Virus record (IMG/VR): IMGVR_UViG_2531839524_000004
DNA length: 64,000 bases
Origin: a virus
Lineage: Duplodnaviria; Heunggongvirae; Uroviricota; Caudoviricetes
Reading direction: 5' to 3' (one strand)
The notes beneath the pieces are model-generated. The model saw only the letters and a list, made by a program, of their open reading frames with translations, was not told where the DNA came from and made no database searches. Shown in pieces: positions 1 through 64,000 of this stretch. The translations under genes were made by a program, and so were the position numbers. Positions within the stretch are counted from its first letter, which is position 1. Every line of letters starts with the position of its first letter.

Positions 1-2368
1 TCGAGCGGAAAACCAGATTTTCGCGGCAACATTCGTGAAAGCCCGGCAAGAGGCTCTGGATAAGATCCAGAAAATCAATGATGACGGTTCACTTTCAGAT
101 GACGAAAAGAACAAGCTATTGGCACCGTTACGTGAAACGGTAAACAAAAGCTATCTGGAGCCTGCGCAAAAACTGGTTGATTCACTTTCTTCTCGTAAGA
201 ATGCGACCGAGAAGCAAATTGCGACTCTTAATGATCAGCTTGAAAAAGCCAAAAAGGATGGAAATACCGAGCAGATCCAGAAACTGCAAGGCAGTATTCG
301 TGGTTATCAGGAGCATTTGGAAGCCGTTGCTCAGGAGCTGACTCAGGCAGAGTTCGAGAGAGATAACGCGGCCAAAACTGGTAAGGGCGTAATGTCAAAC
401 CAGGGGACTGTTCTTGGGTTAGGTACAACTGATAAAGCTGCTCAGAAGGCGCTGGCGCAATATATGCGAAACCAGATGGATTCTGCGACTTATCAACGTA
501 CTTTGCCTGACGGCACTCCGATGATGGACTTCGAAGGTAAGCCGATTATTGGGCCTAAACAACTCAAGACGCAGCTTAATTTGCAGAAAGCATCCAGCGC
601 CAGCTCTCTGGAGAAAATGAGCGATGAAGAGCGTGCCGCAGCCATTGCTGCACTGACTAAAGCTCGTGAACAGGATGCCGCAGCCGCCGAGAAAGCAGCC
701 CAACGATCAGCTAACGCCTCGCAGCGTGCGGCCAAGAAGGAACAGGCAGCGCAACAGAAACTGGCAGCCGGATACCAGAAGGCTCTGGACAAAGCCGATC
801 AGCTTATGGGGCAAATGGGGGAAAGCTCTAAGGCTACGGTATCGTTTGATCAGTCTCTTCGCGATACAACGAAATCGCTGACAGATTTGGCTAATGCGGT
901 TCCTAACGAGTTCATCACTCAAGAGATGATCGACAAGGCGAAAAAACGTCTTGAAGACCTCAAAAATGCGACACCTGAATATCGCGAGATGTTTAATCGC
1001 CGCAATGTTGAGCAGATGATCTCCACCTGGGCGCCGGAGGCGGATTCCATTATTAGTGCTGGCTATACGCCGTCTCGCGAAGAGAAAGTTGCTGATTTCG
1101 AAGACACCTACAACCGCAATCTCAAAGCGTTGATAGAACTTCGTGATAAGGCGTCTGATCCTAAAGTTGTGGCGCTTTATACAAAGAAAATCAATCAACT
1201 GATTGCTGCTGGCAATACCGCGCTTATTAAAGAGACGGGGACTGCGACGCAGAAGTTGGCACTGGAATACGAAAACCTGGCAGAGCAGATCGAAAGCACC
1301 TGGACTGATTTGTTTAGTGGCTTAACTGATGTCCTGACTGATTTCGTTATTAACGGGAAGATGAGCTTCTCCAGCCTATCTCAGTCCATTTTGAAAGATA
1401 TCACCAATATGGTCGTGAAGTCGCAAATCACGCTGCCTCTAATGAACATGTTGGGGATGGGAACCACCGCAGCTGGTAGTTCACAGAGTGGCAATTTGCT
1501 CACTGGAGTTGCTTCTGCCGTTGCCAATCAAGGTGTACGAATGGGCAACACTGTTAATGGCGACAAGTCGGTAGGAGAAGCCACGAAGGAGACGTCCAGT
1601 TCGGGAACTGGATTGGGGCAAACAACACAGCAGACCACCAGCGCAATTGGCACAGCAACAAATGCGATTGGTAGCTGGGTATCGGGGCTATTTGATAGCA
1701 CCGAAGCCAAAGATGCTGAGACAAAAGCAGTGAAGGACTCCATCTTCTCGATGCAGAACCTCAGCTCTGTTACCGGCGCTCTGTCTGCCGCGTTTGCAAT
1801 GCTTGGAGCTAATGCTTCCGGCTCTGGTAATAAGTGGTTGAATTTCGGCGCGACAGTTGCATCTGGTTTGGTTTCAGTATGGGCTGGTGGTGGATTCGAT
1901 GGATTGATGTCCGGTTCTTCTGGCTCAACTTCCGGGTTCAACAATCTGACCAGTTCTGCTGCCGATGGCACGAATGGTATTCCTGCAATTCCGAAGTTTG
2001 CAAATGGTGGCATATTCGGAAAAGACGGCGTGATCCCGCTCCGGGCATACCAGAAAGGCGGTATCGCCAACTCACCTCAATTGGCGTTGTTTGGGGAAGG
2101 CGATATGAATGAGGCGTATGTTCCATTGCCTGATGGTCGAACAATCCCTGTAACGCTCAGTACCGATGGTATGAGTGGAGGAGGAAATGTTCTTTCTCCG
2201 GTATCAATTGAGATCAACGTCCATAGTGACGGTAGCACAACTGAATCCGGCGATACAGAAAGCATATGGAACAATGCCGCTCAACGGATGAAAGCAATCG
2301 CGCTTGAGACTATCGCTCAAGAGAAACGCCCTGGCGGATCACTCAACCCAAACACTCAACGTAACTAA
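1..2368 (+). CDS. Tail tape measure protein, 3' portion (gene starts upstream of the window)
   Basis: Reading frame is open from position 2 with no start; N-terminal part is charged and coiled-coil-like, C-terminal part Gly/Ser/Thr-rich; lies directly upstream of gpM/L/K/I/J-like genes. Confidence 0.75.
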   Translation, partial: RAENQIFAATFVKARQEALDKIQKINDDGSLSDDEKNKLLAPLRETVNKSYLEPAQKLVDSLSSRKNATEKQIATLNDQLEKAKKDGNTEQIQKLQGSIRGYQEHLEAVAQELTQAEFERDNAAKTGKGVMSNQGTVLGLGTTDKAAQKALAQYMRNQMDSATYQRTLPDGTPMMDFEGKPIIGPKQLKTQLNLQKASSASSLEKMSDEERAAAIAALTKAREQDAAAAEKAAQRSANASQRAAKKEQAAQQKLAAGYQKALDKADQLMGQMGESSKATVSFDQSLRDTTKSLTDLANAVPNEFITQEMIDKAKKRLEDLKNATPEYREMFNRRNVEQMISTWAPEADSIISAGYTPSREEKVADFEDTYNRNLKALIELRDKASDPKVVALYTKKINQLIAAGNTALIKETGTATQKLALEYENLAEQIESTWTDLFSGLTDVLTDFVINGKMSFSSLSQSILKDITNMVVKSQITLPLMNMLGMGTTAAGSSQSGNLLTGVASAVANQGVRMGNTVNGDKSVGEATKETSSSGTGLGQTTQQTTSAIGTATNAIGSWVSGLFDSTEAKDAETKAVKDSIFSMQNLSSVTGALSAAFAMLGANASGSGNKWLNFGATVASGLVSVWAGGGFDGLMSGSSGSTSGFNNLTSSAADGTNGIPAIPKFANGGIFGKDGVIPLRAYQKGGIANSPQLALFGEGDMNEAYVPLPDGRTIPVTLSTDGMSGGGNVLSPVSIEINVHSDGSTTESGDTESIWNNAAQRMKAIALETIAQEKRPGGSLNPNTQRN

Positions 2369-2410
2369 CTATCGACTGCCCCGGTCGGGGCAGTCTCACA
2401 AGGATGTGAG

Positions 2411-2746
2411 ATGGAAAGACAAACGTTTAATTGGTATCCAGATTACGAATCTGAAAAAAGCGTAAAACCGAATGTAACGGTACTTAATTTTGGTGATGAC
2501 TACGAGCAGCGACAGGCTCAAGGTCTTAATCGTATTAAAGAAGAATGGTCGTTAACCTTTACCAGATCATACAACGAAATTAATGCAATCGATGACTTCC
2601 TGACTGAGCGATCAGGCGTTGAATCGTTCTATTGGGTTAATCCAAGAGGCAAGCAGATTGTAGTTGTATGTGACAGTCATACGGTCAAGCGATATCAGGG
2701 GTACTGTGTCTTAACTGCTACATTCAGACAAGTATTTGAGGCTTAA
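2411..2746 (+). CDS. Minor tail protein (lambda gpM-like)
   Basis: 111-aa ORF in the canonical position between tape measure and gpL-like gene; call is by synteny and size. Confidence 0.55.
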   Translation: MERQTFNWYPDYESEKSVKPNVTVLNFGDDYEQRQAQGLNRIKEEWSLTFTRSYNEINAIDDFLTERSGVESFYWVNPRGKQIVVVCDSHTVKRYQGYCVLTATFRQVFEA

Positions 2747-2795
2747 GTATCTGGATAAGTAAGTACTAATTTACTATCATTGTGGCGCTGACAGG

Positions 2796-3527
2796 ATGTT
2801 AGCGCCTACTTATTTCAAGGATGAAACAATGGGAATTAAAGCTGATATTCAGAGCTTATCTCCCTCTGCACTCATTGAGTTGTTCGTACTGGATATGTCG
2901 AACACAACTTCAGGGGGGAAGCTATTCTTCCACGCCGGAACAAACGAACTGATGCAACCGGTCGTCTGGCAAGGAGTGACATACGAGCCGTGGCCAATAA
3001 AAGCATCAGGCTTTGACAAAACGGGCCAGGGAACGTTGCCACGTCCAAAAATTCAGGTATCGAACTTTGCCGGAACCGTCTCTGCGGAAGTTCAGGCAAA
3101 CGACGATCTTGTTGGCTGCCGCATTATTCGCAAGATGACGCTGGCTCGCTTCCTCGATGCCGTTAATTTTAAAGACGGTAATCCAACAGCAGATCCAAAC
3201 CAACATTTCCCGGATGAAATGTGGTTTATCGAACAGAAAACGCTCGAAACTCATCAGGTTGTCGAGTTTGAGTTGTCCAGTGTGTTCGATTTGATGGGGG
3301 TGCAACTGCCGTATCGTCAGATCATTAAAAACACCTGCCCGTGGAAATACCGAGGGCCAGAATGCGGCTATACCGGTCCATATTTCGACAAAAATAACCA
3401 GCAGACGTCTATGTCTGGTGCTGATTACTGCACAAAACGTTATGACGCCTGTAATGCGCGTCGGAATTATTTTGCCAACGGAGTGATCCATTTTGGCGGG
3501 TTTATTGGAGCTACGCGATATGGGTAA
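2796..3527 (+). CDS. Minor tail protein (lambda gpL-like)
   Basis: 243 aa; C-terminal Cys cluster 'CPWKYRGPECGY...C...C' as in gpL Fe-S proteins; a likelier start is the internal ATG at 2829 preceded by AAGGA. Confidence 0.7.
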   Translation: MLAPTYFKDETMGIKADIQSLSPSALIELFVLDMSNTTSGGKLFFHAGTNELMQPVVWQGVTYEPWPIKASGFDKTGQGTLPRPKIQVSNFAGTVSAEVQANDDLVGCRIIRKMTLARFLDAVNFKDGNPTADPNQHFPDEMWFIEQKTLETHQVVEFELSSVFDLMGVQLPYRQIIKNTCPWKYRGPECGYTGPYFDKNNQQTSMSGADYCTKRYDACNARRNYFANGVIHFGGFIGATRYG

Positions 3528-4317
3528 TAAAGCAATCCCTGAGCTTGGCTCTGATGTTATGCAGCAAATCTATCTCTGCGCCATAAATCGCTACCCTAAT
3601 GAAGCGTGTGGCTTTCTGGTGAGAACTAATGGCGACAAATATCGCTTTATGGAAGCGCGAAATGTTTCGGAGAACCCGCAGAACACTTTTGTAATGCACG
3701 TTGACGACATTATAGCGGCAGAGGATGCAGGTGACGTAATCGCAATCTGGCATTCACATACTGATGAATCAGCAGAAGCATCTGATGCCGATCGTGCAGG
3801 CTGTGAAGCGACGGAAGTTCCGTGGATGATTCTGGCTATTCGCAAGAATGTTGAGGGAGATGCCCCTTTCCATTTTAGCGAGATGAATGTGATCACACCT
3901 GATGGTTTCGAAATGCCATACCTGGGTAGACCGTATGTATTTGGCGTATTCGATTGCTGGATGTTGTGTCGGGACTATTTGAAGCGTGAGTTTAACGTCG
4001 AGCTTAACCCGAACGCACACCTGCATATTCCATCGTGGTACACCGGCGATAACGACATTCTCGACCAGAACTACCGAAACGAAGGGTTGGTACGGCTTGC
4101 GCCTGGAACAGAGCCTCAACGTGGGGACGTCTTCTTTATTCAATACGGGAAAATGCCAGATCACTGCGCGGTTTATATCGGCGATGGAATGATTCTTCAT
4201 CACCAGATCGACCGTCTTAGTTGTCGTGCTTATTACGGCGGAATGTATCAGAAACATACGACGCATCACTTGCGTCACAGAGACTTGCTCAAGGGAGATG
4301 AGACGTGTCTGAGTTAG
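3520..4317 (+). CDS. Tail tip assembly protein (lambda gpK-like; JAMM/MPN plus NlpC/P60 domains)
   Basis: 'AIWHSHTDESAEASDADR' is an HxH...D JAMM-like motif; C-terminal 'FDCWMLCRDY' and 'DHCAVYIGDGMILHH' fit an NlpC/P60 Cys/His pair. ORF track starts at 3493; start trimmed to the ATG at 3520. Confidence 0.7.
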   Translation: MGNKAIPELGSDVMQQIYLCAINRYPNEACGFLVRTNGDKYRFMEARNVSENPQNTFVMHVDDIIAAEDAGDVIAIWHSHTDESAEASDADRAGCEATEVPWMILAIRKNVEGDAPFHFSEMNVITPDGFEMPYLGRPYVFGVFDCWMLCRDYLKREFNVELNPNAHLHIPSWYTGDNDILDQNYRNEGLVRLAPGTEPQRGDVFFIQYGKMPDHCAVYIGDGMILHHQIDRLSCRAYYGGMYQKHTTHHLRHRDLLKGDETCLS

Positions 4318-4898
4318 TTCATGTGCAGCTTGGCGGACCTATGGCTAAACATTTTGGTCGCCACTGGCATCTAAAGGTGCGCAATACAAAACAGGCTCTG
4401 GATTTAATTGAAGCCAACAAGCCTGGGTTTAAAGCATGGATGAAGCGCAATATCAAAACCTATGACAGTTACCACATCCAGATCACCAATAAACAGGGCC
4501 ACAAGTGGTCTGTTGACGAAAGTGAATATCAGATGATGGGGCAGTCTGACAACATTGCCAAAATCCGCATTACACCTGTTCCGCGAGGAAGCGGTGGATC
4601 TGCTTTTGGGTGGTTTCAGACGGTAGTAGGGGCCGCTTTGTTGGTTGTATCGGCGGTAGTGATGCCTGCTTTAGCACCTCTCGGTTTGTCACTGATGATG
4701 GGCGGCATATCACAAATCATATCGCCGCAAGCCACTAACGAAAGTGTGAGACAGGCAGATAACTCGAACTCTTATTATTTCGACGGCCCTCAAAATACAG
4801 AAAACCAGGGCAACCCAGTACAACTTATCTATGGCGAGGAAATTCTGGTTGGCTCACAGGTTGTGAGTTCTTCAATCACGATTGACCAGCTAATGTAA
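4305..4898 (+). CDS. Tail assembly protein (lambda gpI-like)
   Basis: 197 aa with a hydrophobic C-terminal segment, between gpK-like and gpJ-like genes; GTG start overlapping the upstream gene. Confidence 0.55.
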   Translation: MSELVHVQLGGPMAKHFGRHWHLKVRNTKQALDLIEANKPGFKAWMKRNIKTYDSYHIQITNKQGHKWSVDESEYQMMGQSDNIAKIRITPVPRGSGGSAFGWFQTVVGAALLVVSAVVMPALAPLGLSLMMGGISQIISPQATNESVRQADNSNSYYFDGPQNTENQGNPVQLIYGEEILVGSQVVSSSITIDQLM

Positions 4899-4909
4899 AC
4901 AAGGATTTT

Positions 4910-7900
4910 TTGAACATGGAACAGTTCAAGAAGAAAAAGCTACCGCTGTTTATTGCCGGTGCGGGTGGTAAAAAAAGCAGCAAAAGCTCCAGTCGTACAC
5001 CGGTTGAAGCCGACGATACCGTAAATTCTCGTGCAATGGCCGCTATCCTCGATCTTCTTGGGGAAGGGGTAATTGGCGGCTTAGTAAATGGCGCAAGATC
5101 TATTTTTATCGACGATCTGCCGATTGTAAATGAAGACGGTTCCTCCAACTTCAGCGGAATCACATGGGATTTTCGCGACGGTTCACAAGACCAGACTCCA
5201 ATGTCTGGCTTTGATTTCGTTGAAACGCCTAAATCCGTCAATATCCAGTTAAAAAAAACACATTATGTAACGGTTTCAATCGATAACGATGAAGCTGATC
5301 GGGTTCGTGTCATCATGAAGTTTCCTTCTTTGCGAAGCATAGATAAAAAAACTGGTGACACGAACGGTACGACTGTTGAGTACAAGTTCCAGATAGCAAA
5401 TGGCGACTCAACATTTGTAGATGTGGTCGCGGAAGGGGAAAAAAGCGTTGGCATTAAGCTAACAGCAAAGAAGACCGGCGTTTATTACCGTAGCTATGAG
5501 CTGAAGCTGCCTAAGCCTGGACGCGCATACAAGGTTCGTGTAGTCCGTATTACCGATGATAACAGTAGCCAGTATCTCTATAACGATACATGGGTGGATT
5601 CAATCGGGGAAATTGTCGATACACCGATGAACTATCCAAACTCTGTTTTGGTTGGATTGAAGGTAAACTCTGAGCAATTCGGCAGCACCATGCCATCTCG
5701 CTCTTATCTGGTGCGTGGCCTAAAAATTCGAGTACCTTCAAACTATAACGAGTCCAGTAACACTTACGCTGGGGTATGGGATGGCACTTTTAAGCTGTTG
5801 TCTTCTTCGAACCCCGCGTGGATTCTCTTTGATTTGCTGACCAATGCTCGATATGGCCTTGGTCAGTATGTGTCGGAATCTATGATTGACCTTGGCCAGT
5901 TGTACCAGATTGGTCGATATTGTGACGAAGAGGTCGATGATGGCTTTGGTGGCAAAGAGAAACGCTTTGCAATCAATACGCAGATCACCAGTCGACAGGA
6001 CGCATACCGGCTAATTCAGGATATTGCTGGAGCATTCCGCGGCATGGTGTTTTGGGCTGGTGGGATGGTTAACATCATGCAGGATAGCCCATCAGATCCG
6101 GTAATGATGTTTACCAACTCTAACGTCAAAGATGGATTGTTTACCTATAAAGGTTCTGCGCGTAAAGATCGCCCATCCGTTGCGCTCGTAACCTACAACA
6201 ACAAGGAGGACGGTTATAAGCAAAACATCGAGTACGTTGAAGATCAGGACGCAATGCGCCGTTATGGTGAGCGTAAGACAGAAGTCGTAGCATTTGGCTG
6301 TACAAGCCGAGGGCAGGCTCACCGAGTTGGTTTATGGCTTTTATATACCGCCAGAATGGAGTCGGATGTAATTACATTTACTGCCGGCTTAGACGCGTCA
6401 TTTCTGATGCCTGGTGAAACCGTTCTGATTCAGAACAAATATCGCGCAGGCAAACGTAACTCAGGTCGAATTGTGGCGTTTACCAAAAACAGCGTCACAC
6501 TCGATGCGCCTGTGTCGTTAGCCAAAGGCGGCTGCTTTATTCGAATACTGAATCAGGAAGGCAAAATCGTTGAACGCGATGTTCTTGAAACTGGCGAAAA
6601 TATAACAAAAGTTACGTTTTCAAAAGCCCTGTCTTCGGCTGAAACGCCTGTTTTGAACGGCGTCTGGACTATTACAGAACCAGACCTCGAACCTATGCGC
6701 GTTCGCATCGTTAACATCGCGCAGGGGGAAACGCCGGGTAGCTTTGACATCACCGCTGTTGAGAACAATCCGTCTAAATATGAGGCGATCGACAATGGTG
6801 CAACGCTTATCCCGCAAAATACGACGGTATTGGACCCGACTTACTCCAAGCCGTCTAATTTGCAAATCACCGAAGGGACTTATCTCTCAAGCCCTGGCAA
6901 CCTGTCAGTAAAACTGACTGCAACATGGGAAGGGAAATCTCCAGAGTATTGGATCAGTTGGCGACGTTCTGATGAAAACAATGTATCGAACTGGCAATCG
7001 GCGCGTGTAACCGAAGAGCAATACGAAATCGTTAATGTTGCGGAGAATGGACGCTACGACTTCCAGCTGTATGCGGTTTCATTCAACGGTAAAAAAACAG
7101 AGATTATCAGTACCGTTTATCAGGTGCTGGGCACAATGACACCGCCAGATGCCCCAACGTCATTAACGGCCGTTGGAGACTATCGTAATGTGATACTGAA
7201 TTGGGTTAATCCAGATTCGGTAGACCTTGATCACATTAATGTTTACGCGTCCCAGACCAATAATCTGGATACGGCGAAACTGATCGCAGAGTCTGCAAGC
7301 ACCACCTTTACACATGCTGGTCTTGGGGATAGCGAAACGTGGTATTACTGGGTTCGAGCATCGAACAAGCGAGGTATGTTAAGTCCTCCGAACTCAAACT
7401 TGGGTACAGAGGCGACAACTCGCGATGTACTGTCGTTCCTGACTGGCAAAATTACATCTTCCGAGCTTGGTCAGGCTCTGCTTGAGGACATCAACAGCAA
7501 AGCCTCTCAAGAAGCCGTTGACGAGTTAAATGAGCATATCAACCAGAGCGTCGAATCTTTGGAGGGGGCGGTAAACGACGTTAAGGAAGATATAGCTGAA
7601 TTAGATAAGCAGTTCAGCGATAACCTCGCGGATTTTGAAATAAAATTCAACGAGCGTAGCGATGCTTTGGAGAACGCACAAACCGAGCTTAAAGGGGAGG
7701 TTTCGGCAACGATCGACAAGGTCAATGAAGCGTTTGAAAAAATTGATGCTACTGATGCTGCAATTGTTGAAATCGAAAATACAGTATCTGAACACGATAA
7801 AGCTCTCGCTAATACAGTCGAGGCAATAAAGGCTGCAAGAGATGAAGCGGCGGCTCTTATTGCTAAGGAAAGCGAGGCTCGTGTTGAAGGCGATGCTGCA

Positions 7901-9643
7901 AACGCTAAACAACTGGAAGTGTTGCAGTCAACGGTAGAGGAAAGCTCCGCTGCCGTTGAAGAAATGAAAAAGACGGTTGCAGAGGTCGATCGTGCAAGTG
8001 CAGAACTGACTACGAACATTGAGGCGTTAGCCAAAACAAATATTGACCTGGCTCTTCGTCAAGATGAAGACCAGCACAAGCAGATGGTCAATAACGCGAA
8101 GATCGCAACAACACAGAAAACCTTTGCTGATGATATGTCTGCAATGGCTACGAAGGTTGAAGAAATTCGCGTAGAAATTGGCGAAGACATTAAGGCCAGT
8201 ATTCTGGAAGAGTCCACCGCGCGTGCCGATGGCGATGAAGCGTTAGCAAAGCGTGTCACTCAGCTGCAATCTAAGTTTGAAGGAGATATCAGCGCGGCGA
8301 TTAGTACAGAACAGGAGGCTCGTACATCTGCCGATGAAGCTTTGACGAAACAAATAACTCAGCTTGAGTCGAAAGTAAGCAACGATATTGTCGCAGCCAT
8401 TAAGGAAGAGCAAGAAGCCCGAGCAACGGAAGATTCGGCTCTGGCAAGCCAGATCACCCAACTTCAGGCAAAAGTTGATGATGATATTTCTGCTGCAATA
8501 CGCAGTGAGCAGGAGGCTCGTGCGAGCGGAGACTCTGCGTTAGCTAAACAAATAAACCAGCTTCAAGCAAAGGTTGACGGTGATATATCCGCCGCCATCA
8601 CTCAGGAGCAGGAGGCCAGAGCAAGTGCTGACGAGGCGCTCTCACGAGAAATTAACAGCCTGCGGGCGCAGACCGGAACTGACATTGCCGCAGCCGTTGC
8701 TGTAGAGACAAAGGCAAGGACTGACGCTGATAGTGCATTGTCCAGCCAGATTACATCTCTTACAGCAAAAGCTAATGATCTCGAGGCGTCTCTTGCCAAA
8801 GAAACAACGGCTCGTGCAGATGGGGATACCGCTTTAACAAAAGAGGTTTCAAGTTTAAAAGCACAGACTGCGAAAGATATTAGTGCGGCCGTTGCAGTGG
8901 AAACGCAGGCTCGAACTGATGCTGACTCGGCGTTGTCATCTCAGATCACCAAGCTGACCTCTCAATACAAAGAGGATATTAAAGCGGCTGTGGCAACCGA
9001 AACGAAAACGCGTACAGAGCAAGATGCGGCATTGGCGACCCAAATCACAAACTTAGAGTCTCAAACAGCAGCCAACATTTCTGCGGCGGTCACAACTGAA
9101 ACGACAGCGAGAACGCAGGCAGATAATGCTCTAAGTGGGCGAATCGATACTCTGAAAGCAGAGGTGGATGGAAATACCGCGACAATTCAACAGCAGGCAA
9201 CAGCTATTGCTGATACCAACAAAAAAGTGTCAACCGCGTGGACGTTGAAAATGGAGACTTCAACGAGCGGAGGGCAGAAGTATGTTGCCGGTATTGCGCT
9301 TGGTATTGACACCACTGGGCTATCTCAGTTTTTGGTTCAGGCGGACAGGTTTGGTTTGGTCAACTCTGTCAACGGGAAGATCACCACGCCATTTGTTATC
9401 GAAAACAGTATTGCCTATATGAATGGTGCTTATATCAAGGATGGCACAATCACCAATGCAAAGGTAGGCGATCTGCAATCTACCAATTTTGTTAGCGGTA
9501 GATCTGGATGGCGATTCGGTAAAAATGGAACGCTTGAAATAAACGGTAATAGCGGCGGCAATGGGCGATTGGTCATTAATGGTCAGCGGATTGACGTTTA
9601 TGACGATAACAACGTCCTACGAGTAAGAATTGGCCGTCTGTGA
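4910..9643 (+). CDS. Tail tip / central fibre host-specificity protein (lambda gpJ-like) with an inserted coiled-coil repeat array
   Basis: 1577 aa following the K/I-like genes; large N-terminal region typical of gpJ-like proteins; C-terminal half holds tandem 33-aa repeats. Confidence 0.8.
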   Translation: MNMEQFKKKKLPLFIAGAGGKKSSKSSSRTPVEADDTVNSRAMAAILDLLGEGVIGGLVNGARSIFIDDLPIVNEDGSSNFSGITWDFRDGSQDQTPMSGFDFVETPKSVNIQLKKTHYVTVSIDNDEADRVRVIMKFPSLRSIDKKTGDTNGTTVEYKFQIANGDSTFVDVVAEGEKSVGIKLTAKKTGVYYRSYELKLPKPGRAYKVRVVRITDDNSSQYLYNDTWVDSIGEIVDTPMNYPNSVLVGLKVNSEQFGSTMPSRSYLVRGLKIRVPSNYNESSNTYAGVWDGTFKLLSSSNPAWILFDLLTNARYGLGQYVSESMIDLGQLYQIGRYCDEEVDDGFGGKEKRFAINTQITSRQDAYRLIQDIAGAFRGMVFWAGGMVNIMQDSPSDPVMMFTNSNVKDGLFTYKGSARKDRPSVALVTYNNKEDGYKQNIEYVEDQDAMRRYGERKTEVVAFGCTSRGQAHRVGLWLLYTARMESDVITFTAGLDASFLMPGETVLIQNKYRAGKRNSGRIVAFTKNSVTLDAPVSLAKGGCFIRILNQEGKIVERDVLETGENITKVTFSKALSSAETPVLNGVWTITEPDLEPMRVRIVNIAQGETPGSFDITAVENNPSKYEAIDNGATLIPQNTTVLDPTYSKPSNLQITEGTYLSSPGNLSVKLTATWEGKSPEYWISWRRSDENNVSNWQSARVTEEQYEIVNVAENGRYDFQLYAVSFNGKKTEIISTVYQVLGTMTPPDAPTSLTAVGDYRNVILNWVNPDSVDLDHINVYASQTNNLDTAKLIAESASTTFTHAGLGDSETWYYWVRASNKRGMLSPPNSNLGTEATTRDVLSFLTGKITSSELGQALLEDINSKASQEAVDELNEHINQSVESLEGAVNDVKEDIAELDKQFSDNLADFEIKFNERSDALENAQTELKGEVSATIDKVNEAFEKIDATDAAIVEIENTVSEHDKALANTVEAIKAARDEAAALIAKESEARVEGDAANAKQLEVLQSTVEESSAAVEEMKKTVAEVDRASAELTTNIEALAKTNIDLALRQDEDQHKQMVNNAKIATTQKTFADDMSAMATKVEEIRVEIGEDIKASILEESTARADGDEALAKRVTQLQSKFEGDISAAISTEQEARTSADEALTKQITQLESKVSNDIVAAIKEEQEARATEDSALASQITQLQAKVDDDISAAIRSEQEARASGDSALAKQINQLQAKVDGDISAAITQEQEARASADEALSREINSLRAQTGTDIAAAVAVETKARTDADSALSSQITSLTAKANDLEASLAKETTARADGDTALTKEVSSLKAQTAKDISAAVAVETQARTDADSALSSQITKLTSQYKEDIKAAVATETKTRTEQDAALATQITNLESQTAANISAAVTTETTARTQADNALSGRIDTLKAEVDGNTATIQQQATAIADTNKKVSTAWTLKMETSTSGGQKYVAGIALGIDTTGLSQFLVQADRFGLVNSVNGKITTPFVIENSIAYMNGAYIKDGTITNAKVGDLQSTNFVSGRSGWRFGKNGTLEINGNSGGNGRLVINGQRIDVYDDNNVLRVRIGRL
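8186..9174 (+). repeat. Ten tandem 99-bp (33-aa) repeats inside the gpJ-like gene
   Basis: Repeat units such as 'DISAAISTEQEARTSADEALTKQITQLESKVSN' and 'DIVAAIKEEQEARATEDSALASQITQLQAKVDD' recur in-frame. Confidence 0.75.
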
Positions 9644-9736
9644 TGGTGGAAAAAAAATTTTATATCGGTAAGAATAGGTAAGTACTTACTTAATGGCGGG
9701 CAAGGATAGCCCGCCAAATCAAGGAGCATATTCAAC

Positions 9737-12700
9737 ATGTGGTACAGGGAAGGTACTATCACATTTACACAGGGTAGCAATACTCTGGTTGGGGCAGGGA
9801 CAGCCTGGAACGTAACAGCTAATGGGGTGTTGCCTGGGATGATCGTCATTGGCCCCGACAACAAGCTGTATGAGATCAAGCGCGTAACCAGTGATACGAA
9901 CATTGTTCTCTCAGAACCTTATACCGGCGAAACTCAGTCTGAAGTTCCGTGCCGAATCATTACGACCTATGAAGGCGACTTAACACAGTTTAGCGCGCGC
10001 TTTACTGCACTAATGTCGCGTATGTCGGCTGATTCCAAGTCCATGCGCAGTTGGTTGACTGCTCTGGATGAGGTGACAATCGAGCGTGAAGACGGTACAG
10101 AAGTGACCGTTAAGCCGCTAATGCAGATCGTCAACGAGCACAACGAAAACGTTGAGTGGTATAAAAATAACACTGACGCGATTGATGCTGCTGGCGACAA
10201 AGCTCGTGAGGCGGCGGCCAGTGCTGCCGCAGCAGCAGAAAGCGCCAATACCGCTGGAGAAAAAGCCTCTCAAGCGTCTCAAAGTGCATCCGCTGCGGCA
10301 TCCTCACAAAGTGCTGCAAGTGCGAGCGCAACTGCTGCGAAAAAATCTGAAACGAACGCACAAGCCGCAAAAGAAGCGGCAGCAGAATCAGCATCTTTAG
10401 CGTCGGCCAAAGCATCGGAGGCAGCAACATCTGCGTCCAGTGCCTCTGCATCTAAGGATGCAGCCAAAGCATCAGAGACTAACGCTTCATCGAGCGCAAA
10501 CGCGGCAGCATCATCGGCAACAGAAGCTGCAAATTCGTCTAAGGCAGCAAAAACGTCAGAGGCAAACGCAAAAGCATCTGAAACGGCAGCCGAACAGAGT
10601 GCATCGTCTGCAAACAGTTCGAAATCTGCGGCAGAAGCGTCAGCAAGCGCAGCCTCAGCAAGTGCGGATAGTGCTTCATCAAGTGCAACAGCGGCAGGAA
10701 AATCTGCGGATAGCGCATTGTCATCAGCGACAACAGCTACCACAAAAGCGACAGAGGCGACGAGTCAGGCTACAGCTGCTAAAAATTCAGCATCTGCAGC
10801 AAAAACCTCTGAAACAAATGCAAAGACTTCAGAAGACAATGCTGCTTCCTCTAAGGCGGCAGCTGCTGAATCTGCAAGTTCTGCGTCTGCATCAGCCTCC
10901 TCAGCATCCGCTTCAAAAGATGAGGCGACCAAGCAGGCATCAGAAGCGAAGGGCAGTGCTTCAACGGCATCCACGAAAGCAACAGAGGCGGCAGGCAGTG
11001 CGACGGCTGCATCTCAGAGCAAAACTGCTGCTGAATCCGCTGCGACCCGTGCGGAAGCTGCTGCTGATCGTGCTGAAGAGATTGCCGGTGCAGTTGCGAT
11101 GGAAGACGCAAGCCTTACAACTAAAGGTGTTGTGAAACTTAGCAGTGCTGTCGATAGCACCAGTGAATCGCTGGCCGCAACGCCAAAAGCAGTTAAAGCA
11201 GCCAATGACAATGCGAATAGCAGGGTGCCATCTAACCGAAAAATTAACGGAAAAGCACTGACTGCGGATATAACATTAACGCCGAAAGATATTGGTACTT
11301 TAAATTCAGTAACGATGTCTTTCTCTGGCGGGGCTGGGTGGTTCAAACTGGCTACGGTTACCATGCCACAAGCGAGTTCCATCGTTTACATCACATTGAT
11401 TGGTGGTGCTGGATATAATGTTAACTCCCCTATGCAGGCTGGTATATCTGAACTTGTTCTTCGTGCGGGAAATGGAAATCCAAAAGGTCTTACTGGTGCG
11501 TTATGGCGAAGGACATCGGTTGGATTTACTAATTTTGCATGGGTGAATACATCCGGCGATACATATGATATTTATGTTGAGATTGGCAATTATGCGACGA
11601 GTGTAAATGTCCACTGGGATTGTACTGCAAATGCGTCAGTTTCTATTTATACATCGCCAACATATTCAGCGAGTAAGCCTGCCAGCGTTACCGATGGTGT
11701 TGTTTATACGATGTATAGCTCACATCAGAAACCTACGCCATCAGATATTGGAGCACTGCCAACAACCGGAGGAACAGTTTCTGGTCCGTTGTCTGTTACA
11801 GGCGGATTAACTGGTTCATTGAATGGTAATGCAAGTACAGCAACGAAATTACAGACGACAAGAACTATCGGCGGCGGGAGCTTTGATGGTACTGCAAATA
11901 TTAATTTGCCAGGTGTTAATACGACTGGTAATCAGAATACAACAGGTAATGCGGCTACTGCTACGAAGTTGCAGACTGCGCGTACTATTAATGGGGTGTC
12001 GTTTGACGGTTCGGCAAATATTTCCTTGTCACCAGCAAATATAGGTTGCCCGGCATCTCCTACTGGTTGGTTAACTACAGGAAGTAATGGCGGAGCAATA
12101 ACAACAGCCCAGTTAGTGACGTTATTGCAAAATAATGGAGCCTTTAACACAAAGGCATGGATTGCTCGATGTGCGTGGGCCTATGCCAATAGCGCAACCA
12201 TACCAAATAGTGAAACTGGTTGTGGCGTTATTCCATTGGCAGGAGCTGTTATAGAAGTATTTAATAACGGTAGTAGTTCAAATAATTATACGATCCGCAT
12301 AACAACGGCCACAACGACAAGTGTTTCCGGTGCTCTCACTAATGCGGAGTTTATCTATGTATTTAATGGCACAGATTATTCTCCAGGATGGCGAAGAGTA
12401 TATAACACGAAAAACAAACCAACTGCATCTGACGTTGGTGCATTACCTCTTACCGGTGGTACATTATCTGGAGGTTTGACATCTTCTGGTGAGATCGTTT
12501 CAAAATATGCAAATGGTTTCCGCATTGCTTACGGTAGCTTTGGGTTCTTTATCCGTAATGACGGCGGCAGCACATATTTCATGCTAACAGCATCAGGAGA
12601 TACGTTAGGTTCATGGAACGGCTTGCGACCGATTACAATTAATAATACTAGCGGGGTTGTGTCTATTGGTAATGGACTAAATGTTACTGGTGGCGTAAAT

Positions 12701-13645
12701 GGTAGTTTGAACGGTAATGCTTCAACAGCTACGAAGTTGCAAACAGCGAGAAACATCAATGGTGTTAAGTTTGATGGCTCAGGCGATATCAACATTAATA
12801 CATTGGTATCTCGTGGCCGAGTTACGGCGTTAAGCGGCTCTACTCAAGGCACTGCTGGCATTCAAATGTACGAGGCGTACAACAATAGCTATCCGACCAC
12901 GTATGGCAACGTATTGCACATGAAAGGTGCGAGTGCTGCTGGCGAGGGTGAGTTGCTTATTGGCTGGAGTGGTACGAGCGGTGCACATGCGCCGGTTTTC
13001 ATTCGCTCCCGAAGAGATACCACTGATGCAGCATGGTCAGCGTGGGCACAGGTATATACCGCTAAGGATTCAATCCCTGGTGTGAATACAACCGGTAATC
13101 AGAACACTACTGGTAATGCTGCCACCGCCACAAAATTGCAGACAGCAAGGAAAATTGCTGGTGTGGCGTTTGATGGCTCTGCCGATATTACTTTGACTGC
13201 GGCTAACCTTAATGCCTATACGAAAACAGAGGTAACAAACCTTCTAAGTTCCTATGTGAAGAGCAGTTCTCTTCCAAGCATGACTGTGCGAACTTCCTCT
13301 GTTTCAGGTGGGGATATGGGCATGAGTTTGTCCGCATTCATTAGCCACCTTAAATCAAATGGGGCGTTTAGCAAAAGTTATTGGATTGGCTTTGGCGATG
13401 CTATGGGATTCAATGCTGGCAGTATCAACAATATAACGGGATTTGGTGCTGTAGAATTAGCAGAATCCATAATCGAAGTTTTTAATCTACCTAATGGTGA
13501 TTATACAATTCGTTTAACGACGTCACACAAAGCTGACTACGGTGGGATTACAAACGCAATCCTCGTTTATCACTACCGCAGTAATAGAAACCCGGCAGGT
13601 CAATGGCTTAAATTTGCCGGTACTCTTGGGGCTACAAACAACTGA
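9737..13645 (+). CDS. Tail fibre protein
   Basis: 1302 aa; Ala/Ser-rich low-complexity segment, then four copies of 'GNA(S/A)TATKLQT(A/T)R.I.G..FDGS' and two copies of 'GVNTTGNQNTTGNA', motifs typical of phage fibre repeats; more AT-rich distal part. Confidence 0.75.
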   Translation: MWYREGTITFTQGSNTLVGAGTAWNVTANGVLPGMIVIGPDNKLYEIKRVTSDTNIVLSEPYTGETQSEVPCRIITTYEGDLTQFSARFTALMSRMSADSKSMRSWLTALDEVTIEREDGTEVTVKPLMQIVNEHNENVEWYKNNTDAIDAAGDKAREAAASAAAAAESANTAGEKASQASQSASAAASSQSAASASATAAKKSETNAQAAKEAAAESASLASAKASEAATSASSASASKDAAKASETNASSSANAAASSATEAANSSKAAKTSEANAKASETAAEQSASSANSSKSAAEASASAASASADSASSSATAAGKSADSALSSATTATTKATEATSQATAAKNSASAAKTSETNAKTSEDNAASSKAAAAESASSASASASSASASKDEATKQASEAKGSASTASTKATEAAGSATAASQSKTAAESAATRAEAAADRAEEIAGAVAMEDASLTTKGVVKLSSAVDSTSESLAATPKAVKAANDNANSRVPSNRKINGKALTADITLTPKDIGTLNSVTMSFSGGAGWFKLATVTMPQASSIVYITLIGGAGYNVNSPMQAGISELVLRAGNGNPKGLTGALWRRTSVGFTNFAWVNTSGDTYDIYVEIGNYATSVNVHWDCTANASVSIYTSPTYSASKPASVTDGVVYTMYSSHQKPTPSDIGALPTTGGTVSGPLSVTGGLTGSLNGNASTATKLQTTRTIGGGSFDGTANINLPGVNTTGNQNTTGNAATATKLQTARTINGVSFDGSANISLSPANIGCPASPTGWLTTGSNGGAITTAQLVTLLQNNGAFNTKAWIARCAWAYANSATIPNSETGCGVIPLAGAVIEVFNNGSSSNNYTIRITTATTTSVSGALTNAEFIYVFNGTDYSPGWRRVYNTKNKPTASDVGALPLTGGTLSGGLTSSGEIVSKYANGFRIAYGSFGFFIRNDGGSTYFMLTASGDTLGSWNGLRPITINNTSGVVSIGNGLNVTGGVNGSLNGNASTATKLQTARNINGVKFDGSGDININTLVSRGRVTALSGSTQGTAGIQMYEAYNNSYPTTYGNVLHMKGASAAGEGELLIGWSGTSGAHAPVFIRSRRDTTDAAWSAWAQVYTAKDSIPGVNTTGNQNTTGNAATATKLQTARKIAGVAFDGSADITLTAANLNAYTKTEVTNLLSSYVKSSSLPSMTVRTSSVSGGDMGMSLSAFISHLKSNGAFSKSYWIGFGDAMGFNAGSINNITGFGAVELAESIIEVFNLPNGDYTIRLTTSHKADYGGITNAILVYHYRSNRNPAGQWLKFAGTLGATNN

Positions 13646-13848
13646 TTTAGGGATTATTTATATGGCTGTGTGGTTTAAAAATGCGATTTCACAGCCGCAA
13701 TCATAGGGATATATTAGTGAGTTACTAGATGCGAATATGAACAACCGTTAAACGGTATATGTATAGGTAGGTAAGTATATACCTACAATTAAAAGGAGAA
13801 GTGTGATATAAATCCGCCATCCCGATTTGACTTTTCACGGAGGAAAAC

Positions 13849-14172
13849 ATGTCGAACGAGATGGCGGGCGTTACAACAGAGCAAGTTGAGCGTATTGCCG
13901 CGATCGTTGCTCGGGAGGTTGTTGGCAAATTAGGCAAAGAGCTACGTGAAGAAATTGGCCAGGAGGTCAATGATCAGCTGAAAACCTACTTTGGTGATAT
14001 GACCCCGGCGCAACATAGTATTCAACACTCCAACCTGGACAAGCTCCTTAACCGGTTAGATTCCATCTCCAGTGGGTTCTTTGGCGGCATTGTTTCTAAA
14101 ATAACGTCGTTCATTATTACTGCACTGCTTTTGGGGTTAGCCGCGTATGGCGTAAAAAATGGACTGCAATAA
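13849..14172 (+). CDS. Holin-like small membrane protein (putative)
   Basis: 107 aa with a single C-terminal TM segment 'ITSFIITALLLGLAAYGV'; immediately precedes the putative endolysin with overlapping ends. Topology is atypical for a holin. Confidence 0.35.
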   Translation: MSNEMAGVTTEQVERIAAIVAREVVGKLGKELREEIGQEVNDQLKTYFGDMTPAQHSIQHSNLDKLLNRLDSISSGFFGGIVSKITSFIITALLLGLAAYGVKNGLQ

Positions 14173-14185
14173 CAGGAGATCAAGG

Positions 14186-14878
14186 ATGAAGACTCCGAGA
14201 GGCATTCGTAATAATAACCCCGGTAATCTTGATAAAGGATCACCGTGGCAAGGTCTGGTTGCGAATCCAGATGAACCGCGCTTTTGCACGTTTAAAGACC
14301 CTGTTTGGGGGATTCGTGCGTTGGCGGTGACTCTAATTACCTACCACGACAAACGTCGCGCAAAAGACGGCTCAAGTATCGATACCATTCGTGAAGTTAT
14401 TGAACGTTGGGCACCGCCGAATGAAAACAACACTGACGCCTACATTAATGAGGTGTCTAAAGCCGTTGGTGTAACCGCAGACATGATCATCGATCTGCAT
14501 GATTACGACATTCTTCGACCTTTGGTTGAGGCAATCATTCGCCATGAGAATGGGCGAGGTCCGCTAAAAACGCTGAACACCTGGTATGCGGCAGAAGTTA
14601 TTGAGGAAGGTCTGCGTCGAGCTGGCGTCGTTAAGCCGGTGAAAACCGTGAAGGCTGTTCCTGTAACTAAAGAAACAGCAGGCGCAACTGTCACAGCAGG
14701 TATTGGTCTGGCGCAGCTGGCCGATGTTATGCCGCAGGTTTCCGCTGCTATGGATAAAGCACAAGGTCATATCTCTAGCGGGGATACAGTACGCATCATC
14801 TTCGGTATTGCCACTATTGTTGTGGCTGGATTTATCGCCTGGTCGCAGGTAAGAAGACACCAGAAAGGGATGGTCTAA
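14186..14878 (+). CDS. Putative endolysin / peptidoglycan hydrolase with C-terminal membrane segment
   Basis: 'GIRNNNPGNL' N-terminal motif, which I associate with phage cell-wall hydrolases; located between holin-like and spanin genes; ATG at 14186 is preceded by AGGAG. Confidence 0.5.
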   Translation: MKTPRGIRNNNPGNLDKGSPWQGLVANPDEPRFCTFKDPVWGIRALAVTLITYHDKRRAKDGSSIDTIREVIERWAPPNENNTDAYINEVSKAVGVTADMIIDLHDYDILRPLVEAIIRHENGRGPLKTLNTWYAAEVIEEGLRRAGVVKPVKTVKAVPVTKETAGATVTAGIGLAQLADVMPQVSAAMDKAQGHISSGDTVRIIFGIATIVVAGFIAWSQVRRHQKGMV

Positions 14879-14879
14879 T

Positions 14880-15131
14880 ATGCTAGGCAGCCTGATGACA
14901 AAGCTCAAAGTTGCTTTGATTACGCTGGCTGCCGTTCTTTTCGTTCTGGTCGGCGCTTACACGATGGGCGGAAATGCGGCGCGACGAGCAATGGAAGAGA
15001 AGGCAAAACAGGAAGACAGGAAACGACTTCAAAGCACAGTGGACGTCAAAAATGAAACACTTGATGAGTTACGGCGCAAGGATGCTTCTACTGTTCATCA
15101 TGAGTTGCACAATAAGTGGTTGCGTGATTAA
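14880..15131 (+). CDS. i-spanin (Rz-like)
   Basis: 83 aa with N-terminal TM 'LKVALITLAAVLFVLVGAYTMG' then charged coiled-coil-like region; directly after the endolysin. Confidence 0.5.
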   Translation: MLGSLMTKLKVALITLAAVLFVLVGAYTMGGNAARRAMEEKAKQEDRKRLQSTVDVKNETLDELRRKDASTVHHELHNKWLRD

Positions 15132-15282
15132 GCCTCAATCCTCTGGTGTGCTTTTCTGCGATGCGGCTACACCGCTATACATCAGCCGTGATGATCTCAT
15201 GACCGAAGAGACTGAAAGGGAAGTACTTTTTCACAATATGATAGGGGAGCGATTGTGTGGATGGGGCAGAAAAGTGCCATAA
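15052..15282 (+). CDS. o-spanin lipoprotein (Rz1-like), out-of-frame overlap with the i-spanin gene
   Basis: 'MKHLMSYGARMLLLFIMSCTISGCV' has a signal peptide and lipobox-like 'ISGC'; start lies inside the i-spanin gene in another frame, the classic Rz/Rz1 arrangement. Confidence 0.5.
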   Translation: MKHLMSYGARMLLLFIMSCTISGCVIKPQSSGVLFCDAATPLYISRDDLMTEETEREVLFHNMIGERLCGWGRKVP

Positions 15283-15456
15283 TAAAAGCGGAATTTTCTA
15301 ACATAAAATTTGCATATTATTAGAGCACAAGGTAGATTTGAAGCATGGATGTCAAGTAAATCATACCTTGTTTTAATAAATCGACGCATACTCGTAGCCT
15401 CTAAACCGACAAGGTCGCCGCTATGACATAAAGTTATTACCGGCTAAGGTGGAAAC

Positions 15457-15855
15457 ATGCATACTGCACTTAACGCATCTCGTTCTATTCAGACGATAAG
15501 AGACTGTACCAAGATGATCGCATCGGTTCCGTTGCGACATTGGAATGACTCGCTCCAAATTCGTGAAATGAACAAACCGGGTATGCTTAAGGATCAGCGT
15601 TTCATCGTTAACCTTAAAAGTGACGTTGAAGAAGGCAAGTTTACCATCAAATTGTTTGCAGAAATGATGGTGCTCAACAATCGGTTACGTTTTCTTGTTA
15701 AGCCAGAAAAACAGTTTCCCGATGTTGTGCGTTGTGAACAGGATGCTTTCTATGAGATTGAAAGCAAAATAGCTAAATTTATCAAAGATAAATACCGCGT
15801 AGATGTTAAAATAGCGAAACTGGATTCATCTACGGATATGCGGCTTGCTAACTAA
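15457..15855 (+). CDS. Hypothetical protein (first gene of a two-gene cargo operon)
   Basis: 132-aa ORF with its own upstream intergenic region; no motif recognised. Confidence 0.5.
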   Translation: MHTALNASRSIQTIRDCTKMIASVPLRHWNDSLQIREMNKPGMLKDQRFIVNLKSDVEEGKFTIKLFAEMMVLNNRLRFLVKPEKQFPDVVRCEQDAFYEIESKIAKFIKDKYRVDVKIAKLDSSTDMRLAN

Positions 15856-16632
15856 ATGTCACCATCATTCATAGCAGAGTATTCAAAAGTACTGTCTGGT
15901 TTCCCTGAATGTGAAGCAAGAGAGAAAATCAGAGTTGGCTACATGGTTAACTCTGATTTTTCTGTTTTACGGCTCACAGAGTGGTCCTTGATCGGGTCTA
16001 ATTATGATTACTGTTTGACAGTGTCATTTGTAGGCGACCCTGATGCAGATTGGCTTCAAGAACATGCAATGGATCTTGACGAGCAGGGGTATTCAGAAGC
16101 AGAGATAGTTCATAGTGTTCGTGAATTAGTTGGTGATGAGCAAGAAGATGATGACGGCATTCAGATCGCCAGGTTCGTCTACAAACGATTCCAGTTTCGC
16201 TCACAAAAAGGCTCTCATCTTGGGGTCCAGATTAAAGGGGCATTTGTAACCCCTTCAAAGGAACAAAAGGGACTTGCTAGAAGAGTTTACAATTTCCTTC
16301 TCAATTGGCATGACCATGTGGTATGTGATGACCATCAGACGGTTTACGGTGCCAGAATTTGGGCGGTCGGTATGCTTCTGGTCGGGCGTGTCCAAATCTA
16401 TGACAATTTAAACAAAGAATTTATAGATGTCCTTGTTGAAGGTGGTATTGGGCAGAATGGCGTCAAACCGTGGGACGCGCTGCTATTGAGCAGCGAGGCC
16501 CAGTTACGTCACTGGAACCCTATGGCCGTCAGCATAGACCCATCTAGTCAGATTCTCGCCATCATCTCCAAAGAAGACCGTCACATTGAAGTGGGCGTTA
16601 CAACTTTTGACGCCAGGTCTACCAACCATTAA
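15856..16632 (+). CDS. Hypothetical protein (second gene of the cargo operon)
   Basis: 258-aa ORF abutting the previous gene; followed by a rho-independent terminator; acidic stretch 'GDEQEDDDG'. Confidence 0.5.
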   Translation: MSPSFIAEYSKVLSGFPECEAREKIRVGYMVNSDFSVLRLTEWSLIGSNYDYCLTVSFVGDPDADWLQEHAMDLDEQGYSEAEIVHSVRELVGDEQEDDDGIQIARFVYKRFQFRSQKGSHLGVQIKGAFVTPSKEQKGLARRVYNFLLNWHDHVVCDDHQTVYGARIWAVGMLLVGRVQIYDNLNKEFIDVLVEGGIGQNGVKPWDALLLSSEAQLRHWNPMAVSIDPSSQILAIISKEDRHIEVGVTTFDARSTNH

Positions 16633-16640
16633 TTCCTAAA

Positions 16641-16661
16641 CCCGCTTCGGCGGGTTTTTGA
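16641..16661 (+). terminator. Rho-independent terminator
   Basis: 'CCCGCTTCGGCGGG' hairpin followed by TTTTT. Confidence 0.65.
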
Positions 16662-16787
16662 TGTTTCAGTTTCTTTATCAACCTACTAATTAACCTTTAC
16701 ACCGCAGCCGTAGGCATTTAGGCTATATCACATATAAGAAAACAAGTTGTTTCAGACGATAATTATATACGCAAAGGGAACTCTCCA

Positions 16788-17456
16788 ATGACCAAGATCT
16801 TTGTGGTTGGCGGCACAAAGGGCGGGCCTGGCAAATCCACCGTTGCCCAGCAAATTGCCGTTTGCCTGAAAGTCAAAAAGAAGAAGAAGGTTTATATCAC
16901 TGATATAGATATTCAGCGCACGACAACAAGCTGGTGTGAAGACCGTCGACAGAACGAAGACCTTGAGCTGATTCCTTTTGCATACGTTCAGGATGACATC
17001 ATTAAGCACCTAAAATCGCTTCAGGGTAGAGCTGAGTTTGTAGTGGTAGATGCTGGTGGCTTTGACTCCGAAATTCAGCGACAAGCGATGCTGATGGCCG
17101 ACGTTATCATTATCCCGCTGCGTCCTAAGCGTCGTGATTTGAAATCTTTACGTGACATCGATCCTATTATCGACAATGTTCGTAATGTAAACGATAAAGT
17201 GAAGGTCCGCGCGGTCATGAACCAGTGCCCGGCTTTGCCATCACAAGTGTCTCGCATTTTGGCGGCTAAAGAGATTGTCGAGACGTTTGGCATCGAGTCT
17301 GCGCCAGTCAATTTATATAACCGCAACGTCTATGATGATGCGGAAGAGTCTGGTCGTTCTATCTTTGAAATGACCGGTAGCGAGCGCGACAAAAAGGCGG
17401 AAGCCGAGTTTGAAGAATTTGTAGATTATCTGTTGAGTCTGGAGGAAGAAGAATAA
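16788..17456 (+). CDS. parA: ParA-family partition ATPase
   Basis: Deviant Walker A 'GGTKGGPGKST' near the N-terminus; 222 aa; followed by a small DNA-binding partner gene. Confidence 0.8.
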   Translation: MTKIFVVGGTKGGPGKSTVAQQIAVCLKVKKKKKVYITDIDIQRTTTSWCEDRRQNEDLELIPFAYVQDDIIKHLKSLQGRAEFVVVDAGGFDSEIQRQAMLMADVIIIPLRPKRRDLKSLRDIDPIIDNVRNVNDKVKVRAVMNQCPALPSQVSRILAAKEIVETFGIESAPVNLYNRNVYDDAEESGRSIFEMTGSERDKKAEAEFEEFVDYLLSLEEEE

Positions 17457-17815
17457 TGTCCATGAAAATGGGTGACCTAGCAAAGCGCAAAGAGCCTGAT
17501 GCACCGGCTAAGAACACAACTCCTTTGCGCCAACCAGTCAGACCACAGGGACGCCCGACTCGTGGCAAAGAGAAAATTAAAAGCCGCACAATGTCACTGG
17601 AGGACGAATACTTCGAACTGCTGGAGATGATGAAGTTCATCCCTCGCTTCGAGAAGTTCACTCGTTCTGACGTGATTCGAGCAGCCATTTTCCATCTGGC
17701 AGAGAAGTCACCGCAGGAAATCGAGGACATCGTGAAATTGAATGAGGCGATCACCGCTGCCGATGTCACGATGCGTACCGATGAAATCAAACGAGAGTTG
17801 ATGAAGAAAGGTTAA
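17456..17815 (+). CDS. Partition DNA-binding protein (ParG/ParB-like, putative)
   Basis: 119 aa with a basic, Pro-rich N-terminal tail and a compact C-terminal domain; start overlaps the parA stop. Confidence 0.5.
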   Translation: MSMKMGDLAKRKEPDAPAKNTTPLRQPVRPQGRPTRGKEKIKSRTMSLEDEYFELLEMMKFIPRFEKFTRSDVIRAAIFHLAEKSPQEIEDIVKLNEAITAADVTMRTDEIKRELMKKG

Positions 17816-17820
17816 AAATC

Positions 17821-17851
17821 ATGCATTGGCGCGTACATTGCGCCAATGCAT
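17821..17851. other. Perfect 12-bp inverted repeat with 7-bp spacer (candidate centromere-like site or bidirectional terminator)
   Basis: 'ATGCATTGGCGC-GTACATT-GCGCCAATGCAT' between the convergent partition gene and the GIY-YIG gene. Confidence 0.4.
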
Positions 17852-17867
17852 AACTACAGTGTCAGCT

Positions 17868-18635
17868 TTATGCCGCGCTAACACTATGTTCAGTCCTAAC
17901 CACCCCAACCTTCACAAAAGGGCTACCGTAGCTTGGTGGCTTCTTGATTAATTTGCCTACATACAGTTTTCTAATATGCTCATCGGCTATTCTGCCAACA
18001 AATTCATAACGTTTTGTGTCGGGGCCAAGAGCTATATCCCTTGTAAAGTACTGCTGAGAACCGGCTTTGACCCAGCATTCAATCTGATAAACTTCCATTA
18101 TCAGCCCACCATATGTAGCGTAGGCATATTTGAGATTCTCGTCTCTTGGAACCTTTGCCCATACGCCACGCGTAGCTTCATATAATGCCAGAGCGGACAT
18201 TCCTGACTTGTAGGTGCTGTTTAGCAGGAAGGCAAGACCGGCGTGCTCAGGAGCAATTTCAGTTTCCTCTTGCAGCACTAAGTGATGGTAGGCGTCCAGT
18301 GATATTCTGCCCATCATGGAACCACTTCCTCGTACCTTATTCGTAAGCTCTCCGACCCCCATAAGGTCGATGCATGTCGCCTCAACAAGTTTGGCTGTGG
18401 TTTCATCCATACCATGACGAAGTATATCTATGCCTAATTTTTTATTAGCCAAAAGTTCTTTGATCCGCATGGATTTGGGAGAGTCATCGGGATACTTGAT
18501 GTGATCGAGACAACGAGTCGATTTGCCTTTTCCTATGTAAAACGGTCTTTTCATCTTGTCTTCTGTATCATAGAGACAGTAAACATAGTATTTAGCCTTA
18601 TCCAATGATCTCGCGTATACCGATAAATCGTCCAT
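17868..18635 (-). CDS. GIY-YIG nuclease-domain protein
   Basis: N-terminal 'YYVYCLYD...RPFYIGKGKSTRCLDHIK' matches the GIY...YIG motif; about 200 aa of uncharacterised C-terminal sequence. Confidence 0.6.
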   Translation of the reverse strand: MDDLSVYARSLDKAKYYVYCLYDTEDKMKRPFYIGKGKSTRCLDHIKYPDDSPKSMRIKELLANKKLGIDILRHGMDETTAKLVEATCIDLMGVGELTNKVRGSGSMMGRISLDAYHHLVLQEETEIAPEHAGLAFLLNSTYKSGMSALALYEATRGVWAKVPRDENLKYAYATYGGLIMEVYQIECWVKAGSQQYFTRDIALGPDTKRYEFVGRIADEHIRKLYVGKLIKKPPSYGSPFVKVGVVRTEHSVSAA

Positions 18636-18909
18636 TATTGCATCTCTTTGCTACTGACTAATGCGTTCTATTTTACACATAAGTTTTTAATCAATTTAAC
18701 AGGCTCAAAGTGTAGAGCTTCTGGGCGTCTAAGACGACAAGTTAGCCTGCTTCTGTATATATAAATAATAAGTAACTTATTAAATATATATACGGAAGCA
18801 GGTCTTTTAAAAGACACCACCAGAACAACTCCCTTCCGTTTCCACTTCCAAAAACTGCCACCAGTCGCTATCATCCGCTCATTGTGATAAGTAAGTAACT
18901 ACCTACCAG

Positions 18910-19659
18910 GTGAGCCACATGAGCCAAATCTTTTTCGATACCATCGACAACGACCAGTACGACTTCATGACAGAGTGGAATACCGCTGTTATGGACAAGT
19001 GGGTCGCTGAAAACATTGGTTTGTCGCGCTGTAAAGACGAGGCTGAACTCTTCGAGACGAAGTGGTTTGATTACCGCGACATGCATCCTCTCATGGCCAC
19101 CTGTCTTTTTACGGAGGCATACAAACGTCAGTACTCAAATATCATGCTGACGCACGGTCGCGAACACTTTGAAACAGCTCCGTTCACCACCGGGTTAAAA
19201 CGCCTGCCTTATCAGGAGTTGTCGACTGCCAATAAAACGTCGCTATGGAAAGCACGCCAGTTTGCGGATCGCTATTGCTGCTCATACGACTACTTTATCT
19301 CCACCGTTCTTTCCGCAGCTGCACGACGGCTGTGGGACAAGCTGCCGCGCCCACAGCATTTGTGGCAGCCAGAACTGATTGAGATATTTGAAGAGAAATT
19401 AGCCAGACGCGCAACAACCCGTCTGGATGACTCTCTGGTTAGCTTTAAGCATATGGGAGACATGCAGTTCAACCCGATTCAGGAAAGCTATTTTGAGTGG
19501 ATTCTGGAGCGTTTGCGCACCATCCCTCGCAGCAAGCGCATACGCGCAATTTTCTCCGCTATCTGGCTAATGGAAATCGTTCCAGAGCGCCTTATTTCCG
19601 CCCACTTTCCAGAAGAACTGGAAGAAGCACGGCGGTTTATTGATCCCCTATCTAATTAA
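18910..19659 (+). CDS. Hypothetical protein (upstream of the helicase; possible replication accessory)
   Basis: 249-aa ORF preceded by the palindromic motif near 18885; no motif recognised. Confidence 0.5.
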   Translation: MSHMSQIFFDTIDNDQYDFMTEWNTAVMDKWVAENIGLSRCKDEAELFETKWFDYRDMHPLMATCLFTEAYKRQYSNIMLTHGREHFETAPFTTGLKRLPYQELSTANKTSLWKARQFADRYCCSYDYFISTVLSAAARRLWDKLPRPQHLWQPELIEIFEEKLARRATTRLDDSLVSFKHMGDMQFNPIQESYFEWILERLRTIPRSKRIRAIFSAIWLMEIVPERLISAHFPEELEEARRFIDPLSN

Positions 19660-19702
19660 CTAATACTAGAAAACAATTTGTTTAAAAAACAAAGGAAAGC
19701 AC

Positions 19703-21043
19703 ATGACCGAACTTTGCCATACAGGACGCGGGCTGTCCGAAGAGTTTGATGAAGATTTCCAGAACAGACTGACGGCATATTTTTGTCGTGATCACGAGTT
19801 TCTTACTCGTGCGGGAGATCTGGTTGTGCCTAGCCAATTTGCCAATGCGGCCAATGCCATATTGGTTAATATGGTTTCGGGCTATTACCGTATGTACAAG
19901 AGCGCGCCCTCTTCATCTGCAATTCTGGATATGCTTAAGCGTGCGAAACGCGATAAGACTATCCGTGAGGAACTATTCGCCGATGTTGTTGCTGCGTTTA
20001 AGCGCATTCTTGCAGAAAAATTGTCCGATACCTCGTACATGGTTGACCAGGTATCAACCTTCGCAAAAAGTGTAGCGTTTGATGATGCTCTGATTAAGGC
20101 TGCTGAACTGAAAGAGAAAGGCGACTTTCACGGGGCGATGGCAATCATGGCCAAGGTTCAGCAGATTGGATCGAACGAAGCGACCGGAATCTATGACTAC
20201 TACACCTCCGCAAGTGAGCGATTGAAAGCGCGTGAATATGAGGCTTCAGAGGAGTATGTACCAAACAGTATTACAACTGGACTCCCTCTTCTCGATAGGT
20301 TGCTGTACCAAAAAGGCTGGGCAAAGCGCGAAATGGTGCTCTTCATGGGGTTCGCTAAATCCGGTAAATCGACCGCAATGGGTGAGTTTTCCATAAACGC
20401 AACACTTGCTGGCTACAATGTTCTGTATCTCTCGCTGGAGGTTCACACCACCATTTTATCCGACCGTTTTGATGCAAGATTGTCGGAGACGGAAATGTCC
20501 AAGTTGGTGGAACGGCGCGATGAAGTTCATCGCAAGTTGGCAGAGTTGGGAGCTACGAAGGGTATTGGTAGTTTGTGGGTTGTTGAGCGTCCGTCAGGAA
20601 GTATGTCACCGGCAGATCTGGACCGTATGCTTAACAGCATGAAAGCCAACGGCATGGTGCCTGACATGGTTGTTGTCGACTACGCAGATTTGATGCGTGC
20701 CAGTTATGACCTTCGTGATGATCGCGCCAACATTCGTAGTATCTACACCGATTTACGTGCTCTTTATGACAAGCATAACGTTGCTGGGATCACGGCATCG
20801 CAGACAAACCGTGAAGGTGGCGCGTCAGAAGTTGCCACAATGATGCACGCTGCCGACAACATCGAAAAAGTACGTATTGCTGACCTGGTAATAACGATCA
20901 ACAAAACCGAAGAAGAAGAAGCGAAAGGAGAGGCTCGTCTCTACTTTGCTGGTTCACGTAACCAGCAGGGAGGGATCAGCATTCGCGTTAAACAAAACCT
21001 CGAACAAATGCGCTTCATTGAGCGAATCTTAGACGTTACCTAA
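19703..21043 (+). CDS. DnaB-like replicative helicase
   Basis: Walker A 'GFAKSGKST', Walker B-like 'VVVDYADLM', and 'SQTNREG' motif. Confidence 0.8.
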   Translation: MTELCHTGRGLSEEFDEDFQNRLTAYFCRDHEFLTRAGDLVVPSQFANAANAILVNMVSGYYRMYKSAPSSSAILDMLKRAKRDKTIREELFADVVAAFKRILAEKLSDTSYMVDQVSTFAKSVAFDDALIKAAELKEKGDFHGAMAIMAKVQQIGSNEATGIYDYYTSASERLKAREYEASEEYVPNSITTGLPLLDRLLYQKGWAKREMVLFMGFAKSGKSTAMGEFSINATLAGYNVLYLSLEVHTTILSDRFDARLSETEMSKLVERRDEVHRKLAELGATKGIGSLWVVERPSGSMSPADLDRMLNSMKANGMVPDMVVVDYADLMRASYDLRDDRANIRSIYTDLRALYDKHNVAGITASQTNREGGASEVATMMHAADNIEKVRIADLVITINKTEEEEAKGEARLYFAGSRNQQGGISIRVKQNLEQMRFIERILDVT

Positions 21044-21052
21044 AAAATAAGC

Positions 21053-22306
21053 GTGGAGAACACCTCCACGCTTGATTCATTGGTGAAACAACTTTTCTTT
21101 TGCCAAACCACAAAAGAAAAACACATGAGCCTTTATGTTATATCAACATTTAGGTTGGTCACAATATTGCCTGTTAAAAGTGGAATTATCGTGAGCGAGC
21201 TGAAAGAGCTAATTACCGAATTAGATTTTGAACAATGGTTGGATACTGAAGGTATCGTTTATCGACGTGGAGGCGTGAGTACTCGCGGTCGTGAAGTGAA
21301 TATCAAGGAGTGTCCGGTATGTGGCAGCTCCAACTGGAAGGTATATTTCAATCTGACCAGTGGCGTCGGTAAATGCTTCGCTGGTGATCATCCCGAAGAG
21401 ATTCAGTTCAATAAGCTGGTCTTCCTCAAGCACTACAGCGGCAAATCACGACGACAGTTCGAGGAATATGTGCAGAACGCCCTTCTTTCCCAGGGGTGGG
21501 CACCAAAGAAAGAAGAGCTAGTGCTTGCAAGCACAGTCGAGTTAGAGGGGCCAGTTGCACTCCCTCGTCATTACGAGCTTCCTATAGATGGTCGTCTTCC
21601 AGACTATCTGGTTGAACGAAACATATCGCCTGAAATGGCAAAGTATTTTGACCTACGATACTGCGTCGAAGGCAAGCACGCCTATGTAGATCCGTATACA
21701 GATCAGGTTAAAGGACAGATATTCGATATGCGAATACTGATACCGGTTTACGATCTGGATGGGGTAATGAAGACATTTCAGGGACGAGACATTACCGGTA
21801 CAGCAGAACGTCGCTACCTCTTTCCTATGCAGCTTCCAGCTTCAGGTAAGTTTCTCTACAACGGCCATAATGCAGTCGGCAAACAGACGGTAGTTGTCTG
21901 TGAGGGGGCGTTCGATGTTATGGGGGTCAAACGAGCTATTTTTGACGAAGAAACATTACGTGATTACGTGGAACCAATAGGAACGTTCGGGATGCATCTA
22001 TCTGGCAACACCACTCAGGATGCAGAAGATCAGCTGGGCGCGTTCCTGACGCTCAAGGCGCGTGGATTACGTAATGTGATCATGATGTGGGATAGTGAAA
22101 AGCAAGCTATACGCAACACTATGGCCGCAGCTAGGCGACTCACAAGTATTGGCCTTAATGTCAAAGTTGCGTGTTTGGGCGAGGAAGGACTCGACCCCGG
22201 CGATGCGACACCGGGGCAGATTATCAAAGCCTACTATTGCGCAAAACCTTATTCACGACAGCTTGAACTCTTAAGCAAGGTGAAAGGCATTGCAGCACTA
22301 GTTTGA
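21053..22306 (+). CDS. DNA primase (zinc-binding plus TOPRIM)
   Basis: 'CPVCGSSNWKVYFNLTSGVGKCFAGDH' zinc-ribbon-like element and 'VVVCEGAFDVMG' TOPRIM acidic motif; true start may be downstream of 21053. Confidence 0.7.
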   Translation: MENTSTLDSLVKQLFFCQTTKEKHMSLYVISTFRLVTILPVKSGIIVSELKELITELDFEQWLDTEGIVYRRGGVSTRGREVNIKECPVCGSSNWKVYFNLTSGVGKCFAGDHPEEIQFNKLVFLKHYSGKSRRQFEEYVQNALLSQGWAPKKEELVLASTVELEGPVALPRHYELPIDGRLPDYLVERNISPEMAKYFDLRYCVEGKHAYVDPYTDQVKGQIFDMRILIPVYDLDGVMKTFQGRDITGTAERRYLFPMQLPASGKFLYNGHNAVGKQTVVVCEGAFDVMGVKRAIFDEETLRDYVEPIGTFGMHLSGNTTQDAEDQLGAFLTLKARGLRNVIMMWDSEKQAIRNTMAAARRLTSIGLNVKVACLGEEGLDPGDATPGQIIKAYYCAKPYSRQLELLSKVKGIAALV

Positions 22307-23335
22307 ACCAGTATTAGTCACGTAAACATTGACCGAAAATGATTTAACTTCTGTGTTGAAGTTGTCAGTCATTACCGCGAGGTAGGCATTCTTGGTATCT
22401 CTGAATTGCTTCAGGATGATTTGAACGTTATCGGTGCAAACAAACGAGGTAGCCAGATTGCCTCCTTTCTCTGAAAAATCCTTTAGGAAAGTGCAGTCAA
22501 TTTTGCCATCATTAGCGGTGAAGGTGGCATCATCACCCTGCCAGGTAAATGTTGCGTTAACGCCTTTATCAATGGATTTAGCAATAAGTCGCTGAGTGGA
22601 GGATTTTGCTTTAGATCTTGCTGCTGATGGTTGGTATTTACCGCTTTCTTTTAGTTCTGCAATGTAATCACAGCCATTTTTATCTTCTTTATCGCAAGCT
22701 GCCTGATAAAGCTCAGCTGCTTTTTTATAATCTTTTTTAACCCCTTCACCATACTCATACATAATGCCAAGATTCGCCAATGCAGATGCACTGCCTAGTT
22801 CGATTCCTTTTTTATAATACTCTATTGCCTTTTTGTAGCTTTTTGGCACGCCTGCGCCAACATAATATAACTGTCCTAGATATGACGCAGATTCAGGGTC
22901 GCCAGCCTCTACTGCAAGTTTGTGATATTTCAGGGAAAGTTTTTGGTCTTTCTTACCCGCAAGTCCTTTATGATAAATAACACCCAGATTGTGATAAGAG
23001 TTGCCTCCAGCTGCATCACCAGCTTTCTTAAAGAGTTCCTCTGCCTTTTTGAAATTTTTATCAACCCCATACCCAAGGGCATACATTATACCTAGAGCAT
23101 TAAACGCTTCTTTGTTCCCCTTAGAAGTCGCCAGTTCAAGCCATTTTCTGGCTTCATCGTAGTTTTTTTCGACACCATGAATACCTTTCATATAGTCGAT
23201 ACCTAAAGCACTCTGTGACTCAACGTCGCCTGCTTTTGCCGCATCGATCAGCTTTTGTATTTCATAGGCATGTGCACTCCCCGAAACAAGTAATAGCGAC
23301 AACATAAAGAAAGATATTGGTTTGAAATGTTTCAT
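22298..23335 (-). CDS. Secreted Sel1-repeat (SLR) protein
   Basis: Signal peptide 'MKHFKPISFFMLSLLLVSGSAHA'; multiple ~36-aa repeats of the form 'A...LG.MY..G.GV.KNY.KA..' typical of Sel1; opposite strand to the flanking replication genes. Confidence 0.75.
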   Translation of the reverse strand: MKHFKPISFFMLSLLLVSGSAHAYEIQKLIDAAKAGDVESQSALGIDYMKGIHGVEKNYDEARKWLELATSKGNKEAFNALGIMYALGYGVDKNFKKAEELFKKAGDAAGGNSYHNLGVIYHKGLAGKKDQKLSLKYHKLAVEAGDPESASYLGQLYYVGAGVPKSYKKAIEYYKKGIELGSASALANLGIMYEYGEGVKKDYKKAAELYQAACDKEDKNGCDYIAELKESGKYQPSAARSKAKSSTQRLIAKSIDKGVNATFTWQGDDATFTANDGKIDCTFLKDFSEKGGNLATSFVCTDNVQIILKQFRDTKNAYLAVMTDNFNTEVKSFSVNVYVTNTGSN

Positions 23336-23516
23336 TTTTGGATTTTCACAAGATGGTTAGGTGGTTGTGGCTACTCGGTGTAAGGCTTTGTAATCACCGA
23401 TTGGTAAGGTTACTTCAATTTAGCTTAACTGTCAGCATACCCAATCGCCGAAAAGATAAGTAGATGATTACTTATTAGTGTGTAAGAATACTGCCATCTG
23501 TTAGCTAGGAGTTGGT

Positions 23517-24299
23517 ATGAAAGAAGAAATTAAGAGATTAGCCTGCAACATCATTGATAAAACTGGTTTAGAAATCAGCGAGAGCAATCGGCTAGACATC
23601 ATTGAAAAAGCCGTCAATACGGCAATGGATCATATCGCCACTCGTTTGGTCGAGATCCCGCTACCGGGGCTACCTTATCTGAAGGTTAAGTTGCGCGTAT
23701 GGGGCGAACCTGCACATGCACGACGTTCTGCATTAGTTGTTTTTGTACGCAAAGAAAACTTACGAACTCTAAAAGTGCAGGTTGGGGCGTGGTTTGATGG
23801 CAGAGTCATCTATACAGATACCATTATCTGTCCTCCAGGTGACGAACATATTGAAGCCGTCATTCGAGAATCAATTCGAGCTATGCGCAGTTTAGCTTTG
23901 CTGGAAGACAAGCAAAACTTTGAAGATTACTTGCTGTCGGTAAAAGCTGAACCAACATTGTCTCTGAAAGCCGATTTCGTCACCCCGACAAATCTGTTGG
24001 AGGTTTTGATTAATAAAGGGGCTAATGATGCTGTAAACCTAATCAGGGAAAGCGAATATTCGACTCTTTGCGACATGTGCAAAAGCCAGTTGGATCTGGT
24101 GCATATCGTTATTGATGCTGGGAAGGCATGTGATGGCGTAATGGCTGAATTTGCTGGGAAGATGGTCAGGATTGCTAACGAATTACCGATGATAGAGCAA
24201 GAGGCCAAATCATACGCCACCAATCATGTCACAGAGCTTCTTGCCCCCTATCGCTTAGAAAGCGATCAGCGCAAGATGATTAGCTGGGGAAGTTGGTAA
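23517..24299 (+). CDS. Hypothetical protein
   Basis: 260-aa ORF; no motif recognised. Confidence 0.5.
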   Translation: MKEEIKRLACNIIDKTGLEISESNRLDIIEKAVNTAMDHIATRLVEIPLPGLPYLKVKLRVWGEPAHARRSALVVFVRKENLRTLKVQVGAWFDGRVIYTDTIICPPGDEHIEAVIRESIRAMRSLALLEDKQNFEDYLLSVKAEPTLSLKADFVTPTNLLEVLINKGANDAVNLIRESEYSTLCDMCKSQLDLVHIVIDAGKACDGVMAEFAGKMVRIANELPMIEQEAKSYATNHVTELLAPYRLESDQRKMISWGSW

Positions 24300-24366
24300 G
24301 CTCTCTGTGTGTCGTTTTTTACGCAAATAATGATAGGTAAGCACAAGATTATTTCTGGCGGTAATT

Positions 24367-24837
24367 GTGAAAGCTGATTTGTCAAAAATCCCTTCTATTT
24401 CAGGAAATAACGGTTATTCACTTCGTTGTGAGGAAGTAAAGATAAACGGTGAGTCGGCATATTGCAGCTATTCCGTTTGCCAGCACACCATTCTTGCCTT
24501 CAAAGAAAACCGTCTTCCTCGAACTTCTTTCCAGTCGTGCGCAACCGCTATCAAAGCAGGCAAATGCAAGGCGTTAAAAATGATGGTTGAAGAGATTCGT
24601 AAAGGAGAATCTCTGTATTTCGAAGATATGACCGCGCTCATTAAGGAGGTTGAAGAACGGAATAAACAAGCCAGAACTATAAAACGAAAACGTGACAGTG
24701 TAACGATTAATAGCATGGTTAAGAAGAGCACCACATCACAAACAGCGATCACTGACGTGTATGCGGCGTTGCTTGAAGAAACAACAAAAGAAACACATGA
24801 GCAAATCGATCAACATATGGAGGCAAAACAACAATGA
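24367..24837 (+). CDS. Hypothetical protein
   Basis: 156-aa ORF with several Cys near the N-terminus; stop overlaps the ligase start. Confidence 0.45.
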   Translation: MKADLSKIPSISGNNGYSLRCEEVKINGESAYCSYSVCQHTILAFKENRLPRTSFQSCATAIKAGKCKALKMMVEEIRKGESLYFEDMTALIKEVEERNKQARTIKRKRDSVTINSMVKKSTTSQTAITDVYAALLEETTKETHEQIDQHMEAKQQ

Positions 24838-26156
24838 AAAAGTTGATCGCACTTAAGCATAAGCTGGACGAAATGAAAGCTATGGGAACCAATGCAAAAA
24901 AAGAGGCATTGGCCAACATGGATGACTTCGAGCAAAGCATGGTTTCATTGATGCTCAACCCTTTCATCCGTTTTGGGGTAAAGAAATACAAAGTGGCAGA
25001 GCCGCTTAGTGAGTCCGTCCCAAGTGACGAAAAAGCCATTGATATACTGAATAAGCTGGCCTCTCGCGAGCTGACGGGGAACGCAGCAATAGCTGCTGTT
25101 GAGTCTATCGTGGCGTCAATGTGCGCCGATGGGCAGGACGTGTTCCGTCGTTTCCTCTTAAAAGATCCGAAAGCTGGCGTTGGGATTAGCCTATGTAACA
25201 AGGTTTTTGAAAATCCCATTCCGAAATTCGAGGTGCAGCTGGCGTCACCGTATAAAGAAAAAGGCGACAAATACCCCTTCAAGCCAAATCCTAAAGCCAA
25301 ATGGCCGATGATTGGCAGTCTTAAGCTCGATGGTTTGCGAGTAATTTGCGAGGTTATTGTTGACGAGGAAGAGGTTAACTTCCTTTCTCGTACTGGTAAT
25401 CCAATCACGTCTCTCGATCACCTAAAGCCAGCCATGCTCGAATTAGGCAAACTTTCAGGCCACAAACACATCTTCTTCGATGGTGAAGGAACTGCCGGTT
25501 CATTTAACCAGTCCGTATCTGCATTGCGCAAAAAGAACGTGCAGGCAATTGGCGCTATTTATCATGTTTTCGACTTCTTCCTACCGGAATGGCGAGCACA
25601 GGCTAAATCCAAAGAGTATGCAAAGACAGGTATGAAGCTGAAAGAGCGCCTGGCTATGCTGGTGGCGTTGTTCAAAAACGATCGCAGTGAAGGCTACACA
25701 CAAGACATTCACCTGCATCCGTTCTATATCATCCATAGCCACGAAGACTTCATCGAACGCTTCATGAAACGCCTGGACGATAACGAAGAAGGGGAGATGG
25801 GCAAAGATCCGAACTCTGTTTACGAGTTTAAACGTACCCGCAGCTGGTGGAAGTTAAAAGACGAAGATTCAGAAGATGGTGAAATTATCGACTTTGAGCC
25901 GGGCGACCCGGACTCTGGTTTTGCCAACACACTTGGAAAAATTGTTATTCGTCTTGAAAACGGCGTCATCGTTCGTGCGAGCGGTATTAAGCATAAATAT
26001 CTGGACGAGATCTGGAACAACAAAGAGAAGTACCGTGGTCGTATTGTTGAGGTTCATTGTCACGAGAAAACACCGGATGGCAGCTTACGCCACCCCCGAC
26101 TGAAATGGCCGCGTTGCTTACGCGATACAGAAGATCGAATCGGAGATAAAGAATGA
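24834..26156 (+). CDS. ATP-dependent DNA ligase
   Basis: Adenylation motif KxDG in 'MIGSLKLDGLRV'; 440 aa. Confidence 0.7.
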   Translation: MKKLIALKHKLDEMKAMGTNAKKEALANMDDFEQSMVSLMLNPFIRFGVKKYKVAEPLSESVPSDEKAIDILNKLASRELTGNAAIAAVESIVASMCADGQDVFRRFLLKDPKAGVGISLCNKVFENPIPKFEVQLASPYKEKGDKYPFKPNPKAKWPMIGSLKLDGLRVICEVIVDEEEVNFLSRTGNPITSLDHLKPAMLELGKLSGHKHIFFDGEGTAGSFNQSVSALRKKNVQAIGAIYHVFDFFLPEWRAQAKSKEYAKTGMKLKERLAMLVALFKNDRSEGYTQDIHLHPFYIIHSHEDFIERFMKRLDDNEEGEMGKDPNSVYEFKRTRSWWKLKDEDSEDGEIIDFEPGDPDSGFANTLGKIVIRLENGVIVRASGIKHKYLDEIWNNKEKYRGRIVEVHCHEKTPDGSLRHPRLKWPRCLRDTEDRIGDKE

Positions 26157-26332
26157 TGCTCGGCTGGATGATTGCATTTTTAGCAGTTGGGTTTTTCATA
26201 GGTATTGTGGTGATGTCCAGTTGCATCAATGACTACATTAAAAGCGGTGTTATAGAAAGACGCGGTCGTATTTATCGCATTGTAGAAATAACCAACACCC
26301 TGAAGGAGATTAAGGATGATCGTATTAAGTAA
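26153..26332 (+). CDS. Small membrane protein (59 aa; below the ORF-track length cut-off)
   Basis: ATGA overlap with the ligase stop; 'MMLGWMIAFLAVGFFIGIVVMSS' TM segment then 'RRGRIYRIVEITNT'; paralogous to the ORF at 26528. Confidence 0.4.
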   Translation: MMLGWMIAFLAVGFFIGIVVMSSCINDYIKSGVIERRGRIYRIVEITNTLKEIKDDRIK

Positions 26333-26531
26333 ACGGGAGAAGGAAACGCTTCATGAAATCAGTAAGTGGCCGGAGTTCCCTGAGTACTGGAAGCCTAAAA
26401 CGCGAGCTAAGTTAGAGCGTTTAGGGTTGGTTGCAAACGTTTCTGAAACGTGGTGTTCGGCCAACTACCAGTTAACTGATAAAGGGAAAGTATTGCTACA
26501 GCAATTAGTAGAATCAGGAGTGTTAAAATGA
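26316..26531 (+). CDS. Hypothetical small protein
   Basis: 71-aa ORF overlapping its neighbours in a tightly packed string of small genes. Confidence 0.4.
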   Translation: MIVLSKREKETLHEISKWPEFPEYWKPKTRAKLERLGLVANVSETWCSANYQLTDKGKVLLQQLVESGVLK

Positions 26532-26680
26532 TTCCATACATCTCATTAGCTTTTATGGGTGGCTTCCTTATCGGCTTCGGCATCTGTCGTGATTTAATTA
26601 AGCAGGAACTTAAAACCAAAACACTGTGCATCGGAAAGCGTGTGTATCGGGTAGTTCATGAAACAAAGGTGAAAAAATGA
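26528..26680 (+). CDS. Small membrane protein (50 aa), paralog of 26153-26332
   Basis: 'MIPYISLAFMGGFLIGFGIC' TM segment then 'GKRVYRVVHETKV', same architecture as the 59-aa protein; ATGA overlaps at both ends. Confidence 0.4.
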   Translation: MIPYISLAFMGGFLIGFGICRDLIKQELKTKTLCIGKRVYRVVHETKVKK

Positions 26681-26967
26681 GCAATTTAACTTCTTGGGAA
26701 TGGTGGTTGGCCACCTATTTCTTAGCGGCCGGAGTCGCATTCGCCTTTTACGTAGGTCAGTTAGTCGTAAAACTGTTGCTGATTAAATTTGCTAGTCATA
26801 AACGTATCGATGATGGTCTGTGGCGTCTTGGCACCCTGGTGGAAACTCGCTACGGGCAACTTAAGGAGAACGAAACCATTACTATCCAAGCGAAACGATT
26901 CACTGCCACCATTACAAGAACACCTAGTCGTAGAGTGGCCTTGATCAAAAAAGTCACAACCGAATAA
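26677..26967 (+). CDS. Small membrane protein
   Basis: 96 aa with N-terminal TM 'WWLATYFLAAGVAFAFYVGQLVV'. Confidence 0.45.
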   Translation: MSNLTSWEWWLATYFLAAGVAFAFYVGQLVVKLLLIKFASHKRIDDGLWRLGTLVETRYGQLKENETITIQAKRFTATITRTPSRRVALIKKVTTE

Positions 26968-27202
26968 AAACATATTGATAAGTATTTACTTACTTATCTT
27001 TTGTGTATAAGATGACTTTGTTTTCGTTGAGACGCGACTGTTTGAACTTAAATACAAGTGCAAACGAAGAAGTCTATCTGGCAGTAGCCTAATAAGCCAA
27101 ACACCAGCGAGGTCAGTTTCCAGCCTCGTTACCGAAATGGGACACACTGAGCGAGTGGGATTGCAGAACGCAGGAGGGAACATTCATGTTCCCTCCGATG
27201 AA

Positions 27203-27281
27203 GTAACAGAATGGGCGGTTGGTATATTTTCAACTCCATATGACTCCCGGATTCTTAGCCACTGACCGCCCATTCTGTTAC
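27203..27281 (+). ncRNA. Hairpin element A (17-bp perfect stem, 45-nt loop), member of a three-copy family
   Basis: 'GTAACAGAATGGGCGGT' pairs with 'ACCGCCCATTCTGTTAC'; loop contains 'TTTTCAACTC' and 'GACTCC' shared with element C. Confidence 0.45.
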
Positions 27282-27356
27282 GTCATTTTGTTCAATTATG
27301 TCGTTTATACTGGGTTAAAAAGCGGCGACGTAGCCCGGCTGGTATGGTTAGCCAGC

Positions 27357-27479
27357 ACACAACGTTGAGGCCATTACATTTTTATCAATTCTAAGGTTCT
27401 ATTCACAGAGATACCGGCGAGCGTTGATATGTAACATGTTGGGCAAACATTCAATCGGAGTAGTGGCCTCAACGTTGTG
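27357..27479 (+). ncRNA. Hairpin element B (16-bp perfect stem, ~90-nt loop)
   Basis: 'CACAACGTTGAGGCCA' pairs with 'TGGCCTCAACGTTGTG'; stem closely resembles element C; loop begins 'TTTTTATCAATTC'. Confidence 0.45.
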
Positions 27480-27745
27480 AAGACGGGATTGTTGTGTAGG
27501 TTTAACCACTGTTGCCATTGGTGCCTGTTTTCACAACAAATGATTCCATACATCACATTGTATAAATTACAAAGTAGGTGCTGTCCTCAGAAACATCATC
27601 TACTTAAAGATTTTGCCTTCTACTATTGAGCGAAGTCGAAAGCGTCTGGCACTAACGAAAAGTGCAAGTAGCGGTGCGTTTCCTGGCAGAAACTAAACCG
27701 TCGCGATTGGCACTGTTGAGTAATAAATACTGGCAGTGCTGAATT

Positions 27746-27820
27746 GATGGTGTAGCTCAGCGGTAGAGCAGTTGGCTGTTAACCAACTGGTCGGTGGTTC
27801 GAATCCACCCACCATCGCCA
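27746..27820 (+). tRNA. tRNA-Asn (anticodon GTT)
   Basis: Acceptor stem GATGGTG/CACCATC, anticodon loop CTGTTAA, T-loop GGTTCGAATCC, 3' CCA encoded. Confidence 0.8.
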
Positions 27821-27825
27821 ATTTA

Positions 27826-27912
27826 GGGGAGTTAGTCCGTAGAGGTAGCGGTGTAGACTGTAAATCTACTGTCATGGCGACTCGGGTGGTTCGACTCCAT
27901 CACTCCCCACCA
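27826..27912 (+). tRNA. tRNA-Tyr (anticodon GTA), long variable arm
   Basis: Acceptor GGGGAGT/ACTCCCC, anticodon loop CTGTAAA, T-loop GGTTCGACTCC, encoded CCA; 87 nt. Confidence 0.7.
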
Positions 27913-27916
27913 AATT

Positions 27917-27992
27917 GCCGGTTTAGCTCAGTTGGTAGAGCGCCTGCCTTGTAAGCAGGATGTCAGCGGTTCGAGTCCGTTAACCGGCACCA
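27917..27992 (+). tRNA. tRNA-Thr (anticodon TGT)
   Basis: Acceptor GCCGGTT/AACCGGC, D-arm TAGCTCAGTTGGTAGAGC, anticodon loop CTTGTAA, T-loop GGTTCGAGTCC, encoded CCA. Confidence 0.8.
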
Positions 27993-28209
27993 ACACAACA
28001 GGAAAGAGCATTGAAACCCGCCGAGACTGCCCTGTTTTAAGCGTAAGTCCGTGCAAACGTCATACAGTGCTCTTTTCGTTGTGGTTGATGCGCAGACTGA
28101 TGCGCGGAAAGAAATGCCCCAGCGACACACGAGGCGAGTTCACACACTGCAATGCAGTCAGTAGCCGGGGTCGCTAAGCCGGAGATCAGTACCGGTAACC
28201 ACAACAATT

Positions 28210-28296
28210 GGAGAGTAGGGAGCATGGTGCTCAAGCGGTCTTGAAAACCGTCCCATTGTGCAAACGATGATGGTTCGATTCCATTACTCTCCGCCA
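28210..28296 (+). tRNA. tRNA-Ser (anticodon TGA), long variable arm (tentative)
   Basis: Acceptor GGAGAGT/ACTCTCC, anticodon loop CTTGAAA, T-loop GGTTCGATTCC, encoded CCA; D-arm is unusual. Confidence 0.55.
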
Positions 28297-28297
28297 G

Positions 28298-28376
28298 ACA
28301 CAGCGTTGAGCGGTTTGGCCTTTTAATCAACTCGATTAAGACTCCGCTAACATAAACCAGACCGCTCAACGCTGTG
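28298..28376 (+). ncRNA. Hairpin element C (16-bp perfect stem, 46-nt loop) abutting the 3' end of tRNA-Ser
   Basis: 'CACAGCGTTGAGCGGT' pairs with 'ACCGCTCAACGCTGTG'; loop contains 'TTTTAATCAACTC' and 'GACTCC'. Confidence 0.45.
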
Positions 28377-28450
28377 ATAGATAATTACGGCAGACGTTCT
28401 TAACCATAGCTTGCTAACATCCTAGCAACACTTTTTTCAGCGCAAAATTC

Positions 28451-28473
28451 AAAGGGGCTTCGGCCCCTTTTTT
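28451..28473. terminator. Bidirectional rho-independent terminator
   Basis: 'AAAGGGGC-TTCG-GCCCCTTTTTT' with an A-tract on the other side; between the tRNA cluster and the convergent minus-strand gene. Confidence 0.65.
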
Positions 28474-28488
28474 GTTGAACAGTGCAAT

Positions 28489-29751
28489 TTACTTTGCATA
28501 GTCGCCCAATTTTAATATTTCGCGCTTATATTCATTAACCATGCTACTGGATTCAGTATAAATTCGATTTAAAAGATTATCGTTATCTTTATTTTCATTT
28601 ATCTTAATTAGTGCTAATTTATATTCATAGTCATCAAATGCCACAATTAAATGGTGGCCTGGGATTATATCTTCGTCACTCTTAAAGTATATATCTTCAA
28701 GTATGTAATCTAGTTGATTAGATTTTCTTTTCTCGATGTAATCTTCAGCCATAGCTATTACATCATTCCTGTCATTTAACCTGTTTTTTTCGGAAGGCAC
28801 ATCTTCGTAATGTTGCACGATTGAACAACCAATAAGGCGTGGGATGTAAACGTCAAAATGAGTAACTCTATCATTCGCGGTTTTAAGTAGTTCCTCAAAG
28901 TAGTTTCTTACATGTAAAGGCAACTTCTCAAAGTAATCATTAATTATAGGAGAACAAGGAGTTTTATAATTCATAAGAACCGACGGTACGAGCTTTGGGT
29001 GTCGAAACATCCAGTCCCTTTTAACGTCCGATGGAACATAATAACTTTTAATGATATTATCAAAATAATTTATCATTCGAGATTTGAATATTTTGTTGAA
29101 TCTAAGGTTTATGAATGTATCCAGATAAGGCATATTTGAATAAGCATCATCAAAAAATATTTCATCATTGAAAAAATCATATTTATTCAATAAACAACAC
29201 AGTTTTTCCGAATTAATATGTTCACAATAATCGATTTTTAATCCAAAGATAGCAATGATCAACTTCATCTGAGGTGGGATTTTAAAAATTAATTGTGACA
29301 CATACGCTCTTTTTTCCTTGAGACATTCCCCATCAATATAAAATGAACCATCCACATACTCAAATATATTAATAATATGCTTCACATACTGTATTACCTC
29401 ATGCTGTCTTACCAATGGATAATATAGTCTATGTAACTCATCGCTGTTTAAATTAATTTTGTGTTTATCGATAATTTGTTTTGCAAGAAGACATAACTCA
29501 TCATGTTGATTTAATAAGGAATCAAACCATTGTTTAAATGCACTCTTTCGCATTTCGAACAATGATTCAGTTGTTAATTGAAGGGCTGAAAAAGCTGCTT
29601 TTGCACTTTTTCTCGCTTCGTAGGCATTCCATGCTGTTGCTATAAAAGCAAATGCTGTAGCCAATGTTCCAACAGTTTGACCATTTAAAACAACCCAATC
29701 CCAAAAAATGACGGTGAGCAGTAGTATAATAATGAAAATTAAAAAAGGCAT
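28489..29751 (-). CDS. Membrane-anchored hypothetical protein encoded in an AT-rich island
   Basis: 420 aa; two N-terminal TM segments then a large soluble domain with no motif I recognise; locus is visibly much more AT-rich than surrounding phage genes. Confidence 0.6.
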   Translation of the reverse strand: MPFLIFIIILLLTVIFWDWVVLNGQTVGTLATAFAFIATAWNAYEARKSAKAAFSALQLTTESLFEMRKSAFKQWFDSLLNQHDELCLLAKQIIDKHKINLNSDELHRLYYPLVRQHEVIQYVKHIINIFEYVDGSFYIDGECLKEKRAYVSQLIFKIPPQMKLIIAIFGLKIDYCEHINSEKLCCLLNKYDFFNDEIFFDDAYSNMPYLDTFINLRFNKIFKSRMINYFDNIIKSYYVPSDVKRDWMFRHPKLVPSVLMNYKTPCSPIINDYFEKLPLHVRNYFEELLKTANDRVTHFDVYIPRLIGCSIVQHYEDVPSEKNRLNDRNDVIAMAEDYIEKRKSNQLDYILEDIYFKSDEDIIPGHHLIVAFDDYEYKLALIKINENKDNDNLLNRIYTESSSMVNEYKREILKLGDYAK

Positions 29752-29925
29752 GTATGTATTTCACTCTACTAACTATAAAATATTAGGCTAATGTTAACCA
29801 AACAATGCCTTAATTAATAGATTGATCGAGGCTTTAATAGCTTTATAATGCAGACTGTAAAGATAAGTATGCACATACCTATCTTCTTTGTAAGTAAAGT
29901 TGCATATCAATTCTATGAGGTAACA

Positions 29926-30171
29926 ATGACGATCACTATCTACGGACGAGATAACTGCTCATACTGCAAACGTGCGGTCGAGCTGGCGAAGCAACTAAAG
30001 GGACATGGCTACGGTGATTATGAGTACATCGACATCACCACTGCCGGTATCGACAAGGAAAAACTAAGTGAAATTGTTGGTAAACCGGTAGAGACTATCC
30101 CCCAAGTGCTGATCGATGGCCAACCGATTGGCGGATACACAGAACTGGCTGCATACGTCAGCACCCTCTGA
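29926..30171 (+). CDS. Glutaredoxin / NrdH-like redoxin
   Basis: 'MTITIYGRDNCSYCKRAVELA' carries the CxxC active-site motif at the expected position; about 80 aa from the internal ATG of the 29848 ORF. Confidence 0.7.
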   Translation: MTITIYGRDNCSYCKRAVELAKQLKGHGYGDYEYIDITTAGIDKEKLSEIVGKPVETIPQVLIDGQPIGGYTELAAYVSTL

Positions 30172-30176
30172 TTTTA

Positions 30177-30198
30177 ACGGCTCACAGGAGCCGTTTTT
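30177..30198 (+). terminator. Rho-independent terminator
   Basis: 'ACGGCTC-ACAG-GAGCCGT' followed by TTTTT, immediately after the redoxin gene. Confidence 0.6.
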
Positions 30199-30250
30199 AT
30201 TCCCACCAAACTCACTCCCGTTTCCCTTAAAATTCAAAAAACAACGTCAA

Positions 30251-30283
30251 AATGATTCCATACCTACTATGTATGGAATCATT
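30251..30283. other. Candidate site-specific recombination site: perfect 13-bp inverted repeats around a 7-bp spacer
   Basis: 'AATGATTCCATAC-CTACTAT-GTATGGAATCATT', about 100 bp upstream of the tyrosine recombinase gene. Confidence 0.45.
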
Positions 30284-30381
30284 ACTGAAAATGAGTTACT
30301 TTGACTCTTGATCCTATAAGAATCTATGCCTAATATACTGTTTACTTATACAGTGAATCGGCGTAACTCGGTGATTGTCAT

Positions 30382-31485
30382 ATGAAAAATAGCTTTGACA
30401 GAGCACGCGCTGCGGAGAACACCTCAAAAGAGGCGATTGAGTATCTCGAAAGAGCATCTCAAATGCAGGCCGTTATGATCTCGCAGGTTAGCAATGATAT
30501 GAGATTCTCGGACGCATTCATGTTATTTACTCGCTTATCTCTGCTGATAACAAGACGTCGGCCGGAGATCGCTGTTCATTGTATTTTGATACATGTTTTG
30601 CCGCACATTGCTGATGTAAAAGTAAGTGACATTAATAGGTTCATGGTGAACCAACTGGTCAACCCCCTAATACTGGATGGCAAAATTGTTATGGGCCGCC
30701 GCGTTTTCTCTCTGATGAAGCAGTTCCTTAGCTGGTGTGCCTTCCAGGGGATGATCGACGTGTCACCGTTAAACGATATGTCACTAAACAAAGTTGCCGG
30801 TGGCGCAAAGCCCACGCCTCGCGAGCGGAAGCTAACCGACGCAGAGGTATGGGTGTTCTGGAATATATGGGACTACTTCAATGTGTGCGCTGGTACAAAA
30901 TGGGCGGCCAGGCTATGTCTTGTATCCGCAAGACGACCTGACGAAGTACTGCGGGCTAAAAAAAGTGAGTTCAACCTCCAGCGTGGGGTTTGGAATCAAG
31001 GCAAGAGAAACAAATCAGCCCGTGAGCATTCTCTGCCTTTAAGCACATTAATGCGCACATGCATTGAAGAGTTATTCGAATATGGTAAAGGCAGCCAGTG
31101 GCTTGTGCCTTCGAATAAAAAAATCGGGAAAGATCTTCCGATGTCTAAAGTGGCAATAGCCCAGGCATTACGCCGTATCCTGGAACGACCAGAACTGATG
31201 GAGCTTGAGCCATTTACACCACGAGATTTGCGTCGTACTGCGCGTAGTTACTTCCCAGCATTAGGCATAAGCCAGGAGGTATCACGTAAAATCATGAACC
31301 ACAGTCTTGAGGGGATAGATCGGGTCTACGACCGGCACGATTATATGGACGAGATGCGAGACGCCTTAGAAAGTTTCTCGACGTACATCGCATCAATCGT
31401 AGAGCAACCGGATTTAGACGAAATTGACCACAAATTCAAGGGAGATCGTCTATCGACAGAGCTTATTCGTGTAAATTTTTCATAG
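30382..31485 (+). CDS. Tyrosine recombinase / integrase-family protein
   Basis: C-terminal 'TPRDLRRTARSYF...IMNHSLEGIDRVYDRHDY' resembles the HxxR...H...Y catalytic region of tyrosine recombinases, with Arg where the first His is usual; 'SARRPDEVL' is a box I-like Arg. Confidence 0.65.
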   Translation: MKNSFDRARAAENTSKEAIEYLERASQMQAVMISQVSNDMRFSDAFMLFTRLSLLITRRRPEIAVHCILIHVLPHIADVKVSDINRFMVNQLVNPLILDGKIVMGRRVFSLMKQFLSWCAFQGMIDVSPLNDMSLNKVAGGAKPTPRERKLTDAEVWVFWNIWDYFNVCAGTKWAARLCLVSARRPDEVLRAKKSEFNLQRGVWNQGKRNKSAREHSLPLSTLMRTCIEELFEYGKGSQWLVPSNKKIGKDLPMSKVAIAQALRRILERPELMELEPFTPRDLRRTARSYFPALGISQEVSRKIMNHSLEGIDRVYDRHDYMDEMRDALESFSTYIASIVEQPDLDEIDHKFKGDRLSTELIRVNFS

Positions 31486-31866
31486 AGACTTTATGGCCTC
31501 AACAACCTTTTGTGATGCGCCTTTCTCTTTACCGAATCGCTCGTTATATGCAGCAAGAACCTGTTTTTCGTCCTCGTTAAGAGGAGCAGTGCCTTCTTTG
31601 TATAAAAATGCTGCGAGTTCGGGTTGGCGTTCTTCCAGCACCATCATCATAAGACGACTTGGCTCAATACCCAGTGCCAGCGCCAGCGGACGAACCTTAT
31701 CGATAGGCAAAGGAATTTTGCCGCTTTTAATTAAAGAAAGGTTGTTGGCGTTTTTATACCCAATTGTTTTGGCTATCTGGGCCTGGCTCATAGGTGAGGA
31801 TTCAATCAACCCTGCGATAAAAGCAGCGTAGCGACTTTCTATAAATTCAATCTTGTTGTCAGACAT
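31480..31866 (-). CDS. XRE-family helix-turn-helix transcriptional regulator
   Basis: 'SQAQIAKTIGYKNANNLSLIKSGK' HTH-like segment; 128 aa; convergent with the recombinase and divergent from the vWA/AAA+ operon across a 560-bp AT-rich region. Confidence 0.6.
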   Translation of the reverse strand: MSDNKIEFIESRYAAFIAGLIESSPMSQAQIAKTIGYKNANNLSLIKSGKIPLPIDKVRPLALALGIEPSRLMMMVLEERQPELAAFLYKEGTAPLNEDEKQVLAAYNERFGKEKGASQKVVEAIKSL

Positions 31867-32118
31867 TGTTACAACCTTTGCGCGTTCAATTCTCTCTGGT
31901 AAGTGCTTACCGATATTACATCAAAGGTTAGGGTTGTAAAGCTATTATCATTTTTTTCGATAGGCACTTAAAAGACCGGTTAAAGGCCATTGCACGGAGA
32001 AAAAATTAGCCCAAAACAGGTAAGAAAATTAACTTGCATCTAATATGGATGTATTCAGTATTGATATAAATTTTAGTAGTATTCCTTACAATAGTATAAG
32101 TAAGAATGGATTGATTGA

Positions 32119-32331
32119 ATGAACACCACTATTTCCAGCCTAATAGCTCTTGAGATCGGACACGTACAAAAATTAGCTGATGAGTGTGTAGCTGACATCC
32201 TCACCGAGCTACCGAATGAGCAGATTGAGGTTGGTGTGAATGACACAACTGGCTTTATATTCGAACTTAACAACAAACGCTTCACGCTTATCAATACCGG
32301 CTCCGGGTCTTTAGCCGTCAGAACCTGTTAA
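32119..32331 (+). CDS. Hypothetical small protein
   Basis: 70-aa ORF in the AT-rich intergenic region; coding status uncertain. Confidence 0.3.
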   Translation: MNTTISSLIALEIGHVQKLADECVADILTELPNEQIEVGVNDTTGFIFELNNKRFTLINTGSGSLAVRTC

Positions 32332-32429
32332 TCCCTCTTCTACCTGCGCGAATGGCTTAGTTCCCTGTTCGCGCAGTGCTACATTAAACACACTAGTAAA
32401 TAATTTGTTTTCATAACAAAGGATTAGCC

Positions 32430-34538
32430 ATGTCTAAAAAACGTTCCATCAAAGAGGTTCAGGACTTCCGTGACAGTGTAAAACGAGTAGTCGCTCTCCT
32501 TTCAGGTAAAAACATCCCTGTTGCAGAACGAGGGGACGACGCTTATGTACGCTATAACGATGATGGAGAGCCAATTCTCGTAAACATCCCATCAATCCCG
32601 GATAACGCAACACCGGCATTGATGAATGCTGTGCGCGGATTTCTCGATCATGAGGTTGCTCACATTTTGTTTACCGATATTCGTGTGTCCAACAAAATGA
32701 GAGAAAAAGGACGCGTTCCTTCCTGGTCGCTATGGAATGCCTTAGAAGACGTGTTCATCGAGCGAAAAATGGGTCAGGTCTTTAACGGAACAAGACGTAA
32801 TCTGATGGCAACTCAGCGCCTTATAATCGAAAAAGTCTTTAAACCAAAGGCTTCAGAGGCTATTGCTTATTGTGGCAAAGATCAGCGCGCGCTTTTTCTA
32901 AACTTCTTTCTCTGTCCGGTTGTAAGAGCCTGGGATGGCCAAGCACCGTTCGTAGATTTCATGGATGAATATTGGCCTGTCATTGAGAAACCAATTTCAT
33001 TATTAAAAGAACATGGTATCGATGTGGCCGTGCGTAACATGTCTTGCACCGAGGATTGTGTAAAGGTGGCTGCGACCATAGCTAAGATCCTCAAAGACAC
33101 TGAAAGTGAAAGCAAAGGTAAGGAGTCAGCTCCGGGAAAAACTTCCGATCCTTCAGACGCTGACCAGACGGATGCCTCTGGAGAAAACAATGAAGACAAC
33201 GAAGATCATGAGACACTCTCAGTGTTAGATAATCACAAATCTATCAAATCAGAATCACATAGTAAGTACAAACATGATAATAACGACAGTGATGATTCAG
33301 ATAATTCTGAATCATCAGAAACAATATTCGATGATACAGAAAATGATAAAGAGGTATCAGATTCTGATGCTTCTGATAACGCGGCGTCAGAATCATTAAC
33401 CGCTGACCACGAAAAAAGAAAAACGACAGAAGACGGCTCTTCAGATATCCCAACTCCGTCAAAAATGAGTCTGGAAGAGGCTTTAGAGGAGCTGGATAGC
33501 ATAGAAGATGAAGTCGGAGGCATGACAGAAGATGCTCTATCCGAAACGATTAAAAGCGAGTTAACAGAAAGCTCGAAAAGCGAATACAGGCCATACAATC
33601 GCTCATACGACTTCATCGGCTCGATTGATCAGGCAGAAGCCCATATCAAACGGCTTATTAAAACATTCTCCGATATTGATTTAGGTGGATATCCAATCAG
33701 CCGTTATCGCATCGTTCCTGAAGGCAACCAACTCTTCGACAAATATATTGAAAAGCACCTTTCGTCAGGTGTTTCGTCGACGCTGGCAAAAGACCTGGAA
33801 CGTGCAATAGCAAGCAGAAACAGAGTTCAGTTTATACCTGGCCAGCGTCGGGGGCGCATTCATGGTTCAAGTATCTACAGATTAACAATGAATGATGATC
33901 GCGTGTTTCGTAAAAAAGAAGAATCTAAAGCCGTTAACGCCTGTGTTCAACAAGTGATTGATTTATCAGGTTCAATGAGTGGTATAACGATACAATTGGC
34001 TCTTGCAAGTGCATATACCATCGCCGATGCCCTTGATCGAATAAATGTTCCCAACATTATCACCGGCTTCACTACATTTGGTAGTCATATGGCGGCAGGA
34101 GAACTTAAGGCTGTCAAGTATGAGTTCTCTCGCTTTGAATCTTTAATGCTACCTATCATCAAAAATTGGAATGAAAAGGTAAATTCTCGCGAAGTTCGCT
34201 CACGTATGGGGTGCGTAGGCTACACATTCCCACTTCTTAATAACGTGGATGGTGAAAGCATAGCCAGCCTTGCATCGTTATTTTCCGGTCGCATGGAGGA
34301 CAGGAAGATCATGCTTGTTCTGAGTGATGGCGCGCCGTGGGCTGTTGGGAGAGGTTTTGACGCTCATTTGCGTTCAGTTGCGAAGCAAATTGAAACGCAG
34401 ACTGATATTGATTTGATGGCAATTGGCATCATGACTGACGCACCGGAGAGATTTTACGCAAATCATGCCCTGGTAACGAGCGTTGATAGTCTTGGTGCAT
34501 CTGTAGTTACTGAACTATCTCGTATCATTTTGAAGTGA
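32430..34538 (+). CDS. vWA-domain protein (CobT-like) with N-terminal HExxH motif and acidic linker
   Basis: 'FLDHEVAHILF' (HExxH) at residues 74-78; long acidic Ser/Asp/Glu-rich central region; C-terminal 'VIDLSGSMSG' MIDAS-type vWA motif. Confidence 0.7.
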   Translation: MSKKRSIKEVQDFRDSVKRVVALLSGKNIPVAERGDDAYVRYNDDGEPILVNIPSIPDNATPALMNAVRGFLDHEVAHILFTDIRVSNKMREKGRVPSWSLWNALEDVFIERKMGQVFNGTRRNLMATQRLIIEKVFKPKASEAIAYCGKDQRALFLNFFLCPVVRAWDGQAPFVDFMDEYWPVIEKPISLLKEHGIDVAVRNMSCTEDCVKVAATIAKILKDTESESKGKESAPGKTSDPSDADQTDASGENNEDNEDHETLSVLDNHKSIKSESHSKYKHDNNDSDDSDNSESSETIFDDTENDKEVSDSDASDNAASESLTADHEKRKTTEDGSSDIPTPSKMSLEEALEELDSIEDEVGGMTEDALSETIKSELTESSKSEYRPYNRSYDFIGSIDQAEAHIKRLIKTFSDIDLGGYPISRYRIVPEGNQLFDKYIEKHLSSGVSSTLAKDLERAIASRNRVQFIPGQRRGRIHGSSIYRLTMNDDRVFRKKEESKAVNACVQQVIDLSGSMSGITIQLALASAYTIADALDRINVPNIITGFTTFGSHMAAGELKAVKYEFSRFESLMLPIIKNWNEKVNSREVRSRMGCVGYTFPLLNNVDGESIASLASLFSGRMEDRKIMLVLSDGAPWAVGRGFDAHLRSVAKQIETQTDIDLMAIGIMTDAPERFYANHALVTSVDSLGASVVTELSRIILK

Positions 34539-34633
34539 TTAAAACAGCCTTAATGATAAGTAACTACTTATCATAGTTAATGGTATATTTATATAAGAAA
34601 TTAAACGCTCATTAGAGAACAAAGGAAAAGCGC

Positions 34634-35869
34634 ATGACTACGACTGCACTGCAAAATGATAAAAATCCTTCTGATTACCTTGTTTGCAAGTGGTGCGGCA
34701 AATCATTTCATTATTTTAAGTCCCATGTAGCCAATGGTAATTGCGAGGGCATTCCTGAGTCAGTAAAAGATGCCGATCCTGACACTGTACTGAAAATGTA
34801 CACAACGCAGTTTCCAGACGAGCCGACGCTATCAAAAAAGGCACTTGATGCAATTCAAGCCAAACGTGCCGAGCAAAAAAGCGAAATAGCCAAATCTTCT
34901 GGCGTAACCAGTAACCCAGGCTACACAGGCACAGTTGAGTACAAGACAGATCTGGTCGCAGCTCACGAACTGCTAGGTGTAACGGTGAAAGAACTCGGGA
35001 CAAAACGTGGGGCGCCGCTCATGGTTAGCGTCAACGTCAATACGCCGTTTCCAGAGTTCGTTCCAGAAGTGAAGCAGGGCTACGTATATGGCGACTTTGA
35101 ACTGATCAAAGACATTTTCATGATGCTTGAACTTGGCATACCAGGCTATTTGTGGGGTCATGCGGGAACAGGCAAATCATCATTACCTACACAGCTATGT
35201 GCTTTGCTCAATCGTCCGTTAATCCGTGCCCAACATACAGCATCAATGGAAGAGGCTCATGTTACTGGTCAAATTCTGGCGCGTGATGGCTCTACGTATT
35301 TCGAACCTGGCTTACTTGCGCTTGCCATGAAGCATGGCTGGGTTTACCTCGCGGATGAATACGACTTTGCGTTTCCACAAATTCTTGGCGTGTACCAGCC
35401 AGTGCTGGAAGGTGAGGCGTTGGTTATCAAAGAGGCGACTCCAGAATGGCGTCGCATTACTCCGCATGAACGATTTGCTTTCATTGGTACTGGCAACACA
35501 AACGGTTCTGGTGATGAAACCGGCTTGTACCAGGGTACAAATATCCAGAACGCCGCAAACTTTTCGCGTTTTGGCATCGTTTCGAACGTGAAATACATGA
35601 GCAAAGAGGCAGAGATCAACATGTTGATAAATGCCGGCATCGTGGATGAATACGCTGAGAAGATGGTTAAGTTTGCCGGTATCGTTCGCGATGGATACGA
35701 AGAACACAATATCAGCCAACCAATTGGGCCTCGTGAGCTTTTGTTGTCGGCCAAGATTGGAATGATGCGAGGCGACTTTGTGACAGGCATTGAGCGTTCT
35801 TTCATTAACAAACTCCCTTCAGCTTCTGCGCAAGCGGCTCGTGAAATTGTTCAGAAAATATTTGGTTAA
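34634..35869 (+). CDS. AAA+ ATPase (MoxR / CobS-like)
   Basis: Walker A 'GHAGTGKSS' and Walker B 'VYLADEYDFAFPQ'; immediately downstream of the vWA protein gene. Confidence 0.75.
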   Translation: MTTTALQNDKNPSDYLVCKWCGKSFHYFKSHVANGNCEGIPESVKDADPDTVLKMYTTQFPDEPTLSKKALDAIQAKRAEQKSEIAKSSGVTSNPGYTGTVEYKTDLVAAHELLGVTVKELGTKRGAPLMVSVNVNTPFPEFVPEVKQGYVYGDFELIKDIFMMLELGIPGYLWGHAGTGKSSLPTQLCALLNRPLIRAQHTASMEEAHVTGQILARDGSTYFEPGLLALAMKHGWVYLADEYDFAFPQILGVYQPVLEGEALVIKEATPEWRRITPHERFAFIGTGNTNGSGDETGLYQGTNIQNAANFSRFGIVSNVKYMSKEAEINMLINAGIVDEYAEKMVKFAGIVRDGYEEHNISQPIGPRELLLSAKIGMMRGDFVTGIERSFINKLPSASAQAAREIVQKIFG

Positions 35870-35871
35870 TC

Positions 35872-36075
35872 GTGCGTAAAGGATGTTTCGGCTCTCTTAT
35901 CGCTGCTTCTGAAACTGGTAAGGCTTGTCTGGTATGTCCAGACAAGCCCGATTGTCACCAATCAGCAAAAGAAGTTGCGATTTCGATGTATGGGAAGTTC
36001 GTAGGCTTCCCCAATGACAAAATCAAAAAAACCAGAAAGGTAAAAACACATGAAGGCTCTAATGGTTCGAACTGA
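35872..36075 (+). CDS. Small Cys-rich protein (putative zinc ribbon)
   Basis: 'CFGS...CLVCPDKPDC'; 67 aa; overlaps the polymerase start. Confidence 0.35.
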   Translation: MRKGCFGSLIAASETGKACLVCPDKPDCHQSAKEVAISMYGKFVGFPNDKIKKTRKVKTHEGSNGSN

Positions 36076-39000
36076 CTTCTCTCTTGGGGAGTCGGCTCTA
36101 AAAGCAGAAAACGCGGGGAAGATTGCCAGAGAAGCTGGCTACACCGCTGTAATTTCGGCAGATAGCATGAATATTGCGAGTGTTATTCCACTACAACGTG
36201 CCGCTGGTGACGACATGGCGGTTATTTGTGGTGTGAAACTAAACATCGTTGATGATCCCACATACGAGCACCGGGCTAAACTTGCTAAAGAGTCTATGAG
36301 ATGTATGGAATCATTAGAGCGTGGGCGGAACTACTCGTTTACCGCTCTAATTAAAAATGAGCAAGGATATCGCGACATCTGCGAACTAATGACGGTGGCC
36401 AACACACGAGAACAATTCTACTTTGTACCGCGTCTCTCGCTCGATCAGCTGGTTTCTACATATGCCAAAGGCAACATCATCCTGCTTACTTCCGACATCG
36501 GTAGCGTGTTCCAACGCAACGATTTTGCAAAAATCATAAGCTCACTGATTACAGCGGGTGGAAAAGACAACTTCTATAGCGTGGTTTATCCGCACCCTAC
36601 CCCATTCTACGACCAGATTAACGTCCGAGCGATGAAAGTAGCTAGCGCACTGAAAATAGAGCCAGTGGCGTTCTATCCCGCTTATTACGAATCGATCGAC
36701 GATGCAGACATTAAAGACATTGCGCACATGGTTACGAACAACATCAAAATAGCCCAGCCGCATCGTCTGCGTATCCCCCACCAGCGAGATAACGCCGTCA
36801 ATGGTCGCCGCCATCTCCTTGAGGCGCTTAAAGCCTTCTCCGTTCGCATGGATGTGCCGGTAACAGCTGCAATGGCCTCAACAACGCAGGACACCATTAT
36901 CGAAGCCTGCACATGGCGCTGGCATGAATTGCCACCAGCACTTCCTAAGATGGCAGACGACGAACCTGCAACACTGATGAAACTTGCTGTTGCAGGGCTG
37001 CGTAAGCGTCTTACCACAAAAGAGTTTGGCTATATACCACCGGCTTCTGAGAACAGGGTTTATGTTGAACGACTTAAGTACGAAATGGACACGCTGACTC
37101 GCCTGGGATTCTGTGGTTACTTCCTGATGGTGCGCGATCTGATGAATCATAGTCGTGAAACTGGCATTCCCGTTGGGCCTGGTCGTGGTTCCTCTGCCGG
37201 TTCTCTGGTGGCGTGGTGCATAGGCATAACCAACGTCGACCCAATCCGTCACGGTCTTCTGTTTGAACGTTTCATCAACCCTGAGCGTCTCGACTTGCCG
37301 GATGCGGATTTGGACTTCAGCCAGGCACGTCGCCATGAGGTGATCGAGTATCTGAATGAACGCTACGGCGAAGATTACGTTGCAGGCATTCCGAACTTCA
37401 CCTACCTGGGCGCCGCCTCTGCACTACGTGACACTGCTCGTATTTATGGTGTGGAGTCCGCAGATATGGCGGTATCAAAAGAGCTGAAGAACGTCGAGGA
37501 TGATAGCCTTCCATTGGAGGAGCTGCGCGAACAACTGGCAAGTCTCGACAAATACGCGACAAAATACCCTGATGCATTCAATGCAGCCTGCAAGTTACAA
37601 AGCCTTATGCGTGGCTTTGGTAGGCATGCGGCTGGGATGATCGTAGCAGGTGTTCCTCTGACTGAACGTACACCGGTTGAACGTCGTGGTGACGCGCGTT
37701 GTATCGCATTTGACAAGCGTTACTGCGAGGCTATGGGCCTAATTAAGCTGGACGTACTTGGCCTAGCAACTCTCGATTTGCTCGATAGTGCAAAACGCTA
37801 TATCAAAGAGAACACGGGTGAAGATATCAACCTTGATGCCATTTCTCTTGAAGATCGCAAGGTGCTGGATGGTTTTGCTGCTGGGTACACTCAAGGTGTT
37901 TTCCAGCTTGAATCAGGCCCAATGCGCAAGCTGCTTAAGGACTTAGGTAGTGGCATTGAGCCAATGAGCTTTAAAACGGTCGTTGCTACGACTGCGCTCT
38001 TCCGACCGGGGCCAATTCAGTCAGGCATGTTGGATGACTATGTTTCTGTCGCCAAAGGTTTTATGACGCCAGAGTCACTACACCCCGTTCTTGATGAGCT
38101 TACCGCAGAAACCAACGGTGTGATTCTCTATCAGGAGCAGACGATGAACGCGACCCGATTGCTTGCCGGCTTCACAATGGCTGAAGCTGACGGCGTTCGT
38201 AAAGCGATCGGCAAAAAAGATATGGAAAAAATGAAGAGCATGGGCGAGAAGTTCATCGTTCAGGCTCAAGCTGGCTGGATAGACGTTGAGCTGGAAGATG
38301 GCACTACACAGCGCATTCACCGTGCGGAACATTTTAAATGCGAAGACGGAACTCTGAAAACTGTCGAAGAGGCACTTGAGCACGGCGCAAAACTACCTAT
38401 AAACGCAGTACGCGTGACAGCGTCACACCCAGGGCTATCAGAGATGAAAGCGAAGGAGATCTGGACCGCATTCGAAAAAAATGGTGCCTACCAGTTCAAC
38501 AAATCACACTCTGTTGCTTACTCCTTAATCAGTTATCAATCTATGTGGTTGAAAACTCATTATCCCGCAGAGTTTTTCGCTGCTGCTCTTACTATTCTTG
38601 GTGAAGATAAACACCAGGGGCTGGTTAAAGATGCGCTGACCTATGGCATTCGCGTATTGCCACCAGACGTTAATGTGTCATCTAACCGAATAGAGATCCG
38701 CACGCTTGAAGATGGCAGCCAGGTGCTGTTCGCGCCTTTCTCTGCTGTGAAGGGGTGTTCAGAGAATGGCTGCCAAGCCATCATGAGAGCGCGTGAAAAA
38801 GTTGGAGGTAAATTCGAGTCACTGGCGCAATTCGAAGAAGCTGTCGAGAAACGTGCCTGTAATAGTCGAGTACGCGAATCACTGCAAAAAGTAGGGGCGT
38901 TTGCATCCATTGAGCCTGGTAGTCTGCCAGCAACTGATCCAGAGCGTCTCCGCGACCAAGCAGAATTGATGGGAAACCTTGTCATAGACGCAGTTAAAGC

Positions 39001-39568
39001 CTCACGTCCGTTTGAAATGAACCCCAAACGATCGGCTGAAATTAACGTGCTCATGACACGGATGGCGGCTGAAATGGGTTTAGGTGATGAACTAATCCGC
39101 CCCAGCATTGGTATTAAGCCGAAAATCATGATCATTCTGGACAATGCGAACGGCAATGATGCTCGAACCGGTTACTTTATGGAGAACGGATACGACGATT
39201 TTAAGGCCAAGTTGCTGACGGCCGGAGATTTGCGTATGGGCGATCTCTATGTCACAGGCGTTTGCAAGAAGGTTAAAGACAAAGAAAAAGACTACACCAA
39301 AGACGAGATCGGCCAGTTCACCGACTTTATGCGTGAAGAGATCAATCTGGTGCGTCCGACCTATGTTCTGACGTGTGGTAGTCGGGCGACGTCGCTCTTC
39401 AACAACAAGAGCAAACCATCCGACCTGGTTGGACGCAAAGAGTATCTGCCAGAGCTGGATGTGACCGTTTTCTACGGCTTTAACCCGAATATTTTGTACT
39501 TTCGTCCAGAGGAAGGCGAGAAGCTGGAAGCAATTCTGGCAGAGGTAGCGGAGACTATTAGCAAATGA
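36050..39568 (+). CDS. dnaE: DNA polymerase III alpha-like replicative polymerase (DnaE family)
   Basis: 'GPGRGSSAGSLVAWCIGITNVDP...FERFINPER...DLPDADLDF' and 'FNKSHSVAYSLISYQSMWLKTHYPAEF' are hallmark DnaE motifs; N-terminal PHP-like region lacks the usual His residues. Confidence 0.85.
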   Translation: MKALMVRTDFSLGESALKAENAGKIAREAGYTAVISADSMNIASVIPLQRAAGDDMAVICGVKLNIVDDPTYEHRAKLAKESMRCMESLERGRNYSFTALIKNEQGYRDICELMTVANTREQFYFVPRLSLDQLVSTYAKGNIILLTSDIGSVFQRNDFAKIISSLITAGGKDNFYSVVYPHPTPFYDQINVRAMKVASALKIEPVAFYPAYYESIDDADIKDIAHMVTNNIKIAQPHRLRIPHQRDNAVNGRRHLLEALKAFSVRMDVPVTAAMASTTQDTIIEACTWRWHELPPALPKMADDEPATLMKLAVAGLRKRLTTKEFGYIPPASENRVYVERLKYEMDTLTRLGFCGYFLMVRDLMNHSRETGIPVGPGRGSSAGSLVAWCIGITNVDPIRHGLLFERFINPERLDLPDADLDFSQARRHEVIEYLNERYGEDYVAGIPNFTYLGAASALRDTARIYGVESADMAVSKELKNVEDDSLPLEELREQLASLDKYATKYPDAFNAACKLQSLMRGFGRHAAGMIVAGVPLTERTPVERRGDARCIAFDKRYCEAMGLIKLDVLGLATLDLLDSAKRYIKENTGEDINLDAISLEDRKVLDGFAAGYTQGVFQLESGPMRKLLKDLGSGIEPMSFKTVVATTALFRPGPIQSGMLDDYVSVAKGFMTPESLHPVLDELTAETNGVILYQEQTMNATRLLAGFTMAEADGVRKAIGKKDMEKMKSMGEKFIVQAQAGWIDVELEDGTTQRIHRAEHFKCEDGTLKTVEEALEHGAKLPINAVRVTASHPGLSEMKAKEIWTAFEKNGAYQFNKSHSVAYSLISYQSMWLKTHYPAEFFAAALTILGEDKHQGLVKDALTYGIRVLPPDVNVSSNRIEIRTLEDGSQVLFAPFSAVKGCSENGCQAIMRAREKVGGKFESLAQFEEAVEKRACNSRVRESLQKVGAFASIEPGSLPATDPERLRDQAELMGNLVIDAVKASRPFEMNPKRSAEINVLMTRMAAEMGLGDELIRPSIGIKPKIMIILDNANGNDARTGYFMENGYDDFKAKLLTAGDLRMGDLYVTGVCKKVKDKEKDYTKDEIGQFTDFMREEINLVRPTYVLTCGSRATSLFNNKSKPSDLVGRKEYLPELDVTVFYGFNPNILYFRPEEGEKLEAILAEVAETISK

Positions 39569-39702
39569 ACAAAGAGAACACCATAAAGGTGGTCAAAGAA
39601 TTTATGGAAGTGAACAGATTGGCGATGTGAGACAGTATCGGCTGAAGCGTCAAACCAGAGTAACGCGATCCAACATTTTTAGTAAGAAAGTCGCTTAATT
39701 GT

Positions 39703-39726
39703 AAGGCTCGCTAAGTAGCGAGCCTT
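39703..39726. terminator. Stable hairpin (terminator-like) downstream of the polymerase gene
   Basis: 'AAGGCTCGCT-AAGT-AGCGAGCCTT', 10-bp perfect stem, no strong T-run. Confidence 0.45.
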
Positions 39727-39746
39727 AATAGCAACAATAAGAGGAC

Positions 39747-40595
39747 TCAATATTTAACAAATATTTCATTAAGCCTAGGGTTAACTTGGTCATATTTATC
39801 TATGTCGTCTTTTAAAACTGAATGACATTTGACACCAATTTCAAATGCTATCAATATCGAATTTATATATTGATTATAGCATTCAATCAAAGATTTAATA
39901 TCAGATGATAGTTGTATCAACCGTGGATTGACTCTAAGAGCACTAATAACCTTATCATACTTGTTAAGCAACCCATTCAATTCATTAGCAAAATTATATG
40001 GATAACCATTTTGGTATGTATTTTCATCATCAGCAGGACCTAAATAATCACCAATGCACTTAAGTTTATTCTTAATGAATACAGCATCTTCAGTGGCATC
40101 TATATCATTTTTCGTTAAGAAAAGTTCTATCCACTTGTTCTTGTCCGACTCTTTCAAAAGGTTATTTTCTTTATCAAAAGTAATACAATAGCTATCACTT
40201 TTTTTCTCGTTGGAAATACTAATCATTTCCGCCAACTCGTCTTTACCTAAATGTTTCCAAAATATTACAGGGAGACCGTTGTCGTTTAGAAAAACGCGAA
40301 CAATGACAATCGGATCATTAATACTTTGCCAATAAATTAAATTTTTAATAGGTACAGAAACTCTTAGTGAATCATCGATTTTTTTACTTGTTGTTTTAAC
40401 TTGAACTCCAATAAACATACCTGTTGAATGACAGTTGTCATCATAAATCTCAACCTGAGCATCCAACCCCATGTCAATATCAAGAATTCGGCAAGGCCAT
40501 ACAAATTTATTTGAAATCCAATATGCGAAATAAAACTCACCAGCATTTCCGTTAGCAACTCTTTCGATATATCTCATGCCCTGATCGTTTGCCAC
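39747..40595 (-). CDS. Hypothetical protein with possible PD-(D/E)xK nuclease-like N-terminal domain, in an AT-rich island
   Basis: 282 aa; N-terminal 'GNAGEFYFAYWIS...ILDIDMGLDAQVEIYDD...FIGVQVKTT' gives a G-x-D...Q-x-K pattern reminiscent of restriction-endonuclease-like folds (inference); strongly AT-rich. Confidence 0.5.
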   Translation of the reverse strand: MANDQGMRYIERVANGNAGEFYFAYWISNKFVWPCRILDIDMGLDAQVEIYDDNCHSTGMFIGVQVKTTSKKIDDSLRVSVPIKNLIYWQSINDPIVIVRVFLNDNGLPVIFWKHLGKDELAEMISISNEKKSDSYCITFDKENNLLKESDKNKWIELFLTKNDIDATEDAVFIKNKLKCIGDYLGPADDENTYQNGYPYNFANELNGLLNKYDKVISALRVNPRLIQLSSDIKSLIECYNQYINSILIAFEIGVKCHSVLKDDIDKYDQVNPRLNEIFVKY

Positions 40596-40749
40596 TTCCG
40601 TATCCCTTGTTAAGTTATCACTGGAGCACTTTAGAGAACACTTTGATAATTAACAAGTTGCAGCCTAGTGGACAGACAAAGGCTATTGTTTGATGTAACA
40701 CCAGATAGTCATATAATTGATATATAGAAATAAGTAACAGGATACATTT

Positions 40750-41181
40750 ATGAACGCCGATATTTACGAGAAAATAATGTCTGATCTCGAGTTTGACCGA
40801 GACAATCTGGAAGACGTCTGGCGTAGACAACCTCGCCTGTTGATGGAGTATGGTTCAAAGCTCGCCCATGCAGAAAGAAGTGTCGCAGAGGCAAAACTTA
40901 ACCTTGAAGCTGTTGAAGCAAAGCTATACGACACAGAGCGTAAGAACTTGAGTATGAACGGCATTAAGTTCAACGAATCTGTACTAGACGCTAAGGTTAA
41001 AACAAACCCACAGTATCTATCTAAACGGCAGAAGTTGGATGAAGCACGGCACATCGCAGACATATACAAACATGCTGTCGCCGCCTTTTCGCATCGCCGA
41101 GACATGATCGTTCAGGCGTCGAAGATGGCCATTGTTGAATTAGAGCGATTAGGCTCTGAACGCTTTATCACTCCCCGTTGA
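40750..41181 (+). CDS. Hypothetical protein (predicted coiled coil)
   Basis: 143-aa ORF divergent from the AT-rich minus-strand gene. Confidence 0.45.
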   Translation: MNADIYEKIMSDLEFDRDNLEDVWRRQPRLLMEYGSKLAHAERSVAEAKLNLEAVEAKLYDTERKNLSMNGIKFNESVLDAKVKTNPQYLSKRQKLDEARHIADIYKHAVAAFSHRRDMIVQASKMAIVELERLGSERFITPR

Positions 41182-41298
41182 TTTTTGATAGATAATAAGT
41201 AAGTACTGATCTATCATTTAGCAGCTCGAAAGAGTCACGAATGAACGAAAGCCCAACGCGCATAGCGCCATCGGCCAAATCACAACAAGGAGAAACAC

Positions 41299-42327
41299 AT
41301 GTCTAAGACATTACTTGATTTGCTTAACAAAACTCGTGAAGACATTGCCGCCAAACGTGGTAACAACGTTGATCTGACTCGCTTAAAAGACGGCGTCAAC
41401 TATATCCGCATCTTCCCGAATAAAGACGACCCAAACGGTAAGTTCTTCCAGACTTTCGGTATGCACTACGTTAAGTATCAGAACGAGGAAGGTAAAGAAG
41501 CAACCAACGCTTATATTTGTGAGCAACATACTCACGGTCGCGCTTGTCAGCTATGCGAAATGGTGATGGAAGGTCGCGCTCGTCACAAGGGTAACAAAGC
41601 AATGGAAGAACGCATCGGTCAAATGCGTGCCACTCCTCGCTACCTGGTCAACGGCATTCTTTCTGCTCGTGAGGATTTCGCAGATGCTGAGAAATGCCAG
41701 TTAATCGAGCTGCCGTCTACTGTATTCGATGATATCTGCAAAGCAATCACCGAAGACATCGCTGATGATATCGGCAATCCACTGAGCAAAGAGGAAGGCT
41801 ACGCATTCCTGATTAAACGTACTGGCTCTGGTCGCGATACCAAATATGACGTCTCGCCTAAGCGTAAAGTCTACAAAGGCGATATCGAAGATAAATTCTG
41901 GAACACCCAGCATGATCTGATCGCATACGCAAATCAGGCTGATGAAACTCGTCTTCTGTCGACAGTTCGCACTATGGGTCGTCTGATTGGCATCGCTGCA
42001 CCAACTGCCGCAGCATCTGCACCAGCAATTTCCTCAACCGCGAAAACATCGGCTGCGGCACTACCTGGATTTGGCTCTGTCACTGGTCATACAGAAGGAG
42101 CGACGGCTGTAGCTACCGCTCATACCCCAGCTTCTGAACCAACCAGTCTGGTTGATGAAGAAATCCTCCGTGCCGTTGAAACTGAATTTAAACCAGAAGC
42201 AAGTTCCGCTGCCGTTGCCGTATCAGTCAAAGAGTCTGAAGCAGTCGCAGCGACATCTGTAGCAGCCGCATCTGCGACGGAAGATGAAGGTCTGGATGAC
42301 CTACTGAGAGAGCTGGACTCTCTGTAA
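41299..42327 (+). CDS. Single-stranded DNA-binding protein (T4 gp32-like, putative)
   Basis: His/Cys cluster 'HTHGRACQLCE' resembling a gp32-type zinc site; Ala-rich linker; acidic C-terminal tail 'EDEGLDDLLRELDSL'. Confidence 0.5.
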   Translation: MSKTLLDLLNKTREDIAAKRGNNVDLTRLKDGVNYIRIFPNKDDPNGKFFQTFGMHYVKYQNEEGKEATNAYICEQHTHGRACQLCEMVMEGRARHKGNKAMEERIGQMRATPRYLVNGILSAREDFADAEKCQLIELPSTVFDDICKAITEDIADDIGNPLSKEEGYAFLIKRTGSGRDTKYDVSPKRKVYKGDIEDKFWNTQHDLIAYANQADETRLLSTVRTMGRLIGIAAPTAAASAPAISSTAKTSAAALPGFGSVTGHTEGATAVATAHTPASEPTSLVDEEILRAVETEFKPEASSAAVAVSVKESEAVAATSVAAASATEDEGLDDLLRELDSL

Positions 42328-42336
42328 TCCCATTAC

Positions 42337-43332
42337 GTGACCAGTAAGGCGTCTACGGACGCCTTACTTTTTGGAAGGAATGTACCGGTGAATTATCTCT
42401 TCGTAGATGGCAATAGCCTGGGTTATTACCACCAACAATCTGACAAATTGCACAACGGCGAAATGGAAGTACAGGCTGCTTTCGGCTTTGTTAAGAACGT
42501 CCGTCGTTATGCCTCCATCCTCCATGCCCGACCTATGATTCTTTGGGATGGATTTAGTGACAAGCGTCGCGACTTTTACCCGGACTACAAAGCAAATCGC
42601 GACGACGATCCTGATATGAAAAAGATGAAGGAAGGCTTTGCTATCCAGAAGCCATACATCCTCAAAATGATGACCGCGCTTGGTGTTAACCAAATCATTG
42701 CAAAAGATGCAGAAGCGGATGATCTGGCCGGGCTGCTGGTATCCCGCATGGCACCGCAGCCAACCGTTGAACACATCTATCTGTTAACAGGCGATAGCGA
42801 CTGGCTTCAGTTAGTTCGCGAAAACGTAAGCTGGGTAAGCCTGCGTGAAGACGCCAAAAACAAGCAGGTTAATTTTGAGCAATTTGCGGAGCTGACAGGA
42901 TTCGCCACGCCTCGCGCATTTTTGGAAGCAAAAGCATTACAAGGCGATAACTCGGACAACATTAGCGGTGTTGGTGGCATTGGTGCTGGCGGTGCGAAAG
43001 AGCTGCTGCATGAATGGGGAAGTGTCGCAACGATGGTACGCGGCATCAACGACGGCTCAATCGTGGTTAATAAAGGGCGTCATAAGACCGCCTTCAACAA
43101 ACTAGCGAAGAATGCCTTCAACGAGAAAACAGGCTGTCGAATGCTCGAAGCGTTCAAGAGAAACATCACGCTAATGAACCTGATTGAGACGAAGTTTCCG
43201 CCTACCGAAATCGAAACAATCAAAGGCAATCGTGACGTGAAAGCATTCGAGCAACTGTGCTACGAGCTGAATTTCCGTTCGTTCCTTGAAGACCTTGAAG
43301 TGTTTGTTCTTCCATTCGAAAGGTATTGCTAA
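42337..43332 (+). CDS. 5'-3' exonuclease / flap endonuclease
   Basis: N-terminal 'VNYLFVDGNSLGYY' and helix-hairpin-helix 'GDNSDNISGVGGIGAGGAKELL' are characteristic of FEN-family nucleases. Confidence 0.75.
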   Translation: MTSKASTDALLFGRNVPVNYLFVDGNSLGYYHQQSDKLHNGEMEVQAAFGFVKNVRRYASILHARPMILWDGFSDKRRDFYPDYKANRDDDPDMKKMKEGFAIQKPYILKMMTALGVNQIIAKDAEADDLAGLLVSRMAPQPTVEHIYLLTGDSDWLQLVRENVSWVSLREDAKNKQVNFEQFAELTGFATPRAFLEAKALQGDNSDNISGVGGIGAGGAKELLHEWGSVATMVRGINDGSIVVNKGRHKTAFNKLAKNAFNEKTGCRMLEAFKRNITLMNLIETKFPPTEIETIKGNRDVKAFEQLCYELNFRSFLEDLEVFVLPFERYC

Positions 43333-43598
43333 TGCTTAAATCGATTATCAATGGCGCTACAACCACCCCTGCCCAACTGGCAAAAGAGATTGTCTTTTAT
43401 CACGGTGAGTACGCTGTCATCGCACTGCCGTCAATTCTAGGCGCTGCCGGAATGAAAGCGACAGATCGCGAGTTTGGATTAGTCAGCGAGCAGGTCGTAA
43501 AAATCCTCGCTCGTGTATCCAGACTCCTTAACCACGATGCGATTGTATTCGACGAATCCGCCGCTTTAAAACGAATCAACGAAACAAAAGGAGCCTGA
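43326..43598 (+). CDS. Hypothetical protein
   Basis: 90-aa ORF between the FEN and recombinase genes. Confidence 0.4.
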   Translation: MLMLKSIINGATTTPAQLAKEIVFYHGEYAVIALPSILGAAGMKATDREFGLVSEQVVKILARVSRLLNHDAIVFDESAALKRINETKGA

Positions 43599-43600
43599 TC

Positions 43601-44674
43601 ATGGCAAAAGGAAAATCCGCACTGGCACTTGCTCTGAAAAAGAAAATCGGTAGCAACGACGAAATTCAGAAAGTAACTCATTGGATTGATACAGGCTTTC
43701 CACCGTTAAACAAAGCTATTTCTGGTCGTTACGATGGCGGCTTCCCATGTGGTCGTATCGTCGAAGGATTCGGTCCTCCAAGTGCAGGGAAAACGTTCCT
43801 TGCAACAGCAGCGATGATCTCCGCTCAAAAACAAGATGGTCTGGCGGTATTCCTCGATCATGAAAACAGTTTTGACGTTGGCCTGGCTGTAGCCAATGGC
43901 CTGAACGCAGATGAGGATGACGGTCAGTGGGTATACAAGCAGCCTGATACCTTCGAAGACTCTGTAGAGTTGATCGGCACAATTCTTAAATTGGTACGTG
44001 ATGAAGAGCTTATTCCTGAATCAGCACCTATCTGTATCGTGGCTGACTCACTTGCGTCTATGGTTCCGAACTCCAAAGCCGAGAAGTTCGAAAAGATGGC
44101 TGAAGGCACTGCCAAAGACAAAGATCAGCTAAACATGAACGACAATACGGCACTGGCTCGTGCGACAAGTGCGAACTTCCCTACTCTGGCTTTGTGGGCA
44201 CGCAAATACAACGCCTGCATCATCTTCTTGAATCAGGTTCGCACAAAAATCGGTGTAATGTTTGGCGACCCTACTACGTCGCCAGGTGGAGATTCACCGA
44301 AGTTCTACGCTTCTGTACGTATCCGTCTTGGTGCATCGGTGATGAAGGATGGTAAAGAGAAGATCGGCCAGGACGTAGGCGCAGAATGCATCAAAAACAA
44401 AGTTGCACCACCGTATGGCAAATGCACCTGGAAATTCTACTTCGATCCTACTCGTGGCCTCGACGTTATCGAATCGCTCGTCGAGTACATGCTGGAAGAA
44501 GGATACCTGCCAAAGAACGCCAGCGGGCGAGTTGAAATTGGTGACAAGAAATACACCAAATCGCAGATCGTCGAGATGTATCGGGAGAAGCCACTGGCTG
44601 AAATCATTGCGGCTTTGCAGGCAATCGACGACCGAAGAGCAAAAGACAACCCCACCGAGTCAGTAGAAGAGTAA
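43601..44674 (+). CDS. RecA/UvsX-family recombinase
   Basis: 'GRIVEGFGPPSAGKTFLA' closely parallels the RecA Walker A region; 'ICIVADSLASMVP' is Walker B-like. Confidence 0.75.
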   Translation: MAKGKSALALALKKKIGSNDEIQKVTHWIDTGFPPLNKAISGRYDGGFPCGRIVEGFGPPSAGKTFLATAAMISAQKQDGLAVFLDHENSFDVGLAVANGLNADEDDGQWVYKQPDTFEDSVELIGTILKLVRDEELIPESAPICIVADSLASMVPNSKAEKFEKMAEGTAKDKDQLNMNDNTALARATSANFPTLALWARKYNACIIFLNQVRTKIGVMFGDPTTSPGGDSPKFYASVRIRLGASVMKDGKEKIGQDVGAECIKNKVAPPYGKCTWKFYFDPTRGLDVIESLVEYMLEEGYLPKNASGRVEIGDKKYTKSQIVEMYREKPLAEIIAALQAIDDRRAKDNPTESVEE

Positions 44675-44766
44675 ACACAAGGCGTCCACAGGACGCCTTT
44701 TTTATCTCTTGAAAATATATAAGTACTTACTTATTATTTTCGCATAACAACCACATAGGAAAACAC

Positions 44767-44967
44767 ATGATCAAAATCTATCTATTGGCAGTAGCCACAG
44801 GCCTTTCAGTGGCTCTCATCTACGGTTTACTGGTTCCGTCGCTGATTTCTACCAAGAGTGATTTAGCCGTCATGTTTGGAGTTATCGTTGGTTTTGGTGC
44901 TCCTGTAATCGGTCTTATTGCTGGTCGTAAGTTTATCAACTCATTAATCAAAGCAAAGGGGAAATAA
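44767..44967 (+). CDS. Small two-TM membrane protein
   Basis: 66 aa, two hydrophobic segments; immediately upstream of the SPFH gene. Confidence 0.45.
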   Translation: MIKIYLLAVATGLSVALIYGLLVPSLISTKSDLAVMFGVIVGFGAPVIGLIAGRKFINSLIKAKGK

Positions 44968-44970
44968 GTA

Positions 44971-45801
44971 ATGAAGAAAGGTTTACTTGCAGTTGCTCTG
45001 GCGGCTATTTGCACAATGGGTCTTACTGGCTGTGATCGCGTGGAGCCTGGATACGTTGGCATCAAAGTAAACAAATTAGGTGAAGACAAAGGGATCGGTG
45101 AAGTGGTTGGCGTTGGTCGCCAATGGACAGGTCTTAACACCGAACTTTACGTATTCCCGACCTTCAAACAAATGAAGACCTACGACGAACCGTTCACATT
45201 CCAGATGAGTGACGGTACTGCTATTGGTCACAAAATTGGCGTTGCGTATCTGGTTAATCGTGACAAGGTAACGACGGTGTTCCAGACCTATCGCAAAGGC
45301 GTAGACGATATCACCGAATCAGATCTGCGTCAGAAAATTGCCGACTCTCTAAACCGTTTGGCCAGCCGTATGACCACTGACTCATTTATCGACGGTGGTA
45401 AGGCGCAATTGCTGGACAACGCACTGAAAGATATTCAGAAAGAGATGTCTCCGGTTGGTATTGAGGTACTGAGCCTGTCATGGGTTGGAAAGCCTGATTA
45501 CCCAAAAACCGTCATTGAATCTATCAACGCCAAAGTAACGGCTAACCAGCGTACTCTGCAACGTCAGCAGGAAGTTGAACAGCGTAAAGCTGAGGCGAAT
45601 ATGCTACGTGAACAGGCTAATGGTGAAGCTGATGCTATCCGTGCTCGTGCGCAAGCAGAAGCCGACGCCATTCGTCTGCGCGGTGAAGCTCTGCGTCAAA
45701 ACCCGAACGTTATGGAGCTGGAAGCCATCAATAAATGGAATGGCCAGTTACCGCAGTACATGACTCAAGGGGCTAACACTCCTTTCATTACAGTGAAATA
45801 A
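44971..45801 (+). CDS. SPFH/band-7 (stomatin/HflC-like) lipoprotein
   Basis: Signal peptide with lipobox 'LTGC'; SPFH-like core; C-terminal Ala/Glu/Arg/Gln-rich coiled coil 'EADAIRARAQAEADAIRLRGEA'. Confidence 0.7.
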   Translation: MKKGLLAVALAAICTMGLTGCDRVEPGYVGIKVNKLGEDKGIGEVVGVGRQWTGLNTELYVFPTFKQMKTYDEPFTFQMSDGTAIGHKIGVAYLVNRDKVTTVFQTYRKGVDDITESDLRQKIADSLNRLASRMTTDSFIDGGKAQLLDNALKDIQKEMSPVGIEVLSLSWVGKPDYPKTVIESINAKVTANQRTLQRQQEVEQRKAEANMLREQANGEADAIRARAQAEADAIRLRGEALRQNPNVMELEAINKWNGQLPQYMTQGANTPFITVK

Positions 45802-45896
45802 CTCTCATTAAGAAGATCAGGCGTCCAGTTGGACGCCGTTTTATTCTCGTTATTATCACACACAAGAAAACAATTTGTTAAAAGGTTAAGTTAATT

Positions 45897-46721
45897 ATGC
45901 CCAACCACATTACAAACGAAATCCGAGTCATAGGTGGTACAAATAAACAACGCTTAGATTTCATACGTGCCATAACTAACAAAAAAGGTCTAATTGACTT
46001 TAATACCATTTGCAGACGTCCGAAAAGTATAGAAATGGAAGAAAACAATCATATCAGGCGCATGGCCTCTGCAATGGCGGGCGAAACAGTTTACGACCAC
46101 ATGTTCGGTGAATTAAAGACTCCAGAACAGGTCGAATTAGCTATGCGTGAATCAGGAATGACACGCAAGGAAATTCGCAAAATCAAAGAGCAGGCTCTTA
46201 TGCGGCTTGAGAATTATCGTCGCTATGGCTATTACTCATGGTTTGACTGGTCGCGAGCTAATTGGGGAACAAAATGGAATGCCTACAACATCGAAATGCC
46301 CGTAAAACGTATCCCTACACGTATTAAGTACGGCCATAATTTCCGCCATACACACGTTCGAGCATATGCAAAACGAATCTATAAAAAACGTCTTGCAAGA
46401 CATGCCGCAACTGGTAGTGAGTTGGTGATTCGCTTTGAAACAGCCTGGTCTATGCCAAAACCAATTTATCAAGAGATGGCTAGAAAGTTCCCGCACCTTG
46501 AGTTTGTAATACGTTATGCAGACGAAGACTTCGGCAATAACTGCGGATTCATTTTACTTCGCAACGGCAAATGGGAATATGACTACATTGCACCGGCGAA
46601 TAACAAACAATCGTCAGAAGAAAAAATCAAATGGCGCAAGTTCGCCTTTGAGTTATGTTGTCCTGGTATCACTCCACAAGAATACGGTCTAAATGAAGAA
46701 TACGAATACGCCGGATATTAA
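45897..46721 (+). CDS. Hypothetical protein
   Basis: 274-aa ORF; Trp/Tyr-rich segment 'YSWFDWSRANWGTKWNAYN'; preceded by the AACAATTTGTT motif. Confidence 0.5.
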   Translation: MPNHITNEIRVIGGTNKQRLDFIRAITNKKGLIDFNTICRRPKSIEMEENNHIRRMASAMAGETVYDHMFGELKTPEQVELAMRESGMTRKEIRKIKEQALMRLENYRRYGYYSWFDWSRANWGTKWNAYNIEMPVKRIPTRIKYGHNFRHTHVRAYAKRIYKKRLARHAATGSELVIRFETAWSMPKPIYQEMARKFPHLEFVIRYADEDFGNNCGFILLRNGKWEYDYIAPANNKQSSEEKIKWRKFAFELCCPGITPQEYGLNEEYEYAGY

Positions 46722-46768
46722 AAAAAATTGTCATTTAGCTTTACGCATGAAGCATAGAGGTTAATAAG

Positions 46769-47509
46769 ATGAAAAGAAAAATTGAAGAACCAAAAACGAC
46801 CCTTAATAAACATGGGGAAAAAATTCAAACACATCCAGCGTTCGGTCTTGTGAAAACAAGCCGTGTTAGCACAACTGGCATTCGCCTATTTGATTCAGAA
46901 CTGGAACATAGAGACTATATTGAAATAGGCGTTTACGAGGCGGAACTGTCCTTAGACAATGAACGAACCCGCCCACAAAGAAGTTGCAATAGACGGCCTT
47001 TAGTTGAAATTAGACTTAGCCAGGCACAATGGGCTGCTATGGTTAGCAGTTTTGGAGTGGGCGAAGGTGTGCCATGCACTATTTCATATAAAACCATTGG
47101 AGACTCAATTAGAGTTCATGATATTGCCGAGCAAAAAAGTATTCGGCAAAAATTCAACGATCAAATAAAGGCCGCTACGAATAGTGAGATTGATCGACTT
47201 AATCAGCAAGTTTCAGAGCTAGGTGAACTTGTGAAAAAAGGAAGAGCTGGAAAACGTGACCTTGAAGAACTATATAGAAAACTAGCATCTGCTGTAGCTA
47301 ACCTTCCTGAAAATCTGTGCTTTGCTACCGAATTAATGCAGGAACAAATGGATGAAATTGTCTCATCTGGAAAGGCGGAGATTGAGGCGTATGTTGCGGG
47401 CACGGTTATGCGTAAAGGGTTAGCAGCATTAGGCACAGAATCATGCATTAACGATGATCCTACTGTCTCTATCACCAAAATGGAAAGCGGTAAAGAATTA
47501 CTGCCATAA
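46769..47509 (+). CDS. Hypothetical protein
   Basis: 246-aa ORF; no motif recognised. Confidence 0.5.
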   Translation: MKRKIEEPKTTLNKHGEKIQTHPAFGLVKTSRVSTTGIRLFDSELEHRDYIEIGVYEAELSLDNERTRPQRSCNRRPLVEIRLSQAQWAAMVSSFGVGEGVPCTISYKTIGDSIRVHDIAEQKSIRQKFNDQIKAATNSEIDRLNQQVSELGELVKKGRAGKRDLEELYRKLASAVANLPENLCFATELMQEQMDEIVSSGKAEIEAYVAGTVMRKGLAALGTESCINDDPTVSITKMESGKELLP

Positions 47510-47529
47510 ATGCATCTGAGGTACTGACA

Positions 47530-47919
47530 ATGTTTTTAATTCAACCTGGGTTCGGTTTAAAGATAAAAAAAGGGCATATGTTTGGTGAGCGAGATTCCAA
47601 ACGAAAAATTCTGTCTATTCGATTACCATTTATCACCATTCATTGGTTAAACAGAGAGTCAACCGATTATTGGTATAAATGCGCAAGAGCAGCATTTAAC
47701 GACCCTGACTGGTTTGTAGAAAATCACCACGCGGTTCGTCAGGCAAAAAGAAAGGCTAATACGACATATATGAAGGCATATCAGGATGCCTGGGAAGAAC
47801 ATCGTGGCCGATACCAAAAAAACATTGAAAAACTTGAATCAGAAAATATGGACCTAAGAAGAAAACTCGGTGAAGCACGTCGAGACATCGAAGCATATAA
47901 ACGTCTTGTATCGGAGTGA
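47530..47919 (+). CDS. Hypothetical protein
   Basis: 129-aa ORF with basic/coiled-coil C-terminus. Confidence 0.4.
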   Translation: MFLIQPGFGLKIKKGHMFGERDSKRKILSIRLPFITIHWLNRESTDYWYKCARAAFNDPDWFVENHHAVRQAKRKANTTYMKAYQDAWEEHRGRYQKNIEKLESENMDLRRKLGEARRDIEAYKRLVSE

Positions 47920-47980
47920 ATATATCTTTGCTTTATTTTTTCAAAGGTGATTATTTTCCTATTTATAAGGAGAAGTAAAC

Positions 47981-48406
47981 ATGGCAGCAATTAAGAAACT
48001 CTACGATGCCGCAAACGCGGCTCTGGATGTTATTGATGATGAAGTATCAAAAGGCTTTCCTGAACCTGATTGGGCGCATCAGCTACGAAACGCTATCGCA
48101 GAAATGACCCCATCAGATCCAACCCCCGACGAGACAAACTGGCAGCGATTCATCCGTATGTACGCTCAGGAAATAGGTCCAACGCCAACGGCAGAGCAGG
48201 CAATGCTGCTGAAATACTTCAAAGAGGCGGGAGAGGATTTACCAATTGATGACTCAGCATATTGGTTCCACTGCGCATGGCGTAAGTATGACGTGATATT
48301 CACACAAGGCATGGGAAGCAAAGATATGGTTGTGTGGCATCTACTCCATATAGACACAGCCGTTGACAGAGTTATTGAACAGTTTTTCCCTAACCAAGAA
48401 GATTGA
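47981..48406 (+). CDS. Hypothetical protein
   Basis: 141-aa ORF. Confidence 0.45.
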   Translation: MAAIKKLYDAANAALDVIDDEVSKGFPEPDWAHQLRNAIAEMTPSDPTPDETNWQRFIRMYAQEIGPTPTAEQAMLLKYFKEAGEDLPIDDSAYWFHCAWRKYDVIFTQGMGSKDMVVWHLLHIDTAVDRVIEQFFPNQED

Positions 48407-48461
48407 TCGCCTATTCATAACTAACAAAATAAGTAAACACTAACCACAAAAGGAAAAACAC

Positions 48462-48737
48462 ATGAGAGTTTTAGTTCGAATCGTTACCAGCACTGTCTAT
48501 GACGTGTTTCCGCTTTTTATGGTCAAAGTCGATGGCCTTAACGATGAAGAAACTGACGCGCTGATCCAGCGTATTCTCGTTGAATATACAGGTCATGACG
48601 CTGATTCAGTGATGGTTGATGATGATGGTGTTTGTTGGCATAACGGCAACTGTTGGTACGTAGAAGAGACTCAACAAATCAGTGATGAAGATGCCGCACA
48701 TCTTGAGCGTATTTTAAGCATCAGCACTTTTGAGTGA
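48462..48737 (+). CDS. Hypothetical protein
   Basis: 91-aa acidic ORF preceded by the AAAGGAAAAACACATG initiation context. Confidence 0.4.
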   Translation: MRVLVRIVTSTVYDVFPLFMVKVDGLNDEETDALIQRILVEYTGHDADSVMVDDDGVCWHNGNCWYVEETQQISDEDAAHLERILSISTFE

Positions 48738-48777
48738 GTTTACAGTAAAATTTATATAAGTTAGTATCTACCTATCA

Positions 48778-48957
48778 TGAAGATTTTTATTGAATACTTG
48801 TTACTCATCGTTTCAATAGCTTTTGTCATCGACTGCATTTTCACCGGTGTCATTCGTAAAGTCTTTTCCCCGGTGAACGACGTAGTCATAAACGCTTTGG
48901 CTATCGTGCTCGTATTTAATTCAGCATTTGATCTAATCAAAGAGGTGGCAGCATGAA
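48778..48957 (+). CDS. Small membrane protein (59 aa; below the ORF-track cut-off)
   Basis: 'MKIFIEYLLLIVSIAFVIDCIFTGVI...' read directly from the sequence; overlaps the start of the next ORF. Confidence 0.3.
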
Positions 48958-49288
48958 GGCCATCCCATTCGCGCTGTTGTTCCTTTCTTCGATCGTTGTG
49001 GCCGACACCACTGTTTATCAGTGTGAAATGTCTGTAGCCGACGTTAAGAATGGCGCTCTTACCGACGTCATAAAAGCACCATATGGAGCGATGGTCGTAG
49101 ACAGCGGCGACCAGTTCTATGTTGTGCGTGACGATCGAGTGTTGTCATCCCCATATCTCACAAATCGTAATGGCAAATTAACCGGCGTCGGAGAAGACCA
49201 CTTCGTATACAACAAATACAAGGGCTTCTATGGCGTTCACGCTTCTCAGCAAAGCTACCTTTTCGATGACTGCAAGGAGGTTGGGTAA
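48953..49288 (+). CDS. Small secreted protein
   Basis: Signal peptide 'MKAIPFALLFLSSIVVA'; 111 aa. Confidence 0.45.
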   Translation: MKAIPFALLFLSSIVVADTTVYQCEMSVADVKNGALTDVIKAPYGAMVVDSGDQFYVVRDDRVLSSPYLTNRNGKLTGVGEDHFVYNKYKGFYGVHASQQSYLFDDCKEVG

Positions 49289-49500
49289 TGGCATTAACAC
49301 TGGCAGGTCTGGAAATCGAGAAAACAAGCGGCTACTGGCGTGCTAAGGGTTTCAAGCAGCCTGGCATTCTTGAGCGTCTGGAACGTGAAGATGGGTATAT
49401 CGTCCACCAGCGGCGTGAATGGCGTATGTACGATCCAGAAACAGGAAAACTGACTACAAAAGCCGGAACACTTTGGGGTCTGTTGAAGAAAATACACTAA
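49288..49500 (+). CDS. Hypothetical small protein
   Basis: 70-aa ORF overlapping the previous stop. Confidence 0.35.
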   Translation: MALTLAGLEIEKTSGYWRAKGFKQPGILERLEREDGYIVHQRREWRMYDPETGKLTTKAGTLWGLLKKIH

Positions 49501-49546
49501 ATGCAAACTGACTGCGGCTCGTTCCGCAGTCATATTTCATAGTCGT

Positions 49547-50081
49547 CACCGCTGACAGCATACACAATCAACTACCGCTGATAGCATATCGAGAGTCTAT
49601 CTCACCGCTCACAGCATACTTTACTCGATTTTTTACCGCTGACAGCATACTTAAGAAATTGCATGAATAATGTGTCCCAGTATGGGTATAACCAGAACAA
49701 AATTACCGCTGGCAGCATACGAATGTCTGACATATACCATTAATTACCGCTGATAGCATATCCAAACAAAAATTCCTCAATAAAACACCGCTGACAGCAT
49801 ACGTTCTATCAGGGAGTAGCAGGCAATAAATGCCTTTCACTACAAGCAATCAGCGCAATAGCAATAGAATGTTAGTGAGCGCAAACCTATATGGAATGCA
49901 CTCTTCGAGGTTAGTAACCACTGGGGAGGTATGACAGAGCATTGAGTGGTGATAGATGATTTACCGCTCACAGCATACGTTCATCTCACTATACCGCTGG
50001 TAGCATATCTTTAACCGTTCACAGCATACTTTTCAGAAAAATAGCCGCTGATAGCATACATTTCACCGCTGACAGCATATC
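49547..50081. repeat. Array of 12 iterons (17-19 bp, consensus (T/C)ACCGCTGACAGCATAC) downstream of repA
   Basis: Copies start near 49547, 49573, 49603, 49634, 49704, 49745, 49786, 49961, 49992, 50013, 50043, 50064; spacing is irregular and copies carry point variants. Confidence 0.85.
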
Positions 50082-51294
50082 AAAGCAGTTTGAGACTATT
50101 GGAAAGGATCTCAATCATCTTGATATTTTCAGGCGTCAAATTCTGCGAAAGTTCGGTTATCTTGTTGATAATGTTCTGTTTGGCATCAATTTCCCCAGCT
50201 TTCTCATCTGGTTTTTTGGGTTCGATGTCTTCAGGTTTTGGCGGTGCGACTTTGAGTTTTGGATTGCGGCTGTGAATCTGGATATAGATCGACCGCCCAC
50301 GCTTAATCTCGCTGTATTCGAGATAGCCCAAATCTTGGAGAGCTTTTAAGCCGTTACGTATAGTCTGATTCTGCGAGCTGACATTCCTGCTACTCAAATT
50401 GAGTCGCGCACGCAATCGAGCAAGCGATACCGGCGCAGGCTTGGTTGGAAGACTTTCGATGAAGGTGTACAGAGCCTGTGCTGTTTCTTTGCGTGGTAGC
50501 TTATTGATAACCTTTAACTGCAAAAGAACCTTATGGTCAAAGCGATATAGTTCGGCCAGCTTCGGTTCTGCATAGAACACCACCGTATCTTTCTGCTCGT
50601 TGTAGTCCACGCTATTGATGAGGTGCACCATCAGAAGCGAGATCTTGTTAGAGCCGTCGACGTTCTTTTCTTCATACGTTCTCTGGAAAGACAGAGTTGT
50701 ACGCATGATCTTCAAAAGACTGTTTGTAAGCCGGTCGCGGAGTGTTTTGCGGATCTGTGACGATGGATAGCCACAAAACTTAGCAAATTTCGTGATGCTT
50801 AACTCGACACGACCGTTAGGTTCGCCGTATTCTGCCAGCGAACGCACAACGCCCACCCACGTTTTGAAATCATGATCCATGTCGAGACGAGGACCGGTTA
50901 TCTTGATATCGGAATAGCCTTCAGAACGGGCTACTTCGAGCTGGACAAGCTCCTTTGAAGCATCGATCTCATTTGGCTTGTTACGTTTACTGTATTTTGT
51001 TCCCTTAAGCGTGGGGACGAACAACCCCAGTCGCATCAACGCAATTGGTTGGACTGTATTGTTGCTATTAGGGACAAGTTCCCCTGTGTACAATTCAAGG
51101 GAACCTTCTTCAAAGTTGTCGATGTTATCTTCTACTTCTTTGTTATTTTTACCTTTTTTATTTTTTGTGGACATGTGGACACCTTTGTCATTCAACCGCT
51201 GACAGCATACTTGATTTGCCGCTGACAGAATACCAAAAACAGTTGGCAGCATACGGTGAACCGCTGACAGACTATCAATTACCGCTGACAGCAT
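50080..51294 (-). CDS. repA: Replication initiator protein (iteron-binding RepA-type)
   Basis: 404-aa protein whose gene is bracketed by iterons on both sides, overlapping its start and stop; a P1 RepA-like arrangement. Confidence 0.7.
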   Translation of the reverse strand: MLSAVIDSLSAVHRMLPTVFGILSAANQVCCQRLNDKGVHMSTKNKKGKNNKEVEDNIDNFEEGSLELYTGELVPNSNNTVQPIALMRLGLFVPTLKGTKYSKRNKPNEIDASKELVQLEVARSEGYSDIKITGPRLDMDHDFKTWVGVVRSLAEYGEPNGRVELSITKFAKFCGYPSSQIRKTLRDRLTNSLLKIMRTTLSFQRTYEEKNVDGSNKISLLMVHLINSVDYNEQKDTVVFYAEPKLAELYRFDHKVLLQLKVINKLPRKETAQALYTFIESLPTKPAPVSLARLRARLNLSSRNVSSQNQTIRNGLKALQDLGYLEYSEIKRGRSIYIQIHSRNPKLKVAPPKPEDIEPKKPDEKAGEIDAKQNIINKITELSQNLTPENIKMIEILSNSLKLL

Positions 51295-51296
51295 AC
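51194..51296. repeat. Four to five iterons upstream of and overlapping the repA start
   Basis: 'AACCGCTGACAGCATAC' (51194), 'GCCGCTGACAGAATACC' (51218), partial 'TTGGCAGCATAC' (51243), 'AACCGCTGACAGACTATC' (51259), 'TACCGCTGACAGCATAC' (51280). Confidence 0.8.
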
Positions 51297-51299
51297 ATG

Positions 51300-51420
51300 A
51301 ACATGACTTCAGACCAGGCGTGGCGCGGCTTACAGCGATCGGGGATCTTATTTGATCTATATAAGGATCTATCTATGGATCTCTTTATTAGGATCTATCC
51401 TGTGGATATGTGAATAATTA
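51300..51420. promoter_or_regulatory. Putative replication origin core: GATC-rich AT-rich segment with a DnaA-box-like sequence
   Basis: Six GATC sites within ~60 bp (five as (A/G)GGATCT) and 'TGTGGATAT' at 51401-51409 (8/9 match to the DnaA-box complement), adjacent to the upstream iterons. Confidence 0.5.
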
Positions 51421-51495
51421 AAACAGGCATTTACTACCTTCGGCGCACCTGGTGGGTTATCGTTGCCTCGGCTAACAATCACAGAAAAATGACAT

Positions 51496-52140
51496 ATGGA
51501 TCTAAAACGCACGCGCTGGGTTCGTCGTCTTGAAGACGGCTCCTACACTATCGAATCAAATTCCAACCTGAATAAGCAGAAGTTGCTTTGTGACATCTGC
51601 GGTATAGCGGCGAAGTGCCCGATCTACGAAACCAGAATTAAACTTGATAAGGCTGGTGTGAATTTTCATTTAAACAGTTGCATCAGGTACGTTCCATTAC
51701 TCGCATTTCGTAAACCGATCATCGGATTGGATGCTCCCTACTTCAACACACTCCGTTCAGGTGTGACGTGGCGAGATCGTTTATCACCAGACAAGCTGAT
51801 TTGCCTCGTATCCGCAGACACAGGGAAAATCATCCGTTTTGGGAAAGTAGACAAGGTTTACTCAGGCCCAGTAGACGAAATGTTGCGGAAACACAGCCGG
51901 TTTAATCATCTCTGTATGGGTGGTGAGAAAATCGAGAAGGTAGAAGAAGTGATCCGCAAATCCTACGGACACTTTCTGACCAAAGATAGCCTGCTCACCG
52001 CAATCTACATCAGACATGTAAAACGTGAGTTCGACCTCGAATACCACAGCGAAGAAGAGCTTAACCTTGTTGACCCACGTCCAAAAGCTGGCGTCATAAG
52101 CATAAACGCAGCGCGTAAAAAGCCCACTGACGCGCTGTAA
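51496..52140 (+). CDS. Hypothetical protein
   Basis: 214-aa ORF adjacent to the replicon; no motif recognised. Confidence 0.5.
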   Translation: MDLKRTRWVRRLEDGSYTIESNSNLNKQKLLCDICGIAAKCPIYETRIKLDKAGVNFHLNSCIRYVPLLAFRKPIIGLDAPYFNTLRSGVTWRDRLSPDKLICLVSADTGKIIRFGKVDKVYSGPVDEMLRKHSRFNHLCMGGEKIEKVEEVIRKSYGHFLTKDSLLTAIYIRHVKREFDLEYHSEEELNLVDPRPKAGVISINAARKKPTDAL

Positions 52141-52394
52141 CCCTCCAGATCGTATATTGGCGTAGATAGAATCTACGCCTCCTCAAAATAGCTCTCATAG
52201 CGTTCTACAGTGATTCTGTCTTATTTTTAGTCATATAGACAAGCAAACTTGCGCCACAATAAATAGGTATATACTTACTTATAAATTTTGTATATTAAGG
52301 CGCTCGTTTCATTCCTAACATACCGTTATGCATAGTTGTTTACCTCATCATTGCTCTTAGAATTTGTATCAAAATAACCACAAAGGAAAAATAC

Positions 52395-53480
52395 ATGACT
52401 TTGCCATACGGCGTCATTTCTGACTGCCACTACCACAAATGGGATGCGTTCTCCACGACGAACGCTGAGGGGCTTAACTCCAGACTTGAAATACAGTTGG
52501 AAGCAACGAAAGAAGCAGCCATCGCCATGAAGAAGGCCGGTTGTAAGTACATGTTGGTTGCCGGTGATACATTTCACGTCCGAGGAACTGTGTCCCCTTC
52601 TGTTTTGCATTACGTAACTGAAACGTACAAGTGGATTATCAACGAGCTTGATCTGATAGTAGTAATGCTGGCCGGTAATCACGATCTTGAAACCAACGAT
52701 TCAGTATATAGCGCCAACGCAGCAGCATCGCTGAGTTCTATCGGCGTGGTAATCGTATGTGGCAAGCGCCCACACTCAATAAAAATTGGTGATGTGACTG
52801 TCCACCTGATTAGCTGGCGTAACAATCATGCGGAGCTTATCAGCGATCTGAAAGCATTACGTAAGAGCGTAGAAGGTGATAATCATGACGTTGTTATCCA
52901 TACATCCATTAACAAAGCCATTCCAACAATGCCTGACGTCGGTATCGATGCGCAGGAGTTAAAGGATATCGGCTTTCGTCTCGTGCTTAGTGGGCATTAC
53001 CACAACCACAAAGAGGTCATTCCTGGAGTTATCAGTGTCGGTGCGCTGACCCATCAAAATTGGGGAGATGTTGGATCTCTGGCTGGTTACATGATCGTAA
53101 ACCCGGACGGCAGTTTCAGTCACTACGAAACCAGTGCGCCTAAATTCATTAACCTGGAAGATTATGTTGCCGATGACCAAATTCGCGGCAACTACGTGCG
53201 TTTCCGCGCCGTAATCGAGAACGATGAAGAAGGCATTAAGTACCAGAACATCCTTAAAACAATGGGTGCAAAAGGTGTTGTGTGCAACTTCATCCGTAAG
53301 TCATCAATGATGGAAGGGACAGCAAGCACAACGGAAACCAGCAAAATCGATAGCCTGGGAGAGTCGGTATCTGCTTATTGCAAGATTGTCCACGATACTG
53401 ACGGCGGATTTGATCTGAGCAAGTTGGATATTTTGTGTCAGGAAATCCTCACCGAAGCGGAGAGTTCGGAGGCTGTGTGA
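52395..53480 (+). CDS. sbcD: SbcD/Mre11-family nuclease
   Basis: Calcineurin-like phosphoesterase motifs 'VAGDTFH', 'LAGNHDLE', 'LSGHYHNH'. Confidence 0.8.
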   Translation: MTLPYGVISDCHYHKWDAFSTTNAEGLNSRLEIQLEATKEAAIAMKKAGCKYMLVAGDTFHVRGTVSPSVLHYVTETYKWIINELDLIVVMLAGNHDLETNDSVYSANAAASLSSIGVVIVCGKRPHSIKIGDVTVHLISWRNNHAELISDLKALRKSVEGDNHDVVIHTSINKAIPTMPDVGIDAQELKDIGFRLVLSGHYHNHKEVIPGVISVGALTHQNWGDVGSLAGYMIVNPDGSFSHYETSAPKFINLEDYVADDQIRGNYVRFRAVIENDEEGIKYQNILKTMGAKGVVCNFIRKSSMMEGTASTTETSKIDSLGESVSAYCKIVHDTDGGFDLSKLDILCQEILTEAESSEAV

Positions 53481-53518
53481 GGCAAAGTCGTTATGGGAGC
53501 TTTCGAGACTTTGCCATC

Positions 53519-53713
53519 ACGATGAAAAGACTTGAACGAGGCCAGACGGTGATGTTTCACAAGCCCTACCCGCCACAAGGAAATCCCGTAGCGTTTTATC
53601 TTGGAAGGTTAACCAGAAAAGGCGTATTGAGGCGCAGATCCTTCCCGGCGCATACGGAGTTCAGATTGAAAGAAGGTCAAAAGCTAACACACGGTATCAA
53701 AGGTGTTATATGA
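53519..53713 (+). CDS. Hypothetical small protein between sbcD and sbcC
   Basis: ORF track gives 53435-53713; the in-frame ATG at 53519 clear of sbcD is a likelier start; basic 64-aa product. Confidence 0.3.
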   Translation, partial: TMKRLERGQTVMFHKPYPPQGNPVAFYLGRLTRKGVLRRRSFPAHTEFRLKEGQKLTHGIKGVI

Positions 53714-55626
53714 AGTTTTTAAAGCTCCAGGTTGAGAATTTTATGGCTATCGCCAGCGCGGAGGTCGAGTTAGATCAGCGTGGTTTAGTGCTCATTCAGG
53801 GTGTTAATAGTGATGATAGTTCCGCATCAAGTAATGGCTCTGGAAAGTCAACTCTAATGAATAGCCTGATGTGGTGTCTTTATGGCGAAACAGCTCATGG
53901 TGTGAAGGGGGACGATGTGTTGTCTACCGACCATGAAAAGAACTGTCGTGTTGCAGTAACCATCGAGGATGAAGGCAAGAGATATGCGATCATTCGTCAC
54001 CGTAAACACAAAGAGTTCAAAAATCGTCTTATCGTTCGTGGTGAAGACGGCGATATGACGAAAGGCAAAGATGCGCTGACGCAAGAGTTCGTCGAGCGTC
54101 TGATCGGTGCATCTAAAGAGGTTTTCATGGCTTCCATCTATGCGAGCCAAGAAGCTATGCCAGATTTACCTGGAATGTCCGACAAAAACCTCAAAACCAT
54201 CGTAGAAGAAGCCGCTGGCGTTGACAGACTGACACGCGCCTACGCTATTGCTCGTGAGCGAGCTAATGCAGCTGCCGCACGTATGGATGTGGTTAAAACC
54301 AAATTGGAGTCGACAATCTCGACCATTGAGGCAACACAGTCAGAAATTGAGTCAGCGAAAGCCTCCTCTGAATCATGGGAGCAAGAGCGTTCTAAACGTT
54401 ATGACGATGCCCTGGCTGGGCTGGCCAGTGCCGAAGTTGAGTTAACGGAAGTTGAACTTGAGATCCGCACTCTTCCCGAACAGATCCGTGATACCGAGAA
54501 GGCAATCGAAAGTGAGCGCAAAAAGTTAGCCTCAAAAGAAGAACATGACGCCAAGTTGCTCAAAGTTCGTGGTGCGATAACTGATATTCGGGCAAGCATC
54601 AAAGCTACAGAAAATAGTCAGGCTGATGCAATGAACCGCGCGCGTAATTTTAAGACCAAAGCAGAAGAGGTTGGTACTAAAGTGGGATCACCATGCCCTA
54701 CTTGTGGCAAAGCCTACTGCGAAGAAGATCTATCAACGGTGAAGGAGAATTTCATTGAACAAGCACGTCAGGAAATTGGTCAGGCGAAGACACTTGCAGA
54801 GGCAATGGCTAAACACAAAACGAATCTTGAGAAAGCGTTAAGCATTGAGTCTGCCCTTGTTAAAACGACACCTGATGTAACGGCTATCATTGCCCGGATT
54901 GAAGAGCTTACGAAACAACTCTCATCTTTGCGTCATCGTGAGAAGGAGGTTGTTGCTATTGAGTCTCTTGTGACTCGTGCTCGTACTGAGGTCGATCGTA
55001 TATCAAAAGAGATTAATCCGTTTATTGCTCTTATCGCCAGACACGAAGATAACCTGGTATCCAGTAAGTCTACCTTCAAGTCCTTAAAAGATGAGTTGAA
55101 GGCTATTCAGGAACAAACGTTGCTATTGGAAAAAGCTCGTCAGGTCTACTCTCCTGCCGGGGTGCGTTCTCATATTTTGACGTCTGTTACGCCTTTCCTG
55201 AATACACGCACTGCCGAGTATCTCAATACGTTGTCTGACGGGAATATTACTGCTGAGTGGTCGACGATGGATGTCACTAAAAAAGGTGAGTATCGCGACA
55301 AATTCAACATTAGTGTGCAGAAGAAAGGTTCAAGTAAGTCGTTCCAGACCCTCTCTGGTGGTGAGAAGCGGAAGGTTCGCATTGCGTGTTCTTTGGCATT
55401 GCAGGATCTGGTTAGTAACCGGGCGAGTAAAAACATCGATTTGTTTATCGGCGACGAAATTGACGATGCACTCGATACAGCCGGTCTTGAACGCCTCATG
55501 GGTATTCTGGAGTCCAAAGCTCGCGAGCGAGGTACTGTGCTGATTATCTCCCATAAAGAGATGAAGTCATGGTTCCGGGAAACTATTACGCTGGAAGTTA
55601 AAGAGGGGCGCAGCTATGTCGTTTAA
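53710..55626 (+). CDS. sbcC: SbcC/Rad50-family ATPase
   Basis: Walker A 'SSNGSGKST', central zinc-hook-like 'CPTCG' within a coiled coil, signature 'LSGGEKRK', Walker B 'LFIGDEIDDALD'. Confidence 0.85.
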   Translation: MKFLKLQVENFMAIASAEVELDQRGLVLIQGVNSDDSSASSNGSGKSTLMNSLMWCLYGETAHGVKGDDVLSTDHEKNCRVAVTIEDEGKRYAIIRHRKHKEFKNRLIVRGEDGDMTKGKDALTQEFVERLIGASKEVFMASIYASQEAMPDLPGMSDKNLKTIVEEAAGVDRLTRAYAIARERANAAAARMDVVKTKLESTISTIEATQSEIESAKASSESWEQERSKRYDDALAGLASAEVELTEVELEIRTLPEQIRDTEKAIESERKKLASKEEHDAKLLKVRGAITDIRASIKATENSQADAMNRARNFKTKAEEVGTKVGSPCPTCGKAYCEEDLSTVKENFIEQARQEIGQAKTLAEAMAKHKTNLEKALSIESALVKTTPDVTAIIARIEELTKQLSSLRHREKEVVAIESLVTRARTEVDRISKEINPFIALIARHEDNLVSSKSTFKSLKDELKAIQEQTLLLEKARQVYSPAGVRSHILTSVTPFLNTRTAEYLNTLSDGNITAEWSTMDVTKKGEYRDKFNISVQKKGSSKSFQTLSGGEKRKVRIACSLALQDLVSNRASKNIDLFIGDEIDDALDTAGLERLMGILESKARERGTVLIISHKEMKSWFRETITLEVKEGRSYVV

Positions 55627-56359
55627 ATTAAGCCGCTCGCAGTTTTTGCAGGTATTTGCAGTGATGCAGTCGATAAAACTGATCAATGGGCATACTTCCA
55701 ATGGTGCGGCTCCACGTATTCTGTGGGGCAGCAACAATATTGACGGAGTACAATTCGCCGCGTTGCTTGGTCTAATATCCGAGACGCCATTGATGCAAAG
55801 TTTGAAATCACTACCACCTGGATGTATTGCGCCGATCCTGATTAATCCTTTTGTTGAGGGGGGATATCTTCCCAACGTCGGGCCTGGGTTTATTGCATCC
55901 CATGAAACTGAAGATCTTAACATTAATAGCGAAGGGTTCTTTGGGGGAATGGGTGCGCATCACTGTATGGCTTTCACGAACCTTATTCGACTTGCCAATA
56001 AGCGGGTGGATAGTTTGGCATCGCCAGGTGATGCTTTTACTGGTTTCCTTATCCAAAGGAGGGATAAAAAGTACAGTGCGGACAAACTACAGTTTGTTGG
56101 TAAGTATGGAGAAATGGTAGAAATCGAACTTCAGCTCCCTCATGTTTTAGCAAACGATAGTGCAGACAGTCGGAGGCTGTTGGGCATCATGCGTCATTTC
56201 ATAGCAAGTGGTGTTAAACATGCCGCAGATAAACGTGTCACGCAGGAAAATGAGTATTCAGACTTTGCAAACTATCCCCAACCAACGTTGCAAACGGCAA
56301 TAGTAGCCAATTCGTTGGAGGCGAGATTATTGGAAAACCCTATATGGGGAACATGGTAA
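55616..56359 (+). CDS. Hypothetical protein
   Basis: 247-aa ORF between sbcC and the RuvC-like gene. Confidence 0.5.
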   Translation: MSFKLSRSQFLQVFAVMQSIKLINGHTSNGAAPRILWGSNNIDGVQFAALLGLISETPLMQSLKSLPPGCIAPILINPFVEGGYLPNVGPGFIASHETEDLNINSEGFFGGMGAHHCMAFTNLIRLANKRVDSLASPGDAFTGFLIQRRDKKYSADKLQFVGKYGEMVEIELQLPHVLANDSADSRRLLGIMRHFIASGVKHAADKRVTQENEYSDFANYPQPTLQTAIVANSLEARLLENPIWGTW

Positions 56360-56368
56360 GGAGACTAT

Positions 56369-56938
56369 ATGAGTAAAAAAATCAGCGTAGTTGGTGTTGA
56401 TCCCTCAATGAGCAACTTTGGGCTTGCTGTGGGCACTTTAGACCTTGAGACGGACGAACTTGAGATTCACGGCCTTACTCTTGTTGAGACTAAAGCGGGG
56501 AGTAACAAAAAGACCGTTCGTGTGAACAGTGACGATCTGCGCCGAGCCAGTGAAATATGGCGTGTTGCGAAGCCAATCATTGATAAGGCAAATATGGTTT
56601 TTTGTGAGCTACCGGTTGGGAGCCAAAACTCTCGTTCGCAGACGTCTTACGGTATTTGTATCGGTGTACTTGCGTGTGTGGATAAGCCATTGATCCAGGT
56701 TACTCCAAACGAAATCAAGCATTTTGTCGGCAATAAACTTACTACATCGAAAGAAGAGATTATCCAGTGGGCTACGAAAAAACACCCTAAAGCACCGTGG
56801 CTGCGTCGTAAGCAATCTGGACAGGATGTTCTCGTGAACAAAAACGAACATTTGGCTGATGCGGTGGCTGCCATCCATACCGGTATGCAAACAGATCAGT
56901 TCCGCCAGGTGCGCGATGTTCTTAAGTCTCTCATTTGA
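56369..56938 (+). CDS. RuvC-like Holliday junction resolvase (putative)
   Basis: N-terminal 'ISVVGVDPSMSNFGLAV' matches the first RuvC catalytic Asp motif. Confidence 0.6.
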   Translation: MSKKISVVGVDPSMSNFGLAVGTLDLETDELEIHGLTLVETKAGSNKKTVRVNSDDLRRASEIWRVAKPIIDKANMVFCELPVGSQNSRSQTSYGICIGVLACVDKPLIQVTPNEIKHFVGNKLTTSKEEIIQWATKKHPKAPWLRRKQSGQDVLVNKNEHLADAVAAIHTGMQTDQFRQVRDVLKSLI

Positions 56939-57011
56939 TTTCATTGATAGGTAAGTGCTTATCTATTAACATGGGCCACTATATTTAGTGGCCCTCTTTA
57001 TTTGGTGATAC

Positions 57012-59327
57012 ATGATAAGCATCGTAAAACGTAACGGCCAAACAGAGCCGTTATCCGAAGAAAAATACAACCGCGTCGTAATGTATGGCGTAGAAGGCAT
57101 TCGTGGTGTAAGCGCATCCGCTGTAGCAATGGGAGCTGCGGCCAGCATTTTTGATGGGATGACCACCAGCCAGTTGCATGAGGCTTTGGTTAAATCTGCC
57201 GCTGATTTGATCTCACCAGAAGCACCAAATTACTCACAGGTGGCTGCCCGCCTGAACATTTTTAAAATCCGCAAAGATGCCTTCGGTCGTTACGACTATC
57301 CGAACTTCTACCAACACATTGTCAAGAACGTTAACAAGGGCGTTTATGACAAGGATTTGCTGACACATTATTCGTTTGAAGAGATCGAAGAACTCGGCAA
57401 TTACATTAAGCCGAAACGTGACGATCTTTTTGGCTATGCAGCTACGGTGCAGTTGCAAAGCAAATACCTCGTTCAAAACCGTGTTACTGGTGAGATTCAT
57501 GAGGGGCCGCAACATATCTATATGCTGGTAGGCATGTGTCTGTTCCAGAATTGGGAAGACGACTGCGCTGGCAAAACACGTATGGAGATGGTCAAAGGTT
57601 TCTATGACGTTACAAGTACGTTCAAACTGTCTCTGCCCACACCAATCATGGCCGGCGTCCGTACTCCAACCCGTCAGTTCTCCAGTTGTGTGCTGATTGA
57701 GTCTGGCGATAGTCTGAAAGGGATTAGTGCAGCTTCAGCCGCAATTATCGACTACGTTTCACGTCGTGCTGGAATTGGTATTGGTTTTGGCCGTATCCGT
57801 GCGCTGGGCAGCGAGATCCGCAATGGTGAAGCCACCCATACCGGAGTTATTCCATTCCTGAAGCATTTCCAGACGGCTGTTAAATCTTGTTCGCAAGGTG
57901 GTGTTCGTGGTGGCGCAGCAACAGCGTTTTACCCGATCTGGCATCTTGAAGTTGAAAGTCTGCTGGTGGTGAAAAATAACCGTGGTATTGATGAAAACCG
58001 CGTTCGCCATCTTGATTACGGCGTCATGAGTAACCGTCTAATGTACCGTCGACTCGTCAGAAGCGAGAACATCACTCTGTTCAGCCCGCATGATGTGCCT
58101 GATATGTACGAAGCCTTCTTCACAGACCAGGAGCTGTTTGAAAAGCTGTACCATAAATACGAAGCCGATGATTCAATTCGCAAGAAGTCAGTACCTGCCA
58201 TTGAGCTGTTCTCATCTCTGATGCAGGAACGAGCGTCCACGGGCCGAATTTATATTGCGAACGTCGATCATATTAATGAGCATGGCGCTTTCATTCCTGC
58301 TCTTGCACCTGTCCGCCAGTCAAACCTGTGCATGGAGATCACTCTACCCACTCGTCCACTGGCATTTACCGACGACCCGAACGGTGAGATCGCGCTATGC
58401 ACTTTATCCGCTTTTAACCTCGGAGCCATCCGTTCACTGGAGTCTCTTAAAGAGGTGGCGTTCTATGCCGTTGCTGCACTGGATTCGTTACTGGATTATC
58501 AAGACTATCCGATGGAGGCAGCCGAAGTGCCTGCCAAAGCTCGTCGTAGCTTGGGAATTGGTGTAACCAACTTTGCTTATTACCTGGCAAAGAATGGCGT
58601 TCGTTATTCTGATACCGCTGGCAATAAACTGGTGCATGAAACGTTCGAAGCTATCCAGTATTACCTTCTTGATGCCAGCTGCCGACTTGCTGAAGCAAAA
58701 GGTGAGTGTGACTGGTTTGAGCAGACCAAATACGCAATTGGTCAGTTGCCGATCGACCATTACCGTTCTTCATTAGACGAAAGTGGCGAAACCAACTTTG
58801 AGTTAAAGATGCCGTGGGAAGAACTGCGTGAACGTATTGCAAAATACGGCCTTCGCAACTCCACACTGACGGCACAAATGCCATGCGAGACTTCCAGCCA
58901 GATCACTAATTCCACCAACGGCATCGAACCGCCTCGTGGCCCGGTGTCAGTGAAATCTTCTAAGGACGGCATCGTCAAGATGGTCGTGCCTGAGTTTGAA
59001 AAACTGAAGGAACAGTATGAATACCTGTGGGATATGCCGGACAACCGCGGCTATCTGACAAAGGTGGCGATCATCCAGAAGTTCTTTGACCAGGCTATTT
59101 CGGCCAATACCAACTATGACCCTTCTCGCTTTGAAGGCGATAAAGTCCCAATGATGACGCTACTGTCAGATTTGCTTCTCGCCTACAAGATGGGAGTTAA
59201 AACGCTTTACTACCACAACACCAGAGATGGTGCAGGAAAGCGTGATGACGACGAACCGCAGAATCCACTGGCGCAAGCTGTAGCCGTCGAGCCAGAAGAT
59301 GAGTGCGACGGAGCCTGCAAAATCTGA
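57012..59327 (+). CDS. nrdA: Ribonucleoside-diphosphate reductase alpha subunit (class Ia)
   Basis: 771 aa; N-terminal ATP-cone-like 'MISIVKRNGQTEPLSEEK'; 'SNLCMEI' active-site region; C-terminal Cys pair 'CDGAC'. Confidence 0.9.
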   Translation: MISIVKRNGQTEPLSEEKYNRVVMYGVEGIRGVSASAVAMGAAASIFDGMTTSQLHEALVKSAADLISPEAPNYSQVAARLNIFKIRKDAFGRYDYPNFYQHIVKNVNKGVYDKDLLTHYSFEEIEELGNYIKPKRDDLFGYAATVQLQSKYLVQNRVTGEIHEGPQHIYMLVGMCLFQNWEDDCAGKTRMEMVKGFYDVTSTFKLSLPTPIMAGVRTPTRQFSSCVLIESGDSLKGISAASAAIIDYVSRRAGIGIGFGRIRALGSEIRNGEATHTGVIPFLKHFQTAVKSCSQGGVRGGAATAFYPIWHLEVESLLVVKNNRGIDENRVRHLDYGVMSNRLMYRRLVRSENITLFSPHDVPDMYEAFFTDQELFEKLYHKYEADDSIRKKSVPAIELFSSLMQERASTGRIYIANVDHINEHGAFIPALAPVRQSNLCMEITLPTRPLAFTDDPNGEIALCTLSAFNLGAIRSLESLKEVAFYAVAALDSLLDYQDYPMEAAEVPAKARRSLGIGVTNFAYYLAKNGVRYSDTAGNKLVHETFEAIQYYLLDASCRLAEAKGECDWFEQTKYAIGQLPIDHYRSSLDESGETNFELKMPWEELRERIAKYGLRNSTLTAQMPCETSSQITNSTNGIEPPRGPVSVKSSKDGIVKMVVPEFEKLKEQYEYLWDMPDNRGYLTKVAIIQKFFDQAISANTNYDPSRFEGDKVPMMTLLSDLLLAYKMGVKTLYYHNTRDGAGKRDDDEPQNPLAQAVAVEPEDECDGACKI

Positions 59328-59433
59328 CATATGGTGGGGGATATCCCCACCTTCTCTTTGATTTGTAAGCCTTGTTTAAACACATAAGATAACAACTTGT
59401 TTAAACGCACCAAAAAAGAAAAAGGAAAAACAC

Positions 59434-60576
59434 ATGTCATATTCAACGTTCCGTTTGGGTGCTAATGATGCAACCAAAGAGCCTATGTTCCTCGGACAAT
59501 CTGTCAACGTGGCACGTTACGATCAGCAAAAATACCGTGATTTTGAAAAGTTGATTGAACGTCAATTGTCTTTCTTCTGGCGGCCGGAAGAAGTTGATAT
59601 TTCGAGCGATCGTATCGACTTCAACACGAAGCTGCGGGACCACGAACGTCACATTTTTCTGAGCAATCTCCGTTATCAAACGTTACTCGATTCAGTTCAG
59701 GGACGTAGTCCAAATGCAACGCTGCTGCCGCTTATCTCTATTCCTGAACTGGAAACGTGGGTTGAAACGTGGTCTTTCTCTGAGACTATCCATAGCCGCA
59801 GCTACACCCACATTATTCGTGGCATGGTGGACGATCCGAGCATTGTTTTTGACGGTATTGTTACGGATGAAGAAATCATCAACCGAGCGATCAGTATCTC
59901 TGCTGAATATGACAGGCTTTATGGGATGACCTGCGAGCGCCAGTCGTTAGGTGAGAAGGAATTTGAGCGTCTGTACGTAAATGAATATGGCTGGGAGCCA
60001 TACCCTTTGCATCGTCAGCTTTTCCGCACGTTGGTGTCCATTAATGCGCTTGAGGCGATCCGTTTCTACGTAAGTTTTGCATGTACGTTTGCCTTTGGTG
60101 AACGGAAGTTGCTTGAGGGTAACACCAAAATTATGCGCTTTATTGCCCGTGATGAAGCTCTGCATTGCGAAGGAACTGAACGCATGATCCGCTTCATGCG
60201 TACCGGTCGCGAAGGTTTATTGTGGAAAGAGATTGCTGCTGATGAAGAAAACGTCATTTACGACACCATGAAATCAGTCGCCGAACAAGAAATGAACTGG
60301 GCAGACTATCTCTTCAAAGACGGTTCGATGATTGGTTTAAACGCGGATATTCTCAAAACCTATGTAAAATACCGCACCAATCTGGCTATGAATCGTCTTG
60401 GCCTGAAGGCTTTATTTCCAGAAGTTACCACAGATCCGCTGGTCTGGATGAACAAGTGGTTGTTAACCGACACACTGCAAATTGCACCACAAGAGGCAGA
60501 GCAAAGCACATATCTGGTAGGTCAGATCGATTCTACCGTGGATAAGGCTTCTCTAAGCCAGTTTGCAGACCTGTAA
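59434..60576 (+). CDS. nrdB: Ribonucleoside-diphosphate reductase beta subunit
   Basis: 380 aa immediately downstream of nrdA; ExxH iron-ligand motif 'DEALHCEG'. Confidence 0.85.
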
Positions 60577-60653
60577 ACCGATACAAAGCATTATGTGGCC
60601 TGGCAACGCTGGGCCACAATGGATCACAAGAATTAAGAAGGAACAAAACTAGC

Positions 60654-61523
60654 ATGAACTTTACCAAACTGACTGACCCCCTGAAACTTGCCACCGATCG
60701 TCTCATTGGATTTAAGCCAGAACCATATGAGTTGCATGAAGGTCATGGTGTAGCTACTGAAAGTATTTACAAGATGGTCGATCAGTTTCATGAACTCTTC
60801 CAGCATCCGAGACGCGTTATGCCGACACCAGAGCTGCTTCGTCTCCGTGCAAGCCTGATTCATGAAGAAGCTGTAGTGGAAGGTATTCCAGCCGCAATGA
60901 ATGGGGATATTGAGCAACTGCTGGATGCAATGGCCGACTTTTTATACGTTGGTGTTGGTACGATGGTCGCCATCAAAGGTGGTATTTCTACCGGCATGAC
61001 CTATTACACGCAGGAACAGAGCATTGATCGCTTTATGCAGACAATTTTTGTGCCCGGTAACACTGTTTTCGATGATATGGCAATGCCATTTCAGGAAGCT
61101 CGTGAGGCGTCATATATGCTCGAAGAGCTGGCAGATAAACTTGAGAACAAGACTGTTAAGGATTCTGAGCTGATTCAGGAACTGCGCCGTGTCATGAACA
61201 AAATCTATGTGGCGTGCATGATGACCTATCGACTGGCTGATTTCCTCGGTATCAATGTAGTCGAGCTGGTTGGCGAAATTCATCGGTCTAACATGACAAA
61301 ATTATGGCCTGCTGATGTCGAGGAACGTCGCCAGGCTGTGGCCAACTGCAAATACGACTCTTCAGACCTGGGATTTCGCCATGCTGATGGTACCGATAAG
61401 ATGATCGGTTTTCGAATTTCCGATGGAAAGATTCTGAAGTCTCCAACCTATAGTGATGTCGATTTATCCTCCTTTGTTGAGCAAGCTAAAGCCTCAGCAA
61501 TGTACGGAATGATCAAAAAATAA
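60654..61523 (+). CDS. Putative MazG-like / all-alpha nucleoside triphosphate pyrophosphohydrolase (tandem domains)
   Basis: Two segments with the 'EE..E...D' pattern ('LIHEEAVVEG...EQLLDAMADFLY' and 'LEELADKLE...RLADFLG'); located in the nucleotide-metabolism block. Inference only. Confidence 0.4.
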   Translation: MNFTKLTDPLKLATDRLIGFKPEPYELHEGHGVATESIYKMVDQFHELFQHPRRVMPTPELLRLRASLIHEEAVVEGIPAAMNGDIEQLLDAMADFLYVGVGTMVAIKGGISTGMTYYTQEQSIDRFMQTIFVPGNTVFDDMAMPFQEAREASYMLEELADKLENKTVKDSELIQELRRVMNKIYVACMMTYRLADFLGINVVELVGEIHRSNMTKLWPADVEERRQAVANCKYDSSDLGFRHADGTDKMIGFRISDGKILKSPTYSDVDLSSFVEQAKASAMYGMIKK

Positions 61524-61666
61524 TTGTAGGTAGTTATCTATCTATGTATATTGTGTTAGCGCGTTAAATTCCTGAAACAACTATTCGTTTTGGTGGCCTA
61601 TGGCCACCATTTTTTTATCTATCTGGCCTTGTTCCCTCAATAAATGTAAACTCACGCAATGAATAA

Positions 61667-62797
61667 GTGATTACTTATCTTTGTGAGGTTTTTGTGTCAC
61701 TCCTTTTGAATCGTGAGCATACGAACGGTCAGGTAACAAACGCATCGTATGCAAAAGTTATTGAGACGGTGCTTAAAAGCGGCGTGCAGGCTGATGATCG
61801 CACAGGCACTGGTACTTTAAGCACCTGCTACGTTCCCTCTTACTACATGCTTACTGGTGGGACTGTGCCGCTTATTTCTGGAAAGGCGGTAAATCTTAAG
61901 CCACTGCTTGTCGAACTTGAGTGGTATCTGAAAGGCACGGGCAACATCCAATTTCTCAAGGATAACGGCGTTAAGATTTGGGATGCATGGGCCGATGAGA
62001 ATGGCGATTTGGGGCCAGTTTACGGTAAGCAGTGGCGTCGATGGGAAGATACCCGCATCGTGAGCCATAGTGAATATCTGAGCAAGATCGCTACTTTCCG
62101 TGAACGCGGGTACAAAGTCGAGGGATACCTAGGTATCAGTGAAGATCGCGTAGTGCTGTCCCGTGAAATCGATCAGCTACAGCGTATTGTCGATACACTG
62201 CGCACGAACCCTACCGATCGTCGCATCATGCTTAACGCATGGAACGTAGGCGAGCTTGAGGATATGAAACTGCCACCTTGCCACTTTGTCTTCTCTTTGT
62301 GGAGTCGTGAGCTTGATTTTGAAACCCGTTTAACGATGGCAACTGACATTGGTCTTCAACACAGTCGCCTCGGTTACGAGTCTATCTACACCAAGATGCT
62401 ATACGATCTGGAGATGGACGGCAGTGTTACTGAAGCTGAACTGGATGAACTTGGAATCCCCAAACGCATCCTCAACTCCTGCCTCGTACAGCGTAGCGTA
62501 GACACTTTTGTTGGTATGCCATTCAATATTGCTGGCTATGGCATTCTCACTCATTTTCTCGCGAAGATTACGGGTCACATGGCCGGTGCATTTGTGCATT
62601 TTGGCTTTGACGTGCATTTGTACAATAACCACATGGAAAGTGTGCGTGAGCTAATGCAACGACAGGCTCCAGAGCATTCAGATCCGGTCGTTATATTCCC
62701 TAATGAATGGTCTGAGCTGGATGATTTCAAATGGGACGAGATTCTTATTCTTGGCTATGCCCCTCTACCGTGGATCAAGGTTCCAGTGGCGGTGTGA
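61667..62797 (+). CDS. thyA: Thymidylate synthase (ThyA family) with two insertions
   Basis: 'DDRTGTGTLS', 'IWDAWADENGDLGPVYGKQWRRW', 'LPPCH', 'QRSVDTFVGMPFNIAGY', 'HLYNNHM' match ThyA almost residue for residue; true start is probably downstream of 61667. Confidence 0.9.
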   Translation: MITYLCEVFVSLLLNREHTNGQVTNASYAKVIETVLKSGVQADDRTGTGTLSTCYVPSYYMLTGGTVPLISGKAVNLKPLLVELEWYLKGTGNIQFLKDNGVKIWDAWADENGDLGPVYGKQWRRWEDTRIVSHSEYLSKIATFRERGYKVEGYLGISEDRVVLSREIDQLQRIVDTLRTNPTDRRIMLNAWNVGELEDMKLPPCHFVFSLWSRELDFETRLTMATDIGLQHSRLGYESIYTKMLYDLEMDGSVTEAELDELGIPKRILNSCLVQRSVDTFVGMPFNIAGYGILTHFLAKITGHMAGAFVHFGFDVHLYNNHMESVRELMQRQAPEHSDPVVIFPNEWSELDDFKWDEILILGYAPLPWIKVPVAV

Positions 62798-62798
62798 T

Positions 62799-63212
62799 AT
62801 GGCAAGAGGTATGTATGTCTTATGCGAAATTGAAGGTGTGCTGGCAAATACCAGCCATCGTAAATCTGTATCTGACTCGGATGCAGGCCAATTCATTGCC
62901 GGTGATGAACTCATTTTCCCCACCAGCCGTATGTTGCGTGGTTTTGCTCGCTCAGGGGCTGAAGTGGTGCTTATCAGTAGCCGCTCTGAAACTCTTGAAG
63001 CGCCCACTAAACGATGGCTGAAAGATTTTGGTGTTGATTACGACTGGCTTCATCTCGTACCGAATAGCACTAGTTATGAGAAGCATATTAAGCGCACATT
63101 AGCGGAGCATAAAGGCGATCTGCTTATCGCTGCGCTGGTGCACGATCCTCGACTCCGTGCCGCTTTAGCTGACTCTCATCATAGACCGGTCATCTATGAG
63201 GTGAGCAAATGA
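62799..63212 (+). CDS. Hypothetical protein (possibly HAD-like phosphatase fold)
   Basis: 'MARGMYVLCEIEGVLANT' resembles HAD motif I but with E-x-E in place of D-x-D; ORF track gives 62703-63212 overlapping thyA, start trimmed to the ATG at 62799. Confidence 0.35.
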   Translation: MARGMYVLCEIEGVLANTSHRKSVSDSDAGQFIAGDELIFPTSRMLRGFARSGAEVVLISSRSETLEAPTKRWLKDFGVDYDWLHLVPNSTSYEKHIKRTLAEHKGDLLIAALVHDPRLRAALADSHHRPVIYEVSK

Positions 63213-63685
63213 AGATGATAGCTGCTGTTGGCCGTAACTATGAGATCGGCATAGCGAACGAACTGCCCTGGCGTTGTTCTACCGATCTGAAGCTATTTAA
63301 GAGACTCACCAAAAACGCCACTGTCGTTATGGGGCGTAAAACGATGGAAAGTCTCAAACGCCCTCTTCCAGAGAGTCATAACCTCGTTTTGACGCGCTCT
63401 CATGGCTTTGTACCAAATGGATTCTACCCTGCTGGTGTGGATGATGTGTTGCGATTACCAGAGCCTGTGTGGGTGATTGGCGGGGAACAAATTTACTCGC
63501 TATTCATGCCGCATGTTGAAGAGATTTGGCTCTCCCACATCGGCGTTGATGTGCCAAACGCCGATGCATTCTTCCCGGCAAGCATGATGCGTAATTTAGG
63601 CTTTGTGCCTGTTGAAACAGCTTATACCCAACGAGCCAGCGAGGAAGAGCCTGGCTTTTCGCAGATCGTATACAGAAGGTCGTAA
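63209..63685 (+). CDS. folA: Dihydrofolate reductase
   Basis: 'MKMIAAVGRNYEIGIANELPWR...VVMGRKTMESL' matches the DHFR N-terminal fold signature; 158 aa. Confidence 0.85.
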   Translation: MKMIAAVGRNYEIGIANELPWRCSTDLKLFKRLTKNATVVMGRKTMESLKRPLPESHNLVLTRSHGFVPNGFYPAGVDDVLRLPEPVWVIGGEQIYSLFMPHVEEIWLSHIGVDVPNADAFFPASMMRNLGFVPVETAYTQRASEEEPGFSQIVYRRS

Positions 63686-64000
63686 TGGATTACCGGATTG
63701 GGATCACTGGTGCTCAGGGCAGTGGGAAAACAACCCTGGCTAAATATATCGACAAACATTACGGAATCCCTTACGTGGATGCTGGTGTCGGAAGTTTGAT
63801 GAGCCGCCTCGGTGTTCGAGTAGGTGATTCTATGCCTCTATATGAGCGGCTTCAGATTCAAATGGAAATAGCAAAGCATATAGAGCTACTTACGCGTGGT
63901 GTTGAAGGCTTTGTTATCGATCGCACACCTGCTGATGTTATGGCCTACACGTTGGATTTGGTCGGCCATACAAATGAAGATCGGTGTATTGAGTTAGCCC
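63685..64000 (+). CDS. P-loop NTPase, putative (deoxy)nucleotide kinase (5' part; continues past window end)
   Basis: ATG overlaps the DHFR stop by 1 nt; 'MDYRIGITGAQGSGKTTLAKYI' Walker A near the N-terminus. Confidence 0.5.
   Translation, partial: MDYRIGITGAQGSGKTTLAKYIDKHYGIPYVDAGVGSLMSRLGVRVGDSMPLYERLQIQMEIAKHIELLTRGVEGFVIDRTPADVMAYTLDLVGHTNEDRCIELA

Follow-up and report, generated by a model that had tools for sequence, protein, structure and literature searches.

A CobS/CobT-like ATPase and adaptor pair with a zinc-protease signature next to dnaE in an SSU5-like phage-plasmid

The locus and its upstream flank

The stretch of DNA analysed here (the window) covers 64 kb of an SSU5-like phage-plasmid of about 108 kb, and its DNA is 97% identical to that of Escherichia phage Cyrano. 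The first-pass annotation had delimited three ORFs between positions 32430 and 36075, and all three are present as described; the unit nevertheless runs beyond 36075, because the last of these ORFs, which starts 3 nt past the cobS stop, overlaps a DnaE-like gene by 26 nt. The features of the region are as follows.

31480-31866, minus strand: HTH repressor-like gene (HTH_19, phrog_8), divergent from the operon
32119-32331, plus strand: 70-aa ORF, orf70 (phrog_2627; CYRAN_46)
32430-34538, plus strand: CobT-like adaptor, 702 aa (Pfam CobT and CobT_C, phrog_1576)
32430-33134, plus strand: zincin-like N-domain of the CobT-like protein, aa 1-235 (HExxH, Glu-helix motif)
33132-33464, plus strand: acidic, Ser/Thr-rich disordered linker of the CobT-like protein, aa 235-345 (composition, pLDDT)
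33813-34535, plus strand: shaft-equivalent segment (aa 462-503) and vWA domain of the CobT-like protein (alignment to Brucella CobT)
34634-35869, plus strand: CobS-like MoxR-class AAA+ ATPase, 411 aa (AAA_5, phrog_249)
34634-35053, plus strand: N-terminal extension of the CobS-like protein, aa 1-140 (outside the alignment to true CobS)
35872-36075, plus strand: Cys4 protein, 67 aa (phrog_6337, phrog_3616)
36050-39568, plus strand: DnaE-type DNA polymerase III alpha with a C-terminal extension (Pfam domains), last gene of the block

The operon had been described as facing a divergent regulator gene across an AT-rich intergenic region of ~560 bp. The divergent HTH gene and a gap of 563 bp are indeed there, but the gap holds a conserved 70-aa ORF, and at a GC of 0.39, compared with 0.456 in the window overall, it is no more than moderately AT-rich. 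This ORF matches phrog_2627 (7.7e-41), is annotated in Cyrano as CYRAN_46 and is found in most close SSU5-like relatives with 46-93% identity. The HTH gene, which matches phrog_8 (transcriptional regulator) and, below the curated cut-off, Pfam HTH_19 (7.8e-4), is 100% identical to the 'putative repressor' CYRAN_45 of Cyrano and precedes CobT in most related loci. The cobT/cobS-like block is located downstream of this repressor gene; CYRAN_45 is transcribed in LF82 lysogens, and CYRAN_47/48 are not among the genes reported to be transcribed in lysogens.

The CobT-like and CobS-like proteins

The 702-aa protein matches Pfam CobT (PF06213, 2.3e-25) and CobT_C (PF11775, 1.6e-82), both above their gathering scores, as well as phrog_1576 (6.9e-300), and shows the architecture of a CobT-type adaptor, with an N-domain, an acidic disordered linker, a shaft and finally a vWA domain whose MIDAS motif has the form DxSxS. 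The elements previously read from its translation are borne out: HEVAH corresponds to aa 74-78 (nt 32649-32663), the linker has 33 D/E and 30 S/T among the 111 residues 235-345, and the vWA domain, identified by the CobT_C match, carries the MIDAS motif DLSGSMSG at aa 511-518 (nt 33960-33983). In the AlphaFold model (mean pLDDT 84.9), residues 252-329 of the linker have pLDDT <50; in true CobT the disordered linker is of ~90 residues (bioRxiv 10.64898/2026.07.21.739949). The C-terminal half of the protein matches the solved CobT chain 9uka_G (1e-16), and its shaft and MIDAS region can be aligned with residues 347-616 of Brucella CobT, where the shaft spans Q373-R413 and the MIDAS is formed by D422/S424/S426 (bioRxiv 10.64898/2026.07.21.739949). 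G475, D511, S513 and S515 are invariant in an 81-sequence alignment, and the best Foldseek matches of the vWA domain are NorD and the MIDAS domain of midasin.

The second protein is the AAA+ ATPase that had been proposed, with Walker A GHAGTGKSS at aa 174-182 (nt 35153-35179) and Walker B LADEYD at aa 239-244 (nt 35348-35365). Its match to AAA_5 (PF07728, 2.1e-15, 57.4 bits, cut-off 22), together with Walker A and B motifs of the forms GxxGxGK[ST] and hhhhDE, places it in the MoxR class; it also matches phrog_249 (3e-106), and its PDB sequence matches are, in order, CobS (2.8e-26), midasin, CbbQ and NorQ. The alignment to solved CobS begins at aa 142 of the viral protein, equivalent to chain residue 39, and unlike true CobS the viral protein has an extra ~100 aa at its N-terminus, with a Cys2His2-like motif, C18-x2-C21-x4-H26-x4-H31 (nt 34685-34726). 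In 31 DnaE-linked loci the extension conserves the pattern C-x2-[C/D]-x4-H-x4-H followed by Y..[FY]P..P.LS.

The Pfam matches (CobT, CobT_C and AAA_5) and those to solved CobS and CobT thus uphold the view of the pair as a CobS/CobT-like MoxR-vWA couple, with an AAA_5 ATPase, an adaptor and the same order of parts as in Brucella (PDB 9ujv, 9uka). A viral cobST cluster was described in 2021 (Liu et al., 2021; PMC8651126), as were phage MoxR-vWA pairs that carry a metallopeptidase at the N-terminus (Iyer et al., 2021; PMC7824862). The window pair, an AAA_5 ATPase adjacent to a vWA protein with an N-terminal metallopeptidase motif, is of that type and its novelty is modest, since this architecture is already in print, although it differs from other viral cobST clusters in its CobT to CobS gene order, in being followed by Cys4 and DnaE, and in the finger-like extension of CobS. 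An AAA_5 motor with a vWA-MIDAS partner is likewise found in NorQ/NorD, CbbQ/CbbO, midasin and p618/p892 of Acidianus two-tailed virus. Going by the source descriptions, NorQ/NorD, CbbQ/CbbO and midasin lack the zincin-like N-domain of the viral adaptor, and the Acidianus two-tailed virus pair was explicitly described as having no peptidase (Iyer et al., 2021; PMC7824862).

Loss of the HExxH motif among homologs had been named as the outcome that would speak against a peptidase-like module; instead, the motif is near-universal in viral and mobile-element homologs. It was present in 126 of 127 full-length representatives (33-73% identity) from the 150 top-scoring hits of an exhaustive phmmer search, although motif counts such as this lean towards motif-bearing sequences, as they come from best-scoring hits or from loci retrieved by motif-containing patterns. 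In the 81-sequence alignment (mean column identity 27%), H74, E75, H78, E106, D107 and E111 are invariant, the last three lying within the Glu-helix motif NALEDVFIE (nt 32736-32762). The AlphaFold model has a three-strand sheet followed by helices 62-81 and 96-117, which bear H74/E75/H78 and E106, respectively. A family-conserved HExxH helix with a third-ligand Glu on the next helix is the sequence pattern of gluzincins of the M48-like type, and the comparisons indicate that the HExxH of the CobT-like protein is not a chance match. The motif also occurs in the 'peptidases' of cyanophage Syn33 and pelagiphage HTVC008M, in roseophage CRP-810 and in a Salmonella genomic island; the Syn33 pair shares HExxH, NxxEDxxxE and MIDAS, and HTVC008M has a variant of the second motif. 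In addition, the window protein matches the cyanophage 'peptidase' family phrog_459 in its HExxH region; searches of the N-domain gave no Pfam peptidase match at E below ~0.1 and no significant peptidase match by Foldseek.

With M48/M56 zincins (Ste24/ZMPSTE24, HtpX, Oma1, BlaR1) the N-domain has in common the HExxH helix, a Glu on the helix that follows and a small sheet ahead of both; unlike these zincins it is a soluble domain in a fusion with vWA, and its peptidase activity is only predicted. The secondary-structure order of the AlphaFold model is that of the CobT_N crystal, and CobT_N has been called M48C-like (bioRxiv 10.64898/2026.07.21.739949). Viral D73 corresponds to Brucella D80, which forms a salt bridge to the CobS lid, and both second-helix Glu residues of true CobT are kept in the viral protein. 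In contrast, HExxH was found in none of 118 true cobaltochelatase CobT sequences, which carry S, M and R in place of its H, E and H (hhalign). The motif was lost, with MIDAS kept, in Nickie-like Pseudomonas phages, where synteny is also kept in nickie, and in one metagenomic representative, so that catalysis would be dispensable in some lineages.

Linkage to DnaE and the Cys4 gene

The DnaE-like gene encodes Pfam PHP, DNA_pol3_alpha, finger and HHH_6 domains, and the C-terminal 212 aa of its product show a weak match, below cut-off, to the UDG superfamily (1.4e-3). In 82 retrieved loci, from proteobacteria and one cyanobacterium and with some contigs represented twice, the genes for CobT, CobS, Cys4 and DnaE lie side by side. 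All 26 viral DnaE loci with upstream CobT and CobS belong to the DnaE subfamily of the window (at least 34% identity), and the 27 viral DnaE loci without CobT/CobS stand further off, none exceeding 31% identity. CobT, CobS, Cys4 and a single DnaE subfamily have remained linked throughout a deep phage lineage, a synteny that may reflect mere common descent of that lineage.

The pair is also found in other contexts: beside clamp and clamp-loader genes in T4-like cyanophages and a pelagiphage, upstream of the genes for a helicase and Pol I in a Vibrio podophage, and with ssb and bet in the Salmonella island. In the window the tail genes end ~18 kb away from it; the pair itself is placed between the repressor gene and dnaE, in a module that also contains helicase, primase, ligase, SSB and recombinase genes.

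The 67-aa protein had been taken for a zinc ribbon. Four Cys (5, 19, 22 and 28) are present, but it is no classical zinc ribbon, because C-x13-C-x2-C-x5-C has one CxxC and such a ribbon was defined by two CxxC (or CxxH) knuckles; nor does it match any Pfam family. The motif, CFGS-x10-C-x2-C-x5-C, lies at nt 35884-35955. The protein matches phrog_6337 (2.8e-46) and, weakly, positions 15-70 of the 222 of phrog_3616 (4e-5), a family that its long homologs match with values of 1e-14 to 1e-63. At 42 loci the motif heads phrog_3616 proteins of 175-235 aa encoded between cobS and dnaE, and by sequence the 67-aa protein is the N-terminal module of phrog_3616. It is 91% identical to its SSU5 counterpart, the DNA there being ~80% identical.

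Possible functions of the pair

Protein remodelling or cutting in phage DNA replication, and not the making of B12, is probably what the pair does, because the adaptor keeps a predicted zinc-protease site. Our main reading, to which we give a probability of about one half, is that the pair is an ATP-driven chaperone-protease by which a MIDAS-captured protein would be remodelled and/or cleaved in lytic growth, not a cobalt chelatase, and that orf70, the cobT-like, cobS-like and Cys4 genes and dnaE form a conserved lytic-replication block of the SSU5-like phage-plasmid. By homology to CobST, the CobS-like protein is a MoxR-class AAA+ ring motor with the CobT-like protein as its adaptor; the conserved segment ahead of the vWA domain is the counterpart of the 'shaft' entering the ring pore, and the N-domain that of the module docking on the ATPase lid. 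A client would then be positioned between the N-domain and the face that carries MIDAS, where the chelatase has CobN. We infer proteolysis by the CobT-like protein, and because of the gene linkage the leading candidate client would be the replication machinery of the phage, namely the Cys4 protein and the DnaE subfamily that bears the C-terminal extension. A replisome client cannot generally be DnaE itself, since many phages have a CobT/CobS-like pair and no DnaE.

Two other readings are unlikely, to a similar degree. The pair could be a metal-insertion chaperone without proteolysis, similar to NorQ/NorD or CobS/CobT, in which HExxH...E would hold a metal destined for a metalloenzyme of the phage, be it DnaE (in its PHP domain), ribonucleotide reductase or Cys4. 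The closest solved sequence relatives, CobS/CobT, and the vWA fold match, NorD, belong to metal-inserting pairs, metal proteins are encoded nearby (PHP-DnaE and Cys4, with a class I ribonucleotide reductase further along), and it is MIDAS that persists where HExxH is lost. Against this, E75, a zincin catalytic base that metal binding alone would not need, is as conserved as the His ligands, and known metal-inserting homologs, true CobT included, lack the motif. Alternatively, a host-directed protease might, at an early stage of infection, capture and destroy a host protein, for example one that serves in defence or controls replication. This would be in line with the broad spread of the pair across hosts, with contexts that span unrelated phages and a Salmonella genomic island, with replication, recombination or other non-structural neighbours in every context examined, and with one planctomycete locus where the pair adjoins a NACHT-TPR STAND NTPase. 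It leaves the tight synteny with phage replication genes unexplained, however; known defence and anti-defence families went unmatched except for a marginal DrmE hit, and the very strong conservation across distant hosts argues for a conserved client, probably phage-encoded or universal.

The two published proposals, virion assembly and B12 synthesis, do not fit the context of the window. A chaperone that processes structural proteins by proteolysis, for which we see a slightly smaller chance than for the two readings above, was predicted for this same architecture in T4-like jumbo phages, on the model of Acidianus two-tailed virus, whose tail development requires a MoxR-vWA pair (Iyer et al., 2021; PMC7824862), and the phrog_459 match connects the window protein to a cyanophage 'peptidase' family. 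The distance to the tail genes and the location in a replication module speak against it, as do the replication or recombination neighbours in Syn33, HTVC008M, JSF27 and the Salmonella island, where the pair has ssb, bet and uncharacterised genes as neighbours and the 14 kb examined contained no annotated virion gene.

The usual database annotation would make the two proteins true cobaltochelatase subunits. The CobT-like protein scores 66.7 bits against NCBIfam TIGR01651 (cut-off 759), matching only with its C-terminal half, while Brucella CobT, as a positive control, reaches 1092.7 bits; the CobS-like protein scores 87.2 bits against TIGR01650 (cut-off 558.55). With both scores about tenfold below the NCBI cut-offs, equivalog status was rejected. 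The window contains no CobN-like ORF, its ORFs >1000 aa being tail proteins and DnaE, no CobN adjoins any of 31 genomic HExxH-type loci, and the ribonucleotide reductase of class I encoded in the window is B12-independent. To our knowledge, E. coli has neither CobN nor a corrin pathway, and Salmonella and Klebsiella rely on the CbiK route; the aerobic cobalamin pathway does occur in Rhizobium, Pseudomonas and Paracoccus, which are among the hosts of related phages. Hijacking of a host CobN to raise cobalamin synthesis, a reading of viral cobST already in print (Liu et al., 2021; PMC8651126) and favoured by the detectable homology and shared domain order, is for these reasons, and for the protease signature missing in all true CobT examined, highly improbable, in agreement with the first-pass annotation.

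As to the Cys4 protein, its spacing, C-x(11-13)-C-x2-C-x5-C, resembles the cluster-binding pattern of WhiB. A WhiB-like [4Fe-4S] protein was considered and rejected, as the window protein has no Pfam Whib match (gathering score 23.6). None of the other Cys4 homologs tested gave a Whib score either, apart from a long one with a sub-threshold match (14.1 bits, E 0.069) on the CxxCxxxxxC part. Unlike WhiB, the Cys4 proteins are found with proteobacterial, not actinobacterial, hosts, and in the longer homologs the C-terminal domain (phrog_3616) is unrelated.

Of the 82 DnaE-linked loci, 48 also contain a sigma-70 region 2 gene, which directly precedes Cys4 where its position was inspected.

Gene neighborhood of the CobT-like and CobS-like genes

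The three open reading frames reported by the first-pass annotation between 32430 and 36075 are all present in the window and as described. They lie downstream of the tail genes and within a long DNA-metabolism module, in the following arrangement:

35-13645, tail genes
19703-21043, DnaB-like helicase, DNA-metabolism module
21053-22306, primase, DNA-metabolism module
24834-26156, ATP-dependent ligase, DNA-metabolism module
31480-31866 (-), HTH gene
32119-32331, 70-aa ORF (phrog_2627), annotated in Cyrano and found in most close SSU5-like relatives
32430-34538 (+), CobT-like protein, 702 aa
34634-35869 (+), CobS-like protein, 411 aa
35872-36075 (+), Cys4 protein, 67 aa
36050-39568 (+), DnaE-like polymerase

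Beyond the ligase, this module comprises genes for glutaredoxin, integrase and the HTH repressor, the genes studied here and the DnaE-type polymerase gene, together with those for a gp32-like SSB, a UvsX-like recombinase, an SbcC-like protein and a class I ribonucleotide reductase. The stretch 32000-36100 shares 96-97% DNA identity with the Escherichia phage-plasmids Cyrano, CMS-2020a and PhiR41_1; with Salmonella phage SSU5, identity is about 80% over the cobS-dnaE part of the stretch. Two details of the proposed layout were revised. The unit had been taken to end at 36075, but it runs on: the small ORF begins 3 nt past the cobS stop, and its final 26 nt are shared with dnaE. The AT-rich region of 560 bp described upstream measures 563 bp and is only moderately AT-rich (GC 0.39 versus 0.456 for the window), and this gap up to the HTH gene holds the conserved 70-aa ORF. 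A scan for promoters and terminators gave counts no higher than in shuffled sequence, and thus offers no basis for a regulatory claim. The CobT-like and CobS-like genes (hereafter the pair) are part of the lytic replication module. Among the Cyrano genes published as transcribed in lysogens of E. coli LF82 is the repressor gene CYRAN_45 but neither CYRAN_47 nor CYRAN_48, the CobT-like and CobS-like genes; this fits expression of the pair in the lytic cycle.

The zincin signature of the CobT-like protein

The CobT-like protein matches Pfam CobT (aa 9-294, 2.3e-25) and CobT_C, the vWA domain (aa 492-701, 1.6e-82), as well as phrog_1576. Its three reported elements were all recovered, namely the HEVAH motif (aa 74-78, nt 32649-32663), the MIDAS motif DLSGSMSG (aa 511-518) and an acidic linker (aa 235-345, with 33 D/E and 30 S/T in 111 residues) that is disordered in the AlphaFold model. 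The AlphaFold models are confident, with a mean pLDDT of 84.9 for the full-length protein and 90.7 for the N-domain (aa 1-235), in which a helix and a three-strand sheet are followed by the HExxH helix (62-81), a Glu helix (96-117) and further helices. The same order of secondary structure is seen in the crystal of Brucella CobT_N, termed M48C-peptidase-like in a 2026 preprint (bioRxiv 10.64898/2026.07.21.739949), and residues 72-128 match phrog_459, 'peptidase', at 5e-8. In Foldseek searches the N-domain model gave no significant matches and the full-length model was matched in its vWA domain alone, the nearest folds being NorD and the midasin MIDAS domain. A profile match of aa 95-144 to AcrIIA26 (PDB 9zq6_B, E 1e-3) is probably due to chance, since it covers only the NxxEDxFIE...G segment and AcrIIA26 is reported to be a DNA mimic with a novel fold.

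Lack of conservation of HExxH among homologs had been named as one of the results that would speak against a regulated proteolytic or chaperone module. A word-indexed search for N-domain homologs returned almost only fragments of close relatives, and an exhaustive phmmer search of representative proteins with aa 1-235 as query was used instead, yielding 1148 proteins at E <= 1e-3. Among the full-length proteins in the best 150 of these matches (33-73% identity), HExxH was found within the N-terminal 160 residues in 126 of 127 and DxSxS in all 127, although such counts, derived from top-scoring matches or from loci fetched by motif patterns, lean towards motif-bearing sequences. In an alignment of 81 sequences with a mean column identity of 27%, the invariant positions were G35, P54, G70, D73, H74, E75, H78, E106, D107, E111, G120 and R166, along with D511, S513 and S515 of the MIDAS. 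The combined signature of HExxH, NxxEDxxxE and MIDAS is present in the 'peptidase' of cyanophage Syn33, the CobT of roseophage CRP-810 and a CobT-like protein of a Salmonella genomic island, with variant forms in pelagiphage HTVC008M and Vibrio phage JSF27.

HExxH was lost and the MIDAS kept in nickie-like Pseudomonas phages (nickie and a relative, loci L003 and L028) and in one metagenomic representative (P0157); an example is GFLDSEISKVLY. Nickie retains the order CobT-CobS-Cys4-DnaE despite this loss. As natural 'catalytic-dead' variants, these homologs would be of use for comparison.

Relation to the cellular cobaltochelatase

A set of 118 full-length true CobT proteins was fetched with the solved Brucella CobT, those with a name in the source being called cobaltochelatase CobT. 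HExxH was present in none of the 118. Profile-profile alignment sets GLGD-SMALR of true CobT opposite the viral GFLD-HEVAH, so that S, M and R stand at viral H74, E75 and H78, while D73 and two Glu residues of the next helix (VEQARVE) are kept. Against the NCBI equivalog models, the window CobT-like protein scored 66.7 bits for a cut-off of 759 (Brucella CobT, 1092.7) and the CobS-like protein 87.2 bits for a cut-off of 558.55; by these scores, the two proteins are homologs and not equivalogs of the chelatase subunits. No CobN was found at any locus inspected, the 31 genomic loci included, and the large ORFs near genomic homologs turned out to be a NACHT-TPR NTPase and an M1 aminopeptidase. 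The failure of both equivalog tests and the lack of CobN bear out the earlier view that a cobaltochelatase role is implausible, and the chelatase reading (Liu et al., 2021; PMC8651126) is very unlikely for an E. coli element.

The NTPase belongs to a Planctomycetaceae MAG (L108:7664-14892), where CobS and an HExxH-type CobT lie beside a convergent gene for a 1467-aa NACHT/AAA_16-TPR (STAND) protein, a kind found in conflict systems. A link to a known defense system was not upheld, PADLOC yielding only a marginal DrmE match.

The CobS-like protein is an AAA+ ATPase with Walker motifs, as reported (411 aa, AAA_5, Walker A GHAGTGKSS, Walker B LADEYD). Phage CobS has about 100 more N-terminal residues than the solved CobS, to which this extension does not align, and within it lies a C-x2-[C/D]-x4-H-x4-H motif (aa 18-31, window 34685-34726) that is followed by Y..[FY]P..P.LS and conserved in the DnaE-linked CobS group. 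The extension had no family matches in Pfam. When this extension, the N-domain and the small protein were searched with the E limit relaxed to 10, no peptidase, zinc-finger or Ros/MucR families were retrieved, so that a resemblance of the extension to MucR-type fingers is unsupported.

Residues 440-697 of the CobT-like protein align with Brucella CobT 347-616, spanning the MIDAS residues and the shaft Q373-R413, which enters the CobS pore in the solved complex (bioRxiv 10.64898/2026.07.21.739949). According to that preprint, CobT_N docks on the CobS lid, where D80, the equivalent of the invariant D73, forms a salt bridge, and CobN lies between CobT_N and the MIDAS face, making no contact with CobS. 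If the viral complex is built in this way, as homology implies, its client would sit exactly at the position of the intact zinc site. The sequence data show the pair to be homologous to the CobST motor-adaptor complex, with an adaptor that retains a zincin signature missing from all true CobT proteins examined.

In hundreds of phage genomes the pair is annotated under cobalamin or porphyrin biosynthesis and treated as an auxiliary metabolic gene, among them marine T4-like cyanophages, in which the genes are core. Three findings argue that the B12 or auxiliary-metabolic reading does not hold for this phage-plasmid and cast doubt on it more widely: the protease signature is intact in the viral proteins, no true CobT examined has it, and both window proteins fail their equivalog tests. 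In the Cyrano record, CYRAN_47 is labeled 'dimethylbenzimidazole phosphoribosyltransferase' and CYRAN_48 'cobalamin synthetase'. These labels name the activities of CobT and CobS in the Salmonella nomenclature, which are unrelated proteins, and look like an annotation error from confusing the two nomenclatures.

Linkage to replication genes and candidate function

At the 73 viral and 31 genomic loci, the CobT-like gene is nearly always found next to the CobS-like gene. In one large group the genes run HTH, CobT, CobS, 0.2-2.3 kb of short genes and DnaE; its members are phages or contigs of phage size from Enterobacterales, Vibrionaceae, Pseudomonas, Stenotrophomonas, Rhizobiales, Rhodobacterales, Burkholderiales, Desulfosarcina and a cyanobacterium. 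Many genomic matches are on contigs about as long as these phages (96-118 kb). In a reciprocal scan from DnaE, 53 viral loci were judged, each with 4.5 kb or more of sequence upstream. Both CobT and CobS were upstream in 26, all with the DnaE subfamily of the window (>= 34% identity, with a C-terminal extension where the ORF is intact), and neither was in the other 27, all with more distant DnaE proteins (<= 31% identity), two of which align to the C-terminus. This split could reflect either functional coupling or deep vertical inheritance of the block. The extension itself (about 210-250 aa, window 38930-39565; phrog_4335 and phrog_13175) has a weak match to the UDG superfamily (E 1.4e-3, below the cut-off) and was also called UDG-like by the annotators of RHEph10. 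In other lineages the pair occurs without DnaE, still among DNA-metabolism genes: between gp46 and gp45/gp44/gp62 in cyanophage Syn33, adjoining the clamp and clamp loader in HTVC008M, upstream of a helicase and Pol I in Vibrio phage JSF27, and among ssb and bet in the Salmonella island.

The gene between the pair and dnaE encodes four cysteines in the arrangement CFGS-x10-C-x2-C-x5-C, and the zinc-ribbon label given to it was withdrawn, the protein not being a two-knuckle zinc ribbon. The motif is not private to SSU5-like elements: an ORF headed by C[FY]G-x(11-13)-C-x2-C-x5-C occupies the same position just upstream of dnaE at 42 loci, in most of them with 175-235 aa. The long proteins belong to phrog_3616 (1e-14 to 1e-63) and the window protein matches the N-terminal profile positions 15-70 of this family, so that the 67-aa protein corresponds to the N-terminal Cys4 module of a conserved family. 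It shares 91% protein identity with SSU5 where DNA identity is about 80%, and on the sequence data it is under purifying selection. Its cysteine spacing resembles WhiB-type Fe-S motifs; a Whib match was obtained with one Cys4 homolog only, and below threshold. A sigma-70 region 2 gene is also present at 48 of the 82 loci with CobT, CobS and DnaE, preceding the Cys4 gene where inspected, and is absent from the window. It encodes about 210 aa and, where inspected, lies between cobS and the Cys4 gene; the 48 loci comprise L004:10819-11451, L013:10075-10686 and 46 others. With a sigma factor beside a WhiB-like Cys4 pattern, the block may contain a nested transcription unit.

The architecture of a peptidase-vWA protein with a MoxR ATPase in phages was published in 2021 (Iyer et al., 2021; PMC7824862), and GenBank already contains the genes, with annotations in SSU5 and Cyrano. 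Beyond this, the present analysis contrasts the catalytic residues of viral and cellular proteins, shows that both equivalog tests fail, describes a strict four-gene block that includes one DnaE subfamily, assigns the small protein to a family and identifies replication modules as a recurring context. We infer that the pair may act as an ATP-driven chaperone-protease whose client would be captured through the MIDAS, and gene linkage favors the replication machinery as this client. Rival readings are a metal-insertion chaperone, a host-directed protease and the virion-assembly chaperone of Iyer et al. (2021; PMC7824862). Literature searches for SSU5-like, cyanophage or ICE homologs turned up no experimental data. 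In its fullest form, the chaperone-protease reading would make the pair an uncharacterized two-component AAA+ metalloprotease, in which the vWA-MIDAS selects the client and the ring pulls the adaptor's own shaft, dedicated in this phage lineage to maturing or remodeling the DnaE replisome of the phage along with the Cys4 protein, its intact zincin being ancestral and cellular CobT having arisen as a pseudo-protease; taken jointly, these statements are unlikely to hold, with a probability of roughly 0.15. The function of the pair should be testable, and its recurrent placement among replication genes provides a concrete alternative to the B12 reading. If confirmed, it would represent a new kind of ATP-dependent protease or chaperone in phage replication biology, and would explain the peptidase look of the N-domain of chelatase CobT.

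Two further ORFs were observed around the block. Directly after dnaE, where Cyrano has HicAB, the window holds a 282-aa ORF with DUF4365 (39747-40595, minus strand, GC about 0.36-0.42), and this site appears to be a variable slot for accessory genes. The second ORF (28489-29751, minus strand, phrog_18168) has 420 aa, is very AT-rich (GC 0.32 over 29001-30000) and has no Pfam matches; the glutaredoxin and integrase genes lie downstream of it. In Cyrano, roughly the same region, but downstream of the glutaredoxin gene, carries the shorter CYRAN_43, which is very highly expressed in lysogens, and the site is probably another slot for accessory genes.

What the first reader, a model, noticed from the sequence alone, without database searches (positions are those of the whole stretch)
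39747..40595. Second AT-rich minus-strand cargo gene, with a possible restriction-endonuclease-like N-terminal domain
A 282-aa ORF on the opposite strand, wedged between the polymerase gene and the SSB/FEN/RecA block, strongly AT-rich and preceded by a stable hairpin (39703-39726). The N-terminus ('GNAGEFYFAYWIS...ILDIDMGLDAQVEIYDD...FIGVQVKTT') shows a G-x-D ... Q-x-K spacing reminiscent of PD-(D/E)xK-type nuclease folds seen in defence proteins; the C-terminal 150 aa are unassigned. Candidate single-gene defence or exclusion determinant.
Basis: inference. Interest (0 to 1): 0.65.

Follow-up and report, generated by a model that had tools for sequence, protein, structure and literature searches.

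The report
Stand-alone DREN-type nuclease cargo gene
This is a real accessory gene on an SSU5-type phage-plasmid that joins a known indiscriminate "suicide" nuclease domain (DUF4365/DREN) to a fast-evolving helical domain of unknown role; it is most likely a one-gene anti-phage or anti-plasmid defence, and a published machine-learning screen has already predicted this but nobody has tested it.

Summary
The ORF (39747-40595, minus strand, 282 aa) is real and under purifying selection. It is 32% GC in a 46% GC window.

- **N-terminal domain:** residues 18-156 are a DUF4365/DREN PD-(D/E)xK nuclease (Pfam E 1e-13; Foldseek E 1.7e-6 to SPARDA DREN). All four experimentally essential residues are present (D41, D45, Q65, K67).
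- **C-terminal domain:** residues 157-282 form a three-helix bundle seen only in this family. It has no APAZ or crr6 domain, and no Argonaute, antitoxin or other conserved neighbour.
- **Backbone and slot:** the backbone is an SSU5/pHCM2-type phage-plasmid. The dnaE/p143 slot is a cargo hotspot. It is empty in PhiR41_1, holds candidate defence system PDC-M06 in SSU5, and holds diverged alleles of this family elsewhere.
- **Allelic replacement:** in pUTAK-6-1 the allele is 40% identical while the flanking proteins are 98-99.7% identical.
- **Prior prediction:** RefSeq calls the product WP_106372450.1. That accession stands in the DefensePredictor Table S10 row of the paralogue WP_001095351.1, where I read it as the cluster representative. 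The row's log-odds is 12.5; neither protein was tested.

Best reading: a single-gene, oligomerisation-gated abortive or exclusion nuclease. This is a new variant of a known kind and is unproven. The hairpin is real but lies 3' of the gene.

The parts
39747..40595 (-). Complete CDS: 282 aa, GTG start, TGA stop included. This is the DUF4365-family cargo gene (RefSeq product WP_106372450.1 in pG749_2).
40128..40544 (-). N-terminal DUF4365/DREN PD-(D/E)xK nuclease domain (residues 18-156).
   Evidence: Pfam PF14280 at 51.9 bits against a cutoff of 24.3, E 1.1e-13. PADLOC Aga_REase, N-terminal part only. Foldseek to SPARDA DREN 9jt2_B, E 1.7e-6, probability 1.00. PDB profile hit to DREN-APAZ.
40395..40475 (-). 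Catalytic core D41-x-G-x-D45 ... Q65-x-K67, also containing the invariant Q47 and E49.
   Evidence: Invariant or near-invariant in 27 homologues. Aligns to XauDREN E37/D41/Q62/K64, NbaDREN D41/Q60/K62 and EAT16 D42/D46/Q66/K68, all required for activity.
39750..40127 (-). C-terminal family-specific three-helix bundle (residues 157-282). It is the presumed regulatory, oligomerisation or sensor domain.
40596..40710 (-). Cargo-borne 5' region of the gene, with an SD-like AAGGGA at 40603-40608 and a presumed own promoter. Backbone homology resumes at 40711.
   Evidence: No strong sigma-70 consensus was found on the minus strand here.
39728..40710 (.). The whole variable cargo segment in the dnaE/p143 slot of the SSU5-type backbone.
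   Evidence: Boundaries come from blastn against PhiR41_1 (empty site), pHCM2 and SSU5. No flanking direct or inverted repeats.
39702..39727 (.). Perfect 12-bp hairpin between the convergent dnaE-side transcript and the cargo gene. It is a backbone element marking the left cargo boundary.
   Evidence: Not a canonical intrinsic terminator.

Best explanation
The gene encodes a stand-alone, two-domain effector carried as accessory cargo by an SSU5/pHCM2-type phage-plasmid.

Shown:
- The N-terminal domain is a DUF4365/DREN-type, metal-dependent PD-(D/E)xK nuclease with an intact catalytic set (D41, D45, Q65, K67).
- The C-terminal domain is a three-helix bundle seen only in this family, and it evolves about twice as fast as the nuclease core.
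- The gene works without a conserved partner.
- It sits in a hotspot where diverged alleles of the same family, unrelated candidate defence genes, or nothing at all are found in otherwise near-identical backbones.

Inferred:
- The protein is expressed from its own promoter in the plasmid-prophage state.
- As with the DREN domain in SPARDA, which is monomeric and inactive alone and active only when forced into a tetramer, the nuclease is held inactive until the helical domain senses an invader-derived trigger.
- The helical domain then drives oligomerisation, which switches on indiscriminate DNA cleavage.
- The outcome is abortive infection, or exclusion of competing phages and plasmids, which protects the population that carries the phage-plasmid.
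For: - **Nuclease identity:** Pfam DUF4365 E 1.1e-13, PADLOC REase part of a pAgo-associated protein, PDB profile hit to DREN-APAZ, and Foldseek E 1.7e-6 at probability 1.00 to DREN in SPARDA filaments.
- **Catalytic residues:** invariant in the family and in all slot alleles. Their equivalents are essential in NbaSPARDA, XauSPARDA and the toxin EAT16.
- **Gating precedent:** isolated DREN is monomeric and inactive, and activity needs tetramerisation.
- **Toxicity precedent:** a two-domain DUF4365 protein, EAT16, kills E. coli on expression, and its D/D/K mutants lose toxicity.
- **Single-gene defence precedent:** Divona, DUF4365 plus another C-terminal domain, gives phage resistance.
- **Single gene here:** there are no shared neighbours in Serratia, Providencia (inovirus prophage), Proteus, the E. 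coli CP4-type island or the phage-plasmids.
- **Hotspot:** the slot is empty in PhiR41_1. In SSU5 it holds PDC-M06A/B, E 1e-21 and 6e-31.
- **Allelic replacement:** in pUTAK-6-1 the flanks are 99.0, 97.9 and 99.7% identical but the gene only 40.5%, with the C domain at 28%.
- **Selection:** dN/dS is 0.27-0.31.
- **Foreign origin:** GC is 0.29-0.38 in every host.
- **Independent prediction:** DefensePredictor Table S10 lists the paralogue WP_001095351.1 at log-odds 12.5, against a strict cutoff of 4. Its row carries the accession WP_106372450.1, which I read as the cluster representative and which is the product annotated for this very gene.
Against: - There is no experimental phenotype for any member of this family.
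- PADLOC v2 has no model for it beyond the shared nuclease domain. A DefenseFinder v1.3.0 survey of 1,227 SSU5-type contigs does not report it.
- Another E. coli DUF4365 protein (DUF4365+DUF1817, '43CR') was tested and was not defensive against that study's phage panel.
- The N-terminal domain of the full-length model has only moderate confidence, pLDDT about 50-70.
- No convincing promoter was found, and an AT-rich gene may be H-NS-silenced.
- The Citrobacter copy has lost its last 12 codons.
Confidence: 0.55

Rival explanations
1. It is a phage-serving nuclease of the replication/recombination module. It would act either as an Hjc-like junction-resolving enzyme for recombination-dependent replication, or as a host-DNA-degrading nuclease used during lytic growth.
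For: It lies between dnaE and the UvsY-like/gp32-like/FEN/RecA-like genes. DUF4365 has the topology of the archaeal Hjc/Hje resolvases.
Against: - It is on the opposite strand to the whole module, AT-rich and foreign in composition.
- It is absent from SSU5, pHCM2, PhiR41_1 and all 50,697 deposited phage records.
- Homologues sit in non-phage chromosomal sites and in a filamentous prophage, which has no need for a resolvase.
- Extreme allelic divergence between 99%-identical flanks is not expected of a housekeeping replication enzyme.
Confidence: 0.12
2. It is a secreted or injected antibacterial toxin: cargo of a contractile injection system or T6SS, like the DUF4365 toxin EAT16.
For: EAT16 has the same kind of architecture and the same catalytic motif, and is toxic in E. 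coli. The Proteus copy lies about 500 bp from an orphan Hcp gene.
Against: - EAT16 is not in this sequence family. Its primer-derived peptides and its C-terminus differ, and no Photorhabdus hit was found.
- No eCIS or T6SS genes, delivery domains (PAAR, Rhs, DUF4157) or adjacent immunity gene appear in any of the ten contexts.
- The phage-plasmid and inovirus carriers encode no injection machinery.
Confidence: 0.08
3. It is an addiction (post-segregational killing) toxin, or a purely selfish toxic gene, that stabilises the plasmid-prophage rather than defending against invaders.
For: It sits on a low-copy extrachromosomal prophage. The nuclease domain is potentially lethal.
Against: There is no antitoxin-sized conserved ORF in the 983-bp cargo segment or next to any homologue. 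Chromosomal singleton copies are stably present in 82 E. coli genomes. Most SSU5-type elements do without it.
Confidence: 0.08
4. It is a decaying or silenced passenger with no current function, or a non-catalytic DNA-binding protein.
For: AT-rich DNA is likely bound by H-NS (inference). No strong promoter was found. The Citrobacter copy is truncated.
Against: Both domains are under purifying selection, dN/dS about 0.3. The catalytic residues are strictly conserved across alleles that are only 33-50% identical. The ORF is intact in hundreds of contigs.
Confidence: 0.07

Closest known systems
DREN (DUF4365) effector domain of DREN-APAZ in SPARDA short-Argonaute systems (NbaSPARDA, XauSPARDA; PDB 9jt2, 9qcc)
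   Same: Same Pfam family and fold, and the same catalytic residues (D41/D45/Q65/K67 correspond to Xau E37/D41/Q62/K64). It probably shares the same logic: a lethal, non-specific nuclease that must be switched on by forced oligomerisation.
   Different: There is no APAZ domain, no Argonaute partner and no guide RNA. The DREN domain is instead fused to a 126-aa three-helix bundle and acts as a single gene. Sequence identity to DREN is only about 20%.
Divona (single-gene anti-phage integron cassette of Vibrio cholerae; DUF4365 + crr6)
   Same: A single polypeptide with an N-terminal DUF4365 and a different C-terminal domain, carried on mobile DNA. Divona has experimentally shown anti-phage activity.
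   Different: None of the 27 family members hits crr6/PF08847. There is no integron cassette structure. No Vibrio homologues were retrieved.
EAT16 (Photorhabdus eCIS-associated toxin, WP_082303719.1)
   Same: A two-domain protein with an N-terminal DUF4365 and the motif at almost the same residue numbers (D42/D46/Q66/K68). It is toxic in E. coli in a motif-dependent way.
   Different: A different sequence family and C-terminus, and it is associated with an injection system. This family has no such association.
DefensePredictor cluster WP_106372450.1 / WP_001095351.1 (predicted, uncharacterised E. coli defence protein; Science 2026, Table S10)
   Same: It is this family. WP_106372450.1 is the annotated product of the gene in pG749_2. 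WP_001095351.1 is the 51%-identical chromosomal paralogue. The listed row has log-odds 12.5.
   Different: This is a computational prediction only. The protein was not among the 118 transcription units tested, and no mechanism or context analysis was given.
PDC-M06 (PADLOC two-gene phage-defence candidate) in phage SSU5
   Same: It occupies the same dnaE/p143 slot in the same antisense orientation, which shows the slot behaves as a defence-type cargo hotspot.
   Different: The proteins are unrelated, and it is a two-gene system.

Membership tests
Pfam DUF4365 (PF14280) / DREN nuclease domain | HMM match above the curated gathering score | tested here: met
   51.9 bits against a cutoff of 24.3, E 1.1e-13, residues 18-156 covering profile positions 3-136 of 139. 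All 27 aligned family sequences (the window protein plus 26 homologues) match.
Pfam DUF4365 (PF14280) / DREN nuclease domain | Conserved D-x-G-x-D ... Q-x-K catalytic motif | tested here: met
   D41, G43, D45, Q65 and K67 are present. G43/D45/Q65/K67 are invariant and D41 is conserved in at least 90% of the family. They align to the catalytic residues of Nba and Xau DREN.
Pfam DUF4365 (PF14280) / DREN nuclease domain | PD-(D/E)xK fold superposable on solved DREN structures | tested here: met
   Foldseek top 13 PDB hits are all SPARDA DREN-APAZ chains, E 1.7e-6 to 2.9e-4, probability 1.00, about 160 aligned columns. Caveat: the N-domain pLDDT is about 50-70.
Pfam DUF4365 (PF14280) / DREN nuclease domain | Divalent-metal-dependent nuclease activity | not testable with these tools
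   Needs biochemistry.
SPARDA (short pAgo + DREN-APAZ) | APAZ domain fused C-terminally to DREN | tested here: not met
   The PADLOC hit covers only profile positions 25-143 of 429. The C-terminus is a 126-aa helical bundle with no APAZ-like match.
SPARDA (short pAgo + DREN-APAZ) | Adjacent short Argonaute (MID-PIWI) gene | tested here: not met
   The neighbours are dnaE and a 143-aa gene. No PIWI gene occurs in any homologue's neighbourhood.
Divona | C-terminal crr6 (PF08847) domain after DUF4365 | tested here: not met
   No member hits PF08847 even at E <= 1.
Divona | Direct sequence homology to the V. cholerae Divona protein | not tested
   The sequence is not retrievable from the held text or supplement. 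No Vibrio proteins appear among the 31 homologues.
eCIS-associated toxin EAT16 family | Sequence family membership, and linkage to a contractile injection system locus | tested here: not met
   Primer-derived EAT16 peptides (MTQGFP......HDFGIDAQVDVIL......FRTDDA) differ from this family beyond the catalytic core. No eCIS genes occur in any context.
Type II toxin-antitoxin / addiction module | Adjacent co-oriented small antitoxin gene conserved with the toxin | tested here: not met
   The cargo segment holds one gene. Homology among loci is confined to the ORF. The upstream neighbours are unrelated.
DefensePredictor predicted-defence cluster (representative WP_106372450.1) | Identity with the listed accession | tested here: met
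   WP_106372450.1 is the product annotated on the 99.8%-identical gene in pG749_2. It appears in the WP_001095351.1 row of Table S10, in what I read as the cluster-representative field; the column header was not checked.
Anti-phage defence system (any) | Reduced phage plating or plasmid uptake when expressed | not testable with these tools
   No published test of this family was found.

The most novel reading that the evidence does not exclude
The family is a minimal, guide-free counterpart of SPARDA. In a single polypeptide, a rapidly diversifying three-helix bundle directly recognises an invader protein or DNA structure. It then assembles DREN domains into the active tetramer or filament. 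The deeply diverged alleles swapped at the fixed dnaE/p143 slot of SSU5-type phage-plasmids would then encode different recognition specificities. That would make the slot an 'immunity-allele' locus governing competition between phage-plasmids, phages and plasmids in Enterobacteriaceae, including the pHCM2-like elements of clinical Salmonella and Shigella.
Probability: 0.3. Interest if true: 0.62.

Novelty: new variant of a known kind. Interest (0 to 1): 0.42.

Why it matters
DREN nucleases are so far understood only as Argonaute-controlled effectors, and are being developed for diagnostics. A stand-alone version with its own small sensor or assembly domain would show how the same lethal nuclease can be gated without a guide RNA. 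It would also offer a very compact (282-aa) trigger-activated DNase.

SSU5/pHCM2-type phage-plasmids are common in clinical E. coli, Shigella sonnei, Salmonella Typhi and Klebsiella. A swappable defence allele at a fixed slot would help explain their host range, their mutual exclusion and their interactions with therapeutic phages.

The work also gives context and a mechanism hypothesis for one of about 1,000 untested machine-predicted E. coli defence clusters.

Tried and rejected
- **C-terminal domain, exhaustive phmmer search** (1.84 billion representatives). It found only one family member, one fragment and three multi-stretch hits that I take to be low-complexity or repeat proteins. Sensitivity for a 126-aa query at this database size is limited to about >35% identity, so this is weak negative evidence.
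- **Profile search with the C-terminal alignment**. It returned nothing, not even the family, so it is uninformative. My guess is that the candidate list was swamped by low-complexity words.
The BFVD viral fold search gave no hit at E <= 0.001.
- **PHROGs and NCBIfam:** no family. **Rfam** on both strands of 39300-41000: nothing.
- **Hidden two-gene system:** rejected, because the upstream neighbours in E. coli and Providencia are unrelated.
- **Transposon or integron cassette:** rejected, because there are no flanking repeats.
- **Positive selection between the closest pair:** rejected, dN/dS is about 0.3. My first impression of excess non-synonymous change came from comparing with the wrong protein cluster.
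- **DS-33, DS-37 or HEC-06 as names for this family** (reported in Salmonella SSU5-type elements). DS-33 is a two-gene GNAT system and DS-37 a 463-aa protein. HEC-06 was not resolved.
- **Species-representative genome scan:** only 3 loci, because its peptide patterns were very strict. It therefore understates the distribution seen.

Full report
**1. The observation**

The ORF exists exactly as described: 39747..40595, minus strand, 282 aa, GTG start. RefSeq annotates the same CDS as a 'DUF4365 domain-containing protein', WP_106372450.1, on E. coli plasmid pG749_2. That plasmid is 99.8% identical to the window over 39570-40760.

Two things support the GTG start. Homologues have their ATG at the aligned position. 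An AAGGGA motif lies 7 nt upstream (sequence).

The gene is 31.9% GC in a 45.6% GC window, with flanks of 48-52%. It is one of only two such AT-rich islands in the window.

It is a constrained coding gene:
- 31 homologues were found (E <= 0.001), nearly all of them full length.
- dN/dS against the Citrobacter copy is 0.27 for the N-terminal domain and 0.31 for the C-terminal domain.

The hairpin is real: perfect 12-bp arms at 39702-39727, dG -23.1 kcal/mol, z = -4.2. It lies 3' of the gene, between two convergent genes. It belongs to the backbone, because homology to pHCM2, which lacks the gene, ends exactly at 39727. It has no U-tract on either strand.

**2. The setting**

The window is an SSU5/pHCM2-type phage-plasmid. 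The gene lies antisense between dnaE and a plus-strand block. That block holds a 143-aa gene (annotated UvsY-like in phage Cyrano), a gp32-like SSB, a FEN and a RecA-like gene.

Comparison with relatives defines a 983-bp cargo segment, 39728-40710. The slot varies between elements:

| Element | Content of the slot |
|---|---|
| Phage PhiR41_1 | empty, 126-nt spacer |
| pHCM2 | an unrelated 196-aa gene |
| Phage SSU5 | two genes matching both components of PADLOC candidate defence system PDC-M06 (E 6e-31 and 1e-21) |

No direct or inverted repeats flank the segment, and no RNA family matches.

**3. The protein**

*N-terminal domain.* Residues 18-156 match Pfam DUF4365 at 51.9 bits, against a cutoff of 24.3. 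PADLOC matches only the REase part of an Argonaute-associated protein.

An AlphaFold2 model built on 27 family sequences has pLDDT 77. Its N-terminal ~160 residues superpose on the DREN nuclease domain of SPARDA complexes. The 13 best PDB hits are all DREN-APAZ chains, E 1.7e-6 to 2.9e-4, probability 1.00. A family profile also finds DREN-APAZ by sequence.

The literature identifies the DREN catalytic residues:
- D41/Q60/K62 in NbaSPARDA (PMC12205087).
- E37/D41/Q62/K64 in XauSPARDA (bioRxiv 10.1101/2025.04.08.647717).
- The conserved DxGxD...QxK motif is required for toxicity of the DUF4365 toxin EAT16 (PMC11297309).

These map to D41, D45, Q65 and K67 here. All are invariant or nearly so in the family and are kept in every slot allele.

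*C-terminal domain.* Residues 157-282, modelled alone, give pLDDT 87 and pTM 0.79. The fold is three long helices plus a short terminal helix.
- No Pfam domain hits it in any of the 27 members.
- An exhaustive sequence search finds no credible relatives outside the family.

The nuclease core is twice as conserved as the bundle: 70% against 37% mean pairwise identity.

**4. Distribution and genetics**

The family is confined to Enterobacterales. The gene is AT-rich in every host, even in 56% GC Serratia. It approaches host GC only in Proteus and Providencia. This suggests a Morganellaceae origin followed by horizontal spread.

It always occurs as a lone gene, with no shared neighbour:

| Host | Context |
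|---|---|
| Serratia | chromosomal singleton |
| Providencia | inside a filamentous (inovirus-like) prophage |
| Proteus | beside an orphan Hcp gene |
| E. coli | CP4-type island, 82 of 5,426 complete genomes, always chromosomal |

The upstream neighbours in E. coli and Providencia are unrelated.

About 30 plasmids carry a full-length copy. Almost all are non-mobilisable replicons of 105-111 kb, in E. coli, Salmonella, Klebsiella, Enterobacter and Citrobacter. None of 50,697 deposited phage records has it.

The window's own allele is in 3 of 5,426 complete E. coli genomes and on 279 contigs in the large collection.

Alleles that are 87, 42, 40 and 33% identical sit in exactly this slot and in this orientation.

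The most telling comparison is with E. coli pUTAK-6-1:

| Protein | Identity to the window's |
|---|---|
| DnaE | 99.0% |
| 143-aa protein | 97.9% |
| gp32-like protein | 99.7% |
| DUF4365 protein, whole | 40.5% |
| DUF4365 protein, N domain | 51% |
| DUF4365 protein, C domain | 28% |

This is allelic replacement at a fixed hotspot, a pattern typical of defence and counter-defence loci.

**5. How it most likely works**

*Shown.*
- It is an intact DREN-type nuclease fused to a private helical bundle.
- It is encoded as a single gene.
- It is carried as swappable cargo.

*Known from SPARDA.* Isolated DREN is monomeric and inactive. It becomes an indiscriminate DNase only when filament assembly forces it into a D2 tetramer.

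*Known from other DUF4365 proteins.* A two-domain DUF4365 protein is lethal in E. coli (EAT16). Another protects Vibrio from phage as a single gene (Divona).

*Inferred.* The C-terminal bundle replaces APAZ and Argonaute as the gate. It would keep the nuclease monomeric or occluded until it binds an invader-derived trigger. It would then promote oligomerisation and non-specific DNA cleavage. The result would be abortive infection, or exclusion of competing phages and plasmids, to the benefit of the resident phage-plasmid.

I put 0.55 on this overall reading. The nuclease-domain assignment alone is about 0.9.

*Rivals.*
- A phage-serving resolvase or host-DNA nuclease (0.12).
- An injected toxin (0.08).
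- An addiction toxin (0.08).
- A silent or non-catalytic passenger (0.07).

Each is weakened by the gene's accessory, antisense and partner-less nature, or by the conservation data. Details are given under the rival explanations.

**6. Comparison with what is known**

- **Not a SPARDA.** There is no APAZ domain and no Argonaute gene. Both features were tested and not met.
- **Not Divona as described.** There is no crr6 domain.
- **Not in EAT16's family**.
- **Not DS-33 or DS-37**.
- **Not reported** by a DefenseFinder survey of SSU5-type elements.

It is, however, already on a published list. DefensePredictor (PMC13092281) Table S10 lists WP_001095351.1 as a 'Predicted novel defense gene' with mean log-odds 12.5, against a strict cutoff of 4. 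I showed that this protein is the 51%-identical E. coli chromosomal paralogue.

That row also carries the accession WP_106372450.1, in what I read as the cluster-representative field. WP_106372450.1 is the product of this very gene. The cluster was not among the 118 units tested. The only DUF4365 protein that was tested, a DUF1817 fusion, was not defensive.

**7. Verdict**

The gene is a new architectural variant of a known kind of effector, the DREN/DUF4365 nuclease. It was independently predicted to be defensive, but it is uncharacterised.

The added value here is threefold:
- the mapping of the catalytic residues;
- the partner-less, multi-context distribution;
- the demonstration that the SSU5 dnaE/p143 slot exchanges deeply diverged alleles of this family between nearly identical backbones.

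Interest is moderate, 0.42. The gene is a good and cheap experimental target, but its existence would not surprise a specialist.

Noticed in passing
window 39586-39727: This stretch is a remnant of the small DUF7740 gene (147 aa in pHCM2). That gene normally overlaps the dnaE stop in pHCM2, pA_CitB, SSU5 and the Salmonella Hartford element. The window has lost about 296 bp of it, with roughly 15 bp of overlap at the junction. The Citrobacter element carries both an intact DUF7740 gene and the DUF4365 gene, so the deletion appears to post-date acquisition of the cargo.
   Followed up: partly
window 28489-29751 (-), with 29848-30171 (+) and 30382-31485 (+): This is the only other strongly AT-rich island (31.7% GC over 29001-30000). 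It holds a 420-aa minus-strand ORF with a hydrophobic N-terminus, next to a glutaredoxin-like 107-aa ORF and an integrase-like 367-aa ORF.
   Followed up: no
L004 (phage SSU5) 4538-5405: The two antisense genes in the same slot of SSU5, one of them annotated 'AlpA-like regulator', match both components of PADLOC's untested candidate defence system PDC-M06 (A: E 1.2e-21; B: E 5.7e-31).
   Followed up: partly
L008-L010 (Providencia stuartii) 6001-6828: A family member is carried as cargo inside an integrated filamentous (inovirus-like) prophage. It lies between the Rep/ssDNA-binding/coat genes and the Zot/secretin genes.
   Followed up: no
L011, L018, L024 (clade-B alleles); L023 (Klebsiella allele): The diverged slot alleles (307-332 aa) carry an extra N-terminal extension of 25-40 residues, rich in lysine, proline and alanine, ahead of the nuclease domain. 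The window's allele lacks it. It might bind DNA or target the nucleoid.
   Followed up: no
L003 (Citrobacter pA_CitB) 3199-4011: The closest non-E. coli copy has a premature stop that removes the last 12 residues, including the terminal helix of the bundle.
   Followed up: no
L011 (Salmonella Hartford) vs L018 (Buttiauxella gaviniae): The two DUF4365 alleles are almost identical (dS about 0.01), and both loci are syntenic SSU5-type elements. This implies very recent transfer of the phage-plasmid between genera.
   Followed up: partly
L012-L014 (Proteus mirabilis) 4450-6804: The Proteus copy sits about 500 bp from, and divergent to, an orphan Hcp gene with a downstream 186-aa ORF. In one strain there is instead a 249-aa Hcp-family ORF (possibly a fusion). 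This is the only hint of a link to a secretion system.
   Followed up: no
window 39747-40595 vs the public collections: The family is present on about 30 plasmid records of phage-plasmid size but in none of 50,697 phage records. Elements of this type that carry the gene have so far been deposited only as plasmids.
   Followed up: yes

What the first reader, a model, noticed from the sequence alone, without database searches (positions are those of the whole stretch)
44767..45801. Phage-encoded SPFH/band-7 lipoprotein with an upstream small membrane protein
A lipoprotein (lipobox 'LTGC') with an SPFH-type core and C-terminal coiled coil is preceded by a 66-aa two-TM protein, recalling bacterial NfeD-SPFH operon pairs. 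SPFH proteins (HflK/C) modulate FtsH protease; a phage copy could tune FtsH-dependent turnover of regulators, relevant to a lysis versus plasmid-state decision, or organise membrane microdomains.
Basis: partly seen in the sequence, partly recalled or inferred. Interest (0 to 1): 0.5.

Follow-up and report, generated by a model that had tools for sequence, protein, structure and literature searches.

The report
Phage SPFH lipoprotein with membrane partner
This phage-plasmid carries a two-gene unit, a tiny two-helix membrane protein plus a lipid-anchored SPFH (stomatin/prohibitin/HflK-like) protein, that recurs in hundreds of temperate and strictly lytic phages and in some bacterial chromosomes; it probably builds a cage on the outer face of the inner membrane, and what that cage does is unknown.

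Summary
44767-44967 encodes a 66-aa two-TM hairpin. 44971-45801 encodes a 276-aa lipoprotein (lipobox LTGC, Cys21, Asp+2) with a Band_7/SPFH domain (Pfam E=2.6e-30). The AF2 model matches HflK/C, prohibitin and erlin best.

The pair forms its own transcription unit: terminator, promoter carrying a conserved 16-bp palindrome, two closely spaced ORFs, terminator. The element is an SSU5-like phage-plasmid.

The partner is not NfeD, since it has no OB-fold domain. It is still a genuine co-evolving partner. It lies next to the SPFH gene in 68/80 bacterial-genome loci and 74/80 distant viral loci, and it is fused to the SPFH protein, at either end, in many distant relatives.

The FtsH/lysogeny-decision reading is untested and is weakened by three results:
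- The family occurs in 377 phage records, many of them obligately lytic.
- It occurs in housekeeping chromosomal contexts in Dyella and Leptospira.
- It fails the HflK and HflC family cut-offs.

Published RNA-seq of the near-identical Cyrano module shows it silent in LB-grown lysogens and raised inside macrophages.

Most likely it is a periplasm-facing SPFH cage, with the hairpin as its membrane part, that acts on the inner membrane during lytic development. I rate it a new variant of a known kind, of moderate interest.

The parts
44679..44699 (+). Intrinsic-terminator-like hairpin ending the upstream recA-like gene. It marks the left boundary of the unit.
   Evidence: 9-bp stem with 6 GC pairs, followed by TTTTTAT. 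The hairpin position is kept in related phage-plasmids while its sequence varies.
44709..44737 (+). Sigma-70-type promoter-like site, TTGAAA-17 nt-TATTAT.
   Evidence: 10 of 12 matches. The core CTTGAAAATATATAAGTACTTACTTAT(C/T)AT is conserved across diverged SSU5-like elements while the flanks vary. In Cyrano the pair is transcribed independently of its neighbours.
44719..44734 (.). Perfect 16-bp palindrome ATAAGTA-CT-TACTTAT in the promoter spacer. It is a candidate operator or a phage-specific promoter element.
   Evidence: 10 matches in the window at up to 2 mismatches, against 0.16 expected. All are intergenic and upstream of + strand lytic genes, including minor tail, tail fibre, SSB, SbcD, RNR and ThyX genes. 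The binding factor is unknown.
44767..44967 (+). 66-aa two-TM hairpin partner protein. Predicted topology is N-in/C-in, with a periplasmic loop STKSD and a conserved motif LLVPSLIS-x-KSD at the outer end of TM1.
   Evidence: hydropathy; phrog_1130; family alignment. A partner HMM finds it next to the SPFH gene in 68/80 genome loci and 74/80 distant viral loci. It is fused to the SPFH protein in distant relatives. It gave no Pfam or NfeD hit.
44971..45033 (+). Lipoprotein signal peptide (residues 1-20) and lipobox L-T-G-C, with Cys21 as the acylated residue. Asp22 at position +2 is the canonical inner-membrane retention signal in E. coli.
   Evidence: Read directly from the sequence. Cys21 is invariant across 52 family members, fusions included. 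Asp22 is conserved in at least 90% of the enterobacterial set. The sorting rule comes from established knowledge and was not tested here.
45037..45597 (+). SPFH/Band 7 domain (residues 23-209).
   Evidence: Pfam PF01145, E=2.6e-30. AF2 model. Foldseek hits to HflK/C, prohibitin, erlin and stomatin.
45505..45699 (+). Long Ala/Glu/Arg-rich helix (residues 179-243), equivalent to the wall-forming coiled-coil helix of SPFH cages.
   Evidence: helix H179-243. Profile match to the HflK and prohibitin-2 helix region. Weak Pfam Flotillin hit.
45700..45798 (+). C-terminal tail carrying the family's most conserved motif (NP-x-V-x-x-LEAI-x-KW-x-G-x-LP). It is a candidate oligomerisation or cap segment.
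   Evidence: W256 and G258 are invariant and P261 nearly so across 52 diverse members. pLDDT is low in the monomer model. The role in a cap is an inference by analogy with solved SPFH cages.
45820..45837 (+). Intrinsic-terminator-like hairpin closing the unit. Its stem has the same sequence (GGCGTCC/GGACGCC) as the upstream terminator.
   Evidence: repeats D2 and I6.

Best explanation
The two genes encode one inner-membrane complex.

The 276-aa protein is exported, lipid-modified on Cys21 and kept in the inner membrane by Asp+2. Its SPFH domain therefore faces the periplasm, the same side as HflK/C. Like other SPFH proteins it is expected to oligomerise, through the 65-residue helix and the conserved C-terminal tail, into a dome over a patch of membrane.

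The 66-aa hairpin is made from the same transcript, with its stop codon 3 nt before the next ATG. It supplies the transmembrane part that a lipoprotein lacks. Contact is probably through the conserved outer end of TM1 and the loop.

The module is an old cellular one that phages have picked up repeatedly. In this phage-plasmid it has its own promoter, which carries a palindrome shared with lytic genes. It is off in the resting plasmid state and is made during lytic development or stress. Its job is most likely to condition the host inner membrane during productive infection, by fencing off or modulating a host membrane component or by preserving membrane integrity until programmed lysis. [quoted passage not shown]

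Shown here: the ORFs, the SPFH fold, the lipobox, partner conservation and fusions, distribution, and the transcription-unit anatomy. Taken from published data: silence in LB-grown lysogens. Inferred: topology, cage formation, the partner's role, timing of expression and physiological role.
For: - SPFH identity: Pfam E=2.6e-30. AF2 plus Foldseek give probability 1.0 to HflK/C, prohibitin and erlin cages.
- Lipid anchor: the lipobox Cys is invariant in 52 diverse relatives and Asp+2 is nearly invariant in enterobacterial copies.
- Partner adjacency: the partner lies next to the SPFH gene in 68/80 genome loci and in 74/80 distant viral loci (71 upstream, 2 downstream, 1 fused).
- Partner in named phages: it is present in P2-like P88, lambdoid phiP27 and the virulent N4-like Erwinia phage S6.
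- Fusions: about 20 of 150 family representatives are N-terminal fusions that keep an internal lipobox, and one carries the hairpin at the C-terminus.
- Consistent topology: in the fusions the hairpin's K/R-rich tail becomes the n-region of the signal peptide.
- Partner evolution: the partner evolves much faster than the SPFH protein (59% against 94.5% identity), but the TM1 end and loop stay fixed.
- Transcription unit: terminators, promoter and a conserved palindrome.
- Expression: in Cyrano, whose module is 92% identical, the pair is absent from the moron list and near the floor in LB. It rises to log2 7.3-7.7 at 6 h in macrophages while the flanking genes stay near 4.
- Lytic phages: the family is in 377 phage records, including many obligately lytic phages.
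- Cellular origin: housekeeping chromosomal contexts in Dyella and Leptospira.
Against: - No experiment or multimer model shows that this protein oligomerises or binds the hairpin. The AF2 model is a monomer of moderate confidence (pLDDT 77, tail below 50).
- Asp+2 retention is a rule from E. coli lipoprotein sorting and was not tested here.
- Other genes that carry the palindrome are not co-induced with the pair in the Cyrano macrophage data, so the regulatory reading is uncertain.
- In more distant phages (Bruynoghevirus U47, phiEa104, CcrSwift) the upstream small ORF does not match the partner profile, so the partnership is not universal.
- The physiological role is a judgement from distribution. 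No client protein has been identified.
Confidence: 0.55

Rival explanations
1. HflK/C mimic. The periplasmic SPFH lipoprotein binds or cages host FtsH and changes turnover of FtsH substrates such as CII-like regulators, biasing the choice between lytic growth and the plasmid state.
For: - It has the same predicted side of the membrane as HflK/C.
- HflC/HflK are the best Foldseek, PDB-sequence and NCBIfam matches.
- It sits in early operons in P88 and in lambdoid prophages, running towards int, where lambda keeps cIII.
- Most solved SPFH assemblies are linked to membrane proteases (established knowledge).
Against: - It scores far below the HflK and HflC equivalog cut-offs (30 against 134 bits; 19 against 159).
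- Structural alignments to HflK/C show only 16-18% identity.
- It is a single gene, not a K/C pair, and is lipid-anchored rather than TM-anchored.
- The family is common in obligately lytic phages, which make no lysogeny decision. It is also a chromosomal gene pair in Dyella and Leptospira.
- The literature already notes this objection.
- FtsH modulation for other ends, such as stabilising sigma-32 or LpxC, is not excluded.
Confidence: 0.15
2. Superinfection exclusion or anti-phage defence. The periplasmic lipoprotein complex blocks DNA entry of other phages at the inner membrane, or acts as an abortive-infection module in which the hairpin is a caged membrane-damaging effector.
For: - It is a small autonomous unit bounded by terminators, in a variable region of the phage-plasmid.
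- Membrane lipoproteins and small inner-membrane proteins are typical exclusion factors (established knowledge: T5 Llp, TP-J34 Ltp, T4 Imm/Sp, HK97 gp15).
- The hairpin has a holin-like topology.
Against: - Neither protein hit any PADLOC model at E<=0.1.
- The pair is silent in LB-grown Cyrano lysogens, where a prophage exclusion gene would be expected to be on.
- It is present as a conserved housekeeping-context gene pair in Dyella and Leptospira.
- Exclusion during lytic growth, as with T4 Imm/Sp, remains possible.
Confidence: 0.12
3. Host-interaction or lysogenic-conversion factor. The lipoprotein is made by the lysogen under host-associated stress and helps envelope stress tolerance, or it acts as a TLR2-stimulating lipoprotein, as reported for a prophage SPFH protein of Pasteurella multocida.
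For: - Cyrano genes 56/57 rise selectively at 6 h inside macrophages.
- Pmorf0222, a prophage HflK/C-like protein, is reported as a virulence factor acting through TLR1/2 (PMC9872710).
- E. coli HflKC is reported to contribute to stress tolerance (title of PMC10434171).
Against: - The macrophage rise coincides with a rise in capsid and tail transcripts, so it may reflect partial induction.
- Presence in environmental virulent phages of Caulobacter, Erwinia and Prevotella argues against a virulence-specific role.
- I did not test whether Pmorf0222 is homologous to this subfamily.
Confidence: 0.08
4. Lysis-timing device. The 66-aa protein is a class II holin or antiholin-like protein and the SPFH cage controls when it triggers.
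For: It has two TM segments in N-in/C-in orientation and a charged C-tail, like pinholins. One Klebsiella phage record labels the locus 'RIIB lysis inhibitor'.
Against: - The window has its own lysis cassette (holin-position ORF, endolysin, Rz-like spanin) at 13849-15131, 30 kb away.
- The pair is never seen next to an endolysin in the loci examined.
- The pair occurs in non-phage chromosomal contexts.
Confidence: 0.07

Closest known systems
HflK/HflC (E. coli FtsH-modulating SPFH cage)
   Same: SPFH core plus long helix, and a predicted periplasmic orientation on the inner membrane. It is the best structural and sequence match among solved structures and among NCBIfam models.
   Different: A single gene rather than a K/C pair. 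It has a lipid anchor instead of an N-terminal TM helix. It scores far below the equivalog cut-offs, and structural alignments show 16-18% identity. It has a dedicated two-TM partner. No link to FtsH is shown.
NfeD-SPFH operons (for example QmcA-YbbJ, YqiK-YqiJ, Pyrococcus PH1510/PH1511)
   Same: An SPFH gene is co-transcribed with an adjacent membrane-protein partner that co-occurs with it across taxa. By analogy, the partner probably contributes transmembrane helices to the complex.
   Different: The partner is only 66 aa and lacks the NfeD OB-fold domain (no Pfam hit). The SPFH domain is predicted to face the periplasm, whereas in QmcA it faces the cytoplasm. The anchor is a lipobox. The QmcA-YbbJ structure ranks well below HflK/C in Foldseek (rank 40).
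Prohibitin and erlin complexes (eukaryotic SPFH cages on the non-cytosolic face)
   Same: They rank among the top fold matches. The C-terminal helix and NP-x-x-x-L motif region align with prohibitin-2. They lie on the exoplasmic side of the membrane.
   Different: They are eukaryotic hetero-oligomers with TM anchors and have no small hairpin partner.
Annotated phage 'band 7 / SPFH / stomatin-like lipoproteins' (PHROG 200), for example Cyrano CYRAN_57, P88 gp12, phiP27 L05, Erwinia phage S6 gp045, CcrSwift gp177
   Same: This is the same family, at 27-100% identity. The module in the window is 92% identical at the DNA level to that of Cyrano.
   Different: None in kind: this is a further member. 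In those records the partner gene is unannotated or labelled only 'membrane protein', and the function is stated to be unclear.

Membership tests
SPFH / Band 7 superfamily (PF01145) | Match to the Band_7 profile above Pfam's gathering score | tested here: met
   106.2 bits against a cut-off of 23.6, E=2.6e-30, covering residues 23-209.
SPFH / Band 7 superfamily (PF01145) | Alpha/beta SPFH fold followed by a long coiled-coil-type helix | tested here: met
   AF2 model with strands 21-95, helices 97-162 and a helix at 179-243. Foldseek probability 1.0 to HflK/C, prohibitin, erlin, stomatin and flotillin.
SPFH / Band 7 superfamily (PF01145) | Assembly into a large ring or cage on a membrane | not testable with these tools
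   Only monomer prediction is available. The conserved but low-pLDDT C-terminal tail is compatible with this.
HflK / HflC (FtsH modulators) | Score above the NCBIfam equivalog cut-offs TIGR01932 and TIGR01933 | tested here: not met
   HflC 30.2 bits against 134.4; HflK 18.7 bits against 159.4.
HflK / HflC (FtsH modulators) | Two paralogous SPFH genes (K and C) in one operon, each with an N-terminal TM anchor | tested here: not met
   There is one SPFH gene with a lipoprotein signal peptide, and the neighbour is a 66-aa hairpin.
HflK / HflC (FtsH modulators) | Physical association with FtsH | not testable with these tools
   No interaction data exist, and no FtsH gene is linked in any locus examined.
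NfeD-SPFH operon | Partner carries the NfeD C-terminal OB-fold domain (PF01957) | tested here: not met
   The 66-aa protein gave 0 Pfam families at E<=0.1. After two TM segments there is no room for an OB fold.
NfeD-SPFH operon | Membrane partner encoded next to the SPFH gene and conserved with it | tested here: met
   Adjacent in 68/80 genome loci and 74/80 distant viral loci, with natural fusions as well.
Bacterial lipoprotein (Lgt/LspA substrate), inner-membrane retained | Signal peptide ending in the lipobox [LVI][ASTVI][GAS]C, with Asp at +2 for Lol avoidance | tested here: met
   The sequence reads MKKGLLAVALAAICTMGLTGC-D. The Cys is invariant and the Asp is conserved in at least 90% of sequences. 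Actual acylation and sorting cannot be tested here.
Known anti-phage defence systems (PADLOC-DB v2) | Match to any PADLOC protein model | tested here: not met
   Both proteins gave 0 families at E<=0.1.
Class II holin / pinholin (small protein) | Two TM segments with a charged C-tail, encoded in a lysis cassette next to an endolysin | tested here: not met
   The topology fits. However, the lysis cassette is at 13849-15131 and the pair is never next to an endolysin.

The most novel reading that the evidence does not exclude
The pair is a minimal, self-contained 'nanocage' system: a lipid-anchored SPFH dome plus a two-helix transmembrane palisade. In some lineages it is made as one polyprotein that signal peptidase II would cut at an internal lipobox. 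Phages of many Gram-negative hosts, virulent and temperate, would deploy it early to wall off a patch of inner membrane. Possible purposes are to neutralise a host membrane protease or a membrane-targeting abortive-infection effector, or to protect the proton-motive force until lysis. That would make it a widespread and so far unrecognised host-takeover device.
Probability: 0.15. Interest if true: 0.75.

Novelty: new variant of a known kind. Interest (0 to 1): 0.45.

Why it matters
SPFH cages (HflK/C, prohibitin, stomatin, flotillin, erlin) have recently been solved, yet their physiological logic is still debated. Here a compact version has three distinguishing features: a lipid anchor, a 66-aa hairpin partner in place of NfeD, and occasional fusion of the two.

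It sits in about 7% of complete E. coli genomes and in hundreds of phages, from Stx-converting prophages to crAss-like and Lak phages. No function is assigned to it.

A two-gene system carried by a phage is easy to delete and to express. It would therefore be a convenient model for what an SPFH cage does to a bacterial inner membrane. The client it encloses could reveal a general step of phage takeover in Gram-negative hosts.

If it turned out to be only a membrane-stabilising accessory, the finding would remain a useful annotation. It would show that the unnamed small ORF belongs with the SPFH gene, and that the lysogeny-decision reading copied between genome papers is unlikely to be general.

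Tried and rejected
- PADLOC scan of the pair and two downstream ORFs. It gave no hit for the pair and only a non-significant SduA hit (E=0.017) for ORF 45897-46721.
- NCBIfam scan. Only sub-threshold HflC, HflK and FloT hits.
- Five literature searches for a tested function of phage SPFH lipoproteins. They returned annotation-level mentions only, plus one virulence study of a Pasteurella prophage SPFH protein whose relation to this subfamily I did not test.
- The search for related loci with the 52-sequence alignment. It failed because the alignment was too diverse. I repeated it with 10 sequences.
- Search for a third conserved neighbour gene. Clustering the neighbours of 80 genome loci and 80 distant viral loci found none shared across lineages. 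Only lineage-specific synteny appeared.
- Holin reading of the small protein. Rejected, because the lysis cassette lies elsewhere.
- Reading the unit as a constitutive 'moron'. Rejected using the Cyrano RNA-seq.
- An apparent exception in Shigella and E. coli chromosomes, where the partner lies 800 bp from the SPFH gene. The intervening ~770 bp appears to be an insertion sequence, IS1-like by my reading of its ORFs.
- I did not use the second structure job. Only window proteins or hits from the search for homologous proteins can be submitted, and no multimer prediction is offered.
Full report
**Observation**

ORF 44767-44967 (+) encodes 66 aa. It has two hydrophobic segments (about residues 3-27 and 33-53), a five-residue loop (STKSD) and a C-tail with five K/R residues. 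By the positive-inside rule this gives an N-in/C-in hairpin.

ORF 44971-45801 (+) encodes 276 aa and begins MKKGLLAVALAAICTMGLTGC-D. That is a textbook lipoprotein signal peptide with lipobox LTGC. Cys21 is followed by Asp, which in E. coli is the classical signal for retention in the inner membrane. This last point is established knowledge and was not tested here.

Pfam gives Band_7/SPFH at E=2.6e-30, 106 bits against a cut-off of 23.6. PHROGs places the two proteins in phrog_1130 ('membrane protein') and phrog_200 ('lipoprotein').

An AF2 model built on 29 homologues has mean pLDDT 77. It shows the alpha/beta SPFH core and a 65-residue helix at residues 179-243. Foldseek against the PDB returns HflC/HflK, prohibitin and erlin first (E about 1e-13 to 1e-12), then stomatin, flotillin, major vault protein and QmcA-YbbJ.

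**Genomic setting**

The window belongs to an SSU5-like phage-plasmid. It is 99.7% identical to Escherichia phage CMS-2020a over the unit and 92% identical to Cyrano of E. coli LF82. Upstream lie SSB, exonuclease and RecA genes. Downstream is a region that differs between relatives, and in Cyrano that region leads to repA.

The unit is bounded by two intrinsic-terminator-like hairpins, at 44679-44699 and 45820-45837, which share the same stem sequence. It has a promoter-like site, TTGAAA-17-TATTAT, at 44709-44737. The stop codon of the small ORF lies 3 nt before the ATG of the lipoprotein gene. The two ORFs are in the same reading frame, separated only by TAA GTA.

The promoter spacer holds a perfect 16-bp palindrome, ATAAGTA-CT-TACTTAT. 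This motif occurs 10 times in the window at up to 2 mismatches, against 0.16 expected. Every copy is intergenic and upstream of a + strand gene. Those identified are minor tail, tail fibre, a porphyrin/cobalamin gene, SSB, SbcD, ribonucleotide reductase and ThyX. The promoter-plus-palindrome core is conserved across diverged SSU5-like elements while its flanks drift. I read it as a scattered operator or a phage-specific promoter element. The factor that binds it is unknown.

**Expression evidence from the literature**

[quoted passage not shown] CYRAN_56 and CYRAN_57, which are this pair, are not on that list (PMC9928086).

The supplementary table gives log2(fpkm+5) values:

| Gene | LB overnight | 6 h inside macrophages |
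|---|---|---|
| CYRAN_56 (hairpin) | 2.32 / 2.32 (the floor) | 7.61 / 7.70 |
| CYRAN_57 (SPFH) | 4.30 / 3.02 | 7.25 / 7.42 |
| CYRAN_55 (RecA, upstream) | 3.56 / 3.12 | about 4.05 |
| CYRAN_58 (downstream) | 2.69 / 2.32 | about 4.1 |

The pair therefore has its own conditional promoter and is not a constitutive lysogenic-conversion gene. Capsid and tail transcripts also rise in the macrophage sample. The rise could be partial lytic induction or a stress response, and I cannot separate the two. Other genes that carry the palindrome, such as SSB, RNR and SbcD, do not rise in parallel. That tempers the operator reading.

**The small protein is a real partner, but it is not NfeD**

It has no Pfam hit at E<=0.1 and, at 66 aa, no room for the NfeD OB-fold. 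All its close homologues are unnamed 'hypothetical proteins' with no recorded domain.

The pairing itself is strongly conserved:
- A small two-TM ORF precedes the SPFH gene in P2-like phage P88, where it sits in the early operon between cox and the replication gene.
- The same holds in the lambdoid Stx phage phiP27. There the ORF is unannotated, overlaps the SPFH start, and runs towards xis and int.
- It also holds in a further prophage class.
- A profile built from these partners and from fusion proteins finds the partner beside the SPFH gene in 68 of 80 bacterial-genome loci spanning several phyla. It finds it in 74 of 80 distant viral loci: 71 upstream, 2 downstream and 1 fused.
- It also matches gp044 of the virulent N4-like Erwinia phage S6 (E=1e-16) and gp11 of P88 (E=5e-14). 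Neither of these was used to build the profile.
- An apparent exception in Shigella and E. coli chromosomes is a ~770-bp insertion between the two genes, IS1-like by my reading of its ORFs.

Fusions give the strongest support. Among 150 family representatives at 50% clustering, about 20 carry the hairpin fused to the N-terminus while keeping an internal lipobox. One (P0130) carries the hairpin at the C-terminus. The lipobox Cys is invariant across 52 diverse members, fusions included.

In the fusions, the hairpin's basic tail becomes the n-region of the signal peptide. That agrees with the topology predicted independently for the stand-alone protein.

Between SSU5-like subgroups the partner is 59% identical while the SPFH protein is 94.5% identical. 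The outer end of TM1 and the loop (YGLLVPSLIS-x-KSD) nevertheless stay fixed. This points to that surface, at the periplasmic leaflet, as the contact with the lipoprotein. That is an inference.

In some more distant phages (Bruynoghevirus U47, phiEa104, CcrSwift) the upstream small ORF does not match the profile.

**Distribution**

The SPFH subfamily has 195 representative clusters at E<=1e-30, and most are lipoproteins of about 280 aa.
- It is in 373 of 5426 complete E. coli genomes. Of the places found, 195 are on plasmids, which hold the full-length copies, and 204 are on chromosomes, where sampled copies are more diverged.
- It is in 377 of 50,697 phage records.
- Those phages include many that are obligately lytic: N4-like Schitoviridae, FelixO1-like Ounavirinae, 140-150-kb myophages of Klebsiella, Salmonella and Cronobacter, Bruynoghevirus, phiCbK-like Caulobacter phages, crAss-like phages, Lak megaphages and 340-kb jumbo phages.
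- In a set of 40-48-kb prophages it lies between a CI-like repressor and the integrase, on the same strand, as it does in phiP27.
- In Dyella and related Rhodanobacteraceae the pair sits in a conserved neighbourhood with BlaR1/BlaI-type genes and nrdAB. In Leptospira it sits next to succinate dehydrogenase genes. No phage genes are nearby in either case.
- No third gene is shared across lineages.

The module therefore appears to be cellular in origin and to have been taken up by phages repeatedly.

**Mechanism**

The best-supported reading is a single inner-membrane complex. It would consist of a periplasm-facing, lipid-anchored SPFH oligomer whose transmembrane part is supplied by the hairpin, made from one transcript.

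The C-terminal tail carries the family's most conserved residues (W256, G258, P261). It is disordered in the monomer model. That is what one expects of a segment that only folds in the cap of an assembled cage. This is an analogy with the solved cages, not a test.

On timing, three observations point to production during lytic development or stress rather than in the resting plasmid state: the conditional promoter, the silence in LB lysogens, and the early-operon position in P2-like and lambdoid phages.

On role, presence in many virulent phages argues for a function that serves productive infection in Gram-negative hosts generally. Candidates are fencing off or modulating a host inner-membrane component, or preserving membrane integrity until programmed lysis. 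I put 0.55 on this overall picture. The structural half is much firmer than the physiological half.

This idea is not new. Genome papers have made the same analogy, and one notes that the role is unclear because obligately lytic phages carry the gene (PMC8540360 and PMC4936722). A 2026 paper likewise calls the presence of the gene in a phage unexplained (PMC13239085).

In its favour:
- The orientation is the same as HflK/C.
- HflK/C are the best matches among solved structures and NCBIfam models.
- The gene occupies early-operon positions.

Against it:
- It fails the HflK and HflC equivalog cut-offs by a wide margin.
- It is a single lipid-anchored gene rather than a TM-anchored K/C pair.
- Structural alignments to HflK/C show only 16-18% identity.
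- Its distribution includes virulent phages and housekeeping chromosomal loci.

FtsH modulation for purposes other than a lysogeny decision is not excluded. I give the specific hypothesis 0.15.

**Other rivals**

Superinfection exclusion or defence (0.12) lacks any PADLOC match and conflicts with silence in lysogens. Exclusion during lytic growth remains possible.

A host-interaction or stress role (0.08) draws on the macrophage data and on a Pasteurella prophage SPFH virulence factor. It does not fit the environmental virulent phages.

A holin or lysis-timing role (0.07) is disfavoured because the window's lysis cassette lies at 13849-15131 and the pair is never next to an endolysin.

**Comparison with known systems and novelty**

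The protein is a member of the SPFH superfamily, with its defining features met. It is not a member of the HflK/HflC families, and the operon is not an NfeD-SPFH operon, because the defining features of both were tested and not met.

It works most like an NfeD-SPFH or HflK/C assembly. It differs in having a lipid anchor, a periplasmic orientation, a minimal hairpin partner and occasional fusion of the two.

Phage SPFH or 'band 7' lipoproteins are already annotated in many genomes, so the gene itself is known. Within the literature I could search, I did not find these points described: the conserved hairpin partner, the fusions, the cellular counterparts, and the breadth across virulent phages. 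I rate it a new variant of a known kind, with interest 0.45.

Noticed in passing
window 2755, 9674/9678, 26978, 34556, 41195, 44719, 52263, 56947, 61663: The 16-bp palindrome ATAAGTA-NN-TACTTAT recurs 10 times at up to 2 mismatches, against 0.16 expected. Every copy is intergenic and upstream of a + strand gene; those identified are minor tail, tail fibre, a porphyrin/cobalamin gene, SSB, the SPFH unit, SbcD, RNR and ThyX. It looks like a scattered operator or a phage-specific promoter element, reminiscent of P1 C1 operators. The binding factor is unknown.
   Followed up: partly
window 44679-44699 and 45820-45837: The two terminator hairpins flanking the unit share the stem GGCGTCC/GGACGCC and an 18-nt stretch that is 83% alike (GGACGCCTTTTTTATCTC and GGACGCCGTTTTATTCTC). 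They could be cassette boundaries or simply a common terminator type of this phage.
   Followed up: no
window 44965-44973: The two ORFs are in the same reading frame, separated only by TAA GTA. A single nonsense-to-sense change would produce the kind of hairpin-SPFH fusion seen in distant relatives such as P0125, P0135 and P0136.
   Followed up: partly
L001 (Cyrano) 5169-6203; PMC9928086 S1 Table: The Cyrano copy of the pair (CYRAN_56/57) is at or near background in LB. It rises to log2 7.3-7.7 at 6 h inside macrophages while the flanking RecA and CYRAN_58 stay near 4. Capsid and tail transcripts and CYRAN_60-62 also rise. Whether this is a stress response or partial induction is unresolved.
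   Followed up: partly
window 43601-44674 versus L001 2736-5075: The RecA-like gene is 357 aa here but is annotated as 780 aa in Cyrano. That suggests an insertion of about 1.3 kb (an intein or a homing element?) in the Cyrano copy.
   Followed up: no
window 45897-48406: The genes downstream of the unit differ from those at the same position in Cyrano, so this is a variable accessory region. They are a 274-aa protein with an Api92-like DUF1281_C ferredoxin-like domain, a 246-aa coiled-coil-like protein in phrog_6452, and a 129-aa protein in phrog_1511.
   Followed up: no
L101-L139 (Dyella and related) around 2900-12100; L147-L158 (Leptospira): In Rhodanobacteraceae the pair is a conserved chromosomal gene pair. 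It is flanked by a divergent BlaI-type repressor and BlaR1-type M56 membrane peptidase and by nrdAB, and in some loci a hemerythrin-domain gene lies directly downstream. In Leptospira it lies beside succinate dehydrogenase genes.
   Followed up: partly
L088 and L089, 5234-6000: In a Shigella flexneri and an E. coli chromosome, a ~770-bp element that looks like IS1 (identified by eye from its ORFs) separates the hairpin gene from the SPFH gene and alters the hairpin's C-terminus.
   Followed up: yes
L087 (Yersinia pestis NCTC5923 contig, 108 kb): A copy of the pair 94% identical at the protein level sits on a 108-kb Y. pestis contig, the size of an SSU5-like phage-plasmid.
   Followed up: no
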